DNA of 63,611 nt, the filler included, from Folioceros fuciformis (taxonomy: Eukaryota): NCBI GenBank assembly GCA_049999805.1. It is 9 parts of 9 records of this genome, joined end to end, with 100 filler letters (N's around TTAATTAATTAA, not from the genome) between each part and the next. Parts side by side here need not be neighbours in the genome. Positions count along the whole stretch, not along the records: positions 38,995 to 45,204 come from JBNGIO010005825.1; 8 more parts are not named here. One strand, 5' to 3'. The translations under genes were made by a program, and so were the position numbers. Each line of letters starts with the position of its first letter. The first letter of the stretch is position 1. Of this stretch, positions 1 through 63,611 are shown in pieces. The notes below the pieces were generated by a model. It was given only the letters and a program-made list of their open reading frames with translations, made no database searches and was not told where the DNA came from.

Positions 1-587
1 AGGATAAGTACTCCAGGATATCGAACTCGAGGATTCACCACGAAGATGTGCAAACACAAATCCAACATACAATTGCACAATCTCACATAATCGCTGCAAA
101 CACTCAATCTCTTATTAATCTCTTGCGCTTCTGCGAGCTGGTAAGGTGATCACCTAATTCTGACTGCCCTGAACCATCAGCATCTGAATTTGTGGCTATC
201 TCGGATGTGACTAAGGGTTCTGCTGAATGTTTCTCAGGCAATGAAGTGTGAACATGATTCAAGATCGCGGCTTTGTCGGAGACAACACTCCTGGCATGAA
301 TATCTTCCTATTTTCAGGGTTGAATAATTTATACCCTTTTATTCCCTCTGAATAACCCACAAAAATGCATTTTTCAGCATTGGGTTGCAGCTTCTGTCGT
401 TTCTCCTTTGGTACAAACGCATAGGCTGGACTGCCGAATACCCGAAGGTGCAAGATTCTGGGTTTGTGACCTGTCCACCTCTCAAATGGAGTGCTTCCAG
501 GTACAGAGGTTGTAGGCAGTCTGTTTTTCACGTAGACTGCAGCTGCCACGGCTTCTGCCCAATATCCTAGTGACAGTCCTACTTGAG

Positions 588-1374
588 CTAAGGAGGCCTT
601 AGCCTGTTCCTAGAGCATGCCATTACTCCTCTCAACTATGGGATTCTGCTTTGACGTGTAGGAAATGGTAAGTTGTCTGGATATTCCCAATTCCCTACAC
701 AGCTGCTTGAATGAGTTTGACCCATACTCGCCTCCACCATCTGTCCTGAGTGTCTTCAGAAGATGAGAGGTTTGTTGTTGTGCATTTGCTAGGTAGTCCT
801 TAAAATACTCTAACGCTTGTGATTTCTTTGTGTGGAGGCAAAACCCCGGGCACTGATTGCCGACGGATTCCACCTTTAGTGGCCACACTTATCCCACTGT
901 CGTTGAGACATTGGGTTTCGTTCCCACGAAGGAGCGATGGGGTTCCTTGCTGCTGTGGATGGAGGGTCGGACTTGATCAACTCGATGATGGATTCGAGGG
1001 CTCCCCTCTAGCTCCGATCAGGCGTAGGACANNNNNNNNNNNNNNNNNNNNNNNNNNNNNNNNNNNNNNNNNNNNNNNNNNNNNNNNNNNNNNNNNNNNN
1101 NNNNNNNNNNNNNNNNNNNNNNNNNNNNNNNCTAAGGAGGCCTTAGCCTGTTCCTAGAGTATGCCATTACTCCTCTCAACTATGGGATTCTGCTTTGACG
1201 TGTAGGCAATGGTAAGTTGTCTGGATATTCCCAATTCCCTACACAGCTGCTTGAATGAGTTTGACCCATACTCGCCTCCACCATCTGTCCTGAGTGTCTT
1301 CAGAAGATGAGAGGTTTGTTGTTGTGCATTTGCTAGGTAGTCCTTAAAATACTCTAACGTTTGTGATTTCTTTG
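588..1374. repeat. 243-bp direct duplication (588-830 and 1132-1374) flanking a gap
   Basis: Direct comparison shows 3 substitutions; copy 1 is followed by R1, copy 2 continues into intact host sequence. Confidence 0.95.
831..1031 (-). mobile_element. R1 LTR terminus inserted in element A integrase
   Basis: TGTGGAGGCAAAACCCCGGG start recurs at 10706, 18080, 52530 (reverse complement) and 61093; strand inferred from TATA orientation in longer copies. Confidence 0.85.
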
Positions 1375-3947
1375 ACAGGAAGTATACTACCGTGAACCTA
1401 CTCCAATCATCAATGAAGGAGAGGAAATACCTAGCACCTCCAAAGGACTACTTTGACATGGGATCACACAAGTCTAAGTGAACCAACTCTAGTAGAGACT
1501 TAGCTCTAGTATGATTCTTATCTGTATGTGGCAACTTGTGATGTTTGCCATAGATACAGGGTTCACAAAATAATTTAGGCTGAGGCTGAAGCTTAAGGGG
1601 CTCCCTATACAGGTTCCCTGCTGCTGCTGCCTTCATTCTTCGCACATGAATGTGCCCAAGTTGATGATGCCAGAGTTTGAAGTTGGCAGCCTGCTCAGCC
1701 TGCATGAGGTGTGCAGCTGCGTGTATGCGTGAAGGTGTACACTCTAGTTTGTACAGGTCATTTGAAGGGTAAGCTATGGCCAGCAGCTGCCCATCTTGCT
1801 CTATGTGGCATTCATCAGGTTTGGACTCAAACAGAATACGAACCCTAGGCAATTCAACCTTCATCTTGGTTACTGACACCAGGTTTTTCACCATTCTAAG
1901 TACATGAAGGACATCTAGGAGCATGATCTCATGCCCAGATGGCAACCTAAGGGGGACTGAGCCTGTTCCAAGGATGGGCAGGGCTCTATCATCTCCTACA
2001 CGGGCTATTTGTCCACTTAGTGCAGGTTTATAGTCAATGAAGGCCTCATGCTGATTGCAGACATGGTGTGAAGCACCGAAATCCATGAACCAGCATCTCT
2101 TGTCCCCGTTTGAGGATATTAGACACGTTGCTAGGATGGTACCAGTTTTCTTGACTGTGGCAGTGTGTGATTCGGCATTGGAGGATCCTGCCCGCTTGGG
2201 CTCTCCAGCTGCCTTCTTGCGACAGTCACGCTCAAAGTGGCCTGGAATCTTGCACCAATTGCAAGTTCCCTTTTTCTTCAAACCGTACGGCTTAGACTCC
2301 GAGGTACGCTTCCCACCTTGCCTGCCGCTTGACATGCGAGGTCCCTTCCCCTTGGATGAGTATAAAGCTCAACTAGAGCTTCCTTCGTGTCTTCCTTCAT
2401 GCCTACTCCCATGTCAAGTGGCTTCTTCTTCTAACAGGACTCCAGTGAGGTTGCCTCCTCCAACTGCTCGCATGTTGTTGTTTTGCAAGGATACGAAGGT
2501 TCTGTAGCTGGAGGGTAGAGACATGAGCAGGGCTGTTGCAGCCTGTGTCTCGTCCAACTTGGTGCCACATGCTGCCAAACGTGCTCTAAGAGCTCGAAAT
2601 TTGTTTAGGTGCGCTTCAATCGGCTCATGTTCCTTCATCTTGAGATGCTAGAACGCCTTGGTTGAATTAACCATTGACGTAGAGTTCTTGGTTTGGAACA
2701 TCTGGTCGAAGGTTGACCACATTTCTGCAGTTGTGTCAAGCCCTTGCACGTGGTGCAACATGTTGTTGTCAAGGCCTGCGACTAATATGCTCTGAGCTCG
2801 GCGATCAGCCTTGGCCCAAGCCTCGATGTCAGCAGGTGGGGAACCAACTGGTGGCTTCACAATTGTTCCCAAGACAATATCCAGCAAGTCCTACTCTTCA
2901 AGAATGGTACGCAAGCAAATTGTCCAAATTTCGTACTCGCTGCCATTGAAGCGATCACGGTCCTTGAAATCAACCTTGAAATGTGTGATGGTTGTGTGTG
3001 CAGGTACTTGGGGCGCCTGACCACCACCACCACCACCACTGCCTCCTCCTCCTCCACCGCCTGGTGCTCCAAACATGTTCGGTGCTGACTGAGGCTTAGG
3101 AGTTGTTCTTAACGGGATCTTGAGGAGCCTTGGTCGTTGCGGAGGTGTTTGTGGTGCAGATGAGGTTGAAGACCCTCCTTCTGACGAAGGTGGGCGAGAG
3201 ACCATAACCTAAGTGCTCCTACAGGTCAGAGGGTGACCCATTTGCAAATGCAGGTTTAGTCTTTCTAAGTAGCAGGTCTAGAGAAATGAGGATGTCTAGC
3301 AAGCCACGTACCTTCCTATCCAAGAAATCTAACTTGCGAGAAATTGTCACAAGCAGGTTTGTTGCATCTCTCACTCTGTCCGCAGAGATACTCTTTGATT
3401 TATGCTGTAATTTTGTATGGGCTTGTCCTTGCCAACTGAGAGATTGCAAGATAGCTAAGAGTTGAGGGTGCATGTGTCTATGTGTTTTTGGTTTTCTATA
3501 AGGATGCCTAATGCAGCCTGTGAAAGAATTCCGAGACTGGGTGGTGTCCTAGCCGTAGCCAAAACCTGGATGGCTGCCCACAAATGTATGATTTGACGGA
3601 CAGCGCGTGTGAGCACGAAGGCTACTCATGTAAGCTGCGCACAGCCTCGCTCAGGCGTTCCAACCAACAGTGTCTTCCCCGACGCTTCTCCGGTAAGGAC
3701 TCGAATTCTCCTCAACAGAGTGTAAGGCAACAATTGGTGCTGACTAGAACTTGGCTGTTTCCAGGAGCGCTGATTTTGGTGTTGTTGATTACAACCTTGT
3801 CGAGGCATCTTGAGGTCCTCCAAGGGCGGGGTGATCTCTCCTAGGCGCCAGTTTCCTGGTTTGCACTACTTGGAGGCATGCTGCAAATGTGGTGCATTCT
3901 CCAAGGCTAAAATCAGAAATGTAGTGCAATACAGGTAGATGCGACAT

Positions 3948-3959
3948 GCTCTAATACCA
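3948..3959 (-). promoter_or_regulatory. Primer-binding site (tRNA-iMet), one mismatch
   Basis: Minus strand TGGTATTAGAGC versus the canonical TGGTATCAGAGC. Confidence 0.85.
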
Positions 3960-4196
3960 TAACGTTGTACGGCGCGTAGGAGATAGGTTGATCAAGAGCA
4001 TAAAAGAATGATTGATTAGAGCTGACGCGAGCGGTGCGTTCAAGGCCGGCAGGCCTATCCAGACGACGGGACACGACCACTGCCCTAACCGACACGACCG
4101 GTGTCGGTTAGGTGGTGACGGTTAGCTAGGTTTTTAGCATGCGGCTATTTAAATGCATTAAGGGCTAAACCCTATATGCCCGCGACATAAAACACA

Positions 4197-4665
4197 TCTG
4201 GACTATCTCCCCCATCTTGTGAGCAAAAGCAGCAAGTTCTGCAATTTTCTCTAGGGTCTTTAGCGGGAATGCCTTCTCTAATGTGTCCAAGAAATCTTGC
4301 ACAAGGTTGGTATGCTTGGGGGTATGAATGTACTCATCCATCCCTTCTGTGGCCGTCACCCTCTCAGCTGGAGCGAGGTAGGTGATTGATGGTGGCTAAA
4401 CAGTAGGAGTAATCGTGCCTGCAGCAATAGCCGCCTGTTGGGTTGTAACTTTCGCTGCCAACTTGGCATTGTAAGCCATCTGAAGCGCGCTCTGATAAAT
4501 CGGATTGAGTGTGGCCACAGTTGAACTGAGCTCTGCTTGATGCAGCTCTTGAAGGTCCAATGCCTCATCTGCCAAGTAGTTTGACAATTGCTCAAACATA
4601 TACTGATGGTTGTACGCAATGCCATGCTTGAATTTTACCCGACTCAGCAGCCTAAGCAGCTGCAA
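4197..4665 (-). pseudogene. Possible retrotransposon Gag-like remnant interrupted by element A
   Basis: DFLDTLEKAFPLKT..EL..F....GE pattern resembles Ty3/gypsy capsid; weak. Confidence 0.4.
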
Positions 4666-5011
4666 GAAAGTGTGCTAACCCTAGCTTGGCAGCAGGGAAC
4701 GAATTGACAGGAAATCTCACAGGAGCTTTGTTTGGAAAATTCCTTAGGAACTTATTTTAGCAAAATCTGCAGGAGGCCATAAGTTATTTCGACTAGAGGC
4801 CGTGAGCAGACCATCAAGAGTCTGTAAGGACACGGAGCATGAGACAATCTGGTTCACGCAAGGCAGCGTGATTCCGCACCAAATTGCTCTCAGGAAGCAG
4901 AGACTTAAGGTCTTGTGAGTAAAACTCCAGTCACAAGCAGTCTGGTTCTTGCAGGCATTTATCAGGTGTGAGTACTCAAGGATTGAGTGTCAACCTTGAG
5001 TGGTGGCAGGA

Positions 5012-7871
5012 ATGGCCAGTGACAGTATTAACCAGATCATGTAGGAGAAGCTGGACAGAAACAACTTCCATGCCTGGAAGTTTCATTTTACAAAATTTCT
5101 TATGGGAAAGGGGTATTGGGACTACATTGAGGGGGAGCATGAAAAATCCCCTGTAGTACTTGAACGAAATGCAACAGCGCAGTAGATTAAAGGCGTTGAA
5201 GGATTGGAGTCAAGGATCTCGGACGGTCATGTATTGGCTGTCAATCAGCATTCATGACACCATGATTGGCCACATAGAGGATGCAGATTTGCCCAAAGAA
5301 GCATGGGATGAGCTAGTAAAACTCTATGAGACCATCACGAAGGCGAGAAAATTGTAGTTAAAGAATGACTTCAACACAGTTATGAAGAAGAACTTGACAA
5401 TCAATGTGTGCGCGTTAAAGATCAAAGGGATAGTGGAATCCCTTGTGTCAATTGGTGTCAGCGTGGAAGATGATGACAAGGTCAAATTTTGCTTGCACGA
5501 GTTAACACCTGCCTATAAGTAGTTCAAGACTTCCATATAGACTCGGGAAAACATTCCCAATTTCTCAGACCTGATTTCTATGTTGATCATAGAGGAGAAA
5601 AACCTAGGCGAGGAATCATCCTCTAAGCCTAAGGAAAACGCTGAGCAGGCCTTCTAATCTGGCAGAGGGAGAGATAGAGCCCAAGGTGGCAAGGGGCAAA
5701 GAGGTGGTAGAGGTAGAAATTCCTACCAAAATCAGCAACAGAATTAGGAGTCCCAGTACAAGAGTACATATGGAAGAGGAGAAAATTCTCGAGGCTGAGG
5801 GAGTCAAAGAAGACGTGGAAATCAACAACAAAATGATGCAAATGCAAACAATAGTGGTTGCTAGACTTGTGGTAGGTTAGACCACTTTGAAAGAGATTGT
5901 CCACGAAGAAATCAAGGCAACAAGAGGCAGCAAAACAATTATGCCTCTAGTAGCAATCAGAATGACTTAGACAACTTGTTTGTCATGCAACAGATGCTTA
6001 ACTGTGTGTCTGCTAATGGATCCAACAATGGTGAGATTGTGTGGTATGTGGACTCAGGAGCTTCGAACCACATGACATACCATGGGGAGTGGTTCAAAGA
6101 AATGCAGGTGCTTGACAAACTTGGATATGTGGAAACTGGAGATGACACAACACATGCAATTGTGCTTACAGGAACTGTACCTCAGAAGATGCAGGATGGC
6201 AAAGTGGAGTGCTCAGTAGATGTTCTTCACGTACCCAACATCACAAACAACTTGGTGTCGGTTGGGCAGATGGTGAGCAAGGACTGCAAGTTAGGTTTAC
6301 ACCTGCAGGACTCTTCGTTGAAGAGTGCAAGAAAGGTGGTCACCTAATTGCTCAAGGACAGAAGGTTGGACGGATGTTCACCTTGAACGTGGAGGTTCCT
6401 AAGCTGAAGTCAGCCATGTTTGCAAAGGGTACAAGGGTAGTGACAGACCTAGAGATGTGGCACAAACGCATTGGACATGTAAATGTGCAGAAGTTGAAGT
6501 CCATATAACATTAGAAGGTTGTCACAGCCATAACCAATTACAACAAATGGACTGCAAGGTGTATGTGAAGCATGTCAACTTGGGAAACAGCCCAGGAATG
6601 CGTTCCCCCATGACAAACATGTCAGCAGACATGTGTTGGATGTTGTGCATTCAGATGTATGGGGTCCTACACAGACTGCATCAATCGGAGGATGCAAGTA
6701 CTGTGTGACCTTCATTGACGACCACACAAGGAACGTGTGGGTCTATTTCATGAAAGAAAAGAGTGAAGTGATCACTCATTTTCATACTTTCAAGGCAATG
6801 GTTGAGAAGCAGACAGGTAAGCACATCAAATGCCTAAGATCTGATGGAGGGGGAGAGTACTTCTCCAGAGCGTTAGCAAACTCTTATACGAACAGGGAAT
6901 TCAACGGCAGTACTCATGTTGTTATACGCCACAACAAAATGGAGTTGCAGAGTGCAAGAACAGGCACATAGCAGAAGGGCGAGAGCATTGATGACAGAGA
7001 AGAAGATGCCTCACTACTATTGGGCTGAAGCTGTAAACACAATAGTGTACATCATGAACAGAACTCCCACAACAGCGGTGCATAGTGTAACACCGGAGGA
7101 GAAGTTTAAAGGGAAGAAACCCAACTTGTCACACTTAAAGGTATTTGGTTGCATTGCTTATGTCCATATTTCGGATGAGTTGCGGACTAGGCTTGATCCA
7201 AACGCAGAAAAGTGTGTCTTCATTGGTTATTCTGTTACACAAAAAGGATACAGGTGCTACAATCCCAATACACGAACTATGAGAGTAAGCAGAGACGTAG
7301 TCTTTGATGAAATGGCTAGCTGGTACTTTGAAGTACAAGCAAGTAGTGTAGCTGATGTGCATGAAACTGAGGTAACAAGCAATGCAGGTCAACAATCACA
7401 AGTGTTGAGTGGACTGCAAGCGTCATCAAACTCGACAAATGTTCAGAATCCATGGAGTGGCAGGTTGCGAGGTAGTGTGAGCCCTGCGAGCTCCACAGCT
7501 GTGTCTCGCAAAGGGAAGGAAAAAGTCTAGGATTCAAAGATATCAGACCTGAGTGCAGGTGCAGATGATTCAAGCGACTCAAAGCAGAGCTTGGATGAGG
7601 AATTCGGTGTACCAAAAATCAAAACACCCGGTGCAAAAGAGGTTTAATCAGCCCCTGGAAGTGATTCAATCCCACGGAGATCTGGAAGGCAAAAGGTTCC
7701 AATACAGCGGTTGACCTATGATAGCTATGTAGCGTGCCTATATGGCAAAGTTTGTGTAGGATGTGGAACCAAGAAGCTTTGAAGAAGCTATTGGAGACAC
7801 AAAGTGGGAACATGCCATGGATGAAGAAATGAATGCATTAGATCAGAATGCAACATGGGACCTAGTACAAC
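5012..7871 (+). pseudogene. Ty1/copia element B gag-pol, degenerate, cut at the RT start by element C
   Basis: WYVDSGASNHM, MWHKRIGH, VHSDVWGP, LRSDGGGEY, KCVFIGYS; many stops and frameshifts; no LTR or PBS seen. Confidence 0.9.
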
Positions 7872-8121
7872 TGTTAGAAATCAAGCTCTAACTGAATTAT
7901 TATTAAGAGCATACAACACTTAGGATAGTGTAGATTATCCTATATTGAACTTGTAGTTATCTACAACCTAAGTGTTATCAGGATATACCAAGATATTTCA
8001 CCCTCGAGACTAAGGCTTACCTTATTAAGGGTTGCCCCACTTGAAGGCTATATATGTAGCATCTTGTGCACCATAAGAATGTATTGTGGAGTCCATCTAC
8101 GCTAGTGGCGCTATTTCAACA
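7872..8121 (+). repeat. 5' LTR of copia element C (250 bp)
   Basis: TGTTAGAAAT...ATTTCAACA inverted termini, TATATAT near 8049, immediately followed by a PBS. Confidence 0.85.
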
Positions 8122-8135
8122 TGGTATCAGAGCCA
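8122..8135 (+). promoter_or_regulatory. Primer-binding site (tRNA-iMet)
   Basis: TGGTATCAGAGCCA. Confidence 0.95.
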
Positions 8136-8686
8136 GAGAGAGCGCCGGCAGCCATGGTGGCTATGGCGGGGGTTTGAGGCTATGGCTGTGAGCGTGAAGG
8201 TGGTTGGCAACGCAAGCCATTGAGAGGCACAGGAGGCACAGCAGCGTAGGTGGCGTGGGAAGCCGCGACAGGCGCCAAGAGCGCGCGAGAGGCACGAGAG
8301 GGAGAGAGACTCACGAGGAGCAGCAACTAATGGAGGCAACCAGGCCGTGGAAGCCAAAGCAGGCCCAGGATTTGCGAGGAGGAAGGCCTGAACTTGGCAA
8401 ACAGTGTTATGTTTTTTGAAAGCTTGAGCAAAGGCTGTTTTTTGCTTAGTGAAGATTCAGTCAGCTGCACATTCAGGAATTGGTGAGATCTGATTGAGGC
8501 TTGTGGAGTGTAGGAGCTCTACAATAGTGCAAGGAGTTGCACTCAAGATTGTCAAAAACATCTGTTGGAAGACGCATGAAAGTGTTTTGACAATCTGTCC
8601 ACAAGGGACTTGGTGGCACAACAAGCAAGAGAAGGCAATTGAACTTAGGTGCAGGACAAGTGTTGGTGCGTAAAGGAGCCTGAATC

Positions 8687-10705
8687 ATGGCTAACGTGCA
8701 GGGATCAGACAATATCTCTCAGGTTGTGGGAGAGAAGTTGGATAACAAGAATTTTGCTTTGTGGAATTTCAAGATGAAGAACTTCTTGGTAGGTAGAGGC
8801 TATTGGGACCTCGGCACAGGTGATGAGAGTGAACCGAAGATGGATCGTACTCCATCACAAGAGCAAAAGACTACTCACAAGCATTGGACTGAGAGAGCAT
8901 GTAAAGTGTTACACTGGCTCTCCTTAAGTATTTCAGATGCTATGGTCATACAGATCACGGGATGTTAGTCTCCAAAGGACGCATGGGACATACTCATGAG
9001 GAACTATGGGAATGTCACACATGCTAGGAAAATTCAGTTGAAGCAGCAGTTCAACAACTTGTCACAAGGTAGCATATCTATACTCGTATATACAATAGAG
9101 GTGAAGACCATAGCTGATCAGCTTGCTACAATCGATGCAAGTGTGAAGATGACATGGTTGCATTCACTTGCATCGTTCATTTTGCATCGTACTTGCATTT
9201 ACTCTGAACGGACTTGGCAAGGAATACAAGTGTCCTTTGACACATCAATCTCTATGAGAGCTGAGTCCCCAAGTTGGGATGAATTGGTTGCTTTGTTGCT
9301 GCATGAGAAAGTTAAGCTTGGTCTGAACACAGGTTCATGTATGTCTCAAGGGAGAGACACTGTTTTGTTTTCTAACCAGCGTGGGAGAGGCCACAAAGGT
9401 CGTGGTTCATTCCAAGGACATGATGATGCTCAGAACACGCAGAATCAGCAAGACAATTGGCTTGGAGGAAATGCGCAAGGCCAAAGAGGATATGGAAGTT
9501 TTAGAGGCGTAGGTAGAGCCACAAGAGGAAGAGGTGGTTCTTTTCAATCTCATGACCATTCCAATAGAGACAAGGAGTGTTACTACTGTGGAAAGGTTGG
9601 TCATATTGCTAAGGATTGCTATAAGCAGCAAGCAGACATGAGAGGAAAAGGAAGGCAGCATGAGAGCTATGCCTTCTCTAGTAATGTTGGAAATGACCAT
9701 GATAGGTTGTTTGCCATGCAACATCTCTCTAAACAGGATGGGTAGAATGATGAGAGATGGTACATTGATTCAGGAGCATCAAACCACATGACTCCGCATG
9801 GCGAGTGGTTTAACAAGATGGATGCAGGTCCCCATGCTTATGTGTGTACAGGAGATGACACACAACATGACATAAAGCATAGAGGAATTGTTCCTCTTAG
9901 GATGCCGAATGGTCAGCAGAAGAGTCTACAAGATGTGTTGCATATTCCAACCATTACGAAGAACCTGTTGTCTGTTGGATAGATGGCTGAACAAAATCTG
10001 CAGGTTCGATTCAATAAAGATGGATGCTTTATTGAAGAATATGATAGAGGGCGCAAACTGATTGCTAAAGGGAGTAGGAATGGACGGATGTTCACTTTGG
10101 ATGCATCCATTCCAGAGCTAAATGCAGCAATGTTTGCAAATGATGCAGATGCCATACGTGATGTTGAAATATGGCATAAGAGGATTGGGCATGTGAACAT
10201 AGAGAAGTTGAAATCCATGCAACAGAAAATCGTGGTGGAAGGATTGCCCAAGTTCAAGTATGCTGATCTTGGTCATGTGTGTTCTGCATGTCAATTTGGA
10301 AAACAGTCAAGGTTTCCATTTGTGCGACACGTGCAGAACGGCTCAAGACTTTTGCAATTGATACACTATGATGTATGGAGTCCTTCACAGAATGCATCGT
10401 TTAGAGGAGCCCACTACTATGTCTCCTTCATTGATGATTTCAGCAGGTACACGTGGCTGTACATACTGAAGCATAAGGATGAAGTGTTCGAGACCTTCAA
10501 GGACTTCAAAAAGCATGATGAAAATGAATTCAGGTGCTCCATCTCTTGTCTAAGATCAGATGGAGGGGGAGAATGTCTCAAATGAGTTTGACAGGTATCT
10601 TGTAGATCATGGTATACGAAGACAGCTGACTTGCAGATACACTCCACAGTAGAATGGTGTTGCAGAGAGGAAGAACAAGGTAGTCATGGAAACAGTAAGG
10701 GCAAT
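8687..10705 (+). pseudogene. copia element C gag-PR-IN, degenerate, interrupted by R1
   Basis: EKLDNKNFALW gag, CYYCGKVGHIAKDC, WYIDSGASNHM, IWHKRIGH, LRSDGGGE; related to B. Confidence 0.9.
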
Positions 10706-12483
10706 TGTGGAGGCAAAACCCCGGGCACTGATTGCCGACGGATTCCACCTTTAGTGGCCACACTTATCCCACTGTCGTTGAGACATTGGGTTTCGTTCCC
10801 ACGAAGGAGCGATGGGGTTCCTTGCTGCTGTGGATGGAGGGTCGGACTTGATCAACTCGATGATGGATTCGAGGGCTCCCCTCCAGCTCCGATCAGGCGT
10901 AGGACAGGCCTCGCTGTCCGGCGGTCAGCTGCACCTCTCTCGGTGCCCACAAACTCACTCCAGTCACNNNNNNNNNNNNNNNNNNNNNNNNNNNNNNNNN
11001 NNNNNNNNNNNNNNNNNNNNNNNNNNNNNNNNNNNNNNNNNNNNNNNNNNNNNNNNNNNNNNNNNNNGCTCCCCTCCAGCTCCGATTAGGCGTAGGACAG
11101 GCCTCGCTGTCCGGCGGTCAGCTGCAGCTCTCTCCACAAACTCACTCACAAACTCACTCTCCACAAACTCACTCCAGCCACTACAACGACTCTAACCTCT
11201 CAGATCTGCGACTTCCTTCACTCACTTCACTCACTCTCTCGCTCCAGCACCAACACCAACAACTACCAGCAACCAGCAACGACACCACTACCTTCTACAC
11301 TTCCCTACGGACTCCTCCTACCCGGCAAGAGTCACTAGACTAACCCCAAACAAAAGGAAGAAGGGAACACACTCCCCTCTTGGGTATCTCCTCCCCACAA
11401 CCTTACCAGACGCCATGAGACATGGCCGGCTTACAGCACTTGACCAAGCAAGGAACAAGAGTGGACAGGTTGAGAGAAAGACACACCCTTTACAATCAAG
11501 AGCTAGGGGCAAGCCCCTACACCCTGGTCATTACACCTTGTGATCCTACCAGACACTATACAACCGGCAACACGCTGCCCGCGATCCTACCAGACACTGT
11601 ACAGCCGGCAACACGCTGCCTGCGATCCTACCAGACTCTGTACAGCCGGCAACACACGGCTTGCGATCCTACCAGACGTTGCACAGCTGGCAACACACTG
11701 CAGGTCCTAGACCAAGCGGGGACAAACCACAATAGCTCATGAAGAGAGGACCTCCAAGAGCTCACAAAGAGATAGACTGACTCCCAAAAGTGAATGACTC
11801 CCTCCTCCTACAGGCTCACCTGATCTTATAGGAGCCTCTCTCTCTCTCTGACTTCACCTCTCTCTAACTTGAGAAATATTATTTTAATAGCCTAGCCGGC
11901 TGTCNNNNNNNNNNNNNNNNNNNNNNNNNNNNNNNNNNNNNNNNNNNNNNNNNNNNNNNNNNNNNNNNNNNNNNNNNNNNNNNNNNNNNNNNNNNNNNNN
12001 NNNNCAAGGATCTACCACCTCTTAGACTATCCACAGACTTCCGAGGATGTCTGATCTTGAAAGATCTGCGGACGCCGCCTCTTCCTTGCTGGATGGTCGC
12101 CCGCTAAGTCTTCCCCTGCAACTGTTCACCCTTGGTGGTTGAGCCAGCCTCTAGGGAAGGAGCATGAGCAATGGGAAAGATAGAGAAGAGGTGGGAAGGA
12201 GTGGGATCAGCAGCCGGAACCTAGCCTGAAAACGGTAGCTTATTCAGCGGGATCAGCTCCCAGCCGAAATGGTTCCTCGGCCATGGAAGACTGACCCTAG
12301 GGTGCTGGGGAAGGCCCTGAACTAAGAGGAAAAGAAAGCAGGTGAAACGGAGTTGAAATGGAATTTCTGGAATTAAATCCAGAAAAATAGGGAAGAAAAT
12401 AGGAAAATAAAAAGAAAAGGAATACGGGGGTACGTATACGGTATACGTATTAATACGTATTAAATACATATCTAAACCGTATA
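10706..12483 (-). mobile_element. R1 large LTR (>1.5 kb, gapped, ends at scaffold end)
   Basis: Starts TGTGG; colinear with 18080-19436 and with the reverse complement of 51168-52530; internal 41-bp tandem array. Confidence 0.85.
11541..11703. repeat. 41-bp tandem repeat x4 in R1
   Basis: Unit GCGATCCTACCAGACACTGTACAGCCGGCAACACGCTGCCT. Confidence 0.9.
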
Positions 12484-12583
12484 NNNNNNNNNNNNNNNNN
12501 NNNNNNNNNNNNNNNNNNNNNNNNNNNTTAATTAATTAANNNNNNNNNNNNNNNNNNNNNNNNNNNNNNNNNNNNNNNNNNNN
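12484..12583. other. Artificial scaffold-joining spacer N44-TTAATTAATTAA-N44 (also 19437-19536, 35350-35449, 38895-38994, 45205-45304, 47872-47971, 51068-51167, 61353-61452)
   Basis: Identical 12-mer with stops in all six frames centred in 100-bp N blocks. Confidence 0.97.
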
Positions 12584-13027
12584 CAAAGGGCTCCTTGGGA
12601 ATTTGACTGAACCGAAGGTGACGATCTGGGTTTCCTCAGCTACATGAGACGGAACTAGAAAGCTCAAATGCTCACTGGTATTAGAATCAAATTCGCAAGA
12701 TGGCAATTCAGTATTCACAGGACTGGCGGAAGCAGACTGTTTTGGGATTTTCGGCTTCACGTTGCAGGCGCGGAGCGCTGAGGTCCCTCCCATGGAATTG
12801 TTCTTGCAGACTGACTCCTTCCCGTGATGCTGAGTGTCACTAGCGGCGCCTCCTTCACTCTGAAGCAGCTTAGGTTTCTTACCTGCCTGCTCTTTGCCTT
12901 TGCTGGAATCCCGCGAGGTCTTCTTTGTCTCGCAGGCAGCTGCTCCAGTGGCGGCGAATCGGCCTAGGGCATCCCGATTCTGGCATCGGCGCTTAGACGG
13001 GGAAGCATCATCAGCTGTGGAATCCAT
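12584..13027 (-). CDS. Unidentified low-complexity ORF truncated by the scaffold end
   Basis: ATG-initiated ORF of 148+ codons with a basic PSKRR motif; no recognised domain. Confidence 0.25.
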
Positions 13028-15250
13028 GACTCAGACCGTCACAAGCCCTTGCTCCACACAGCTTATGAAAATGAGGCTGAGCGCGTAAAGGAGAATTAAG
13101 AGCAGGGCAAACCTGTATTCCGGCCCCCGCACAGTCCTGTTATAGCGGTCTTTCATGCCTTCAATTTCCATGGAACGCAACGAGGATGAGGCGTAGTGCT
13201 CAATCCGTGAGTGGTGGCCCGCTGCTTGGAGGGGAGCTCAACGGGCACAGTCTCACAAGGCTCACGGCGGCTACGATTGTCCTTGAATCTTAATCAGCAA
13301 GTGGGAGTAATGATATATAGTGCTGATATATGATTAAAGGGTTTATGCTTGATTTAAGATACGTTGAGTTATGGTTGAATAGTTTATGGTGTCGTTTCGT
13401 TAGGGTTACGACTCCAAGTGAAGAGCTACAACGTTTCACATTTTTAGTTTAATTTGTGCTATATTTTATAGACACTTACTTCTTCTTTTCTAAGAGAACC
13501 AATTATGTAAATGTTTTAATGAAATTAATTGTTTTAATTGCATTTACTTATATTTTATCACTACATTCACTTGGGACCTTACCACGTTGAGTTGAGCCTC
13601 GAGATGATTGTGGGGAAACTGAAGAAAGGTGAATCACGCCCCAATCTCCATGACGATTGTAAAGGGGAAACTGGCAGACAGAATCTCATCTAGGAGCTCC
13701 AGAAAACCATCAAACTACTGGAAAAAGTAAAGGATGTGATGCCAAGTGAGGAAGAGTAGTACTGAACCAGCAGCAAGGTGATTTGATCTGTCAAGGAGCT
13801 TCATCCACCTGCTCTAGTCTTGTGTATGCTCACAAAGATAACCTCTGTGTGGGCCTGATAATACAGGAAGGGTTCCTAGCTGTGTAAAGGGAGAGGGTCT
13901 TTGGTGTGGAGTGAGGGCACAAGTTTTTGTCTGTTTCGTCTGTCTCCCTTTCTCAGACAACCAAATAAGTCCTCACCGTTGAAAATAGGCGGAGAAATCC
14001 ACTAGCCCTAGTCCTTCCATGTGAGCGTAGTGTTTCTATTTAGATAGGCCCTTCGTTAAGATATCATCAGTGTTGTCTTCGGTGTTCACATAACCGACTT
14101 TGATTACTCCTGGCTCGACCACATCACGTATATAGTGATGCTGAATCTCTATATGTTTGGTCCGGGCATGGAATTTGGGGTTGGATACTAATTCAAGGGC
14201 TGATTGGTTACTAATTCAAGGGCTGATTGGTTATTGCAGAGAAGTTGTGTAGGTTGGAGTTGTTTCTGGTCCAAATCGCTAAGGAAACTTCTTTCCCCTT
14301 CAACTTCCTTAGAGGCCTCTGTCAACGACTTATACTCGGCTTCAGTGGAACCGAGAGCTATGGAGGTTTGTTTCTTACAACTCCAATTAATAACTATAGA
14401 TGCAAGAAGGAAACAGTAGGTGGACAAACTGCGTCGAGAATCTTGATCAGAGGCCCAATCAGCGTCAATAAACCCTGGTAAGGTGAGTTTCGATATTCCA
14501 TTCTTTCTATATACCAGCCCTATAGTGAGTGTGCCTTTCAGATAACGAAAGATTTGTTTCACTGCTGTCCAATGTGGCCTACCAGTTTTCTCCAGGAACT
14601 AAGACACAGTACTAACCGAGTATTGTATGTCATGTCGCGTCCAGCTAGCTACAAATAGGAGGCTGCCGACTGCATGTCGGTATGGTACATCACGCATGTC
14701 TTCTATCTCCTCAGTCCTCGCAACGCACTGCGCACGTGTAAGCTTGGTCCCCACTGCAAAGGGGGTAACTGCAGAACGAGCTTGATCCAGGTTGAATTTT
14801 CTCAGCATCTCGTTGATATATTTGTATTGATGAATGAACATTAGCCCTTCTGACCTAACCCTAAGCAGTTGGATACCAAGGTAGAACTTCAATTCGCCTA
14901 TATCCTTCATTTCGAATTTATTGCTTAGGTTGCTCTTGACATCTGACAAGAGCTGTTGATCATTTGTTGCTAGGATAACATCATCTACATAAAGAGCGAG
15001 GACCACGATAGAGGAGTCAATCGTAAGCTTGTAAACATTGGTGTCAGTTGTGCTCTAGACGAAATCGATGCTGAGCAGATACTCATGCATCGTCAGGGAA
15101 CAAACTCTCCCACTTTGTTTTAAGCCGTAGATACATTTCTATAACTTCAGGACCTTTTGTGGATTTTTCTCATCTATATACCCTTTTGGCTGTAGCATAT
15201 ATACTTCGTCATTCAATGCACCATGGAGATAGGCTGTACAGACGTCCATC

Positions 15251-16120
15251 TGTTGAAGGTCGAGGTTGTGCTCTGTGGCATATGCCAGGAGTATCCTTAT
15301 GGATTATGTGGGGGAAAATATTGCTCCCGGGGGTGCTACAAGGTCCAAACAAACCCTCTTTGTCGTTATAGCACTGGGATTCGATCCCAAGGGAATGAGT
15401 TGTGTTAAATAACACAGGTTTTCTCACAAATTCAGTTACTACCCAAGGTTAGTGTTTCTCATCTACCGTTCACCTACCGCCTATTCAACTACCTCGACCT
15501 TTTCGCGACTCGACTACCACCGTCGCCCCCTCAACTATCTTAACCCTAGACTACCTGACGGTCTACGCGACTACCGGGTGGGGTGCCACACCACTACTGG
15601 TCCTTGACGATTTAGTCGCCCCTACGGCTACCGCTAGACTCGGCTACTCCTGTTGCCCCTCCACAACGGTCGCCCAACCGGCTACCTCAGTGGGGTCCGC
15701 TCTCTCTCTTGCTCTTTCTACCTCACCCTTTCTCTCTCTAATTTACCCCACGACTTACCTTCGGCTTATGCCTCCTGATAGTTGTGATCTGTCGTGGACC
15801 TTTCTCTCTCTTATTGGCGATCACCCTTCCCTCACGACACACACCCTTCCATCCACTCACATCTACTCACTGATCCTCTAAGGGATCGAAGGCGCTCAGT
15901 TCACACACACATACACTTTCATATATGGCTCTTAACCAATTGGCACCCTCTCACCCACTGCTGCATTCTGCTCGCAATCTCAGGCCTAGCTTCCCACGTC
16001 CACTCACGCGTTCCTGCGCTTCAGCCACACACACACACACACACACTTCTCTCGACTGCACGGCACTCTGTCACGGCACATAATCACATCTAGTTCTCGT
16101 CACCCTCTCACTGCAAACTA
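15251..16120. mobile_element. Putative LTR fragment (R4) inserted in RT of D, with host deletion on the right
   Basis: Host codons stop abruptly at TGTTGAAGG; pyrimidine-rich non-coding sequence with a (CA)n tract near 16027-16046; right boundary approximate. Confidence 0.55.
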
Positions 16121-16693
16121 TTAGGGATCTGGATCTGGTTGCTGTTCATGATTGCCATGTGGGATGGGAGGATTAGGGTTATCTAACCCATCATCTGCTG
16201 GGGGAATTGCAGGCTGGCTCAATTCATCCGCATCAGGATCATCGAGTGGATAATCTACTGCTTCAGCCGAAGAGGTACCTCAGCATCCAATTGTATACCA
16301 TCTGATGTGGCTGGTGAACTTCTTTCCAAGAATGTAACACTACGTGCTAATACAATATCTCCTTTGTGGGGATGATATAACTTATATGCTTTAGCTTGTT
16401 CGCTGTAGCCTATAAAAATAAGAGCCTCTGCCCTTGGATCATGTTTCTTGCGATTCTTAGAAGGTATGTGAGCAAAAGCCTTAGATCCAAAAACTTTAAG
16501 ATGTGCTAAACTTTGTTTCTTATGCCAGAATGCCTCATAGGGTGTCATGTGTGGAATTGAGCTTGTAATAATCCTATTCAGGATATAGGTAGCTGCAACA
16601 ACAGCCTCGGCCCAGTATCCTTGAGGTAGACCTGCCCACAATAGCATGCTTCTGGTCATACCAACTAGAGTTTGATTCTTACGTTCTGAGTTG

Positions 16694-17672
16694 ATTAGGG
16701 GCGGCTTAGGTCAGAGAGAGATTGTTGGGTGGTTGACTGAGGTTAACCCTAATAGATAGAGATGGAGGTTTGGGCCAAGGTAGTATAAGAGGCTAGACCT
16801 GCCATTGAGGAGGGGGGCTGCCTACGGTGCGATTTCCCTGGACCTTGGGTGCAGACCTTCCTGGCTTAGGGCGCTGAGCTGGTGGAGACTAAACCAAGGT
16901 CCTGATTTCCCTTGCCACTATGGGAACGTGGGGGATCCCAAGACTGCCAAGATTCGTGTGGCCGGATCCGCAACGGCTGACCACTTTGCATGCTGGCTGA
17001 GGTGAGGTTGCAGGGCCGTGAGCCAAGGAGGCTTCCCAGCCCTAGGCCTCGTCTCTGCCTTGAAGGCTGCAAGAGGGAAGGCTGTTGTGTTCCAAATTGC
17101 AGGAGAGAAGGGTTGAGTTGCAGATTTTGGAAGTGGAAGTGTTGAAGTGAGGAGTTGAGCTGAAGTGAGGGGCTGGAGGGTGAAGTGAAGTGCTGAAGTG
17201 AAGGACTGAAGTGCTGAAGTGAAGGACTGAAATACTGGAGTGAAGTGCTGAAGTGGTGGAATGAAGTGTTGAAGCCGGAGTGAGGAGCTAGCTGAAGTTG
17301 AGGCTCTCGTTCAGCTGCGGAGGTAGCTAGCACTAGGTGCTGAGAGTTGGAGGCCAGACTTGGGGCTGGAGCCTCCTCTCAGCACTGAAGTGATTGATAC
17401 TTGGAGTTGGAAACGAGGGCTGCAGACAATGCTGGAGTTCTCATTTTGTTAAGGCTGGGGTTGGTGTTGTGGTAGGAGCTGAAGACAGGACCGAGAATTC
17501 TGATCTATTGCTCTAGCACTTGGCATATGCTAATAAATAGGGTGAGATTAGGGAGATGTAGGTAACCTTGACATTAGTTCACTCCCTTGGCAGCGAATCA
17601 TAAGACTGCAACGATAATAAGGGAAAGTGTGGCCCCTTGGTGGTTCTTGGGTGTGCAAGAAATCACTCCACA
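16694..17672 (+). mobile_element. R2 LTR, 5'-truncated, inserted in D integrase
   Basis: Near-identical to ~55859-56835; ends CACTCCACA; host reads QLTVP then resumes at SERKN with ~8 codons lost. Confidence 0.9.
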
Positions 17673-17981
17673 GGCACAGTCAATTGCCTAAGGACACCAG
17701 TTTCTTGAAGGAAGGAGTCAAAGGAAGAATTGACAAATTCGGTACCATTGTCAGTCCTTAATGTTTTAAGCTGTTGGCCTGATTGCCTTTGAGCTGTGTA
17801 AAACCAATCCTTGAAGAAACTAAATGTGTCACTTTTAGATTGCATTGGGTGTGTCCACGTATAGTGGCTATAATCATCTGTTAAGGTAAAAAAGTATTTT
17901 GAGCCTCCCAGGGAAGGTTCACTAATTTTTCCTGATATATCCACATGTACTAACCCAAGTGGATGTGTTGCCCTATGTAGC

Positions 17982-18079
17982 TGTGGACTCCACATGCTGA
18001 ACAGACCCCTGGGAAATGATAGGTTTTCTTTTTTTTGGATTTGTGGGTGAGTGTTGTAGAGGAAAGGTTAGAAGGTTAG
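17982..18079 (+). mobile_element. 5' end of an R2-related LTR, interrupted by R1
   Basis: TGTGGACTCCACATGCTGAA matches the start of the solo LTR at 55523. Confidence 0.8.
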
Positions 18080-19436
18080 TGTGGAGGCAAAACCCCGGGC
18101 ACTGATTGCCGACGGGTTCCACCTTTAGTGGCCACACTTATCCCACTGTCGTCGAGACATTGGGTTTCGTTCCCACGAAGGAGTGATGGGGTTCCTTGCT
18201 GCTGTGGATGGAGGGTCGGACTTGATCGACTCGATGATGGATTTGAGGGCTCCTCTCCAGCTCCGATCAGGCGTAGGACAGGCCTCGTTGTCGGGCGGTC
18301 AGCTGCACCTCTCTCGGTGCCCACAAACTCACTCCAGTCACTACAACGACTCTAACCTCTCAGATCTGCGACTTCCCTCACACACTTCACTCACTCTCTC
18401 GCTCCAGCACCAACACCAACAACTACCAGCAACCAGCAACGACACCACTGCTTTCTACACTTCCCTACGGACTCCTCCTACCCGGCAAGAGTCACTAGAC
18501 TAACCTCAAACAAAAGGAAGAAGGGAACACACTCCCCTCTTGGGTATCTCCTCCCCACAACCTTACCAGACGCCATGAGACATGGCCGGCCTACAGCACT
18601 TGACCAAGCAAGAAACAAGAGTGGACAGGTCGAGAGAAAGACACACCCTTTACAATCAAGAGCTAGGGGCAAGCCCCTTCACCCTGGTCATTACACCTTG
18701 TGATCCTACCAGACACTATACAACCGGCAACACGCTGCCCGCGATCCTACCAGACACTGTACAGCCGGCAACACGCTGCCTGCAATCCTACCAGACACTG
18801 TACAGCGGCAACATGCTGCCTGCGATCCTACCAGACACTGTACAGCCGGCAACACGCGGCTTGCGATCCTACCAGACGTTGCACAGCCGGCAACACACTG
18901 CAGGTGCTAAACCAAGCAGGGACAGACCACAAGAGCTCATGAAGAGAGGACCTCCAAGAGCTCACAAAGAGATAGACTGACTCCCAAAAGTGAATGACTC
19001 CCTCCTCCTACAGGCTCACCTGATCTTATAGGAGCCTCTCTCTCTCTCTGACTTCACCTCTCTCTAACTTGAGAAATATTATTTTAATAGCCTATCCGGC
19101 TGTCACCAGCCACTTATTTAGACTTCTAGCACAACCTGCCACCAATGAGCTTCTGGCCCTACCACCACAAGGATCTACCACCTCTTAGACTATCCACAGA
19201 CTTCGGAGGATGTCCGATCTTCAAAGATCTGCGAACGCCGCCTCTTCCTTGCTGGATGGTCGCCCGCTAGTCTTCCCCTGCAACTGTTCACCCTTGGTGG
19301 CTGAGCCAGCCTCTAGGGGAGGAGCATGAGCAATGGGAAAGATAGAGAAGAGGTGGGAAGGAGTGGGATCAGCAGCCGGAACCTAGCCCGAAAACGGTAG
19401 CTTATTCAGCGGGATCAGCTCCCAGCCGAAATGGTT
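18080..19436 (-). mobile_element. R1 large LTR with 5 copies of the 41-bp repeat (~18701-18903)
   Basis: Colinear with the other R1 copies. Confidence 0.9.
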
Positions 19437-19539
19437 NNNNNNNNNNNNNNNNNNNNNNNNNNNNNNNNNNNNNNNNNNNNTTAATTAATTAANNNNNNNN
19501 NNNNNNNNNNNNNNNNNNNNNNNNNNNNNNNNNNNNCAG

Positions 19540-19830
19540 TGTTCTGAAGGGACCATTGTGGAGGAGGTGGATATGACGAGTGCAAGGAGGCGTTTGGCTT
19601 GAATCTACCAGGTTATTGGAGTGCATCAGCGTGTATGGCCTTCTCTCTGTATGGCTACGGGCTGGGGTTATGGCGCAGAGCTGCTCCACCCAAACCTGTG
19701 TGTGGTTTGTGGGGAGGATCACTTTCGGGTGGTGTGGGAACCACATCTTGTGGTTGCAGCAGGTTTTGATGGCAAGGTGAAGGTATGGGCAGTAGGGCAA
19801 GACGCACCCCTGCACACATCCAACACGGCG
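19540..19830 (+). pseudogene. Possible WD40-repeat fragment
   Basis: HLVVAAGFDGKVKVWAV resembles a WD40 repeat; no intact gene model. Confidence 0.3.
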
Positions 19831-20701
19831 ACTATTTCAAAGCGTTCGCCAAAGAGGGATACTTGTAGTTGGATTTGGCACTAGCAGCGACATTTGGAGG
19901 CATGCTATGGCTGCCAAGCAAGCCAAACAATATATGAAACATCGAACAGCCAAGGGCTCACAAGTTGAGGGTCTGGCCTTCGTGCCCACGAAGACGTCCG
20001 TGGAGTGGGGCATACTGCAGGACTCCTCCCTCCTTGTTCCGGGATCTGAGGAGCCCAACTTTGACACCTACGGCACCCACCCATCCAGCCTACAAGGCAA
20101 CGACTCAAGCTCGAAGTGCTCTCGTTGCTAAGTAAGCAGCAGCCAGAGATGTTACTCTTCACCCTGACCACCAGTCTCAGAAAGAGAATCCGTTGGACAG
20201 AGCGAGGCAAGCCAAATTGTCCCACACGGCAGTAGCAGGGCAGGTAGAAAGGGAGGCAAGCCAAAGTGTCAAACAAGGCTTGGGAACCGCACGGATGAAG
20301 CTCTCTGAAGGAAAATGGGAAGGCAACAGGGCTGAACAATCCCAGCAAAAGCGATACAAGAGAAAAACAAACCAAACCAACATCGTTGTTGAAAATCCAC
20401 GTAGCATGAATGAGCAAAACAAGGTTCGAAGAAAAAGCTGCTTCAGTGGAACCACTTCCTCCCTCATTGCAGCCATCAAGAAAATGCTCCTACTCTTCTT
20501 CTCCAGTGAAAGCCTCCTCTTCCTCCTCACTGTCACGAGAGGGAGATTCATCACTGACGAGCCCACCATCCGTTCACGAATCAGATACCAAGTCCTCACA
20601 TAGGCAAGTACAGATCAAGCCCGACCACCAGACTTGTCTCATGCCAAACTTGCCTCAACTTCTCCACACATGCTACTCCCTCCCTGCTAGCCTGCCGAAT
20701 A

Positions 20702-21169
20702 TCATGGACCAGCCGGCCATGGCAGCGGGCAAGAATCTGGATTATGGTCCTGGTTCTCATAATAATGATACGTTAAAACACACTCGGTGGATGCATACCT
20801 CCCACCCGCTTTTCGTTTGCAATATCTTTCGAGCAATTGTATTTTTATGAAGTGCAAACAATTAAAACAATTAAATACTATAGGATAATCAGTAATATTC
20901 TGGCATTTCGTACTACCTGTAAATGCAGGAGTGCTCACTACATATTCTCTAGGAAACTTACCAACTCCTGCATCTATCATGACATTCACTGTAGTCCTCA
21001 GGATTTGAGCATTCGCATATGCGATGGGCTCAGGATCACATTCATGTTGCACATAATCACCCCCAAAGATATGCATTGATGGAGCGATGACACCAGGTAT
21101 GTACAATGCGAAACTCAAGCTTAACAGTCCGACCAAGCGGATCTCCCAGACCCGAGAGATGGTAACCAT
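20702..21169 (-). CDS. Secreted single-domain DUF26 (Gnk2/ginkbilobin-2-like) cysteine-rich protein, 155 aa, intronless
   Basis: Signal-like MVTISRVWEIRLVGLLSLSFALYIPGVIA; YVQHEC, GSTKC-x11-CFNC, YCKRKAGGRYASTECVLTY follow the Gnk2 cysteine pattern. Confidence 0.75.
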   Translation of the reverse strand: MVTISRVWEIRLVGLLSLSFALYIPGVIAPSMHIFGGDYVQHECDPEPIAYANAQILRTTVNVMIDAGVGKFPREYVVSTPAFTGSTKCQNITDYPIVFNCFNCLHFIKIQLLERYCKRKAGGRYASTECVLTYHYYENQDHNPDSCPLPWPAGP

Positions 21170-21293
21170 TTGGAAGCACCAAACCTTTTGATCTCTACAC
21201 CATTCCAATGCACACTTATCAACACAACAACTTGGAAGCACCAAACCTTTTGATCTCTACACCATTCCAATGCACACTTATCAACACAACAAC
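21170..21293. repeat. Perfect 62-bp tandem duplication abutting the DUF26 ATG
   Basis: 21170-21231 equals 21232-21293. Confidence 0.95.
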
Positions 21294-22294
21294 ATGGGAA
21301 CGAACTCAAAGAAAGAAACAAAACAAAACACAACCCATTAGGAAATGATAATCCTAGACTAAACAAAAGCCAAGAACTCACTAGTGTATCAATGTTTGGA
21401 CTAGTTGTGAATGTTGTTGGATGTTGTAGTTTGTTCTGGTGTCGCAAGCCACAGTCACAAATCAAATTAAACTAATTCTTCTATACAAGTAACTACATAT
21501 ATAATATGTATTGAACCTCGTTGTATATATTTAGTAGTTTGAGATATGGTGATGGAACAAGAAGTAAGAGATCAGAGACTAGTCATGTTGGAGAGGATTA
21601 GGAAGCATCATATGCTGTAATGTGTTGCATCATCAATATGCCTAAACTTTATAAAAGTAATAATTTAACCTCCAAACAAGATGTTGACAAACTAATTCAA
21701 GAGCAAAGCAATACTTATGTGGATGGCTCAATATTTTTTTTGAGAAAAATTCTTGTTTTTTTTAAAAACAGCCTTTAATATATCATATGTATATTAATAA
21801 GATATAATATATTTCTTAATGTATGAAAAATAGATCAACTAAATAAATGTGTTGACCATTTGCTAAAATTAGTTCTCCTTGGTTTTAGCTCCTTCATCAA
21901 CCTTAATTCCATCTTTTGTACTATATACATTTGTATTGTGGGTTGGATCTCTAAAAGGTGAATTTTGATAAAATTTATTAAACTCTAAGGAATGCTTGAA
22001 CAGGCGCTAGCAATGCCTCACGGCTAAGGCTAGTTGAAAAATGAAATAGTGACCGTTCCGTGAAGTACGGGTGGTGGTAGAGTTTCATCCGTGTTCATGA
22101 CCTGGATAATATTTGGCATGAAATGAGGTGCTTTTGAAGGTTTCACACGGTCGGATGCGGCTCGGGTTTCCGAGAAGGGCTTTCTGAAGGCTTGCTTTGC
22201 CTGGAAGGATTGCGGCCAACGTGAGTGCCGTGGACCTGTCGCTGCATGCTTTTGAGAATACTTCCTATCTTGGATGGCCTGGACGCGGTGCTTG

Positions 22295-25200
22295 TTAGCC
22301 TGCTTCTCCTGCGGCATCTGAAGAACGGACCGCGGTTTTGAGCCTTGAGCTCATCTTGTCCAACATGTCGCGCAGGATAGGGTAATCCGGGTGGTCGATG
22401 CCTCCGACGGAGAAAGAGTGTGCTTCCTGCTCGTGTTCGATCCAACTGCACCCGCGCTCTTTCTGCACACCTTGCTTGATCCTGAGCTTGTCGATGTCAT
22501 TCGCGTGGTCTGGAAGGCCGGCGTCAGCGTAAATTTGGGACATCAACACGTATGAGGCGGCGTGAGAGGGTTGCAGGAGCACTGCGTTGTCGAAAGCCTG
22601 TCTGGCGAGGACGACGTTGCCGTGCTTTCGGCAGGCACCGAGCACGCATAAACATGTGGCTAGGTCAGGTTGCATTGGCATCGTTTCCAAAAGCTGGATC
22701 ATGCGGGTGAAGCATCCTGAACGGCCGAAGAGGTCTAGCATGCTCACCAAGTGTTCGATCTCGGGAGTTATGCCGTGCTCTTTTGTCATGGAGTCGAAGA
22801 TCTCATGACCTTTTTCCACTTGGCCTGCACGACTGCAGAGGCATATTAGGGAAAGCAGGGTAACGCCGTCCGGGTTGATGCCTGCCAGCTGCATTTCCTC
22901 GTAACATGTGAGGGCCTCGTGCTCGAGACCTGCGCGTATCCTGCGAGCATGGCGTTCCATGTCACCACGTCTCTGGTCACCATGTTGTCGAACACCCTGC
23001 GGGCGACATCCAGGCTGCCACATTTTGCGTACATATCTACCAGGCAGCTTCCAAGGACACCGTCAGGATCTAGTCCCATCTTCAGCACCTCGGAGTGCAG
23101 TTGCTTGCCTTGATGCAGGGCTGCAATGCTAGCGCACGCTTTGAGAAGGCACACAAGAGTGATGCGATCAGCTGGAGTTTTGCCCTCGTTTTTCATACTC
23201 GCGTAGAGGGCCAGGGCTTCGTGAGCAAGTCCTTGCTGGACGTATCCTGCGAGCATGGCATTCCATGTGATCACATCTTTCACAGCCAGGTTGTCGAACA
23301 CCCTGCGGGCATCATCTAGACTCCCACACTTGGAGTACATGTCTACCAGGCAATTGCCAACGATCAGTTCAGCTCCCAGTTCCCTCTCCTGAACTAGGGC
23401 ATGAAGGTGCTTTCCCTGGTCCAATGATCCGATGCTGGCGCATGCTGTTAGCAGGCACACGAAAGTCACAACATCAGCGGAAGTAGTGCCCTCGTGCTGC
23501 ATTATTGCGTAGACATCAAGGGCTTCTTGCCCCAGCCCATGTTGAGCATACCCGCTGAGCAGAGCGTTCCATGTCACCACATCTTTTGTGGCGAGGTTGT
23601 CGAACACCTCACGAGCTTCGTCTAAGTCCCCACATTACACATGTCAACCAGGGTCAGCTTCCGAAAACCACGTCATCTTCAAGGCCCTTTTCTTGAACTA
23701 AAGCATGAAGTTGCCTCCCCTGATCCAGTGCTCTGATGCTGCCACAAGCTTTCAGCAGGGATATCAGAGCAATATCACCAGTCTGAGTGATGCTCTCCTC
23801 TTGCATTTCAGCATAAAGTGCGAGGGCCTCTTGACCGAGTCCATGTTGCGCATACCCTGTCAACATGGCATTCCAGGTCACGACATCTTTCGTGGCCAAA
23901 GTGTCAAAAACGCTGCGAGCATCATGTAAACTACCACACTTGGCATACATGCCCACTAGGCAGCTTCCGACAGCTGTATCAGCCTCAAAGCCCTTCTCCT
24001 GAACCTGGGCATGGACCTGCTTACCCTCGTGTAGGGCTGGGATGGTGGAACACGCTTTCAGGAGGCACACAAAAGTAACCTGATCAGCTGCAGTGGTGCC
24101 CTCCTCTTGCATGCACCTGTAAAAGCTGAGGGCATCTTGCCCAAGGCCATGCTGAGTATATCCTGCAAGCATAGCATTCCAAGTCACTACATCTCTGGTG
24201 CCCAGACTGTCAAAGACGGTGCGGGCATCCTTTAAGCTCCCACATTTAACGTACATGTCAACCAGACAGCTCCCAATAACCACATCGAGTTCCAGCTTCC
24301 TTTCTTGAATCTGAGCATGAAGCTGCTTGCCCTGATCCAGGGCCCCTAGATGAGCACACGCGTTGAGGAGGCACGCAAATGTGACATAATCAGCAGCATG
24401 GAGACCCTCCTCTTGCATGCTTCCATACAGACAAAGAGCTTCTTGCCCAAAGCCATGCTGCATGTAACCTGTAAGCATGGTATTCCATGTCACCACATTC
24501 CTTGTTGGCAAGCTCTCAAACACTGTGAGCGCATCGTCAAGGCTCCCACATTTTGCATACATATCCACCAGGCAGTTGCCAACAACCACGTCCGTTTCCA
24601 AATCTGTACCCCGGATCTGGGCATGTAGCTGCCTACCCTGATCCAAGGCTGCAGAGCTGGCGCATGCTTTGAGGAGACAAATAAATGTCACACGAGTAGC
24701 TGCAGTCATGCCCTCACGCTGCATATCTCCATACAGTGCCAGAGCTTCTTGAAAGAGCCCACGCTGAGCATACCCTGCAATCATGGAAGTCCATGTAACC
24801 ACGTCTCTTGATTGCATCCTGTCAAATACTTCACGAGCACCATCCAAGCTTCCACACCTTGCATGCATGTCAATCAGGCAGTTGCTAATCATCAGATCGC
24901 GTTCCAGCCCTCTCTCTTTGACCTGAAAATGTAGTTGCTGAGCGAGATGTTGTGCTCCAATGCTGCCACATGCTTTCAGAAGACAGACGAATGTAACATG
25001 ATCAGCTATAGTGACAGCTTCTTGCTGCATACTAGCGTACAGGCTAAGGACTTCTTGCCCGAGCCCTTGCTGAGCATATCCTGTGAGCATAGCGTTCCAA
25101 GTGACGACATCTCGTGCGGGCAGATTGTCAAACACCCTGCGAGCATCACATAAGCTTCCACACTTTGCATACATGTCCACCAGGCAACTACCGATAAACA

Positions 25201-25822
25201 TATTGGGCTCATCCAGCCTCCTCAAAACATCAGCATGAACCTGCCTGCCAGATGTCAAATCGGATGCACTGGCACAGGCTTTGAGAGCAGCCACAAAGGT
25301 ATGATTGTCTGGCATCACTGTTGACTGCCGCATTTGCCAGTACATCTCTATTGCTTGGGTAGGCTGTCCATGGTCAGCGTGTGCCAAAATAATGGAAGAC
25401 CATGAATAAGCATCCGGAGAGGCGAGTCCACTGAACACCTGCGATGCTTCTTCCAGACTCCCATGAGATGCGTACATCCGGATGATGTGATTGGCAAAGA
25501 ATCTGTTGGACTCGCAGCCATTACTGACCACAAGAGCATGAATACGACTGCCAGTAACCTTGTCCTTCTTCGTAATGCACCCCTTGAGGAACCCAGAAAA
25601 AAAGGATGTGGATACATAACACCCTTTCTGTACCAAAAGGTCCAGCACTTCAGCACCCTCAAGGAGCTCCTCCCCGCCACATGATTTCTTCAAGGTCCTT
25701 CCCTTTCGATTCACGTGACACTCTCCCACCCTGCAAGATCCAGGGCCTGTCAAACCGTGAATCCTTCCAGTAGTTGAGAAGGATACATACACTACCACAC
25801 CAGGTAGCTGGCTCGAAGGCAT
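22295..25822 (-). pseudogene. PLS-class PPR RNA-editing factor with E/E+ and no DYW; two frame disruptions (~23640-23656, ~22930); the true 5' end may extend to ~26200-26440
   Basis: About 9 P-L-S triplets (DVVTWNAML..Y.QHG / TFVCLLKAC / LVDMYAKCGSL), then LGACRKHG, YVLMSQIYA, GCSWIE, HSFSVG. Confidence 0.85.
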
Positions 25823-26825
25823 AAACTAAACAACAACACAAGCCTGCACACTCAAAAGCAGCAGAGTAACGGCGCAAGAATCTTGGACCTACTGCACTCC
25901 TTACAAGCAGCTTCTCTGTCAAAGCCAGGTTGGTAAGAAGCTCTACCCGCCGCAACAGGAACAGGGTTTGCTGCCAGTGAGTCATCAACCCACACAAGCT
26001 GTGAGTCATCCCAGTCAGTCTCCCTTGGTTGCCTGCCAATAGAACCTTGAGAATTTCTCTCCATCGTGGCCCTCCCAGCTTCATCTGTTCTTCCACGACT
26101 ACAGATCGTCAGTCCTCGCGGCCAAGCTAGACGACGCCTCCTCCTTTTATTGTTAACCTGAAACAATAAACGGGCTGCAGCATGGGAACTCACGAGCACG
26201 GCTTTCAGATTTGAACCTCTTCACTTCCCCACGTAACGATGACAGGTGTCGGGCCCGGGGACTGAGAATGAAGCCACACAGGGCCGAATGACCACCCTTC
26301 CTCATCACTTGGAACTTCCAGCTTGAAGTACCCAATCCTCAAACCCTTCATCCAAGCACATCCTCCTGCAAGAGAGGCCAAGTTGTTGATCGAACCCAAA
26401 TCCATGTAGACAACATCCGCACCTCGGCTCTCACCCAATGAAGGAAAGAGCCGACCGAGGTCAGAAGCTGCTAATCCATGTCCACTGCTAAGCAGATGTA
26501 AGTACAGGGACCTATATAACCGAGAAAAGTCGAATAAGGTCTAACGACGTTTCCAGCTCGCAGAACAGACGTGGTTACACACACCGACGTTTTTCGAGCT
26601 TCTTGTTCCGCCCAAATTTGCGTAGCAGTCTGGGCAAATCGGGAAGGGGTCCACTGCCGGATTGCATCTTTGTGTGGGCATTGAAGAGATAGGAAATTCC
26701 GCCCTTTAGACGTAGCAAAGCGACTTATTTCAATTCCTTGCGGCAGTGTTCTTTGAAGGCTCCCTCTCCTCTGAATATGCGACTGTGACACGACTGATGG
26801 TCAAGAGCGGAGGTTGAGCATTGCG

Positions 26826-29174
26826 ATGGAGCGGGACGAGGAGGGGCAGTACATCTACGACCCAGATGAGCAGTACGTGGGACAGGATGTAGAGGGTAGC
26901 GAGGACCAAGGTTTTGGAAGCCCCTGGTTGGAGTCCGGCGAGGAGGAGGAGGAACACCGGGCTAAGCCGAGGAAACGGCTGGTGAAAAGAAGTGCGGCAG
27001 AGGATGCGGAGGATGAGGATGCATATGGGAGCCAGAGGAAGAGGAAGAGCAAGGACAGGTCTGACGTGGACCAGCGGAAGAGGATGCGGAATGTGAAGGA
27101 GGGGAAGGATGGCAGGCAACGGAGATCGGGGCAAGGGGTGGGGGATAGGCTGCCGAAATTGGGAAAGGGTGGATCAGGGGAGCGAGAGATGAAAGAGATG
27201 TGGGATTCCTTGGCAGGCCAGGACTCGGAGGTTCGGTGCTACCTCGGATTCGTCAGCTTGTTTTGCTTTGTTTGGTTCATGCTTTCTCGGAGGAGATTGA
27301 AGAGGACTCGATGGCCATCTTGCAGGATGACCAGGAAGGGCACAGAACGAGAGATGATGATAATTTTATTGATGACACCGGGCTGGATGTAGAGCGATAC
27401 ATTAGCGATGGCGATGAGCCGGCTGGCTCAGCTGGGGACGCTCCTCAGGTGTTGTGTCTGCCTCGCTCTCTCTCTCCCTCTCCCTCCCCCTTTTTCAGGA
27501 TTTCAGGATGGGAGCAGTTCTCAGTCCTGACTTGTTTCAACGTGGGAACTTGCTCTTAGGCAGAGGAAGCTGAGGAGGATGAACTCAAGAAGTATTTTCA
27601 GTCTGGCAGCAAGAAGAAGAAGAAAAATGAAAAGCTTCCGGAGGAGATAGGGATGCTTGTGGAGGAGTTTATGGCTAGGCTTGAGCTTGCTGCTGAGGAA
27701 GATGCGAACTGCAACCGCAACTCCCAACCCGCCACTAACAAATTGAGGATGTTATCGGAGCTTGTAACCATGCTTGAAAAGTAAGGTGTTGCTCCAACAA
27801 TTAAGCACAACCTTGTAGGAGAAATATTTTTGCAGTGGACTTGATGTGCAGCGAATGTGCAGGCGTCATATGCAGAATGAGTTCCTATCGCGTGGAGTGC
27901 TGAATGTGCTGAAGAATTGGCTTGAACCTTTGCCCGATGGGTCCTTGCCAAACTTGACCATCAGAAGCACACTTTTGAAACTCCTCACAGATGTAAGTAA
28001 CCCGAGGAGTGTTGCTGTCTTGCACGGAATAGTGCATCTAGCAAGATGTATATGCTTCAGCTGTTATGAATGGTTCACATGTTTCTCTATTGATTGTTTT
28101 TTCTGCAGTTGCCCATTGAAGTGGCAGACAGTGAGAAGAAGGGCCAGCTGAAGAGGAGTGGACTGGGAAAGGTGAATTTGTTAGATGATTTGAAAACGGT
28201 ATTTGCATAGCATGGTGGAGATTCTCTGACTCTGGCCGACTGGAAAACCTAATTCATTACCTGTCTTGTGGGTAGGTTGTCATGTTTTTGTCAAGACTAC
28301 CTGCCGAGACACCACAAAACAAGAAGCTTGCACGAGACTTGGTTGACAAATGGGTAAGACGCTGATTCCCAAGTTGGAATCATCTCCAAATCTTATTGCC
28401 CAGCCCAACGTTCTCCCCCGTGCATGTCCTTTTTCAGAGTCGCCCGCTTTTCCATAAGAGCACCAACTATGAGGACCTGAGGCAAATGGATTCAGAGAGG
28501 ACCCCAGTACAGCGAAGGCCCATCTCCAGGTATGTTCGATCATCGTCCGCTTAGGGCGATATGGTACTATCGAGGTGGCCTGGGACCCTGGGTGGATCGA
28601 CCTTGATTGGAGTACCGTCGGACTATTTTCTCATTTGTGTTTTCATTGCACAGGCCAGCACCAAAGAGGAGCTCAAAGCCTGGTGACGAGCTTGAGATGG
28701 ACGAGGATTCCCGGTAAGTCACAATTCCTCCTTTTTGTTCCCAACATTGCTACAAATGAAGCTGTACAGCACCAGATCCCTTATCCTGGCTATGTAGCGT
28801 GTCGAACCAACGTGTGCCTACAACTCTTTTCAGGGAGCCAAGGCCAGGTGACTCTGGTTTCAGATTTCATGCGTCCAGGCCAGAAGCTCTTGCTCTCGAC
28901 TTTGTGGTCCGCCCTGGATCAAAAGTTGATGCGGAGGATGTCCGAGCACGCGCTAAGATGCAAGGAATGGACGAGAAACGCCAGAAGGTATAACCCAGCT
29001 TCAGACAATTATTTCCTGCTTGTGGGTCCGCGTCCATGTCTTTCGGAGTGACCCTTGCGTCTCATGACTGCACAGATGAATAAGAGGTTACAGAATCTTA
29101 AAACTCCCAAGAAGAAGAATCTTCAGGCCGAGAAAATAAGTGTCGAAGGCCGGGGCCTAGCAAAGTTCTTTTGA
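26826..29174 (+). CDS. IWS1: Transcription elongation factor IWS1/Spn1; exons 26826-27230, 27326-27448, 27560-27780, 27863-27992, 28109-28171, 28276-28353, 28438-28529, 28654-28713, 28834-28987, 29076-29174
   Basis: GT-AG introns keep the frame; signatures KNWLEPLPDGSLPN, LKRSGLGKVVMFL, LVDKWSRP, ISVEGRG; acidic N-terminus. Confidence 0.93.
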
Positions 29175-31374
29175 CCAGGCATCTCACTGTGAGCATGCGA
29201 CAAATGACAAGTTTTCACTTGTGACACATGGTACCAGGTCACAACGGAGAGGGCCCTTCGGATGTACTTCTGGAGAAATTTGTTTCCATCTGTACAGTAT
29301 ACTTCAGCAAACCAAACTACAGGACGCATTCCACGCCGAGATGCTTCCTGCTCCTCTTTGGCCTCGAGCCTTCGAGGGATCCAGCTAGCCTTTCCGCAGT
29401 AACTATCTTTAAGTACCATAGTGAGCCAGGTGTGACGTTTCTGGACGACGAATATGAGTCCAAGTTTTGCTCACGGATTCATGAAGCCCCAATCGCACTC
29501 TTCAATAATAGGGTGTTGTTCCAGCCCATACCGGTGGGGTTTCGTTGTCGCGGTTCGTTGTTTTTCATTGACAATTTCAGCAGACCGAGTCTCCTGTTTA
29601 CACTGGATCCACGATGTCCTGTATCTTTCCCCGGTTTCGAAGTCATGTACGACACGGTTGCAGGAGCTGGTGCTTGTCGGTGTTGCGATGATCTATCTTG
29701 CAGAGCGGAGGTTCTCAAGGCTCATGGACACTACCAGGGCAAGATATCAAAGATGTGAGTTTGAGCGCCGAGCGCGACGCATTATTAATGGCTTCATAAA
29801 GGTTAGGAGTCTTTGAGCGCAGTAATAGTGAGGCAGACCTGTCTTGTCCAGGAAAGCTGTCCGATCGCTTAGCGCAAATGGTGGATTCGTGAAGCCATGG
29901 ACTTGATCTACAGTGGGCAAAGGGGACTCTTACGGCAGGCCAATATCCTGTCCATAGAAAGCTATGGTAGCCGAGAGATATCACTTTTGCACCGAGAGAC
30001 ATCACCGTACCATGTCTGAGACTCTACTTTTGCGCTCATCATGTCTCCCTGTTGAGGCTCCTGTGTGACGGTACAGGCCACCTCGCTGTGTTCACGACAC
30101 TCCCCCACAGCTGCGTTCGCTGCACCGCACCATAGTGATATGGAAAGGCTTGTAGGCCAGCAGCCACATCGAAGGACAGAAGGACAGGCATCCAAGCGTC
30201 GGATGGTCTGCATCAGCGCTCGCTGCATCAACCCCGCTTTCACGGGACGGTAACCCTAGACCTGCACAGCTGGTATGATGAAGCCTGCGGGGTTAACCGA
30301 CAGCGAGAGGCGAAAGAGGACGGAAGCCGAGAAAGAAAGAGATGGGCGGCCAGCTGCAGGTAAGTCTGGTACAGCATAGCCGACATGTGAACGACGTTGC
30401 TCTCTCTTATCATATGCAGTGGCTGTGGCGATGACAATGGCTATGGCGGTGACATGCACCTGGCGGCCACGGCACATGGTGTGCAGTGTGGATGTTAACA
30501 AGGATTAGACTCGCCAGAACCGAACCAGAATTTTGCAGCGTACAGTACGGCACTTGCGAAGCCGGCTTGCGTGAAGGGGATGACGCATGCGCAGCTGGGC
30601 TGGCTGCCATTGGCATTGCAGCTGTGTCATCTTTCGGTGAAGACTGAGCCAGCCAGCCACATGGCTGTTTGTGTGTACCTACATACAAAACGTGAGTCTC
30701 TGTGTCAGCCGTAGAGCTTCGGTGAATTGTTTCCGAATCCTTTCCCTTTGGGGGTCACCAATGGGCAACGACAATGGGAATGATCTGGTTGGCAAGGAGT
30801 GGGGCCCCGAGCCATGGAGGGTAGAGCGAAGTCGGGGTCCATGAGCAGTCCAGATCCCGCACCCCGAGCTCCAACCACCGCCCATACTCCGTGGAGCGTG
30901 AAAGACGCATCGGGACAGCCGGCGGGCGTAGCGCAAGCGCACGCCGACAAGCCCTGTCTCCTCCTATAACGTCAACGGAACGGGTCGTCGAACGGAACGC
31001 CAGTCCGTCGGGCGTCCTTTTGCCAGGCTTTCACCGGCGACCGAGGTCTTCCTCCTCTGCCATCGTTCCCCGTCCTTCCTCCTCCCCTTCCTTTGCTCCT
31101 GGTGCTCTGCTGCCATGGCCGGGTCCCCTGCGAGGCTGCCGTGACGGGGAGCTGCAACTAGTCCCTTCCCGCATTGTACTTTCACTGCGTGTGTCGTCGC
31201 ATTCTGGCATTGGTGGCTCCGTTCGTGGCGCATCGCCGGACTTGCATTGCATGCGCAGGNNNNNNNNNNNNNNNNNNNNNNNNNNNNNNNNNNNNNNNNN
31301 NNNNNNNNNNNNNNNNNNNNNNNNNNNNNNNNNNNNNNNNNNNNNNNNNNNNNNNNNNNCTGGGAGCCCCGGCC

Positions 31375-32882
31375 ATGGCGGCCACCGGGAGGCTGATTGC
31401 CCTGGTGCTGGTCCTGGCCCTGGTGGGAGCGGCCGGGGTTGCAGGCGCGGGGAGTAGCGATGGCGGGAGGCTCCGGGCCCCCGGAGGCGCCTCGTCCGTG
31501 CTTGGGGCGTTGCTGGAGTCGGACTATCACTACACGGTGGAGCTGCTTGAGAAGGCGGGGATGTTGCAGCCCCTGGAGTCGGTGATCGGGGACGCGCCGC
31601 TCACCATCCTGGCGGTGAAGGAGGAGGCGTTTGCGCGCACGGGGCTGGACGCGCGCTTCAAGCGTTGGCTGCTGGAGCCGGCCAACATCCACCAGCTCCA
31701 GACGCTGCTGCAGCACCACGTGGTGAAGGGGGACGTATCCGCGGAGGAGTGGGGGAAGGACGGTAGCGTGACGGCGCTGTCGGAGGAGCGAGTTCCCGTG
31801 TCCCGCGCGGGGGCTCGGCTGCTGTACCAGCGGGTGGAGGTGGAGGAGGCGGACGCCATTGTGCGGGAGGACGGGCGGGTGCACGGACTGCGGGAGCTGG
31901 TGCTGCCGAGGTCCGTGAAGGCGGCTTTCTCCTTGTGGAAGAGGCAGGGGCCGCTGCCTCCCCCCGGGCACCAGTCCCCGGCCCCGGGCNNNNNNNNNNN
32001 NNNNNNNNNNNNNNNNNNNNNNNNNNNNNNNNNNNNNNNNNNNNNNNNNNNNNNNNNNNNNNNNNNNNNNNNNNNNNNNNNNNNNNNNNTGGGCGCCAGC
32101 TCCCGGGCCTGACGGGGGGCTCTTCCTCGGGACGGTGGAAGAGGAGATTGGGGGCTTCGTGGCCGCCGTCGATGCCTACGGTGGGTACGGCGAAGTGGCG
32201 GATCTGTTGGCCAATCTCACCTCCCTGGAGGCAGACTTGACGTTGCTCCTGGAGTTGGGGCATACTTTCACCTTCCTGGCGCCGACCGACGCGGCCCTTG
32301 ACCAGCTCACCCACGCTCAGCTCACAGAGTCCGGGAGCGTGGACGCCATCTTATGGTATCATGTCATCCCGGAGTACCTGACGGAGGAGGATATCTACAA
32401 CTTGGTGAAGAAGCACGGGAAGGTGGTGTACCCCACGCTGCGGCACCCCTACACCTTGCTGGCCCAGGAGGCGGACGGGACTGTGGAATTCGGGCAGGGC
32501 CGGTACACTGCGCGGATTTACGATCACAATTTGTTCTCGGACGGCAGGATTTCTGTGATAGGGATCACCGACGTGCTCTTCCCGCCGGGGACGGTGCACG
32601 CGCCGGCGCCGTCCAATCGCAGGAAGCTCGTCAGACGTGAGGACGCCGAGCCGGATCTCAGTGTCCTGGCGCTTCCCAGTGCGGGTATGGGAGCATTGTT
32701 GTTGTTGCAAAGCCTGACAGTCGGTACATACAGACTTGGATATGAGTTCAGCTTCATTTTCGACTTGTTGTTGGCGTTGTGATGGATGTGCAGGGTATTC
32801 GAGGATGGCGGACGGAAAGGCATTTTGCTTACTGGCTGCCGCCGCTGCTGCAGCGTGGAGCTGCGTGGTTGCCCTCTTCTGA
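31375..32882 (+). CDS. Fasciclin-like arabinogalactan protein with two FAS1 domains (FLA15-18/group B-like); gap 31990-32089 in the Pro-rich linker; probable intron 32685-32793
   Basis: Signal peptide; SVLGALLES, GGYGEVADLLANLTSL, YHVIPEYLTEE, AQEADGTVEFG, DGRISVIGITDVLFP; the spliced last exon gives a hydrophobic tail. Confidence 0.88.
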
Positions 32883-33727
32883 TGAAGGGCGGACAGGAAT
32901 GTTGATGAAGGGTACCACCTCCGGATAGGACCATTTCGGGAGGTCACGTGGCTTCCTCAGTTCATGCCGCCTCACTGTTTCAGCTGCTGCTCACTTTTAT
33001 TTTCGACATCCGTCATCCCCATTAAGGACTTGTGGCCACGACGGCGTCACCTCACGAGGTGGGATGAGTTTATTTATGGCTACCACAGCACTGATTGCTG
33101 GATCACTTTGGTATCATCTTTGTCTTGACTAGTTCCCCTGGTCTGGCCAGTATCTATTATAGTCGGTGGTAGTGTGCATTGGATAACCAGCTAGCTGCCT
33201 ATCTCCGATATCTAATTGGAAAACATCTCTCGCTTGGTACTGAGCTCTCCATCGAGTGCTTATGGCAGTATCAATGGAGAGCTCTTCGTCGAATTATTAA
33301 TTGCCCCCAGCGCTTTCGCTGCAGCAAGCTACACATACCCAAAAAACCAACTCATTCATGTATCTGGCTCTGAAGACCTAGGAACCTGTTTCCTGCTAAC
33401 CAACGTCCCGCTGCCTTTTGTAGTAGACGCAGGCACTGATTCCCGAACCACAGCGTGATACATGGCCTTGGTAGAGGAACATGACGTTTCTCCACGACCT
33501 TGAGGTGCCCACTGTGTTTGGAGGTATCTAAACAGCAGATTTACAGGCAGGTGGTGGGGAATAGGGCCAGATGTCTGAACTATTTCTCGGGTACTGACTG
33601 CGACCCATGACCAACTGAAACCAGTATGGTTTTGCGTTTTCCTCGTCGATTCCCACTGCATATATGCATGCCTGCTCGTGGGGACGGAAAAGGTTCCGGC
33701 GGGTGAAGAGGCTGCCTGACTGGCTGT

Positions 33728-34732
33728 TCAGATTGCAGTCACTTCCTCGACTCCACCACTGGTGATGGTGTACGGGAAACGCACCATGCCCGAGAGCGGG
33801 CACTTGGCAATCTTTACAAACCGCTGCCCCAGGTGGGACTCCAGCACCAGGCGGACGTTGATGGCATGAGCCCATCGTGTTCCCAGAGCAGGTGCCAGTT
33901 GCATCTCGTCTTCGCCGTCTGCGACAGGCTGTTCGAACACAGGCACGTCACCTTGCCCCCTTCGCTGCACTCGGACCTGATTGGTTGTCACCACGGGCAT
34001 TCGAAACGCCTCAGCCAGAAACTTTAGGCGGGAAGCGGCGCGCCCCAACACCTGCTGCCTCTCCGCGACGCGATCCAGGCCGTACTCCTCCTGCACCAAG
34101 GCGGCCACGCTGTCCATGATCAACAGCTTTACGCCGTGTGCCGTCACCAGGCCGTCAAGCGCTTGCACCGCCACCATGAACTCGGCCAAACTCCGGGGCT
34201 GGAGGACCAGCACGCGGTGCGCCAAATCCTTCCGCACTGACTTGTCCGGAAACTTCGCCCGCGCAATCTGTAGCATCCGCTTCGGCCTGAAGCTCCGCTC
34301 CGCATCCACATACAGCACGCAACCGTCCAGCCCGCCGGAAGAGAGCGGCACCGTTCCCAGCACGGCCAGCATCATACACAGTTGCGTCTTCCCCATCCCC
34401 GCTGCAGCCACCAACTCCGTCACCGCTCCGAACGGAATTCCCCCGCACAATGCTCGATCCAGCCCCGCAAGCGTGGTGCCGAGGTGCCCCCGCCCGGGCT
34501 CCTCCACGGCTCGCCGCTCCCAGATCTCCTGCACCGTCCGGCACGGCGGAGCCGTCTGCTCGCAGATCAAAGCCAGCGCCGGCCGCAGAACACCATGGGG
34601 CACGTCGAGGAGCGCTAGGAGCTCTAACTCGGTGCGCATCAGCACATCCTTGGCTGTCAGAATGTTCCTCGCACGGAAGACGTGGAGCAGGTCGAGCGGG
34701 AGCCCCATCCCACTCAAGGCCTTGTCCGCCAT
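33728..34732 (-). CDS. RAD51B: DNA repair protein RAD51 paralog B, intronless, 334 aa
   Basis: N-terminus MADKALSGMGL..FRARNILTAKDVL..TELEL..LLDV typical of plant RAD51B; Walker A AAAGMGKT, Walker B LLIMDS, TNQVR, ALGTRWAH. Confidence 0.9.
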   Translation of the reverse strand: MADKALSGMGLPLDLLHVFRARNILTAKDVLMRTELELLALLDVPHGVLRPALALICEQTAPPCRTVQEIWERRAVEEPGRGHLGTTLAGLDRALCGGIPFGAVTELVAAAGMGKTQLCMMLAVLGTVPLSSGGLDGCVLYVDAERSFRPKRMLQIARAKFPDKSVRKDLAHRVLVLQPRSLAEFMVAVQALDGLVTAHGVKLLIMDSVAALVQEEYGLDRVAERQQVLGRAASRLKFLAEAFRMPVVTTNQVRVQRRGQGDVPVFEQPVADGEDEMQLAPALGTRWAHAINVRLVLESHLGQRFVKIAKCPLSGMVRFPYTITSGGVEEVTAI

Positions 34733-35250
34733 AGCCGCGCCAAACGAGAGGGGAGGAAGCTCGCTCACCGCTCACCGAAACCCCATCAGACCTCGTCCAC
34801 CATAGCCAAACAATCGGAAACAAGCTCATTCACCGCGGCAAAACCGCATCAGGTTCATGAAACCTCGTCCGGTATGGACACACACAGAATGGGAGAATCT
34901 CGTTCACCTCGGCGACGCTTCCCCCTAAAACCTCGCCATCGCCTGACGCAAAACGACTGAAGCGCGTTTACCCCGACCCCCGCATCCCGCTTTCCGAAAC
35001 TTCGCTATCGCCTGATACAAAGAGAATGAAACACGTTCACCCAGGCCACAACATCCCGCTCTTCAGGGCCTCGTCCGCCATAACAAAACAAAGAAAGAGG
35101 AACTCCTTCACCTCGGCCACCTCATCCCGCTCACACCTCCTCCGCCATAGCCATTCAAAAAATGAACGATGCACGTTCACACCGGCCACCGCGTCCCGCT
35201 CGACCAAACCTCGTCCGCCACAGCCACGAAGAATGAAGCTCAGGCCACAA
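34700..35250. repeat. Degenerate ~70-bp tandem array (~8 units) overlapping the RAD51B start codon
   Basis: CCTCGTCCGCCAT-like anchors near 34720, 34791, 34863, 34931, 35000, 35069, 35136, 35209. Confidence 0.85.
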
Positions 35251-35449
35251 CCCCTGCACCGATGACGGGCACCAGATCTTGCTTCTGCCCCCGTAGGCCC
35301 CCGACGCGACATTTTATCCCCACCCTGATCCCACGCCAAGGAACTAATTNNNNNNNNNNNNNNNNNNNNNNNNNNNNNNNNNNNNNNNNNNNNTTAATTA
35401 ATTAANNNNNNNNNNNNNNNNNNNNNNNNNNNNNNNNNNNNNNNNNNNN

Positions 35450-36346
35450 CATCTTGCTCCGCAAACCCGACACGGCATCCACCCACGCAAGAGCAGGGAC
35501 AACGTCCTCCATCATAGGGGTCAAGTACAAGTCAAAGATTTCATCAATGGAGTCCACCCAATCCTTGGCTTCAGACCGGTCAGCGCCGCCTTCCTCCTCC
35601 TTTTCTCCCAGCAAGCCGAACTTCTTGCTGCAGGTCATCCGAGTAATGTTGTTCATCATCAAATAGTTTAGACTCTTACGCACACACACGGCAGCATTCC
35701 TCTCGGAAACCTCCAAGAGCTCCCGAACAGCTGCCTGAGTCTCCTCCGCCCTCACTCCCTCAAACTGCTGCAGCCTGCTGCTGCTGAGCAGCTCCGTGTG
35801 CACCAGCTTCTTCACAAGCCTCCAGTACTCGCCATACGGAACCACAGCTGCAACCAAACCCACAATCTTTGCTGCGTGAGCCTCGTGTACTCATGTCCCC
35901 TACCCAACTACCTTCCCACAACCAGAGGATCCAGCCTACTAAACACCGCACAAGAGATCCCAAACTCTACCCGAATGTGCATCCCCGTAGTTCAGGTACG
36001 AATTGGCCGCAATCCTGGGCCTGTTGATGAACACTGGACCTTTGAGGCAGTCTTCAGCAATCTTGGGGTCGGTGACGTAGAGCACGTTGGAGACGCCCAC
36101 CTTGAGCAGCATGACAGGCCCGTACGTCTTGGCCAGCTCCATGGCGACCTGATGCGGCATCTTGCCAGCACTGGCCAGCTGCGGGAGGTTCCCCACGATC
36201 GGCCATTTGGGAGGTCCCGGGGGCCAGCGATACCGCCTGCTCCTCTGAGCCTGCCGAAAATGCAATGCCAAGCACCACGCAACCAGGGTGACGATGCCAA
36301 TCACCACCCAATCCTCCACACTCCAGCTCAATCCAGCGAACGCCGT
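35450..36346 (-). CDS. Cytochrome P450, CYP71 clan, 5' part (exon 1 ~36346-35971, intron 35970-35848, exon 2 to scaffold end); no in-frame ATG
   Basis: TM anchor, WPPGPPKWPIVGNL, LAKTYGP, FINRP, PYGEYWR, TELLS. Confidence 0.85.
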
Positions 36347-36619
36347 TCGCCACTCTCCACAGCAGCAGCTGAAAGAGCCGTGAATTTATGTAGTGTGTGA
36401 CCAGCCGGCCTGAGACCCAGGGTGCCATCAACACACTCTCTGGTTGCCGCCACACGTAGCCCGATGACAAGCTACGTGGAACATATCCAGGACCCTTGGT
36501 CCTAATCTTTTTCTAATGGCCTCATTATATCAAAAAAACACCGGGAACCCATCGTGCTCTTAATGCGAGCACGGAAACCAAAGTGCCGACTCACCATGGT
36601 TAGCATGTCACAGCGCAGC

Positions 36620-36700
36620 GCATCGCGCTCATCCACTCTCCCGTTCGCATCGCGCTCATCCACACTCCCGTTCGCATCGCGCTCATCCACTCTCCCGTTC
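36620..36700. repeat. 27-bp tandem repeat x3
   Basis: GCATCGCGCTCATCCACTCTCCCGTTC. Confidence 0.95.
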
Positions 36701-36969
36701 GTCTCGACGGCATTTCGCGCGCCCTTAATGTAACCCATTAATATAGCTATACGTACCATATACTCATATATCTACGTATTTCTGAACCCGTCTTTAGTTT
36801 GAAGAAGTGCATACTCTGACAGTGTGGTATCCCCGTGCAAACTCTGAAAGTGCTGTATCCCCGCGCACTCGCGAGGCCAAGCTCTAGAGTTGGTCGTGAA
36901 CGAATTTGCAAACTGAGAAGACAATCTTCCCCACTAAATTGATAAGGGCCAATGTTTGGACTTGATCTG

Positions 36970-37858
36970 GTGTGAGGCAAAGAAGAATTTCATCTACCAC
37001 TCCTGGGCACTACATCAAGTTTGCTTGTGCTTATGGCTACCGAAAGCAAACTCCTCCAGATTTTGCAGTTTGTGCAGACATCACTAACAAGACAAAGTTA
37101 GGCAAAAGGAGCAGGCGGTCCAAGATTGCCTGTGGAGAAAGCAAGAAACGTGGGTGCCAGTTTTTGTTATTTGTAACAAAGCTGGAGATGTTTTCTGAGG
37201 TTGTTGAACTGAGACTACATCAAGTATTGTCATGGTTTGTTAGCGAGAGATTCAGCTTCAAATTGTACCCTTGCTCCTTACCTGTCCACAGCTAACAAGG
37301 AGTGGGTGAAGTATAAGTTGCTCCGTAAGACAACTGCTTTTCAGATCCTGATTGACCATGAGTCTGAGATGTTTTTAAGGAAGCATCGTGATGTGCAAGC
37401 AATCCTTGAGCGAGATGATTTTTTGCTGCCTTGAGATATAAGGAATTTGCAGGCAAAGTTGGATTCCAGGGTGTGGCGATTCCATGTAAATGATGAGGTG
37501 AGTGTCAAGCTATGGATGGATGTCCATAGGGAGGAGGTATTTTTCCCTTTGCCAGGAGAAGAACTACACGCCAAGGTCCGCTTTTTCTGGTAGACGATTG
37601 TATGGTGGAAATAAATGGTATCAAGTTTGTGTTTGGAAGTAACGTGCTGATTTTCTTGTGTCTATGGCATGTTCAGAGGGCTTGGCTGCGGCAATTGCTG
37701 AAAAAGGTGAAGGCACTCGACACCAAGTATGCAATTATGAAATCCTTAGATGACATCATGCATATGGACATTGATGTCGGGGTAGACATAAACCAAGCAT
37801 GCATGCAAAGACTTGAATTGTTTTATGCTACCTTCCAAGAAGCTAGCAACTTCTTGAA
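36970..37858 (+). mobile_element. Mutator-like (MULE) transposase remnant
   Basis: SKKRGCQF, RDDFL..DIRN, HVNDEVSVKLW, FLVDD..VEINGI..VF, FLCLWHVQRAW; frameshifts and stops. Confidence 0.7.
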
Positions 37859-38894
37859 GAGGCAGAGGCAGAGGTAGAGCCCAAGGTGGCAGAGGGCAAA
37901 GAGGTGGTAGAGGTCGGAATCCCTACCAAAATCAACAACAGAATTAGGAGTCCCAGTACAAGAGTACACGTGGAAGAGGAGAAAATTCTCGAGGCTGGGG
38001 GAGTCAAAGAGGACGTGGAAATCAACAACAAAATGATGCAAATGCAGACAATAGTGGTTGCTGGACTTGTGGTAGGTTAGACCACTTCAAAAGAGACTGT
38101 CCAAGGAGAAATCAAGGCAACAGGAGGCAGCAGAACAATTATGCCTCTAGCAGCAGTCAGAATGACTCAGAAAACTTGTTTGTCATGCAGCATATGCTTA
38201 ACTCTGTGTCTGCTAATGGATCCAACAATGGTGAGATTGTGTGGTATGTGGACTCAGGAGCTTCGAACCACATGACATGCCATGGGGAGTGGTTCAAAGA
38301 AATGCAAGTGCTTGACAAACCTGGATATGTAGAAACTGGAGATGACACAACACATGCAATTGTGCATACAGGAACTGTACCTTTGAAGATGCAGGACAGC
38401 AAAGTGAAGTGCCTGGTAGATGTTCTTCACGTACCCAACATCACAAAGAACTTGGTGTCAGTTGGGCAGATGGTTGAGCAAGGACTGCAGGTTAGATTTA
38501 CACCTGCAGGACTCTTTGTTGAAGAGTGCAAGAAAGGCGGTCGCCTGATTGCTCAAGGACAGAAGGTTGGACGGATGTTCACCTTGAACGTGGAGGTTCC
38601 TAAGCTGAAGTCAACCATGTTTGCGAAGGGTACAAGGGTAGTGACAGACCTAGAGATGTGGCACAAACGCATTGGACATGTAAATGTGCAGAAGTTGAAG
38701 TCCATGCAGCATCAGAAGGTTGTCACAGGCATACCCAAGCTTACAGAAAATGGACTGCAAGGTATATGTAAAGCATGTCAACTTGGGAAACAGCCTAGGA
38801 ATGCGTTCCCCCATGACAAACATGTCAGCAGATATGTGTTGGATGTTGTGCATTCAGATGTATGGGGTCCTACACAGACTGCATCAATCGGAGG
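37859..38894 (+). mobile_element. copia family-B internal fragment (gag end, PR, IN start)
   Basis: Near-identical to ~5660-6693 but with an uninterrupted frame. Confidence 0.93.
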
Positions 38895-39555
38895 NNNNNN
38901 NNNNNNNNNNNNNNNNNNNNNNNNNNNNNNNNNNNNNNTTAATTAATTAANNNNNNNNNNNNNNNNNNNNNNNNNNNNNNNNNNNNNNNNNNNNACTCCC
39001 ACTTAGACAGGCTGTAAACCACTTCGTGCTCTTCAGTCCTCGTGCAACATACTTCCAGTTTCAGCTACCATGAATTGTGGATTCTCGGCAGTATTGCTCT
39101 TGATGTCGGTGGTGAGTCTGCTGTTGCTAAAAACGGTGATGCGGCACCGGAGTCCGTGCTCGATGTGCACGCAATTTGCTAGGGTGTATTCTGCTGAGGA
39201 AGAGTTGGAGGCAGCTCATGCTCGTTGGCGCAGGCTGCAGGAGCTTCACAGACTTGCTCCATATGCTCCCCCTTTCGCTACCTGCCCAATTACATGGACA
39301 AATTTATGTATGCCGGCAGCAAGTTACTGAAGAAGGCCGCTCGATCATTAGATATGGTCGGACTTCTGTACTCTCCCACTGCTGCTGTTTTCCTCCATAA
39401 ATTCTCCTCGAAGTTCTAACCCTGTGTTGCTTGTATTGCAGAGACTTGATATAAGTATACCACCTTCATGCCTCTAAGGCGCTTCAAGAGTAGCTGATAA
39501 ACCTGCACGAGTTCTTGTGCCTGTGCAATGCTTGCCAAGTGGGAACTCCTGACAG

Positions 39556-42500
39556 CTAAGGACCCTCAGCAAGCCCCATAGCCTTGCAGAATCTATCATG
39601 TTTGTCTTTAGCCAGTGCTTTGGTTAGGATATCAGATACATTGCTGTTTGTTGGAACATACTGCAGGTTAGCCTGTTCACTGCTGATCACTTGCCTAATG
39701 AAATGATGCTTTACCTCGATATGCTTAGTACGTGCATGCATCACTGGATTTTGTGCTAATGCTATTGCTGACTGGTTGTCACATAACAGCAAGGTGGGTG
39801 CATGCTGCGTTTCACCAAGTGAGGAGAGCAGCTCCCTTGCATACACAATGTCCTGAGCAGCAGTGGCTGTCGCTGCATATTCAGCTTCTGTGGATGACAG
39901 AGCGACTACCTGTTGTTTCTTGCTGTACCAGGATATGGCTGTAGAGTCATACTCATCTGCTCCCAGCAGCAGGCAATTAGCCGAGATTGACTTGCGGGTG
40001 TCTGAGTCAGACGCCCAATCAGCGTCACAAAAACATGTAAGTAATAAATTTTCTGGACGCTTCTTGTACTTCAAACCAAGCTTAGGTGTTCCTTTTAGAT
40101 ATCGCATAACCCTCTGGACAGCTGTCCAGTGTGATGTTCCATAGCATGTAAGGAACTGAGATGTAATGCCCACGGCATGTGACAGATCTGGACGTGTCCA
40201 GTTCCTGCAGTAAATTAGTGAGCACACTGCTGAACGATATGGAACCTTTTCCATTTGTTGGCGTTCTTCTTCAGTCTTTGGAGATTGCTCGATGCTCAGC
40301 TTCTCTCCTACAGCCATTGGGGTAGGAGCTGGCTTGCACTCTCCCATTCTGAACCTAGACAGGATTTGACTAATGTATTGTGCCTGGTGTATCCAGACCG
40401 TGTGTGTGGCAAGGTCCTGATGTATTTCTATGCCAAGAAACCAAGTTAGCTTGCCAAGATCCGTCATGGAGAACTCTGAGGTGAGAATCGACTTAACTTT
40501 CGCCATTAGTTTTGGATTGCTGGCAATGAGGACTGCGTCATCCACATACAGAGCAAGGTACACCACTCCTTCCTTGTCTTCTAACTTGTAGACGTTGGAG
40601 TCGGCCTCGCTTTGGATGAAAGCTGAATTTTTCAAGTATGTGTCAATCCTCTTGTACCATGCCCGAGGTGATTGTTTAAGGCCATAGATGGTCTTGACGA
40701 GTTTGCACACTTTCTTTGGGTGTGCTGGGTCTACGAACCCTTCTGGCTGGCACATATATATAGTTTCCTCAAGTGTCCCGTTCAGAAAAGCTGTTTTTAC
40801 GTCCATGTGCTCCATAGCAAAATCTCTCTGAGCTGCAATGGCAAACAAGGTGCGCACAGAGGTAGCCCTAACAACAGGTGAGAAGGTTTCAGTGTAATCG
40901 ACCCCTTCTACCTGACTATACCCTCTTGCAACAAGCCTTGCTTTGAACCGTGCCACACTGCCATCTGCTGCAAGTTTTTTCTTGAATACCCACTTGCACG
41001 TAACTGCTTTCCTGCCTGGTGGCAGGTCCTCGAGTTGCCAAGTGCCATTGTCCAGCAATGATTGATATTCTGCTTCTATAGCAACCTTCCACTGGGCAGC
41101 TTCGGGGCAGGTAACAGCTTCCTTGTAAGATAGTGGTTCTCCCAAGCTATCTGGAGTAATGTCATCTTGCACAAGAAAAGTACTGTACGTTAGTGGTGGG
41201 GTGTTCCATTCTGTTGGAGTCGAAGTGTGCCTACGACCACTCCTTCGAGGCTGAGCTGGTTCCACTTCCTCATTTGTTGGCTTATCAACTTCTACTTCAA
41301 CAGCAGCATAGGTACTTGACTGTTTATTGCCATCTGTTTCACTTTCACCTTCTTCGGGGAAAAAGCTAACTTCCTCCTGCACTGATGTGGTGACTGGAGG
41401 CTGCACAGGAATTGGTGGGGACACATTCTGCTGCTGTACTCCCACTGGAGATGTTTGAGGTGGAGGATAGGTCACTGAGTGATAATCAAATGCATCCTGT
41501 TCCAGCATGTCATCTGGATGACTTGTGGAAGCATCATCATCCGGCAAGGAGGCAGCTCCCTCTGTAGGGTAAGTGAGTAATAGCTGCTCGTGAAACACTA
41601 CACTTCTACAATGAGTTGTAAAACGAGTATCGGGGTCAAAAAGTTTATAACCTTTTATGCCCTCTGTGTAGCCGACAAAGACAAATTTCCTTGCCTTGTA
41701 ATCTAACTTTACCCTCTGGTCTTCGGATAAGTGGGCATACGCAGGTGAGCCAAAAATGCGAAGATGGTTAATACGAGGTTTATAATTTGTCCACCTCTCA
41801 AACGGAGTTGCTCCTGCAAACACACTGGTAGGCAGCCTGTTTCTGATATAGGCAGCTGTGGAAACTGCCTCTGCCCAGTAGCATTTGGACAATCTGGCCT
41901 GCTTCAGCATTGACTTTGCAGTTTCCTGAATGTGCTTGTTACTAACCTCAGCAACTGGATTTTGTGACGAGGTGTATGGCGTTGTGTACTGCCTGGCAAT
42001 ACCTTGGCTTTTGCAAAAATCTTCAAAGGCCTCAGAACAGTACTCCCCTCCGTTGTCACTGCGAAGAGTCTTCAACATAGCTCCAGTTTGGCGTTGGGCA
42101 AAAGTAACATACTCCATGAAGCAGCCTAGTGTCTGGTTTTTCTGCTTGATGAGGTACACAACGATATATCTACTCCAATCATCAATGAAGGAGAGTATAT
42201 ATCTTGCACCTCCGAAAGATACAGTGGACATAGGTCCACATAAGTCTGAATGTACAAGTTCCAGCAACTGCGTGGCCCTCATAGGATTGCTGTCCTTGTA
42301 TGGTGCTCGATGGTGTTTTCCAAAAACACAAGCTTCGCAGAATTGCTTCTCAGCGAACTTAATCATGAACTTCTCGCGGTACAAGGTATTGCTGGCCACC
42401 ATTAACTTAAGTTTGTCAAAGTTAGTGTGTCCGAGACGACAGTGCCAGAGCCTTGTATCTCTTTCAGCTTGCTGGGCTTGACTGAGATTGACAGTGGGGT

Positions 42501-44157
42501 TGCCTAACTTGTAAGTGATGTCAAGTTGGTACAAGTTGTGCACAGGAGTGCCTATAGCTACCACTTTGTTCTTGTATTGTGTATTTACTACTGTACACTG
42601 CCCGCCAGTAAATGTGGTGCTTAGCATATGTTGAGTGTCCAACAGGTAAACCGAAATGAGGTTCTTGACCAGTGATGGTACATGAAGAACTTCTAACAGG
42701 TCGACTGTAGTCCCATCCTTAAGGAGAATGGGCACTTTACCAATGCCGACTATTGGTAACCCCCGATCATCACCTAGCAAGACACTTTGCCCTCTAGGGA
42801 TTTTTCTGTACTCTGAAAAAGCTGACAGTGTGTGGCAGATATGTGAAGAGGCACCGGAATCCAGGTACCAAGCATGGCGGTATTGAGGTGTAGACACCAT
42901 GTAAACTGTCAGGAGAGTGTTTGTCTTGCGCTGGACCATATTGCTTTCTGGAGGTACAGTCCTCCTTGGCTCGTTTGCCTTTTTCTTCCTGCACTCCGCC
43001 TCCCAGTGCCCTGGGATGAGGCACCAGTTACACGGCCCCTTCTTCTTCTTAACAGATGCTGACGATGGTCCAGCTTTCTTGCTTGCATTGATGTTCGTTT
43101 GATTGTTCCAGGATTGCCGAGATGGTTGCCTGCGAGGACCCTTGTTTACGTAAAGGGCCCTGTTTGAGGGCTCTCCTCTGGAGGATGGTCCACCTCTACT
43201 AGCATGCCTGGTTGTCTCCTCTTCAAGGAGAGCTCCAATCAGATCCGATAAGGCCACTGCAGGGACTTGGCCTGCAGGTGTAGCCTGGGCTACTGTACGA
43301 AGATTCGTACTGTGGTTGCTGACGAAGGTCCGATAACTTTCCGGTAGTGACAGTAAGAGTGCGACTGCTGCTTGCATCTCTGTTGTTTTAGTGCCACTCG
43401 AGGTAAGCTTTGACCTCAGCATGCGAAATTTTTGAACATGTTGCTCGACTGAATCATGTTCCTTCATTTTGCAATTGTAAAATGCCCTTGTGGCACTTAC
43501 TAAGGACGAGCCATTCGTCACTTTGTATATTTGTGACAGCGAGTCCCACACATCCTTTGTAGAGTCTGCATCTTGGGTATGATGCATCATTGATCCGTCC
43601 AGGGCAGCTTGTATAATTCCAAGTGCTCGGAGATCTTGTTTTGCCCAAGCATCTCTGTCAACTTGGGTAGCAGTAGCTGCTGGCTTAGGGAATGTACCTG
43701 TGACAACACCCCAGAGGTCGTTTTCCTTCAAGATGGTTTGAACTCTCAGAGCCCAAATGTCAAATTGGGTTCCATTAAACCTATCTCTTTCTTTAAAATC
43801 TATTTTAAAATTATTGACTGTGGTGTTGTGCGTTACAGGTCCCTGTTGTGCCATTATGCGTACTACTTGTGAGGCTATTGTAGCCCTAGTGGCGTGTGCA
43901 AGTAAGGTCGCCCGTGTGACTTGATCTGATGATACAGATTGTGCACTCTGTGCTGAATGAGTAGGTTGTGAAATCTGGCCGACGTTAGACTGCGAAGAGG
44001 TGGTTGACAATGCAAGGGGGTCAACAACTAGTGAAGGTCCAGTGCTTGGATCTGTGATGGGTGAGCCTCTTCCTCGCCCAGCACCCCGACCTGCACCTGT
44101 GCCCCTGCCTCGACCTCGACCAGTAGGGTTTCGTGCTCCTCGAGCACGATATGACAT
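39556..44157 (-). CDS. Intact copia Gag-PR-IN-RT-RNaseH polyprotein (1533 aa from ATG 44157)
   Basis: CNWCLIPGHWEAEC, YLDSGAS, HCRLGH, LRSDNGGEY, MDVKTAFLNG, LYVDD, DADWA, DILTKAL; no stops. Confidence 0.96.
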   Translation of the reverse strand: MSYRARGARNPTGRGRGRGTGAGRGAGRGRGSPITDPSTGPSLVVDPLALSTTSSQSNVGQISQPTHSAQSAQSVSSDQVTRATLLAHATRATIASQVVRIMAQQGPVTHNTTVNNFKIDFKERDRFNGTQFDIWALRVQTILKENDLWGVVTGTFPKPAATATQVDRDAWAKQDLRALGIIQAALDGSMMHHTQDADSTKDVWDSLSQIYKVTNGSSLVSATRAFYNCKMKEHDSVEQHVQKFRMLRSKLTSSGTKTTEMQAAVALLLSLPESYRTFVSNHSTNLRTVAQATPAGQVPAVALSDLIGALLEEETTRHASRGGPSSRGEPSNRALYVNKGPRRQPSRQSWNNQTNINASKKAGPSSASVKKKKGPCNWCLIPGHWEAECRKKKANEPRRTVPPESNMVQRKTNTLLTVYMVSTPQYRHAWYLDSGASSHICHTLSAFSEYRKIPRGQSVLLGDDRGLPIVGIGKVPILLKDGTTVDLLEVLHVPSLVKNLISVYLLDTQHMLSTTFTGGQCTVVNTQYKNKVVAIGTPVHNLYQLDITYKLGNPTVNLSQAQQAERDTRLWHCRLGHTNFDKLKLMVASNTLYREKFMIKFAEKQFCEACVFGKHHRAPYKDSNPMRATQLLELVHSDLCGPMSTVSFGGARYILSFIDDWSRYIVVYLIKQKNQTLGCFMEYVTFAQRQTGAMLKTLRSDNGGEYCSEAFEDFCKSQGIARQYTTPYTSSQNPVAEVSNKHIQETAKSMLKQARLSKCYWAEAVSTAAYIRNRLPTSVFAGATPFERWTNYKPRINHLRIFGSPAYAHLSEDQRVKLDYKARKFVFVGYTEGIKGYKLFDPDTRFTTHCRSVVFHEQLLLTYPTEGAASLPDDDASTSHPDDMLEQDAFDYHSVTYPPPQTSPVGVQQQNVSPPIPVQPPVTTSVQEEVSFFPEEGESETDGNKQSSTYAAVEVEVDKPTNEEVEPAQPRRSGRRHTSTPTEWNTPPLTYSTFLVQDDITPDSLGEPLSYKEAVTCPEAAQWKVAIEAEYQSLLDNGTWQLEDLPPGRKAVTCKWVFKKKLAADGSVARFKARLVARGYSQVEGVDYTETFSPVVRATSVRTLFAIAAQRDFAMEHMDVKTAFLNGTLEETIYMCQPEGFVDPAHPKKVCKLVKTIYGLKQSPRAWYKRIDTYLKNSAFIQSEADSNVYKLEDKEGVVYLALYVDDAVLIASNPKLMAKVKSILTSEFSMTDLGKLTWFLGIEIHQDLATHTVWIHQAQYISQILSRFRMGECKPAPTPMAVGEKLSIEQSPKTEEERQQMEKVPYRSAVCSLIYCRNWTRPDLSHAVGITSQFLTCYGTSHWTAVQRVMRYLKGTPKLGLKYKKRPENLLLTCFCDADWASDSDTRKSISANCLLLGADEYDSTAISWYSKKQQVVALSSTEAEYAATATAAQDIVYARELLSSLGETQHAPTLLLCDNQSAIALAQNPVMHARTKHIEVKHHFIRQVISSEQANLQYVPTNSNVSDILTKALAKDKHDRFCKAMGLAEGP

Positions 44158-44171
44158 CCGAGGATGTCTTT

Positions 44172-44774
44172 TCAAAAACTGTTCATTTTTCCTCCCTTGG
44201 ACGGAGACTGGCAACGTTCAGTCTCCTTCTCCCATTGATCAGGTACTTGTACCATCTTGTTGATGTGAGGTTTGCTTGGTCCTTGCAGATGTCTGGAACC
44301 GAAACGGGTTTCAGGTGTAACAAATCGTGGTTCCACAGAGATAGCCTGCACTTGTAAAATGAGGGAAACAAGCCTTCTACTATTCTCTCTTACACTATCT
44401 CTGATGTCGTGGATTTGTTTAAGAATGTTGCAGGTTGACGATCTGACCAGACCACACAACTCGACTAGTAACTGATCTGTAGAGGAAGGGAAGTAATTAA
44501 ACTTGTCCTTTGAGTTTTCTCTCAACCTAGCTGCTGAAACCTCAGTGGTTTCTTGTAGGTTTTTGCGCACCTGCTGTGTTATGTGGGATAGTGGGTCTGG
44601 TTTCACTATCCTAGATTGATGACCTTTGGTTCTATGGCTTGACGCGATTGCAGGCTTGACAGTTTTTGAGAAAAACTGGTTTAACCTATGATGCTGTTCT
44701 GCCATGGACATACCAGAGTATCCATCAAAATGATCTACAGACAGGTTTGCTTTGTGCTTCCTATTTCTCGGCAT
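44172..44774 (-). CDS. Extra upstream ORF (ORF0, 200 aa) between PBS and gag of element E
   Basis: ATG-initiated, sense strand, stop 14 nt before the gag ATG; positional and weak sequence counterpart in element A. Confidence 0.6.
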   Translation of the reverse strand: MPRNRKHKANLSVDHFDGYSGMSMAEQHHRLNQFFSKTVKPAIASSHRTKGHQSRIVKPDPLSHITQQVRKNLQETTEVSAARLRENSKDKFNYFPSSTDQLLVELCGLVRSSTCNILKQIHDIRDSVRENSRRLVSLILQVQAISVEPRFVTPETRFGSRHLQGPSKPHINKMVQVPDQWEKETERCQSPSKGGKMNSF

Positions 44775-44957
44775 GACGCACTATTAAGAGTAATAGACAC
44801 CAGCGTCAGCCAGAATTGCATCTGCCATGGTTCCAGTTCTGGCCAGTGCAGGCTCAAATGCACAAATGAGGTTGCGAAATTCTTGATGTGAAAATTTCTT
44901 AGTGCAACTCTTGCTTGTGCAGATCGCGCAGTGGTCAGCGGCCATGACGGGAACACG

Positions 44958-44969
44958 GCTCTGATACCA
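44958..44969 (-). promoter_or_regulatory. Primer-binding site (tRNA-iMet)
   Basis: Minus strand TGGTATCAGAGC. Confidence 0.95.
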
Positions 44970-45366
44970 TAGAGATCTACGAGGGATCGAGGATGCAAGA
45001 TTAGGAAGCTTATTAAACTTATTAAAGATTGTATGTCCTTGAGACAATATGACCGTAAGTGAGATAGACGTGTCTGTCCACAAAGGTGTGAACCAACCGT
45101 CAACGGTCACGACGTATGAAACGTGACAGCGTTTCATATCTATGCTAATTAATAATTATATTAATTAACCCTAAAAGCCTGGCTATTCAATATTATAATT
45201 AACTNNNNNNNNNNNNNNNNNNNNNNNNNNNNNNNNNNNNNNNNNNNNTTAATTAATTAANNNNNNNNNNNNNNNNNNNNNNNNNNNNNNNNNNNNNNNN
45301 NNNNCGAGGACATGTCATGTTCGTGTCAGCTGGCATTTCTGCTGCTATAGGTTGGTGAAGTTTTTC

Positions 45367-47871
45367 TTAGGCTGCAGTAGGCATAGCAAACACCCTCAGC
45401 CCCAAGGCTGAAAGGTGCTTGTAGTGCTTTGGCTTGCTCAAGCCCTTTGTAAGAATGTCAGCAGTATTGTCATCAGTGCTGACGTATTTCACTTTGACTA
45501 TGCCTCTTTCAGCCACATCGCGAATATAATGATGGTAAAGCTCGATGTGTTTGGTTCTCGCATGAAAGCAAGGATTGGACACCAAGGCGATAGCAGACAA
45601 GTTATCACATAACAACAGGGTTGGCCCTTTTATGAGGTAAGTGCACAGCACCCAAAAATTGCCGCTCCCATTCTAACTCCTTGCACGCATCCGTCAAGGC
45701 CTTATACTCAGTTTCAGTAGAAGACAAGGCCAGCGAGGTCTGTTTCTTACAAGACCAGTTTACAGCATCTTGAGCAAGTAGAAAGACATGTGCAGAGAGA
45801 CTCTTCCTTGTGTTTGCATCAGATGCCCAGTCGGCATCAGAAAAAGCAGATAAGGTAAGCTCCCTCTCACTGGTCCTGGTGTAATGTAAACCATACTGCA
45901 GAGTGCCTCGTAGATAACGATAGATATGCTTAACAGCACCCCAGTGTACTCGTCCAGGTGCCTTCAAGAATTGTGACACAATGCTGACAAAGTAGCTAAT
46001 GTCAAGACGTGTCCAATTGGCAAGAAAAATTAAGCACCCTACAGCCTCAGCATACGGAACTCCAGCCATTGACTCCTCATCAATAGCATCTTGCGGAGAC
46101 TGCTCACAGGTCAGCTTTTCCCCCACTGCTGTTGATGTAGACACGGGCTTCGCAGAGTCAAGATGGAATCGCTTCAAAATCTCTTTCATGTACTTTGTCT
46201 GATGCAGAATCATGGTGCCTTGTGCCTTGTCTCGTAGAATCTGGATGCCAAGACAGAAGGCAAGGGGACCCTGATCTGTCATCTCAAACTCTGATCGGAG
46301 GAGAACTTTGACTTCGTCCATCTGATCAGGGTGATTACTCAACAAGATCGCATCATCAACATAAAGTGCCAGAATGACGAAGAAGCCATCAGAAGGAAGG
46401 TAAAAAACATTGGAATCTGCTGGGGACTGTACAAAGCCATGCTTCTTGAGAAATTTCATGATCCTTTTATACCATGCACGAGGGCTCTGGTTGAGCCCAT
46501 AAATCGTCTTTAATAGTTTACAGACCTTGTCAGGAAACTGCTTGTCGACGAACCCTTTAGGCTGGACCATGTACAAAACTTTTTCAAGCTCACCGTGAAG
46601 AAAGGCTGTACACACATCCATCTGATGCAATTCGAGATCAAATTGGGCAGCCATAGCAAGTAAAATCCTAACAGAACGCGGCTTCACAACAGGCAAAAAA
46701 GTGTCTCCATAATCAATGCCAGGTATCTGTGAAAAACCTCGGGCTACTAAGCGTGATTTGTATCTCGCTATGGTGCTATTTGCCTTTAATTTTGTCTTGA
46801 AAACCCACTTACACGTGATGGGTTTCCTACCAGGTGGCAGGTCGGTCAACTCCCAAGTGTTGTTCTTTACAAGGGAGTTGTACTCGTCATTAATAGAAAT
46901 TTGCCAATGCTTGCCATCAGGTCCCTCAAGTGCTTCCTTATAGCTCTGAGGATCCGGTCGAACATCTAAAACATGAATGTCGGCAACATGTGCGAAGGAT
47001 CTGCGAAAATCAATTGACTGATAGGGAGGTTCCTGCCAATCTGCCCGTGCTCGTCTTTCACGAACAGGATATCTAGGGGATGTATCCCCCACTGCAGGGG
47101 CAGGAGGTGCTCCCTCTTTGTCTGGACGATCTGATTTTGGATGCAAATCAGCGAAACCAGCAGACTCATGAGCACTGTCACTGTCCATGCTTGCAGCATC
47201 CTCAAAGATGTGACTGTCCACATCTGATCCAGGGTAAGCCCTTTCAGCATCATGGTCTGAATTATGATCATCATGTCCTACAGGTGCTGCATCAACAGCA
47301 AAATGATCATGTGCTGTTGCATGCAAATTGGGATGCTGGGGGTTTGGAGGATTAAGAATCTCATCCACAGCTGCAGAATCACCAGCATCTGGTGCCTCAC
47401 CATCTGACTGAGGATATGAAACAGGTACCTCTAGAGAACTGGGGTCAACCAAACTGCTGTCACTGGAACTACTATCAGCATTGCTTGTAATATCCTTATC
47501 TGAATGTGGGAAGGTGAGCTCCTTGAATACAGCACTATGTGATGATGTTATCTTGGAGGTAACTGGATCATAAAGCTTGTACGCCTTAGACTCTTCTGAG
47601 GATCCAACAAACACCAGCTGTCTAGAGCGATTATCTAACTTCTTCCTCTTTGCTTCAGGTATGAACGCAAAAGCAAGAGATCCAAACACCTTCAAGTGCA
47701 GAAGACTAGGCTTTCGTCCCCAAAAGGCCTCATAAGGGGTTTTCCCTGGCAGAGCTGTCGTCACCACTTGATTCAACAGATAAGTTGCAGTGACAGCAGC
47801 CTCTGCCCAATATGTTTTTGGTAAACCTGAATAGGACAGCATGCTCCTGGTCATACCCATGATGGTCTGGT
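45367..47871 (-). mobile_element. copia pol (IN C-terminus, RT, RNaseH) with one frameshift near 45650
   Basis: YWAEA, QMDVCTAFLHG, LYVDD, SDADWA, TADILTKGL. Confidence 0.93.
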
Positions 47872-47971
47872 NNNNNNNNNNNNNNNNNNNNNNNNNNNNN
47901 NNNNNNNNNNNNNNNTTAATTAATTAANNNNNNNNNNNNNNNNNNNNNNNNNNNNNNNNNNNNNNNNNNNN

Positions 47972-50900
47972 CGAGCCTGGCTGACCTTCTGGCTACTCTC
48001 AACCCTTGTAGAGGTTCCTCCTCCCTCACCGGTAACCTGTTCATCGAACTCTCCCTCTTCTACTGTATGTACAGCAGCAATCAACTCCTCATCAGGAAAC
48101 CTGTCATCCGTTTCTCTAACCTTTCCTTTGGTTTTGAGTCTAGAAACAAAGTCAGCATTAACATGGCTCTTCCCTGCTCTTGTTTCCACCTCAAAATCAA
48201 ACTCCTGCAGCAAGAGAATCCACCTAGCGATCCTCCCTGATAGGTCAGGCTTGTTCACAAGATACTTCAAAGCAAAGTGGTCCACATGAAATACTACCTT
48301 GCAAGCTAGAAGATAGTGACGAAACTTCTTACAAGCGTAGATGATGCCCAAAGCTTCTCTCTCCGTTGTGGAGTAATTCCTCTCCGCATCCGTGAGTTGC
48401 CTTCCGGCATAGAAGATAGGGTGATCCCTCTTCTTGTCGTCTTGTTGGCTGAGGATGGCCCCTATAGCATAGGCTGACACATCCACATACACATGAAAGG
48501 TCTTCTCCCAATTTGGTGGGCTCAATGTGGGTGCTGCCACCAAACTCCTCTTCAAGTCCTGAAACGCTTCCTCCCTCTCCGGGGTCCACTCATACAGCAC
48601 ATCCTTCTTCGTTAGCTGGGTCAAAGCTGCCGCCTTCTTAGCGAAGTCCTTGATGAATCTCCTGTAGTAACCCACTAACCCAATGAAAGCTCTAACCTGT
48701 CTCACGCTCTGAGGTGCATCCATCTCCGAGATGATCTTCACCTTCTCCATGTCGACTTGCAACCCCCTGGCTGAAACTCTATGGGCTAGCAAGATACCCT
48801 CCGTCATGCAAAAGAAACACTTCCCTGGATGCAACTTGAGGTTAGTCTCCCTACACCTCTGCAAGCACTTCCTTAGCTGTTCCAAGTGTAGGTACCTCCT
48901 TCCAAAGACACAAAAGTCATCCAAGAACACCTCCATGAACTTCCGAAGGAACTCCTTGAAAATGGTATTCACCACCCGCTGAAAAGTTGCCGGAGCATTG
49001 CAGAGCCCAAAAGGCAACTTGGTGTAGGCGTACGTCCCCCAATCAGTTGTGAAAGTCGTCTTGTCGCGATCCTCCTCCCTCAGTGTGATCTGATTGTAAC
49101 CTGAATACCCATCTAGGAAACTGTACATCTCATGTCCAGCAACTGTGTCCAGCACACTGTCCATGAAAGGGAGTGGATGATGATCTTTCTTGGTCGCCTC
49201 ATTGAGCTTCCTGAAGTCCTGGCAAACCCTCACCTTGCCAGCTTGCTTCTTAGGCACCACCACAATTGGAGCTACCCACTCACTAGTTAGGATAGGATAG
49301 ATGACTCCAGCCTCCAAGTATTGATCCAACTGCTCCTTCACAACCATGGAGTACTTTGGGTTCAATCGGTATTGCTTCACCCGAACCGGTGTGCTTCCCT
49401 CCTTGAGATCTATCCTATGAACACCCAGCTCCTCCGGAACACCTGTCATGTCCGTCACCTTGAAGGCAAACACATCCAAATATTCAGTCAACAGTGCCTT
49501 CAAACCTACCTTCTCCTTGGGTGTGAGGTACTTGGACACCTTGACCTTCTTCCCTGGGGTCAACTCCATGTCCTCAACAGCATCGGGATCCACGTAAACT
49601 CCTTCGGGACTACTCCCTACACTTGTTCCTGATCCTTCTTCTGGGAAATCATAGTCATAGGCTTTCCCCTTCCAAAAGGCAGCTCCTTCCCTTCGCTCTT
49701 CATCCTCCTGTGGATCTTCATTCTCCACCACTTCAGTATGGAAACAAGTCACCTCTTGACCCAAATCCACCATCCTGACAGTATGCCCTACTCCCTTGTA
49801 GGCTCCTGTACTGCTGGAAGTGCTACCTCCAGCACTACCGGATGTGTACCCGGGGGATGGTCCTGCTGTTTCTCCCCCATAGGGAGCTTTGCTCCACGAG
49901 ACAAACGAAACTTCAGCAGGTCCTGTAGGTTTAGACCTAAAGGTCACACCTTTCCTGCCAAAATCAAACACACAAGCTGTCCCGTACAACCACGGTCTCC
50001 CAAGGAGCAACTTGTACCCCAGGTCAGACACTGGCCTCATGACAATGTAGGTTAGCTTGAACATGATCCCTCCTATCACCGTGGGTACATCCTTCAACAC
50101 TCCTAGAGGCTTCCTCTTGGTCTGATCTGCCATCCGAAGGTACACGCGGATAGGGTCAAACTCCGTGAACCCCAAACGATGGGCTGTGTCCTCCGTCATG
50201 AGGTTGACACCAGACCCCGTATCCAACGGTACATCCGGTACCAGACAACCTGCAATCTCCACCTCTATTTCAGGAGCTCCACAATCAGCCAACTCCACTG
50301 AACTCATCCACGTCGGGACTGTCTTCCCTTCGAGTGGCTCCGGTATCCCTCGGATGGCTTCCTTGACGATCTTCCTGGCCTTGGGACTAACAGACAAGAG
50401 CTGTCTCAAGCTCACCACAAACTCCTGGTCAAGCAAGGCGTCAGCAAATCCAGCAACCTTCATGGCCAAAGCCTCCCTTGCTGTTCTTGTTTTAGGAGGA
50501 TTGATCCCTCCATCCTCCTCGCTTCGATCAACCTTCTCTCCTTCCTGTTCCTTCTCCAAGGGACTTGCACTCTCCACCACCCCTGTCACAAGAGGGTCTG
50601 CAAACGTGACCTTCTTAGACTGGTGCATCAGCCTAGTCAGCTCTTCCTCCAGCATTGCAGCAACCTCCTTGCTAATGTCGGGTGGGAATGCTGATTCTTC
50701 AACCTCTCCTTCATCTAGTTCACCTTCCTCTCGATGAGGTGGAACAACCTCTTGTCCAGTCGACACATCATTCTTCCCTTGCTGGACGAGTGGTTCCTCC
50801 CTTGCCTCCGATGGTTTAGAAGTGTTGTCACGTTCTCTCCTCCTTCTCTTCTCTTCCTTCTTCGTCCTCTCCCGATAACGACGTTCAGAACGAGTGGTGA

Positions 50901-51067
50901 CCCTTGCCACCATGACTTCTTCACCATCGCTAGCTTCGCCTGAATATCCCTCCTCCACAATACCAGAAAATGCTTGAGAGTCAATCAAAGGCTCCTCCTC
51001 AGCCTCCACCGACAACACAGGTGCGCTTGTCACTGGAGTTGTTGTCTCCACCGCAGGAGGAAGTCCC
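47972..51067 (-). mobile_element. Ty3/gypsy polyprotein (gag tail, PR, RT, RNaseH), open throughout; non-chromovirus-like
   Basis: LDTGSGVN, FLDGYSGYNQI, LPFGLCNAPATFQR, VFLDDF, NYSTTEREAL, RIARW; PR-RT-RH order. Confidence 0.95.
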
Positions 51068-51167
51068 NNNNNNNNNNNNNNNNNNNNNNNNNNNNNNNNN
51101 NNNNNNNNNNNTTAATTAATTAANNNNNNNNNNNNNNNNNNNNNNNNNNNNNNNNNNNNNNNNNNNN

Positions 51168-52530
51168 TTCAGGGCCTTCCCCAGCACCCTAGGGTCAGTC
51201 TTCCATGGCCGAGGAACCATGTCGGCTGGAAGCTGATCCCGCTGAATAAGCTACCGTTTTCAGGCCAGGTTCCGGCTACTGATCCCACTCCTTCCCACCT
51301 CTTCTCTATCTTTCCCATTGCTCATGCTCCTCCCCTAGAGGCTGGCTCAGCCACCAAGGGTGAACAGTTGCAGGGGAAGACTTAGCGGGCGACCATCCAG
51401 CAAGGAAGGGGCGGCGTCCGCAGATCTTTGAAGATCAGACATCCTCTGAAGTCTCAGGATAGTCTAAGAGGTGGTAGATCCTTGTGGTGGTAGGGCCAGC
51501 TCATTGGTGGCAGGTTGTGCTAGAAGTCTAAATAAGTGGCTGGTGACAGCCGGCTAGGCTATTAAAATAATATTTCTCAAGTTAGAGAGAGGTGAAGTCA
51601 GAGAGACAAAGATAGGCTCCTATAAGATCAGGTGAGCCTGTAGGAGGAGGGAGTCATTCACTTTGGGAGTCAGTCTATCTCTTTGTGAGCTCTTGGAGGT
51701 CCTCTCTTCATGAGCTCTTGTGGTCTGTCCCTGCTTGGTTTAGGACTTGCAGTGTGTTGCCGGCTGTGCAACGTCTGGTAGGATCGCAAGCCGTGTGTTG
51801 CCGGCTGTACAGTGTTTGGTAGGATCGCAGGCAGCGTGTTGCCGGCTGTACAGTGTCTGGTAGGATCGCGGGCAGCGTGTTGCCGGTTGTGTAGTGTCTG
51901 GTAGGATCACAAGGTGTAATGACCAGGGTGTAGGGGCTTGCCCCTAGCTCTTGATTGTAAAGGGTGTGTCTTTCTCTCAACCTGTCCACTCTTGTTCCTT
52001 GCTTGGTCAAGTGCTGTAGGCCGGCCATGTTTCATGGCGTCTGGTAAGGTTGAGGGGAGGAGATACCCAAGAGGGGAGTGTGTTCCCTTCTTCCTTTTGT
52101 TTGGGGTTAGTTTAGTGACTCTTGCCGGGTAGGAGGAGTCAGTAGGGAAGTGTAGAAGGTAGTGGTGTCGTTGCTGGTTGCTGGTAGTTGTTGGTGTTGG
52201 TGCTGGAGTGAGAGAGTGAGTGAGGTGTGTGAGGGAAGACGCAGATCTGAGAGGTTAGAGTCGTTGTAGTGACTGGAGTGAGTTTGTGGGCACCGAGAGA
52301 GGTGCAGCTGACCGCCGGACAGCGAGGCCTGTCCTACGCCCGATCGGAGCTGGAGGGGAGCCCTCAAATCCATCATTGAGTTGATCAAGTCTGACCTTCC
52401 ATCCACAGCAGCAAGGAACCCCATCGCTCCTTCGTGGGAACGAAACCCAATGTCTGAACGACAGTGGGATAAGTGTGGCCACTAAAGGTGGAACCCGTTG
52501 GCAATCAGTGCCCGGGGTTTTGCCTCCACA
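51168..52530 (+). mobile_element. R1 large LTR in inferred sense orientation, TATAAG at 51621, ends CCTCCACA
   Basis: Reverse complement of the other R1 copies; 4 copies of the 41-bp repeat at ~51749-51910. Confidence 0.9.
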
Positions 52531-53762
52531 CCCATTCTGGTCTTGACTCAAGTAAGTGGAAGCAGGCTGTTAAGGAGGAGTACGACTCCCTAATCAAGAA
52601 TGGGACGTGGTCATTGCAGCCTCTACCACCAAACCGAAGGGCCATCTCATGCAAATGGGTATTTAAAACAAATTATAAAGCGGATGGATCTATCGAGAGG
52701 TATAAAGCACGGCTAGTGGTTTGGGGGTTCTCACAGAAACTAGGCGAAGATTACTTTGAAATGTTTGCCCCGGTGATCAAGTTCCCAACAAAATGCATGG
52801 TGCTTGCTGTCGCTGCACACTGTGATCTCAACTTGCAGCAGATGGATGTCCATACCGCTTCCCTCAACGGGCAGCTTGAAGAGGAAATATACATGTCGCA
52901 ACCTGAAGGTTACATCCAGAAAGGCAAAGAAAACTTAGTGTGCAAACTCCACAAGACTTTGTATGTGCCGTTCAATTTGGCAGATGCGCACGCAGCAGCA
53001 ACACCTTTGACAGCTGGCATCAAGCTTACGAAGGATCAAGCTGCAAGCACAGAAGATGAGGTCAGAGACATGGCAAAGGTGCCGTACAAACAGGCAGTCG
53101 GCACTCTTATCTTCCTTGCCTGCCTGACGAGGACGGACATCGCTTTCCCTGTCCACCTTGTTTCCCAATTTCTTGCACACTTTGGGAGAGAGCATTGGAC
53201 TCAGGTAAAGCAAATCTTTCGCTATCTCAAAGGAACAATGGACTTCTACATCACGTACACGGGGTCAGGAAAGAAGGTGCTATTGCTGGAAGGGTATTGC
53301 GACAGCGATTGGGCTGCCGACCCCGACAACCGCAAGTTGATTGCAGTGTATGTCTTCACGCTTGCTGGAGGCCCTGTAGCTTGGTCCTGCAAAAGAAATG
53401 CAAGCATCTGCCTCTCCAGTACGGAGGAAGAATACAAATCCCTTACAGTAGCTGCCAAAGAGGCTGTGTGGGATCAAAGGTGCGTGGAGGACGTCGGACA
53501 GACACAAGAGGTACCAACTTGCTTGCATTGTGATAACCAGGAAGCGATCGCCCTTAGTGGCAATCCAGTGTTCCACGCTCGCACCAAACATTTAGAGGTG
53601 CACCACCACTTCATCCGAGATGTGGTGGCGCGTGGGGAAATTGTTCTGAGCTACATCAATACCAGTGAAAACCCGGCGGATATCCTCACCAAGGCCCTGC
53701 CAAGCGAAGCCCACATGAAGCACTTTAGGAGGCTAGGCCTTGTGCCTGAGGAGAACAATTAG
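52531..53762 (+). pseudogene. copia RT-RNaseH with an in-frame internal deletion removing YVDD
   Basis: CKWVFK, QMDVHTA, KLHKTLY joined to FNLAD; DSDWA, ADILTKAL. PPT-like GAGTGGGG followed by TG at 54295 (likely 3' LTR start). Confidence 0.88.
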
Positions 53763-54440
53763 GAAGTTAGTGTGCTACATAGAATTGCATGCTTTGAACT
53801 GCTGTCTTGAGAGTCAGAACATACCTATCTTCTAAGATTGAGTCGGCAACCTACAGCTGCAAGTCCTGCACTGGACAAGAAAGACCCATAAGACACACAC
53901 AAGCTGACAAGCTGCAAAAGAGAGGGTTTGGGAGCTTGCCATAGAAGGTGGTCACTTGTGGAGGCAAATTGGTGTGCTTGGAGGTGCTTTTCATCCGCAA
54001 CCCATTCCGTCGACACAAGTAGCTACTCGGCGCCCAATCTTCTACTATGCAAACAAGCGAACAGCCATCATGACGACCAACTGGCAACAACTTGCGGCGC
54101 TCAAGAGACAGGTAGTGGCAGTTAGAGTAGGACAATTGACTATCCACCCAGCTTGCAGCTGCAACGGTGTCCCAGAGTCTGCGTGGCGGAGGTGAGCAGT
54201 GCAAAGGATCTTGCTGGAGACACTCAAAAGGCGGATTTGCAAGTTGATCCACATAGCGAATGGCGGCTTAGACGTGAGTGAGTGTTGAGTGGGGTGTTGG
54301 GGAGCATAATGCAACCCACACTCATGCATATATAGTCCTAGTTAGGTTTACGTTAAGGCAACTCAAACGGTTAATTAGTTTAGGTTGTGGCCGCGTGTGC
54401 GCGCGCATGAAGGTAGGAATGGTTGACAGTTATTGTACAT

Positions 54441-57230
54441 GTAACTCGTTCTCGCCAAAATATACAACACCTTTTTTGTAAGCGTCTCTTGTGCTCCTGC
54501 CTCGCACCTCGAAAATACAACAGGCCTTACTAGTGTGTTCCCGGCCAAGGAGACTTGGTGCCTGGTAGGAGGTAAAGGCAAACTTGGTGCCTGGTAAGAG
54601 GTAGATTCTCTGCCTATCCCGATTTTTTTGGTTGCTTTGTAAGCGTAGCGTCCTTCCTGGAGAGGAAGGCTCACTTCTTGGAACCATTTCTTTCTGATGC
54701 CGTCTAAGGTCTCCCACCTTTTTTCGTCCGTGCCAGGTTCCATCAATCTATGGGGTAGCGTGGGAGAGACCCTTGAACTCATTTTGTCATTTGCCACCCT
54801 TTGGTCTTCAGCTCTTGCTTTATGAGCTCCATATATTTCTTGTTTCAGCTGACTGATGTGGTTGAGACTTCGTCTCCCTTTCTGGTCAGATGTTGCTAAG
54901 TTTCAGCAGTGGATGTGAATGAAGTTGGGGATTGCTGGCTGATGGTGCAAGTGTCCATGGTTGTTGTCTTTATTGTTCTCACATGCTGGCCTTGCTAGTG
55001 TGTTGCCGGCCAAGGAGACTTGGTGTCTAGTAGGAGGTAAGGGCAAGTTCCATCAATCTGTGGGGTAGTGTAGGAGAGTTCTGACCCGTGGAGGGGAGAA
55101 CAAGTAGAGCAGTAGTTGTGGAAGAATATAGGAGTAGAGGTAAAGGTGAAGGTCGTTGTAGTGCTTAGAGTTACAAGGCAGCAAGAGTGCTCATGGCTTG
55201 GCAAGGAGCCCGAGGCTATGTTTCCTCAAATCCGCCCTAATTGGTGTGTGTTTCTGACGTGGTGTTGGCAGGTGCTGAAGGAGGGGCCCCGGTTGCAACC
55301 TGGTTGTAGCTTCCTCCTGCAGATTCTGACTTGTGGTTTCCAACACATACAGTGAGGGGGCTGTAGGCAGTAACAGCTGCGTAGTTGTGAGTGCAAAGAC
55401 CTGTCCACAGGTCAGAAGTGGTGACTTGAATCAATGGTAGGGTAGGAGTGACAGTCCCAACCTGTTTGCAATTGGCAGGTTTGTCGAAAGTTGAGTTGTA
55501 CCTTTGATCGAAGTTAGCAAGGTGTGGACTCCACATGCTGAATAGGTCCTTGGAAAATGGTAGGATTTCTCTTTTTGGGAATCTCTAAGTGAACCCTGTG
55601 ATGAAATGGTTAAAAGATTAGGTTAGATTAGTAGCTAGATTAATGGTGAGGCGAGGCGCGTCTTTGAAGGGTTGCTGGAATGATCTGAGAGAAGGGATGG
55701 AATGATTTGAGAGAGGAGGGAGAGTGTTGAGAGGCACTGACCATTTTGGTAGTCTTGAGAGGTTGGTCAATTTTGGTAAGGGCACCTAGTGGTGTCCATG
55801 GCACACAACCCCTATTAGGTTAGAACTAGGTTTGGGTCAAAGTTAGGGTTAGGTCAGAGTTAGGGGCAGCTTAGGTCAGAGAGAGATTGCTGGGTGGTTG
55901 ATTGAGGCTAACCCTAATAGATAGAGATGGAGGTTTGGCCCAAGGTAGTATAAGAGGCTAGACTTGCCATTGAGGAGGGGGCTGTCTACGGTACGATTTC
56001 CCTGGACCTTGGGTGCAGAACTCCTGGCTTAGGGCGCTGAGCTGGTTGAGACTAAACCAAGGTCCTGATTTCCCTTGCCACTAGGGGAACGTGGAGGATC
56101 CCAAGACTGCCAAGATTCGTGTGGCCGGATCCGCAATGGCTAACCACCTTGCATGCTGGCTGAGGTGAGGTTGCAGGGCCGTGAGCCAAGGAGGGTACCC
56201 AGCCCTAGGCCTCGCCTCTGCCTTGAAGGCTGCAAGAGGGAAGGCTGTTGTGTTCCAAATTGCAGGAGAGAAGGGTTGAGTTGCAGATTTTGGAAGTGGA
56301 AGTGTTGAAGTGGGGAGTTGAGCTAAAGTGAGGGGCTAGAGGGTGAAGTGAAGTGCTAAAGTGAAGGACTGAAGTGCTGAAGTGAAGGACTGAAATGCTG
56401 GGGTGAAGTGCTGAAGTGGTGGAATGAAGTGTTGAAGCTGGAGTGAGGAGCTAGCTGAAGTTGAGGTTCTCGTTCAACTGCGGAGGTAGCTAGCACTAGG
56501 TGCTGAGAGTTGGAGGCCAGACTTGGGGCTGGAGCCTCCTCTCAGCATTGAAGTGATTGATACTTGGAGCTGGAAACGAGGGCTGAAGACAATGCTAGAG
56601 TTCTCATTTTGTTGAGGCTGGGGTTGGTGTTGTGGTAGGAGCCGAAGACAGGACCGAGAATTATGATCTACTGCTGTAGCACTTGGTATATGCTGATCGA
56701 TAGGGTGAGATTAGAAGGATATAGGTAACCTTGACATTAGTTCACTCCCTTGGGAGCGAATCATAAGGCTGCAACGATAATAAGGGGAAGTGTGGCCCCT
56801 TGGTGGTTCTTGGGTGTGCAAGAAATCACTCCACACAAGGTCAGAAGTGATTTGGATGGAAGTTGGTTGTGAGACGTGAGAAGTGTGAAGTGGGAGGTTG
56901 TGTGGTCAGGTCAGGAGTGACAAACATGATCTGTCTACAACTAGACGAGTCCTGACTAGAGGTTTTATGGTCAAGAGTACAGGGATAGCAGTTGGGTGGA
57001 CAGGAGTTGTTGGGTCGGATGTAAGAGTTGTGGAGTTATGGAGTTATGGAGTTGTGGAGTCAGGAGAAGTCATTTCATACACTGCAACCACCAACCACCC
57101 AACTCCATTGGGAACACCAACCACTCTTTGGTGGGATCAAAACCCATTTTATACTAATGACAGTGGGATAAGTATGGCCACTATAGGATGGAGCTCAAGG
57201 AGTCCCACTCCTTGAAATCTGGCCGCCACA
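54441..57230 (+). mobile_element. R1-related LTR sequence (R5) ending CCGCCACA at 57230, hosting the R2 solo LTR; left boundary uncertain
   Basis: ACAGTGGGATAAGTATGGCCACTA near the end matches R1 U5; GTGTGTTGCCGGC..GTAGGA motif at 54533 and 54998. Confidence 0.55.
55523..56835 (+). mobile_element. Complete solo LTR (R2, 1313 bp) with 5-bp TSD CAAGG
   Basis: TGTGGA...TCCACA termini; CAAGG at 55518-55522 and 56836-56840; TATAAG at 55949. Confidence 0.95.
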
Positions 57231-58000
57231 TGCAGCCCGGGAAGGTGAGAACATTGCCCTCTGGAGGCGGATGACTGAGTTAGCAACTTAGTGATCGTCC
57301 TTGAAAGAACGGGCAGCAAGACACACTACGAAGCTTCAAAAGGAGTTAGGAAAGTATCGAAAAGAATGTGACAAGTGCTTGCGGGAGCTGGAGGAGCTAA
57401 GGACTCTGGTTGCGGAACAAACCACTGCTTTGGAAAATAGCTCAGTGAGGCACAAGGGGAGAATGCCCGGTCGCAAGCTGCCATGGAATCAATTTGTGTA
57501 GAGCAAAGGCAAGCTTCGAGGAAGCAAGAGATGGATGCCCAAGAGGCCTGCAGGCAATATACAGCAGATCCAGACTACTACCGAAAGGAGCGGAATTGGG
57601 CAATCAAGGGGGAGAAGGACTCCTCCCACAAGGTGGTCAAGGTAGTCCTGCAATTGGAAGAGTTGCGAGGTAGACTCTGCGCGGTGCAGGCTGAGGAAAA
57701 AGCGGCCCAACAGGAAGTCTAGACCGTGAAGTCCGATCTTGCGTTGATGCATGAGGATATGTAGAGTTACTGACAAGCTTGGGAGGAGGAGCGAAAGACG
57801 TTCGTGCGACGGGCCAACGACTTACGAGCCAAGACGGAGGAGTTGCAAGCCCAATTGGCAGACTGCGAGACCCGAGAAGATCATAAGGAGGTGACGCTAC
57901 TCCGAGACTAGACGAAGGTTGTTACCAATCTCTGGTGGAGAGAATCGGCCATGATCACTTCGTCGGCCCTCAAGGAGCTCCAGAGGTACGTCGTGTTGGT
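57231..58000 (+). pseudogene. Degenerate coiled-coil ORF, probably retrotransposon accessory sequence
   Basis: E/K/R/Q/L-rich helical translation (ORFs 57301-57501, 57483-57722 and beyond) with stops. Confidence 0.4.
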
Positions 58001-60776
58001 TGCAGCTTAACATGCCGACTTACCAAAAATCCAGTGGCGGCCGAAGTATGGAACGCTCTAGTGAATGGTAGTAGATGCCATCTAGCAACTTGATGACAGC
58101 CATGTGTTCTTCCACATCGAAGTCCTCTGGGTCTTGAATGAGACCGTGGAGGCTGTGGCAGCTGCAACCACTCTAGCACCTCCCTCCGGCAACCGCACCA
58201 CCCCAAGTAGTCTGGAGCTCCAAGATGTTAGTCCATCTTCTCCGGACCTCCAACTGCTAGTCCGTTCACCTCAGGCTGGCTCCGCCGACTTGTGCCCATC
58301 CCAATCGGTGGAGCAGAATCTCCTCCCGGGCCCCCCTCTCCCATAAGAACCACTCCAACGGCACCCTCCCTGTGCCCCACCCCGTTAACATTGCCGCCTT
58401 GTCATTAAGGTGCGGCGCTAGTTGCTAGGTTGCTCATGGCAGAACCGGATTGTCATGTACTTATAATAGTTGTTAGGGTTTATTTTTATTTATGGCTGTT
58501 GTCCAGACCTGTGGCCCGTTTTTGTTTAAAACCCCTCATATGTTAATTGAGCAAGGCCCTTGAACCTCACTTCCCATTCGGAATTCTGCACTCCCTTCGC
58601 CATCATTCGTGTCCCACAATTGGACCTTCTCCTTGGACTTATCTCTCTCAACTCGTCACTCATCGGATACGCCTGAGCCTGGCGTGATGAGTCTCGAAAG
58701 GTCCTAGAGATTCCCCTCAGGAGCGAAGGAGATCCACAACACTTGGGGAGCGCACCTGGCATCCCTGCTGATCTTCAGCTACAACAAGCAGCTCCTTTGA
58801 GGGACCACTGACGGTAAGGATTTGGTGCTTTGTATCACAACACCTTTGTCTCCGGTGCACTCCACTACTCGTTTCCTCTTCCTGTCACCACTCACCTCCA
58901 TAGTGCCTAGCTTCCGACGAACTCTGGGGGAAGTTGTTCTCACCCCTGGGTCCGAAAGTCACTACTCCACTTCTTCTCATACCGTCATCTACCCACGTCT
59001 CATTCACGAGCTCATCCGCCTTTCTCTTGCTCCTGTCAACTAATCGGAACCTCCATTGGGCACTCCACGTAGTTTCGTGACTATAAACTTTTTATACTTA
59101 AAGGTTTTTCCTACGCCTAAAAATTCATTCAAAAAATAGCCTATTGAACAATTATTTGATTGCCATACAAATCCAAACATATTTGAATTTAAAATTTACC
59201 CAATTTTGAGGATATAAGGTCGTTATGGTGTAACCAGAATGTTTAGAACTTTTGTACAATATACTCAAATTTTGGTTTGCAAGTAAGTCTTTCACACATG
59301 TTTACAACTTTCATACTACTTACTCAAATTTTGGTGTGCAAAAAAGTCTTTTATTCGTTAGACTTTAGACAAAAAAAGTGAAGTCTCATATTTATTTTAG
59401 AAAAACAAGATGGAAAAACCCATATACCCCTAGAGAGGGAGATAAATCATGATAAAGATACTAGGGGCTTACCCTCTGAAGCCTAATGGTGACCAATAAT
59501 ACTTAAAACATCATGGTCCAAGAGGAGAAAGGGTCTACTACTTGTTGAAGATTTGGATCACGAGAAAAAGATAAGTAGCTAAGATGTGATCATATTTATG
59601 CTACTAAGGTGTGAAAAAAGGTGCTAGTGGATTAATGGGTTTGCAACACTTATTTGCACGCATAAATAGGTTGGCCCAAAGCCTCAAATGTCAGAAGACA
59701 AAGAAGATGGTCAAGCCTTAGGACTAAAATCATTGACCCTTCATCATATGTTTGTGGAGACATTTAAAGTCATGAATGTTCTTCATATTCATCTTGCACT
59801 TGAAAAAAACCCGTTTTTTGGAAAATGAAAAGGAAACATTTACGTGGATGGTATACAATCGTAAATTTTATAGCAATATAATTAGAAATTAGCACAAACA
59901 AGTTTATACCACTTTCCAAAAATAGTATGAACTTATGCACACCAGACAATAAAGGCTATCAAGAATTTCATAAAACTGAACACTTTGCCAAAACCATAAT
60001 ATGTTAAGATTACCATGAATTGAAAGCTCCGTATTTCTTCATTTATGCTAATCCTCACCATTCACACAATGTATAGTGCTTGCAGCCAGTAACATCATGT
60101 TAAAGTGAAATTTTCTTTCTTGAAATCAACGGAAGACATTATCAAGGCCCTTTAAAAGCACAAAATATTAGTAAAATATAAGAATGATAATAAGTTACTC
60201 GGATTTTCACATAATCCTCTTTTGACTAGAGAATCCCTTTCTTTCCAGGCGCTAATATTTGTGGACCTTTGTCATTCCATAACCTTCTAACGCCTATCTT
60301 AGAGGGTTTTAAATTACATGTTTGTAAACAATGTCCCAAGTTGAATTAATAGCATTTACATTTGTGACATAAATCATCATGATCCCCCTAGGTCATAAAA
60401 AGTTTAATGCAAAGGAAAACCCCATTATGCAGGATGTAGGGGGCATAGAAAAAAAAACTACCTTCCCTAGCAATGGAAAACATGATGTCATACATGGCAT
60501 CAAATGTAGCAATACGCTACCCGCCCATAGGACATCAAGCCAACTGTGTCCTAAAGTTATCAAGTGAGGCCCCATAGTTGCAAGGTGAAAGGGAGCAGGC
60601 TAGATGATGAACCAAGCTCAAGCAAAAACACATTGCAATGCAGAATGTTGTTGATGCATTGTAAAACACCTAAATGTTGTTAAGCTAGAAGCCAAGCTCT
60701 AGCTGCATTCCGCGAGCGAGAGCGAAGTCAAGTTCGAGTGGGCTTAGAAATTAAGTAATCCTAGAGGAGGGCCAAT

Positions 60777-61054
60777 TGATGAAATATGACCTATTAAGGG
60801 CACTCTTCACTAGGGCACCTAAGACTATTAATTAATTTAGTTCTTAGGGCTTTAGGTAGTTTATTGAGTAGTTAGTTGTTAGAACCACTTAGAGGTTAGA
60901 ACTACTTATGGTTATAACTACCTAGCCTATATAAAGGCTTTGTACTTTCTATTATAATCAATGCATACAACTCTTTTTGTGCAAAGCTTTCTACTATATG
61001 CTTGCTATGTTTTGCTACCTAGAGCAGCCATGATTCTCGTCATGGTATCAGAGC
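60777..61054 (+). mobile_element. 5' LTR (60777-61042) and tRNA-iMet PBS (61043-61054) of a further, probably copia, element
   Basis: TGATGAAA...TTCTCGTCA termini, TATATAAA near 60928, TGGTATCAGAGC. Confidence 0.8.
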
Positions 61055-61092
61055 ATTGTTGCTCTCTATTTGCATTGAACAACTTGACACAC

Positions 61093-61352
61093 TATGGAGG
61101 CAAAACCCCAGGCACTGATTGCCGACGGGTTCCACCTTTAGTGGCCACACTTATCCCACTGTCGTTGAGACATTGGGTTCCGTTTCCACGAAGGAGCGAT
61201 GGGGTTCCTTGCTGCTGTGGATGGAGGGTCGGACTCAATCAACTCGATGATGGATTCGAGGGCTCCCCTCTAGCTCTGATCAGGCGTAGGACAGGCCTTG
61301 CTGTTCAGCGGTTAGCTGCACCTCTCTTGGTGCCCACAAACTCACTCCAGTC
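61093..61352 (-). mobile_element. R1 LTR terminus (terminal TG mutated to TA) inserted 38 bp after the PBS
   Basis: TATGGAGGCAAAACCCC matches R1. Confidence 0.9.
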
Positions 61353-61452
61353 NNNNNNNNNNNNNNNNNNNNNNNNNNNNNNNNNNNNNNNNNNNNTTAA
61401 TTAATTAANNNNNNNNNNNNNNNNNNNNNNNNNNNNNNNNNNNNNNNNNNNN

Positions 61453-63611
61453 CCTTCAGCAATTCGTCATAGTTGTCCTTCAGCAACTTGTCAAGGGGAC
61501 AGGGAGTTGGAGAGGTTGTGTATGGACTGCAATCAGCCAGGGCATATGGAAGGCAGTGTTCTTTGTCAACCACTGAAGAAGCACGTGGGAATTACTCAAC
61601 CTCCAATTACAGCAACCCAACCATCCATGGGGCAAAATTCAGTACCAGAGATGCATGTCCAGAATACACTCATGGCGGTGTGGGAGGATGCTGAAGCCAA
61701 CATGCTGAGAAGTTTGGAGGGCTTGGAGGACCTGGACAGTGGGTACTACGAGGAGACACCAGCTATGGATGTCCGAACGCGGAGGGAGAAACAGGATGCC
61801 AACAAAAAGGTGGATGCTTTCAGGAGAGGAGAACGGGTGAAGGGGAAGGGCAAGACCGAGCGAGGTAGTCGAGAGACAACGCCGGTAGCGGAAACCCCAA
61901 CCCTGGTAGCTGAAGAGGTGGTAGTGGAGGCGCCTGCGACCCGACATTCTGGTGCAGCAACCCAGCCAAGCGGACCAATGGGCAATCATACGGGTCTGGA
62001 GAATGAGGAGCGAAGCATGGACGTTGCAGCAAATGTTAGTGGCAAGGAGCAAGAACCAAGGAGTTCAGAAACAATTGTACTAGTTTCTGGTCATCCTGAT
62101 TCCACTACTTCAGTACCTGATTCCACTATCGCGGTACCTGAAGGAGCCACCAAGGTTGCTAAAGCACGGGTTAGTACAAGTGCTAAGAAGGGGAGAGGAC
62201 AGGTAGACGAGGCCTTCAATTTGGCCAAGGCTGTCATAGACCACAAGCTCATGGTGACATTAGGACAGCTTCTCCAAGACAACCCGCGATTCCGCCAGCA
62301 AATTCGGAGAGCATTGAAGGCAGCCCAACCCAAGAAGAAGAGGAGTCTCCCCAAGCTAAGGAAGAGGCCACTTGCTGTGAACCTAGTGGTCATGGCTGAT
62401 CAAGGCCCTGTAGAGTTGCAAATAGAGATCTCGGGGTGTATAATTAAGAAGGTACTGCTGGACACTGGTTCTGGGGTCAACATCATGACGGAGGATACAG
62501 CCCGGAAGCTGGGGCTGGAGATACAACACACGGCTAGGGTGTTGCGACTTGCAGATATGTCTAGGATGGCATCTGTAGGGGAGATTACTGGAGCGTTGAC
62601 ACATATTGGTACCGTTCCGTACCACATGGACTATGTGGTCATCAAACAGAAAGCTCCTGGATATGATGTGTTGATTGGCCGAACGTGGATGTATGGAGCG
62701 CGTTGCACCTTCGAGTGGGGAAGGAAGGAAGTAAGCTTCAGACCTCTGGACTGGGATCCCAAGGATAAGGAGGGAAGGACATGCTTATCCTGGAGTTGGG
62801 ACCCGCATGCAGGAGAAACACCTATGGAGACCAATGGTTACACTTCTGCAGAAGACACGGTTGGAGGGGAGAATGAGAAAGAGAGGTTCCCATTTGCCCA
62901 CATTTCTTGGTCGGATGAGGAGAGGAACTACCAAAGGAACATCCCCCACCTGGTGAGTTGTTATGGAGTGACAGTTGACTGCACTGTTGCAAAAGTTACT
63001 ACCAAGGTAGCCGAAGGAACTACTGAGGTAGCCGAAGGGACTACTGAGGTAGTGGAAGGAGGAACGCCAGTCGTAGACAGTGGTGGGACGGATGCAGAAG
63101 GTGCTGAGACAGTAGCTGAACAGGGGGGCAGACTACCAAACCAAGATCCTGAAGAGCTTGAAGAGGCCTGCAAACATGTGAACACTGATTTTATCTCACG
63201 GCTGAAGATGGAGGAGGAAGCTTGTGACAAGGAGGAGGATTTTTCCGATGAAGCTCTGTTCGCAGCAGGGTCAGAGGAGGAAGCGGTTGCACCGACTGTG
63301 AAGATAACGAGCAATGGCAGTGCAGCAGAAAATGAGAAGGGGAGACCTACCAGGCCTATTTACATTGCACTAGATATCTGAGTTCTTGGAGTTGGGGGGG
63401 GCAGTCCCTCATATCTTTGGAAGCAACAACAACATGCCTTGGGGCTGGACGGGAGAGAAAGGCTGTGGGTAATGGAGGCACAAATCCTGCAGGTGCTGAC
63501 TGATTTACACAAAGGAGGGGAGCCTAACCACATGACTGGTGAGGGGAGTCAGCTGGACAGACTAGTTAGCCTGGTGAGACACATAGAAGACAGAGGACAA
63601 GCACTGGCTGT
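61453..63611 (+). mobile_element. Ty3/gypsy derivative: gag tail, PR, RT/RNaseH absent, degenerate integrase start
   Basis: CMDCNQPGH knuckle, LLDTGSGVNIMTEDTA, YDVLIGRTW colinear with 47972-51067, then jumps to HVNTDFISRL. Confidence 0.88.

Follow-up and report, generated by a model that had tools for sequence, protein, structure and literature searches.

The analysed window comprises 63,611 nt from Folioceros fuciformis (GCA_049999805.1), joined from nine parts, one of which (JBNGIO010005825.1, positions 38995–45204) harbours element E on the minus strand. Its gag-pol forms one intact ORF of 1533 aa, in which Pfam recognizes Retrotran_gag_2 (residues 140–320), Pol_BBD (430–508), gag_pre-integrs (541–615), rve (633–729) and RVT_2 (1037–1281), i.e., the domain order of Ty1/copia elements (gag, protease, integrase, reverse transcriptase). 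The PBS of the element corresponds to TGGTATCAGAGC, which we take to be the complement of the tRNA-iMet 3′ end. Across the whole window, this motif has 7 matches with up to 2 mismatches as compared to 5.8 expected; thus, it is the location beside the LTR end that carries weight rather than the match alone. The tRNA-Met 3′ end is described as primer for most copia elements in the accessible text of Neumann 2019 (PMC6317226).

The contig end truncates the LTR, and no internal direct repeat was found in the 6210-nt contig. Contigs of the runs X1 and X3 connect position 45204 to 38995 with 18 nt in between, which would fit two near-identical LTRs that were merged into one during assembly. The LTR would then be roughly 530 nt long, taking an approximate start after the PPT. 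The LTR stretch 45140–45204 is AT-rich and TATA-like. Contigs of element E from two DNA runs show 0 differences (two records, 1237 nt each). Exact look-up in a protein collection found neither the gag-pol nor the ORF in the leader described below (ORF0). A search of a protein database with gag residues 1–500 yielded 1 match (26 % identity), probably because the RG-rich N-terminus exhausted the word candidates. Scans with gag of metagenomes (residues 105–420; 158 pattern matches) and of viral contigs (15 matches) gave 0 confirmed matches each.

Table 1 Features of elements E and A (positions in the window)
Feature	Positions	Strand	Details
gag-pol of E	39556..44157	-	one intact ORF
Pair of small perfect hairpins, ORF0–gag junction	44132..44168	-	44168-44153: 6-bp stem with gag AUG; 44148-44132 just downstream
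Structured leader RNA of E, PBS to gag start	44140..44975	-	by fold z-score
Spacer between ORF0 stop and gag ATG	44158..44171	-	14 nt; gag ATG at 44157
ORF0 of E	44172..44774	-	200 codons + TGA; ATG 44774, TGA 44174-44172; starts MPRN
Tandem in-frame stops TAA TAG	44781..44786	-	6 nt 5′ of ORF0 ATG
Open stretch in ORF0 frame, upstream	44787..45155	-	123 codons; from LTR through PBS
PBS of E, TGGTATCAGAGC	44958..44969	-	exact match, adjoins LTR end
5′ LTR of E, 3′ part only	44970..45204	-	truncated by contig end; directly upstream of PBS
Decayed gag-pol of A	1132..3205	-	6 in-frame stops in 691 codons; cut by assembly gap 1032-1131
Leader of A	3206..3959	-	PBS-like site, ATG 3808, TAG 3551-3549, frame change, TAG 3221-3219

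The sequence-only reading had claimed a sense ORF of 200 aa, beginning with MPRN and ending 14 nt before the gag ATG, in the leader of element E; its coordinates (Table 1) and the comparison with shuffled sequences bear this out. When the 802-nt leader was shuffled 5000 times with its dinucleotides preserved, no ATG-initiated ORF of at least 200 codons arose (largest 197, mean 58). Likewise, no break interrupts the 600 nt of ORF0, although shuffles average 5.2 breaks and never have fewer than 2 (0/500 reach 0), and the other two sense frames contain 15 and 9 stops across the same stretch. The length of ORF0 is beyond chance, and the ORF fills the leader almost up to gag. Tandem Repeats Finder (38995–45204) detected no array within 44172–44774. 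The ATG has a G at −3 and is preceded by other AUGs of the leader. A selection effect pertains to this frame, as it was flagged for being open.

The open stretch upstream in the ORF0 frame contains a 117-codon ATG-ORF (45137–44784) and a 53-codon uORF (ATG 44945, strong context), and no Pfam family was found in it. Its interpretation as remnant of a longer ORF was rejected, since open stretches of at least 110 codons occur in 876 of 6000 shuffles of the respective 998-nt region and since it crosses PBS and LTR.

The codon usage of ORF0 is indistinguishable from that of chance ORFs: its score of 0.075 compares to 0.031 ± 0.043 for chance open stretches (135 of 876 score at least 0.075) and to 0.11–0.22 for real genes of the window. 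Ser, Arg and Lys abound in the predicted protein, which is hydrophilic and has a basic pI of 10.1; helices are predicted for residues 24–44, 61–91 and 99–145. A single-sequence AlphaFold2 model yielded helices with pLDDT 74–84 over residues 101–140, at a mean pLDDT of 60 and a pTM of 0.31. The fold comparison proposed in the sequence-only reading returned 0 matches in the PDB (Foldseek with this low-confidence model, E ≤ 0.001). No family was assigned by Pfam to any of the six frames, the word-indexed protein search gave 0 matches, and exhaustive HMMER comparison with 1.84 billion representative proteins retrieved no credible relative; the sole match (E 2e-4), a repetitive 1094-aa protein aligned via 5 repeated stretches, was judged spurious. 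In the ESM Atlas, the best score of 0.77 (recognition 1376) lies in the range usual for shuffled sequences, and 195 pattern matches from a metagenome scan included 0 confirmed ones. Within the window, neither DNA nor protein comparison revealed similarity beyond ORF0 itself and, by tblastn at E ≤ 10, one 11-residue match (E 9.8) inside the gag-pol of element E, to which the overall similarity of ORF0 is at shuffle level (137/200).

Within element E, predicted structure is strongest in the leader. Its fold z-score amounts to −4.67 (20 shuffles) and in a second run to −4.76 for the sense strand, as compared to −3.47, −1.31, −1.98, +0.45 and −1.77 in five gag-pol windows and to −0.28 and −0.81 in the leaders of element A and of another copia element (8120–8700; 25 shuffles each). 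The antisense strand scores equally strongly (−5.07), pointing towards inverted repeats in the DNA rather than a sense-RNA-specific signal. Rfam gave 0 matches for 44100–45204 at E ≤ 1. Between PBS and gag AUG, the leader contains at least 9 AUGs (13 if counted from the LTR ATG at 45137). With this many AUGs, among them the 53-codon uORF in strong context, plain scanning would not deliver ribosomes to Gag, which would therefore need a non-scanning start.

The fold signal of the ORF0–gag junction is mild: its 111 nt reach −33 kcal/mol with a z-score of −1.81, and 9 of 200 shuffles fold equally well. The two hairpins (Table 1) begin 4 nt past the ORF0 stop. Relative to ORF0, gag is read in the −1 frame, which is open from 44217 (stop at 44220) to the gag ATG, so that both frames overlap across a U5 run at the ORF0 stop (codons AGU UUU UGA). 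A canonical −1 frameshift site is a heptamer of the form X XXY YYZ, with a stimulatory structure 5–9 nt downstream. Such a heptamer is absent from the ORF0 frame at the stop, where a P-site slip on UUU alone is conceivable. The pentamer UGGGA, which forms the core of motif 1 in calicivirus TURBS according to the accessible text of PMC5972666, is located at 44234–44230, i.e., 56–60 nt before the ORF0 stop. On both strands of the window, UGGGA occurs 172 times against 166 expected (~1 per 740 nt per strand), and one copy within 80 nt is thus expected in ~1 of 10 cases. From sequence, coupling of gag to ORF0 by termination-reinitiation or a −1 slip appears possible, as the geometry would allow it; the canonical signals are missing or at chance level.

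The decayed element A, located at the beginning of the window, shares 44.7 % identity with element E over 653 aa of gag-pol, and the gag N-termini of both display an unusual low-complexity extension of ~110–125 aa. The frame claimed for its leader was located as described: the PBS-like site TGGTATTAGAGC (3959–3948) has 1 mismatch, the ATG at 3808 reads MPRQ, one frame change lies upstream of the in-frame TAG (3551–3549), and the final open frame ends at TAG 3221–3219, 13 nt before the gag ATG (3205). Reading across this 587-nt span requires a minimum of 2 breaks (shuffle mean 4.65), which 70 of 2000 shuffles achieve as well. Stops are just as sparse on the antisense strand (3 breaks; as few in 18 of 500 shuffles), 66 of 500 shuffles of the whole leader need no more breaks than the leader itself, and its longest open stretch (109 codons) is reached in 281 of 2000 shuffles. 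The leader of element A may nevertheless once have held an ORF, since its span has about the same density of breaks (~3.4 per kb, 2 in 587 nt) as the decayed gag-pol (~2.9 per kb).

Conservation of ORF0 in two diverged elements, as postulated in the sequence-only reading, is not supported by the alignments, which gave the very outcome named beforehand as speaking against it. Local alignment of ORF0 to the three sense frames of the A leader scored 30, 28 and 40, and these values are reached or exceeded in 312, 368 and 26 of 500 shuffles, respectively. No match in the A leader was obtained by tblastn of ORF0 at E ≤ 10, blastn of the two leaders (word size 7, E ≤ 1e-3) returned self matches alone, and no homologue was found for the A fragment with its stop read as X. 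In case of the C-terminal likeness noticed by eye, the 31-residue pair does surpass its own shuffles (24 vs −10.9 ± 8.1; 0/2000), but it was picked after the fact and the whole frames align at shuffle level. At the junction of element A, UGGGA is absent and UGGGU is present instead. The evidence on the age of ORF0 reaches no further back than the own family of element E.

Extra ORFs of at least 250 codons are reported for 582 of 5410 Ty1/copia elements, spread over 45 groups that are unrelated and mostly lacking known domains, and those of plant LTR retrotransposons are considered frequent, heterogeneous and of doubtful function (both in the accessible text of PMC6317226). The same source describes SIRE as the copia group characterised by extra ORFs, which are located 3′ of pol. 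No description of a 5′ sense extra ORF in Ty1/copia was found in open-access main texts. The background given in the sequence-only reading for Ogre and SIRE agrees with Neumann 2019 (PMC6317226) and leaves out the 5′ extra ORFs of Tekay elements (accessible text of PMC11728184). ORF0 resembles the eORF-5′F or 5′aORF class (Neumann 2019, REXdb, PMC6317226; Vicient & Casacuberta 2020, PMC7264820; Steinbauerova 2011 as cited; accessible parts) in being a sense ORF between 5′ LTR/PBS and gag, an orphan without known domains, and devoid of tandem repeats in the REXdb sense (at least 3 monomers, >150 bp) by Tandem Repeats Finder. In agreement with the class definition in PMC6317226, it is upstream of the polyprotein and forward, whereas its 200 codons fall below the REXdb cut-off of 250.

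Among individual systems, the 5′aORF of sunflower Tekay 13-2 likewise lies 5′ of gag, and its predicted product carries a basic NLS-like motif and few helices, the remainder being of low confidence or disordered as in the ORF0 model; for Tekay 5′aORF proteins in general, an NLS, few helices, long disorder and no sequence similarity across species are reported (PMC11728184, accessible text). However, the Tekay ORF encodes ~400 aa and is kept in 500 of 523 family members (same source), while ORF0 is known from the single full copy of element E, and Tekay is a Ty3/gypsy chromovirus, in contrast to the Ty1/copia element E. ORF1 of Ogre elements (Ty3/gypsy Tat) is also a 5′ sense extra ORF, albeit Ogre ORFs are much longer (e.g., 1527 bp in Medicago Mtr70; PMC2533021, accessible text), and 57 % of Ogre elements contain a plant mobile domain (PMC6317226, accessible text), in contrast to ORF0 with no Pfam domain in a copia element. 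The env-like eORF-3′F of SIRE shares with ORF0 the sense orientation, the Ty1/copia context and an orphan, heterogeneous sequence, but lies in the interval from pol to the 3′ LTR rather than between PBS and gag. The TURBS (calicivirus, influenza B) and CaMV TAV systems, as presented in the accessible text of PMC5972666, may be likened to element E for two tightly spaced long ORFs, the stop and restart codon of element E being 14 nt apart and a UGGGA lying upstream of the stop. The motif is at chance frequency in the window, however, and no TAV-like protein is encoded.

We tentatively favour, at a probability of roughly 0.45, the view that element E, a Ty1/copia retrotransposon from a land plant, is young, intact and low-copy and that its leader (~800 nt) holds a 5′ forward extra ORF which is genuine, specific to the family and of the already catalogued eORF-5′F/5′aORF class. 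Whether ORF0 is coding or the leader is structured and non-coding with an incidental open frame stands at about even odds. Quite possibly, the leader represents a non-coding structured RNA (packaging, dimerisation, shunt/IRES control), ORF0 being open by luck or from a recent coding past. Its fold z-score (−4.7 to −4.8 vs −3.5 to +0.45 in the gag-pol windows) would agree with this, as would the codon usage at chance-ORF level, the failure of ORF0 to match any homologue, family or fold in the searches above, and the several AUGs including the 53-codon uORF ahead of it. Moreover, the other readable copia leader, from an element whose PBS at 8122 is exact, lacks any sense ORF of at least 40 aa in its 553 nt, and ORF0 was picked because its frame is open. 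On the other hand, the outcome of 0/5000 shuffles renders sheer luck unlikely for one leader, the position of the stop just ahead of gag is not a random location, and the antisense z-score of −5.07 shows that the structure is not sense-RNA-specific.

What remains of the sequence-only interpretation is a non-random 200-codon ORF in an intact copia element, whereas kinship of this ORF with the broken and marginal frame of element A found no support. It is unlikely that ORF0 represents an ancient accessory gene conserved in a lineage comprising both elements and coupled to gag by termination-reinitiation. The leaders are indeed long in both (~800 nt in E, 745 nt in A), both frames begin with MPR[N/Q] 139–183 nt past the PBS and stop 13–14 nt before gag, the A span has just 2 breaks at a density like that of its gag-pol decay, the gag extension is common to both, and UGGGA precedes the ORF0 stop; yet protein alignment stays at shuffle level for each of the three frames, the leaders are without DNA similarity, the A antisense strand is as stop-poor, and the A fragment is without homologue. 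In addition, the stop-to-ATG phase differs (14 vs 13 nt), UGGGA is at chance frequency with UGGGU only in element A, and reinitiation past long ORFs is rare and requires TURBS or a TAV-like factor (PMC5972666, accessible text). Even somewhat less probable is that both elements form an undescribed Ty1/copia lineage in a non-model land plant, with long structured leader, extended low-complexity Gag N-terminus and fast-evolving 5′ accessory gene that passes ribosomes to Gag by terminating 13–14 nt ahead of it; such a lineage would be a retrotransposon counterpart of plant pararetrovirus polycistronic translation and of calicivirus TURBS. Very improbable is an ORF0–Gag fusion, in which ORF0 would be an N-terminal extension of Gag gained by a −1 slip on the U-run. 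The −1 phase of gag with its frame open from 44217, the 6-bp hairpin 4 nt past the stop followed by a second one, and the T5 run, which shows no difference in contigs of two DNA runs, would suit this mechanism, but a canonical heptamer in the ORF0 frame is lacking, the hairpin follows after a short spacer and the junction fold is only mild. Since element A is in the other phase, the slip arrangement is not common to both elements. Recent transduction of ORF0 from a host gene or another mobile element is similarly far-fetched: plant LTR retrotransposons are documented to capture host sequence (PMC7264820, accessible text) and the ORF is, as far as visible, confined to one low-copy family, but no credible relative was retrieved from the 1.84 billion representatives, no Pfam family was recognized in six frames, nothing similar occurs in the window, and similarity to the gag-pol of element E is at shuffle level.

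Under the favoured reading of a family-specific 5′ extra ORF, ORF0 would be translated into a basic, partly helical and partly disordered protein, the basic N-terminus of which (MPRNRKHK) is NLS-like, and it would probably serve the element as an accessory factor that binds nucleic acids or acts in the nucleus. Gag synthesis would then start by a non-scanning route, for which reinitiation at the AUG 14 nt past the ORF0 stop, shunt or internal entry via the highly structured leader, and an RNA that is separate or spliced are candidates. If retained and translated, ORF0 would constitute a clear 5′ accessory gene in Ty1/copia, where extra ORFs are otherwise characteristic of SIRE and located 3′ of pol (PMC6317226, accessible text), and the tight junction of ORF0 stop and gag start would provide a plant system for testing how a retroelement has two long ORFs expressed from a single capped RNA. 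At present, ORF0 stands as a single orphan ORF of a single low-copy family.

In the sequencing data, one or more relatives (at least 80 % identity) contribute ~8–12 extra depth units along the entire length of ORF0. A relative with ~87 % identity to element E occurs at about one quarter of the depth of E. Among the differences listed, one relative has 77 nt replaced by 8 nt (44552 to 44630), and the net loss of 69 nt keeps the frame, which is weak evidence because one indel in three does so by chance. Run X3, which is bisulfite-like, accounts for the bulk of the differences listed. Run X4, guessed to be RNA, provided 2 contigs, both <90 % alike and outside the E leader. The joints from 43767 to 44958 and from 43838 to 44957 were rejected as leader deletions or splicing, which they resemble, their short side measuring 23–25 nt with no intervening sequence given; they are taken to stem from relatives in which the PBS region and gag correspond to those of element E and the leader is unalignable.

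The leader of element E, an intact Ty1/copia retrotransposon, harbours a sense open reading frame (ORF0) between primer binding site (PBS) and gag, which terminates 14 nt ahead of the gag ATG; the sequence-only reading had described its length (200 aa), MPRN start and spacing correctly. ORF0 is real and its length is not due to chance: when the 802-nt leader was shuffled 5000 times with dinucleotides preserved, no ATG-initiated ORF reached 200 codons (largest 197), with at least 150 codons being attained in 17 and at least 100 in 309 of the shuffles. Over the stretch occupied by ORF0, the two alternative sense frames contain 15 and 9 stops. No tandem repeat was detected within ORF0, such repeats being the artefact that REXdb, the retrotransposon classification of Neumann et al. 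2019, rules out for extra ORFs (PMC6317226). Upstream, this frame stays open as well, between 45155 and a tandem TAA TAG (44786-44781), crossing LTR end and PBS, but the stretch was rejected as evidence for ORF0, since shuffling the 998-nt region gave open stretches of at least 110 codons in 876 of 6000 cases.

Coordinates of features in elements E and A (A, a decayed copia relative) and of joints in the window
Feature	Position	Strand	Remark
E, 5' LTR remnant	contig start (45204 side)	minus	last 235 nt of LTR; AT-rich, TATA-like at 45140-45204
E, PBS TGGTATCAGAGC	44969-44958	minus	exact match
E, ORF0	ATG 44774 to TGA 44174-44172	minus	200 codons, starts MPRN
E, gag-pol	44157 (ATG) to 39556	minus	single 1533-aa ORF
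A, PBS-like site			one mismatch
A, frame start	ATG 3808	minus	reads MPRQ
A, final open frame	TAG end 13 nt ahead of gag ATG 3205	minus	
Contig linkers	12484-12583, 19437-19536, 35350-35449, 38895-38994, 45205-45304, 47872-47971, 51068-51167, 61353-61452		
100-N scaffold gaps	start at 1032, 10968, 11905, 31260, 31990		

Element E carries a leader of ~800 nt, and its gag-pol product displays Pfam domains in copia order (Retrotran_gag_2, Pol_BBD, gag_pre-integrs, rve, RVT_2). Within the 6210-nt contig no internal LTR repeat was found; in contigs from two runs of what may be the source sample, the end of E's contig continues into its start across 18 nt, which is the expected assembler outcome for two near-identical LTRs. 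Since gag-pol is whole, the LTRs appear collapsed and E-specific contigs of sequencing runs X1 and X2 (records 7, 13) show no differences across 1237 nt spanning the leader, E appears to be an intact and young element with few copies.

Neumann et al. 2019 looked for extra ORFs of at least 250 codons in 5410 copia and 8453 gypsy elements, sorted the ORFs by position and orientation (eORF-5'F among the classes) and reported them in 582 copia elements, forming 45 mutually dissimilar groups; the only one described there as characteristic of a copia lineage is eORF-3'F of SIRE (74 % of SIRE elements), and a function of such fast-diverging ORFs was doubted (PMC6317226). ORF0 fits this class in position and character, but lies below the length cut-off (250 codons; PMC6317226). 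Additional ORFs (aORFs) can lie before or after gag-pol and point either way (Vicient & Casacuberta 2020, PMC7264820), and upstream ones are otherwise tied to Ogre, Tat and Athila (PMC2533021, PMC9181549). Of 523 sunflower Tekay elements, 500 keep the 5'aORF, whose protein possesses an NLS, a few helices and long disorder and shares no sequence similarity with grass Tekay 5'aORFs (PMC11728184). ORF0 differs in belonging to Ty1/copia, a superfamily for which the main texts of the cited works describe no 5' ORFs. Searches of open-access main texts brought up no account of a copia lineage characterised by a sense extra ORF 5' of gag.

The reading preferred here, with a probability of about 45 %, is that ORF0 represents a real, family-level protein-coding extra ORF. 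Independent signs of protein coding were not obtained. Neither ORF0 nor any of the six frames translated through stops matched a Pfam family, and a word-indexed search of 5.8 billion proteins returned no match to ORF0. Exhaustive HMMER against 1.84 billion representatives yielded a single match (E 2e-4), a 1094-aa protein judged spurious as a homologue, being internally repetitive and matched over five repeated stretches. The ESM Atlas values (best score 0.77, recognition 1376) are in the range of shuffled sequences. The codon log-likelihood score, trained on E's own gag-pol, amounts to 0.075 for ORF0, held-out real genes of the window having means of 0.11-0.22 in 200-codon windows and chance open stretches from shuffles 0.031 ± 0.043; since 135 of 876 chance stretches score equally, it is uninformative. 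ORF0 shows no likeness to E gag-pol beyond chance (137 of 200 shuffles score equally). The predicted protein is basic (pI 10.1), hydrophilic and Ser/Arg/Lys-rich; single-sequence AlphaFold2 (mean pLDDT 60, pTM 0.31) predicts helices at residues 24-44, 61-91 and 99-145 (pLDDT 74-84 in the third), and Foldseek found no match to the model in the PDB at E≤0.001.

Contigs from four runs were aligned to the E contig at an 80 % likeness threshold. All bins of the ORF0 region show a surplus depth of ~8-12 units above E's own contigs, and X2 record 14 (depth 10.9), spanning 43762-44347, has 74 differences and 19 gap letters versus E, pointing to at least one relative, ~87 % identical, that has E's leader too. 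Among the rearrangements listed for this relative, 77 nt are replaced by 8 nt (44552 to 44630), i.e., net -69 nt with the frame preserved; this is a weak hint of ORF0 retention, since one third of indels preserve the frame by chance. In an X1 contig (depth ~10), a single letter separates 43748 from 44135, so some diverged relative is missing 386 nt (43749-44134), i.e., the low-complexity N-terminal gag part.

At odds somewhat below even, the leader is instead a structured non-coding RNA, its open frame being incidental or ex-coding. The E leader (836 nt) folds at -255 kcal/mol as compared to -219 ± 8 for shuffles (z -4.67; -4.76 in a second run); five equal-sized gag-pol windows gave z-scores of -3.47, -1.31, -1.98, +0.45 and -1.77, and the leaders of A and of the copia element at 8120-8700 -0.28 and -0.81, respectively. 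The antisense strand of the E leader is equally structured (z -5.07), so the signal derives from inverted repeats in the DNA. Rfam has no match to 44100-45204 at E≤1. From the LTR ATG at 45137 to the gag AUG inclusive, the sense strand contains 13 AUGs (11 of the 12 before gag at or after the PBS); one of them, at 44945 ahead of ORF0, has a strong context and opens a uORF of 53 codons. The ORF0 AUG has G at -3, and the context of the gag AUG is weak. It is therefore implausible that gag is reached by plain scanning past these AUGs, be ORF0 a gene or not. An ORF0-Gag frameshift fusion or a captured sequence carries small odds. Gag is read in the -1 frame of ORF0, and that frame is open from 44217; slippage by -1 at the U-run of the ORF0 stop would thus yield the fusion, but the site does not form a canonical heptamer. 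On either side of the gag AUG lies a perfect small hairpin, yet the 111-nt junction is only mildly unusual (z -1.81; 9 of 200 shuffles as good). UGGGA, the core of TURBS motif 1 (PMC5972666), is located 56-60 nt ahead of the ORF0 stop and occurs in the window at chance frequency (172 found versus 166 expected). Two 14-nt segments 476 nt apart, 44659-44672 (ORF0 codons 35-39) and 44169-44182 (U-run and stop), form an inverted repeat with complementarity at 13 of 14 positions; the minimum-energy fold prefers a local hairpin to this pairing.

That ORF0 is a lineage-wide accessory gene translationally coupled to gag, conserved in E and A, is unlikely. The geometry reported for A (MPRQ start, TAG 13 nt ahead of gag) is present, but the relatedness of the two ORFs did not withstand the shuffling proposed with it: Smith-Waterman scores of ORF0 against A's three frames (30, 28, 40) were equalled or exceeded by 312, 368 and 26 of 500 shuffles, and the leaders share no DNA similarity. 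The segment aligned by eye does beat its own shuffles (0 of 2000); it was, however, selected after looking, and the first-frame alignment of the whole leader that includes it is at chance (312/500). With tblastn against the whole window (E≤10), ORF0 matched itself and 11 residues in E gag-pol (E 9.8), and nothing in the A leader; no homologue of the A fragment (X at the stop) was found. Crossing the 587-nt span in A requires a minimum of 2 breaks (stops and frame changes), a number that 70 of 2000 shuffles match or undercut; its antisense strand is stop-poor as well (3 breaks; 18 of 500 shuffles equal), the whole leader is equalled by 66 of 500 shuffles, and the longest open stretch (109 codons) by 281 of 2000. 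The broken frame is therefore only marginally unusual. On the other side, break density in the A leader span (~3.4 per kb; shuffles 7.9) is near that of A gag-pol (~2.9 per kb; 6 in-frame stops in 691 codons), making a former ORF decayed along with the element compatible with the data. Moreover, E and A are mutually nearest among comparable window elements (44.7 % identity over 653 aa versus 28-31 % for two others), and Gag of either element starts with a low-complexity extension, ~110-125 aa long (43780-44157 in E and 2900-3205 in A, minus strand). The extension is RG-repeat then Ser/Gln-rich in E, Pro/Ser-rich then a Gly run in A, and stands before a conserved DUF4219-type motif, normally found near the start of copia Gag. 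The sole other readable copia leader (PBS 8122, gag 8687) has no sense ORF of at least 40 aa, and its 5 breaks in 553 nt are typical of shuffles.

The window (63.6 kb) is a chain of contigs with N44-TTAATTAATTAA-N44 linkers rather than a single chromosome stretch, so features across a linker are not physical neighbours. Element A lies within the first scaffold and E alone on its contig (38995-45204), not adjacent to the copia pol fragment at 45605-47860. The host belongs to the land plants; contigs other than E's carry a PPR protein (722 aa), an E-motif PPR fragment, a fasciclin-domain ORF and a Rad51-family ORF. The 722-aa PPR ORF (23654-25822, minus) is followed by PPR/E-motif ORFs in other frames (22846-23502 and 22295-23023), and the ORFs at 22295-25822 (minus) may constitute one PPR-E gene split by frameshifts or sequence errors. 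As read by eye from the translation rather than by Pfam, a 997-aa ORF (47920-50913, minus) resembles gypsy-type gag-protease-RT and has a retropepsin-like middle in common with a 619-aa ORF on a separate contig (61522-63381, plus). An exact copia-type PBS motif (61043-61054) on the contig adjoining the latter's is unrelated to that ORF.

Run X3 of the same sample resembles a bisulfite or enzymatic-conversion library, with at least 538 C>T and at least 607 G>A places on 38995-45204 and a few dozen of each other kind among the listed differences. Its contigs on E have ~55-67 % of one strand's cytosines converted (e.g., at 44050-44603, 86 differences versus 131-133 C or G). About one third of the cytosines are unconverted, exceeding CG sites alone, and E may therefore be partly methylated.
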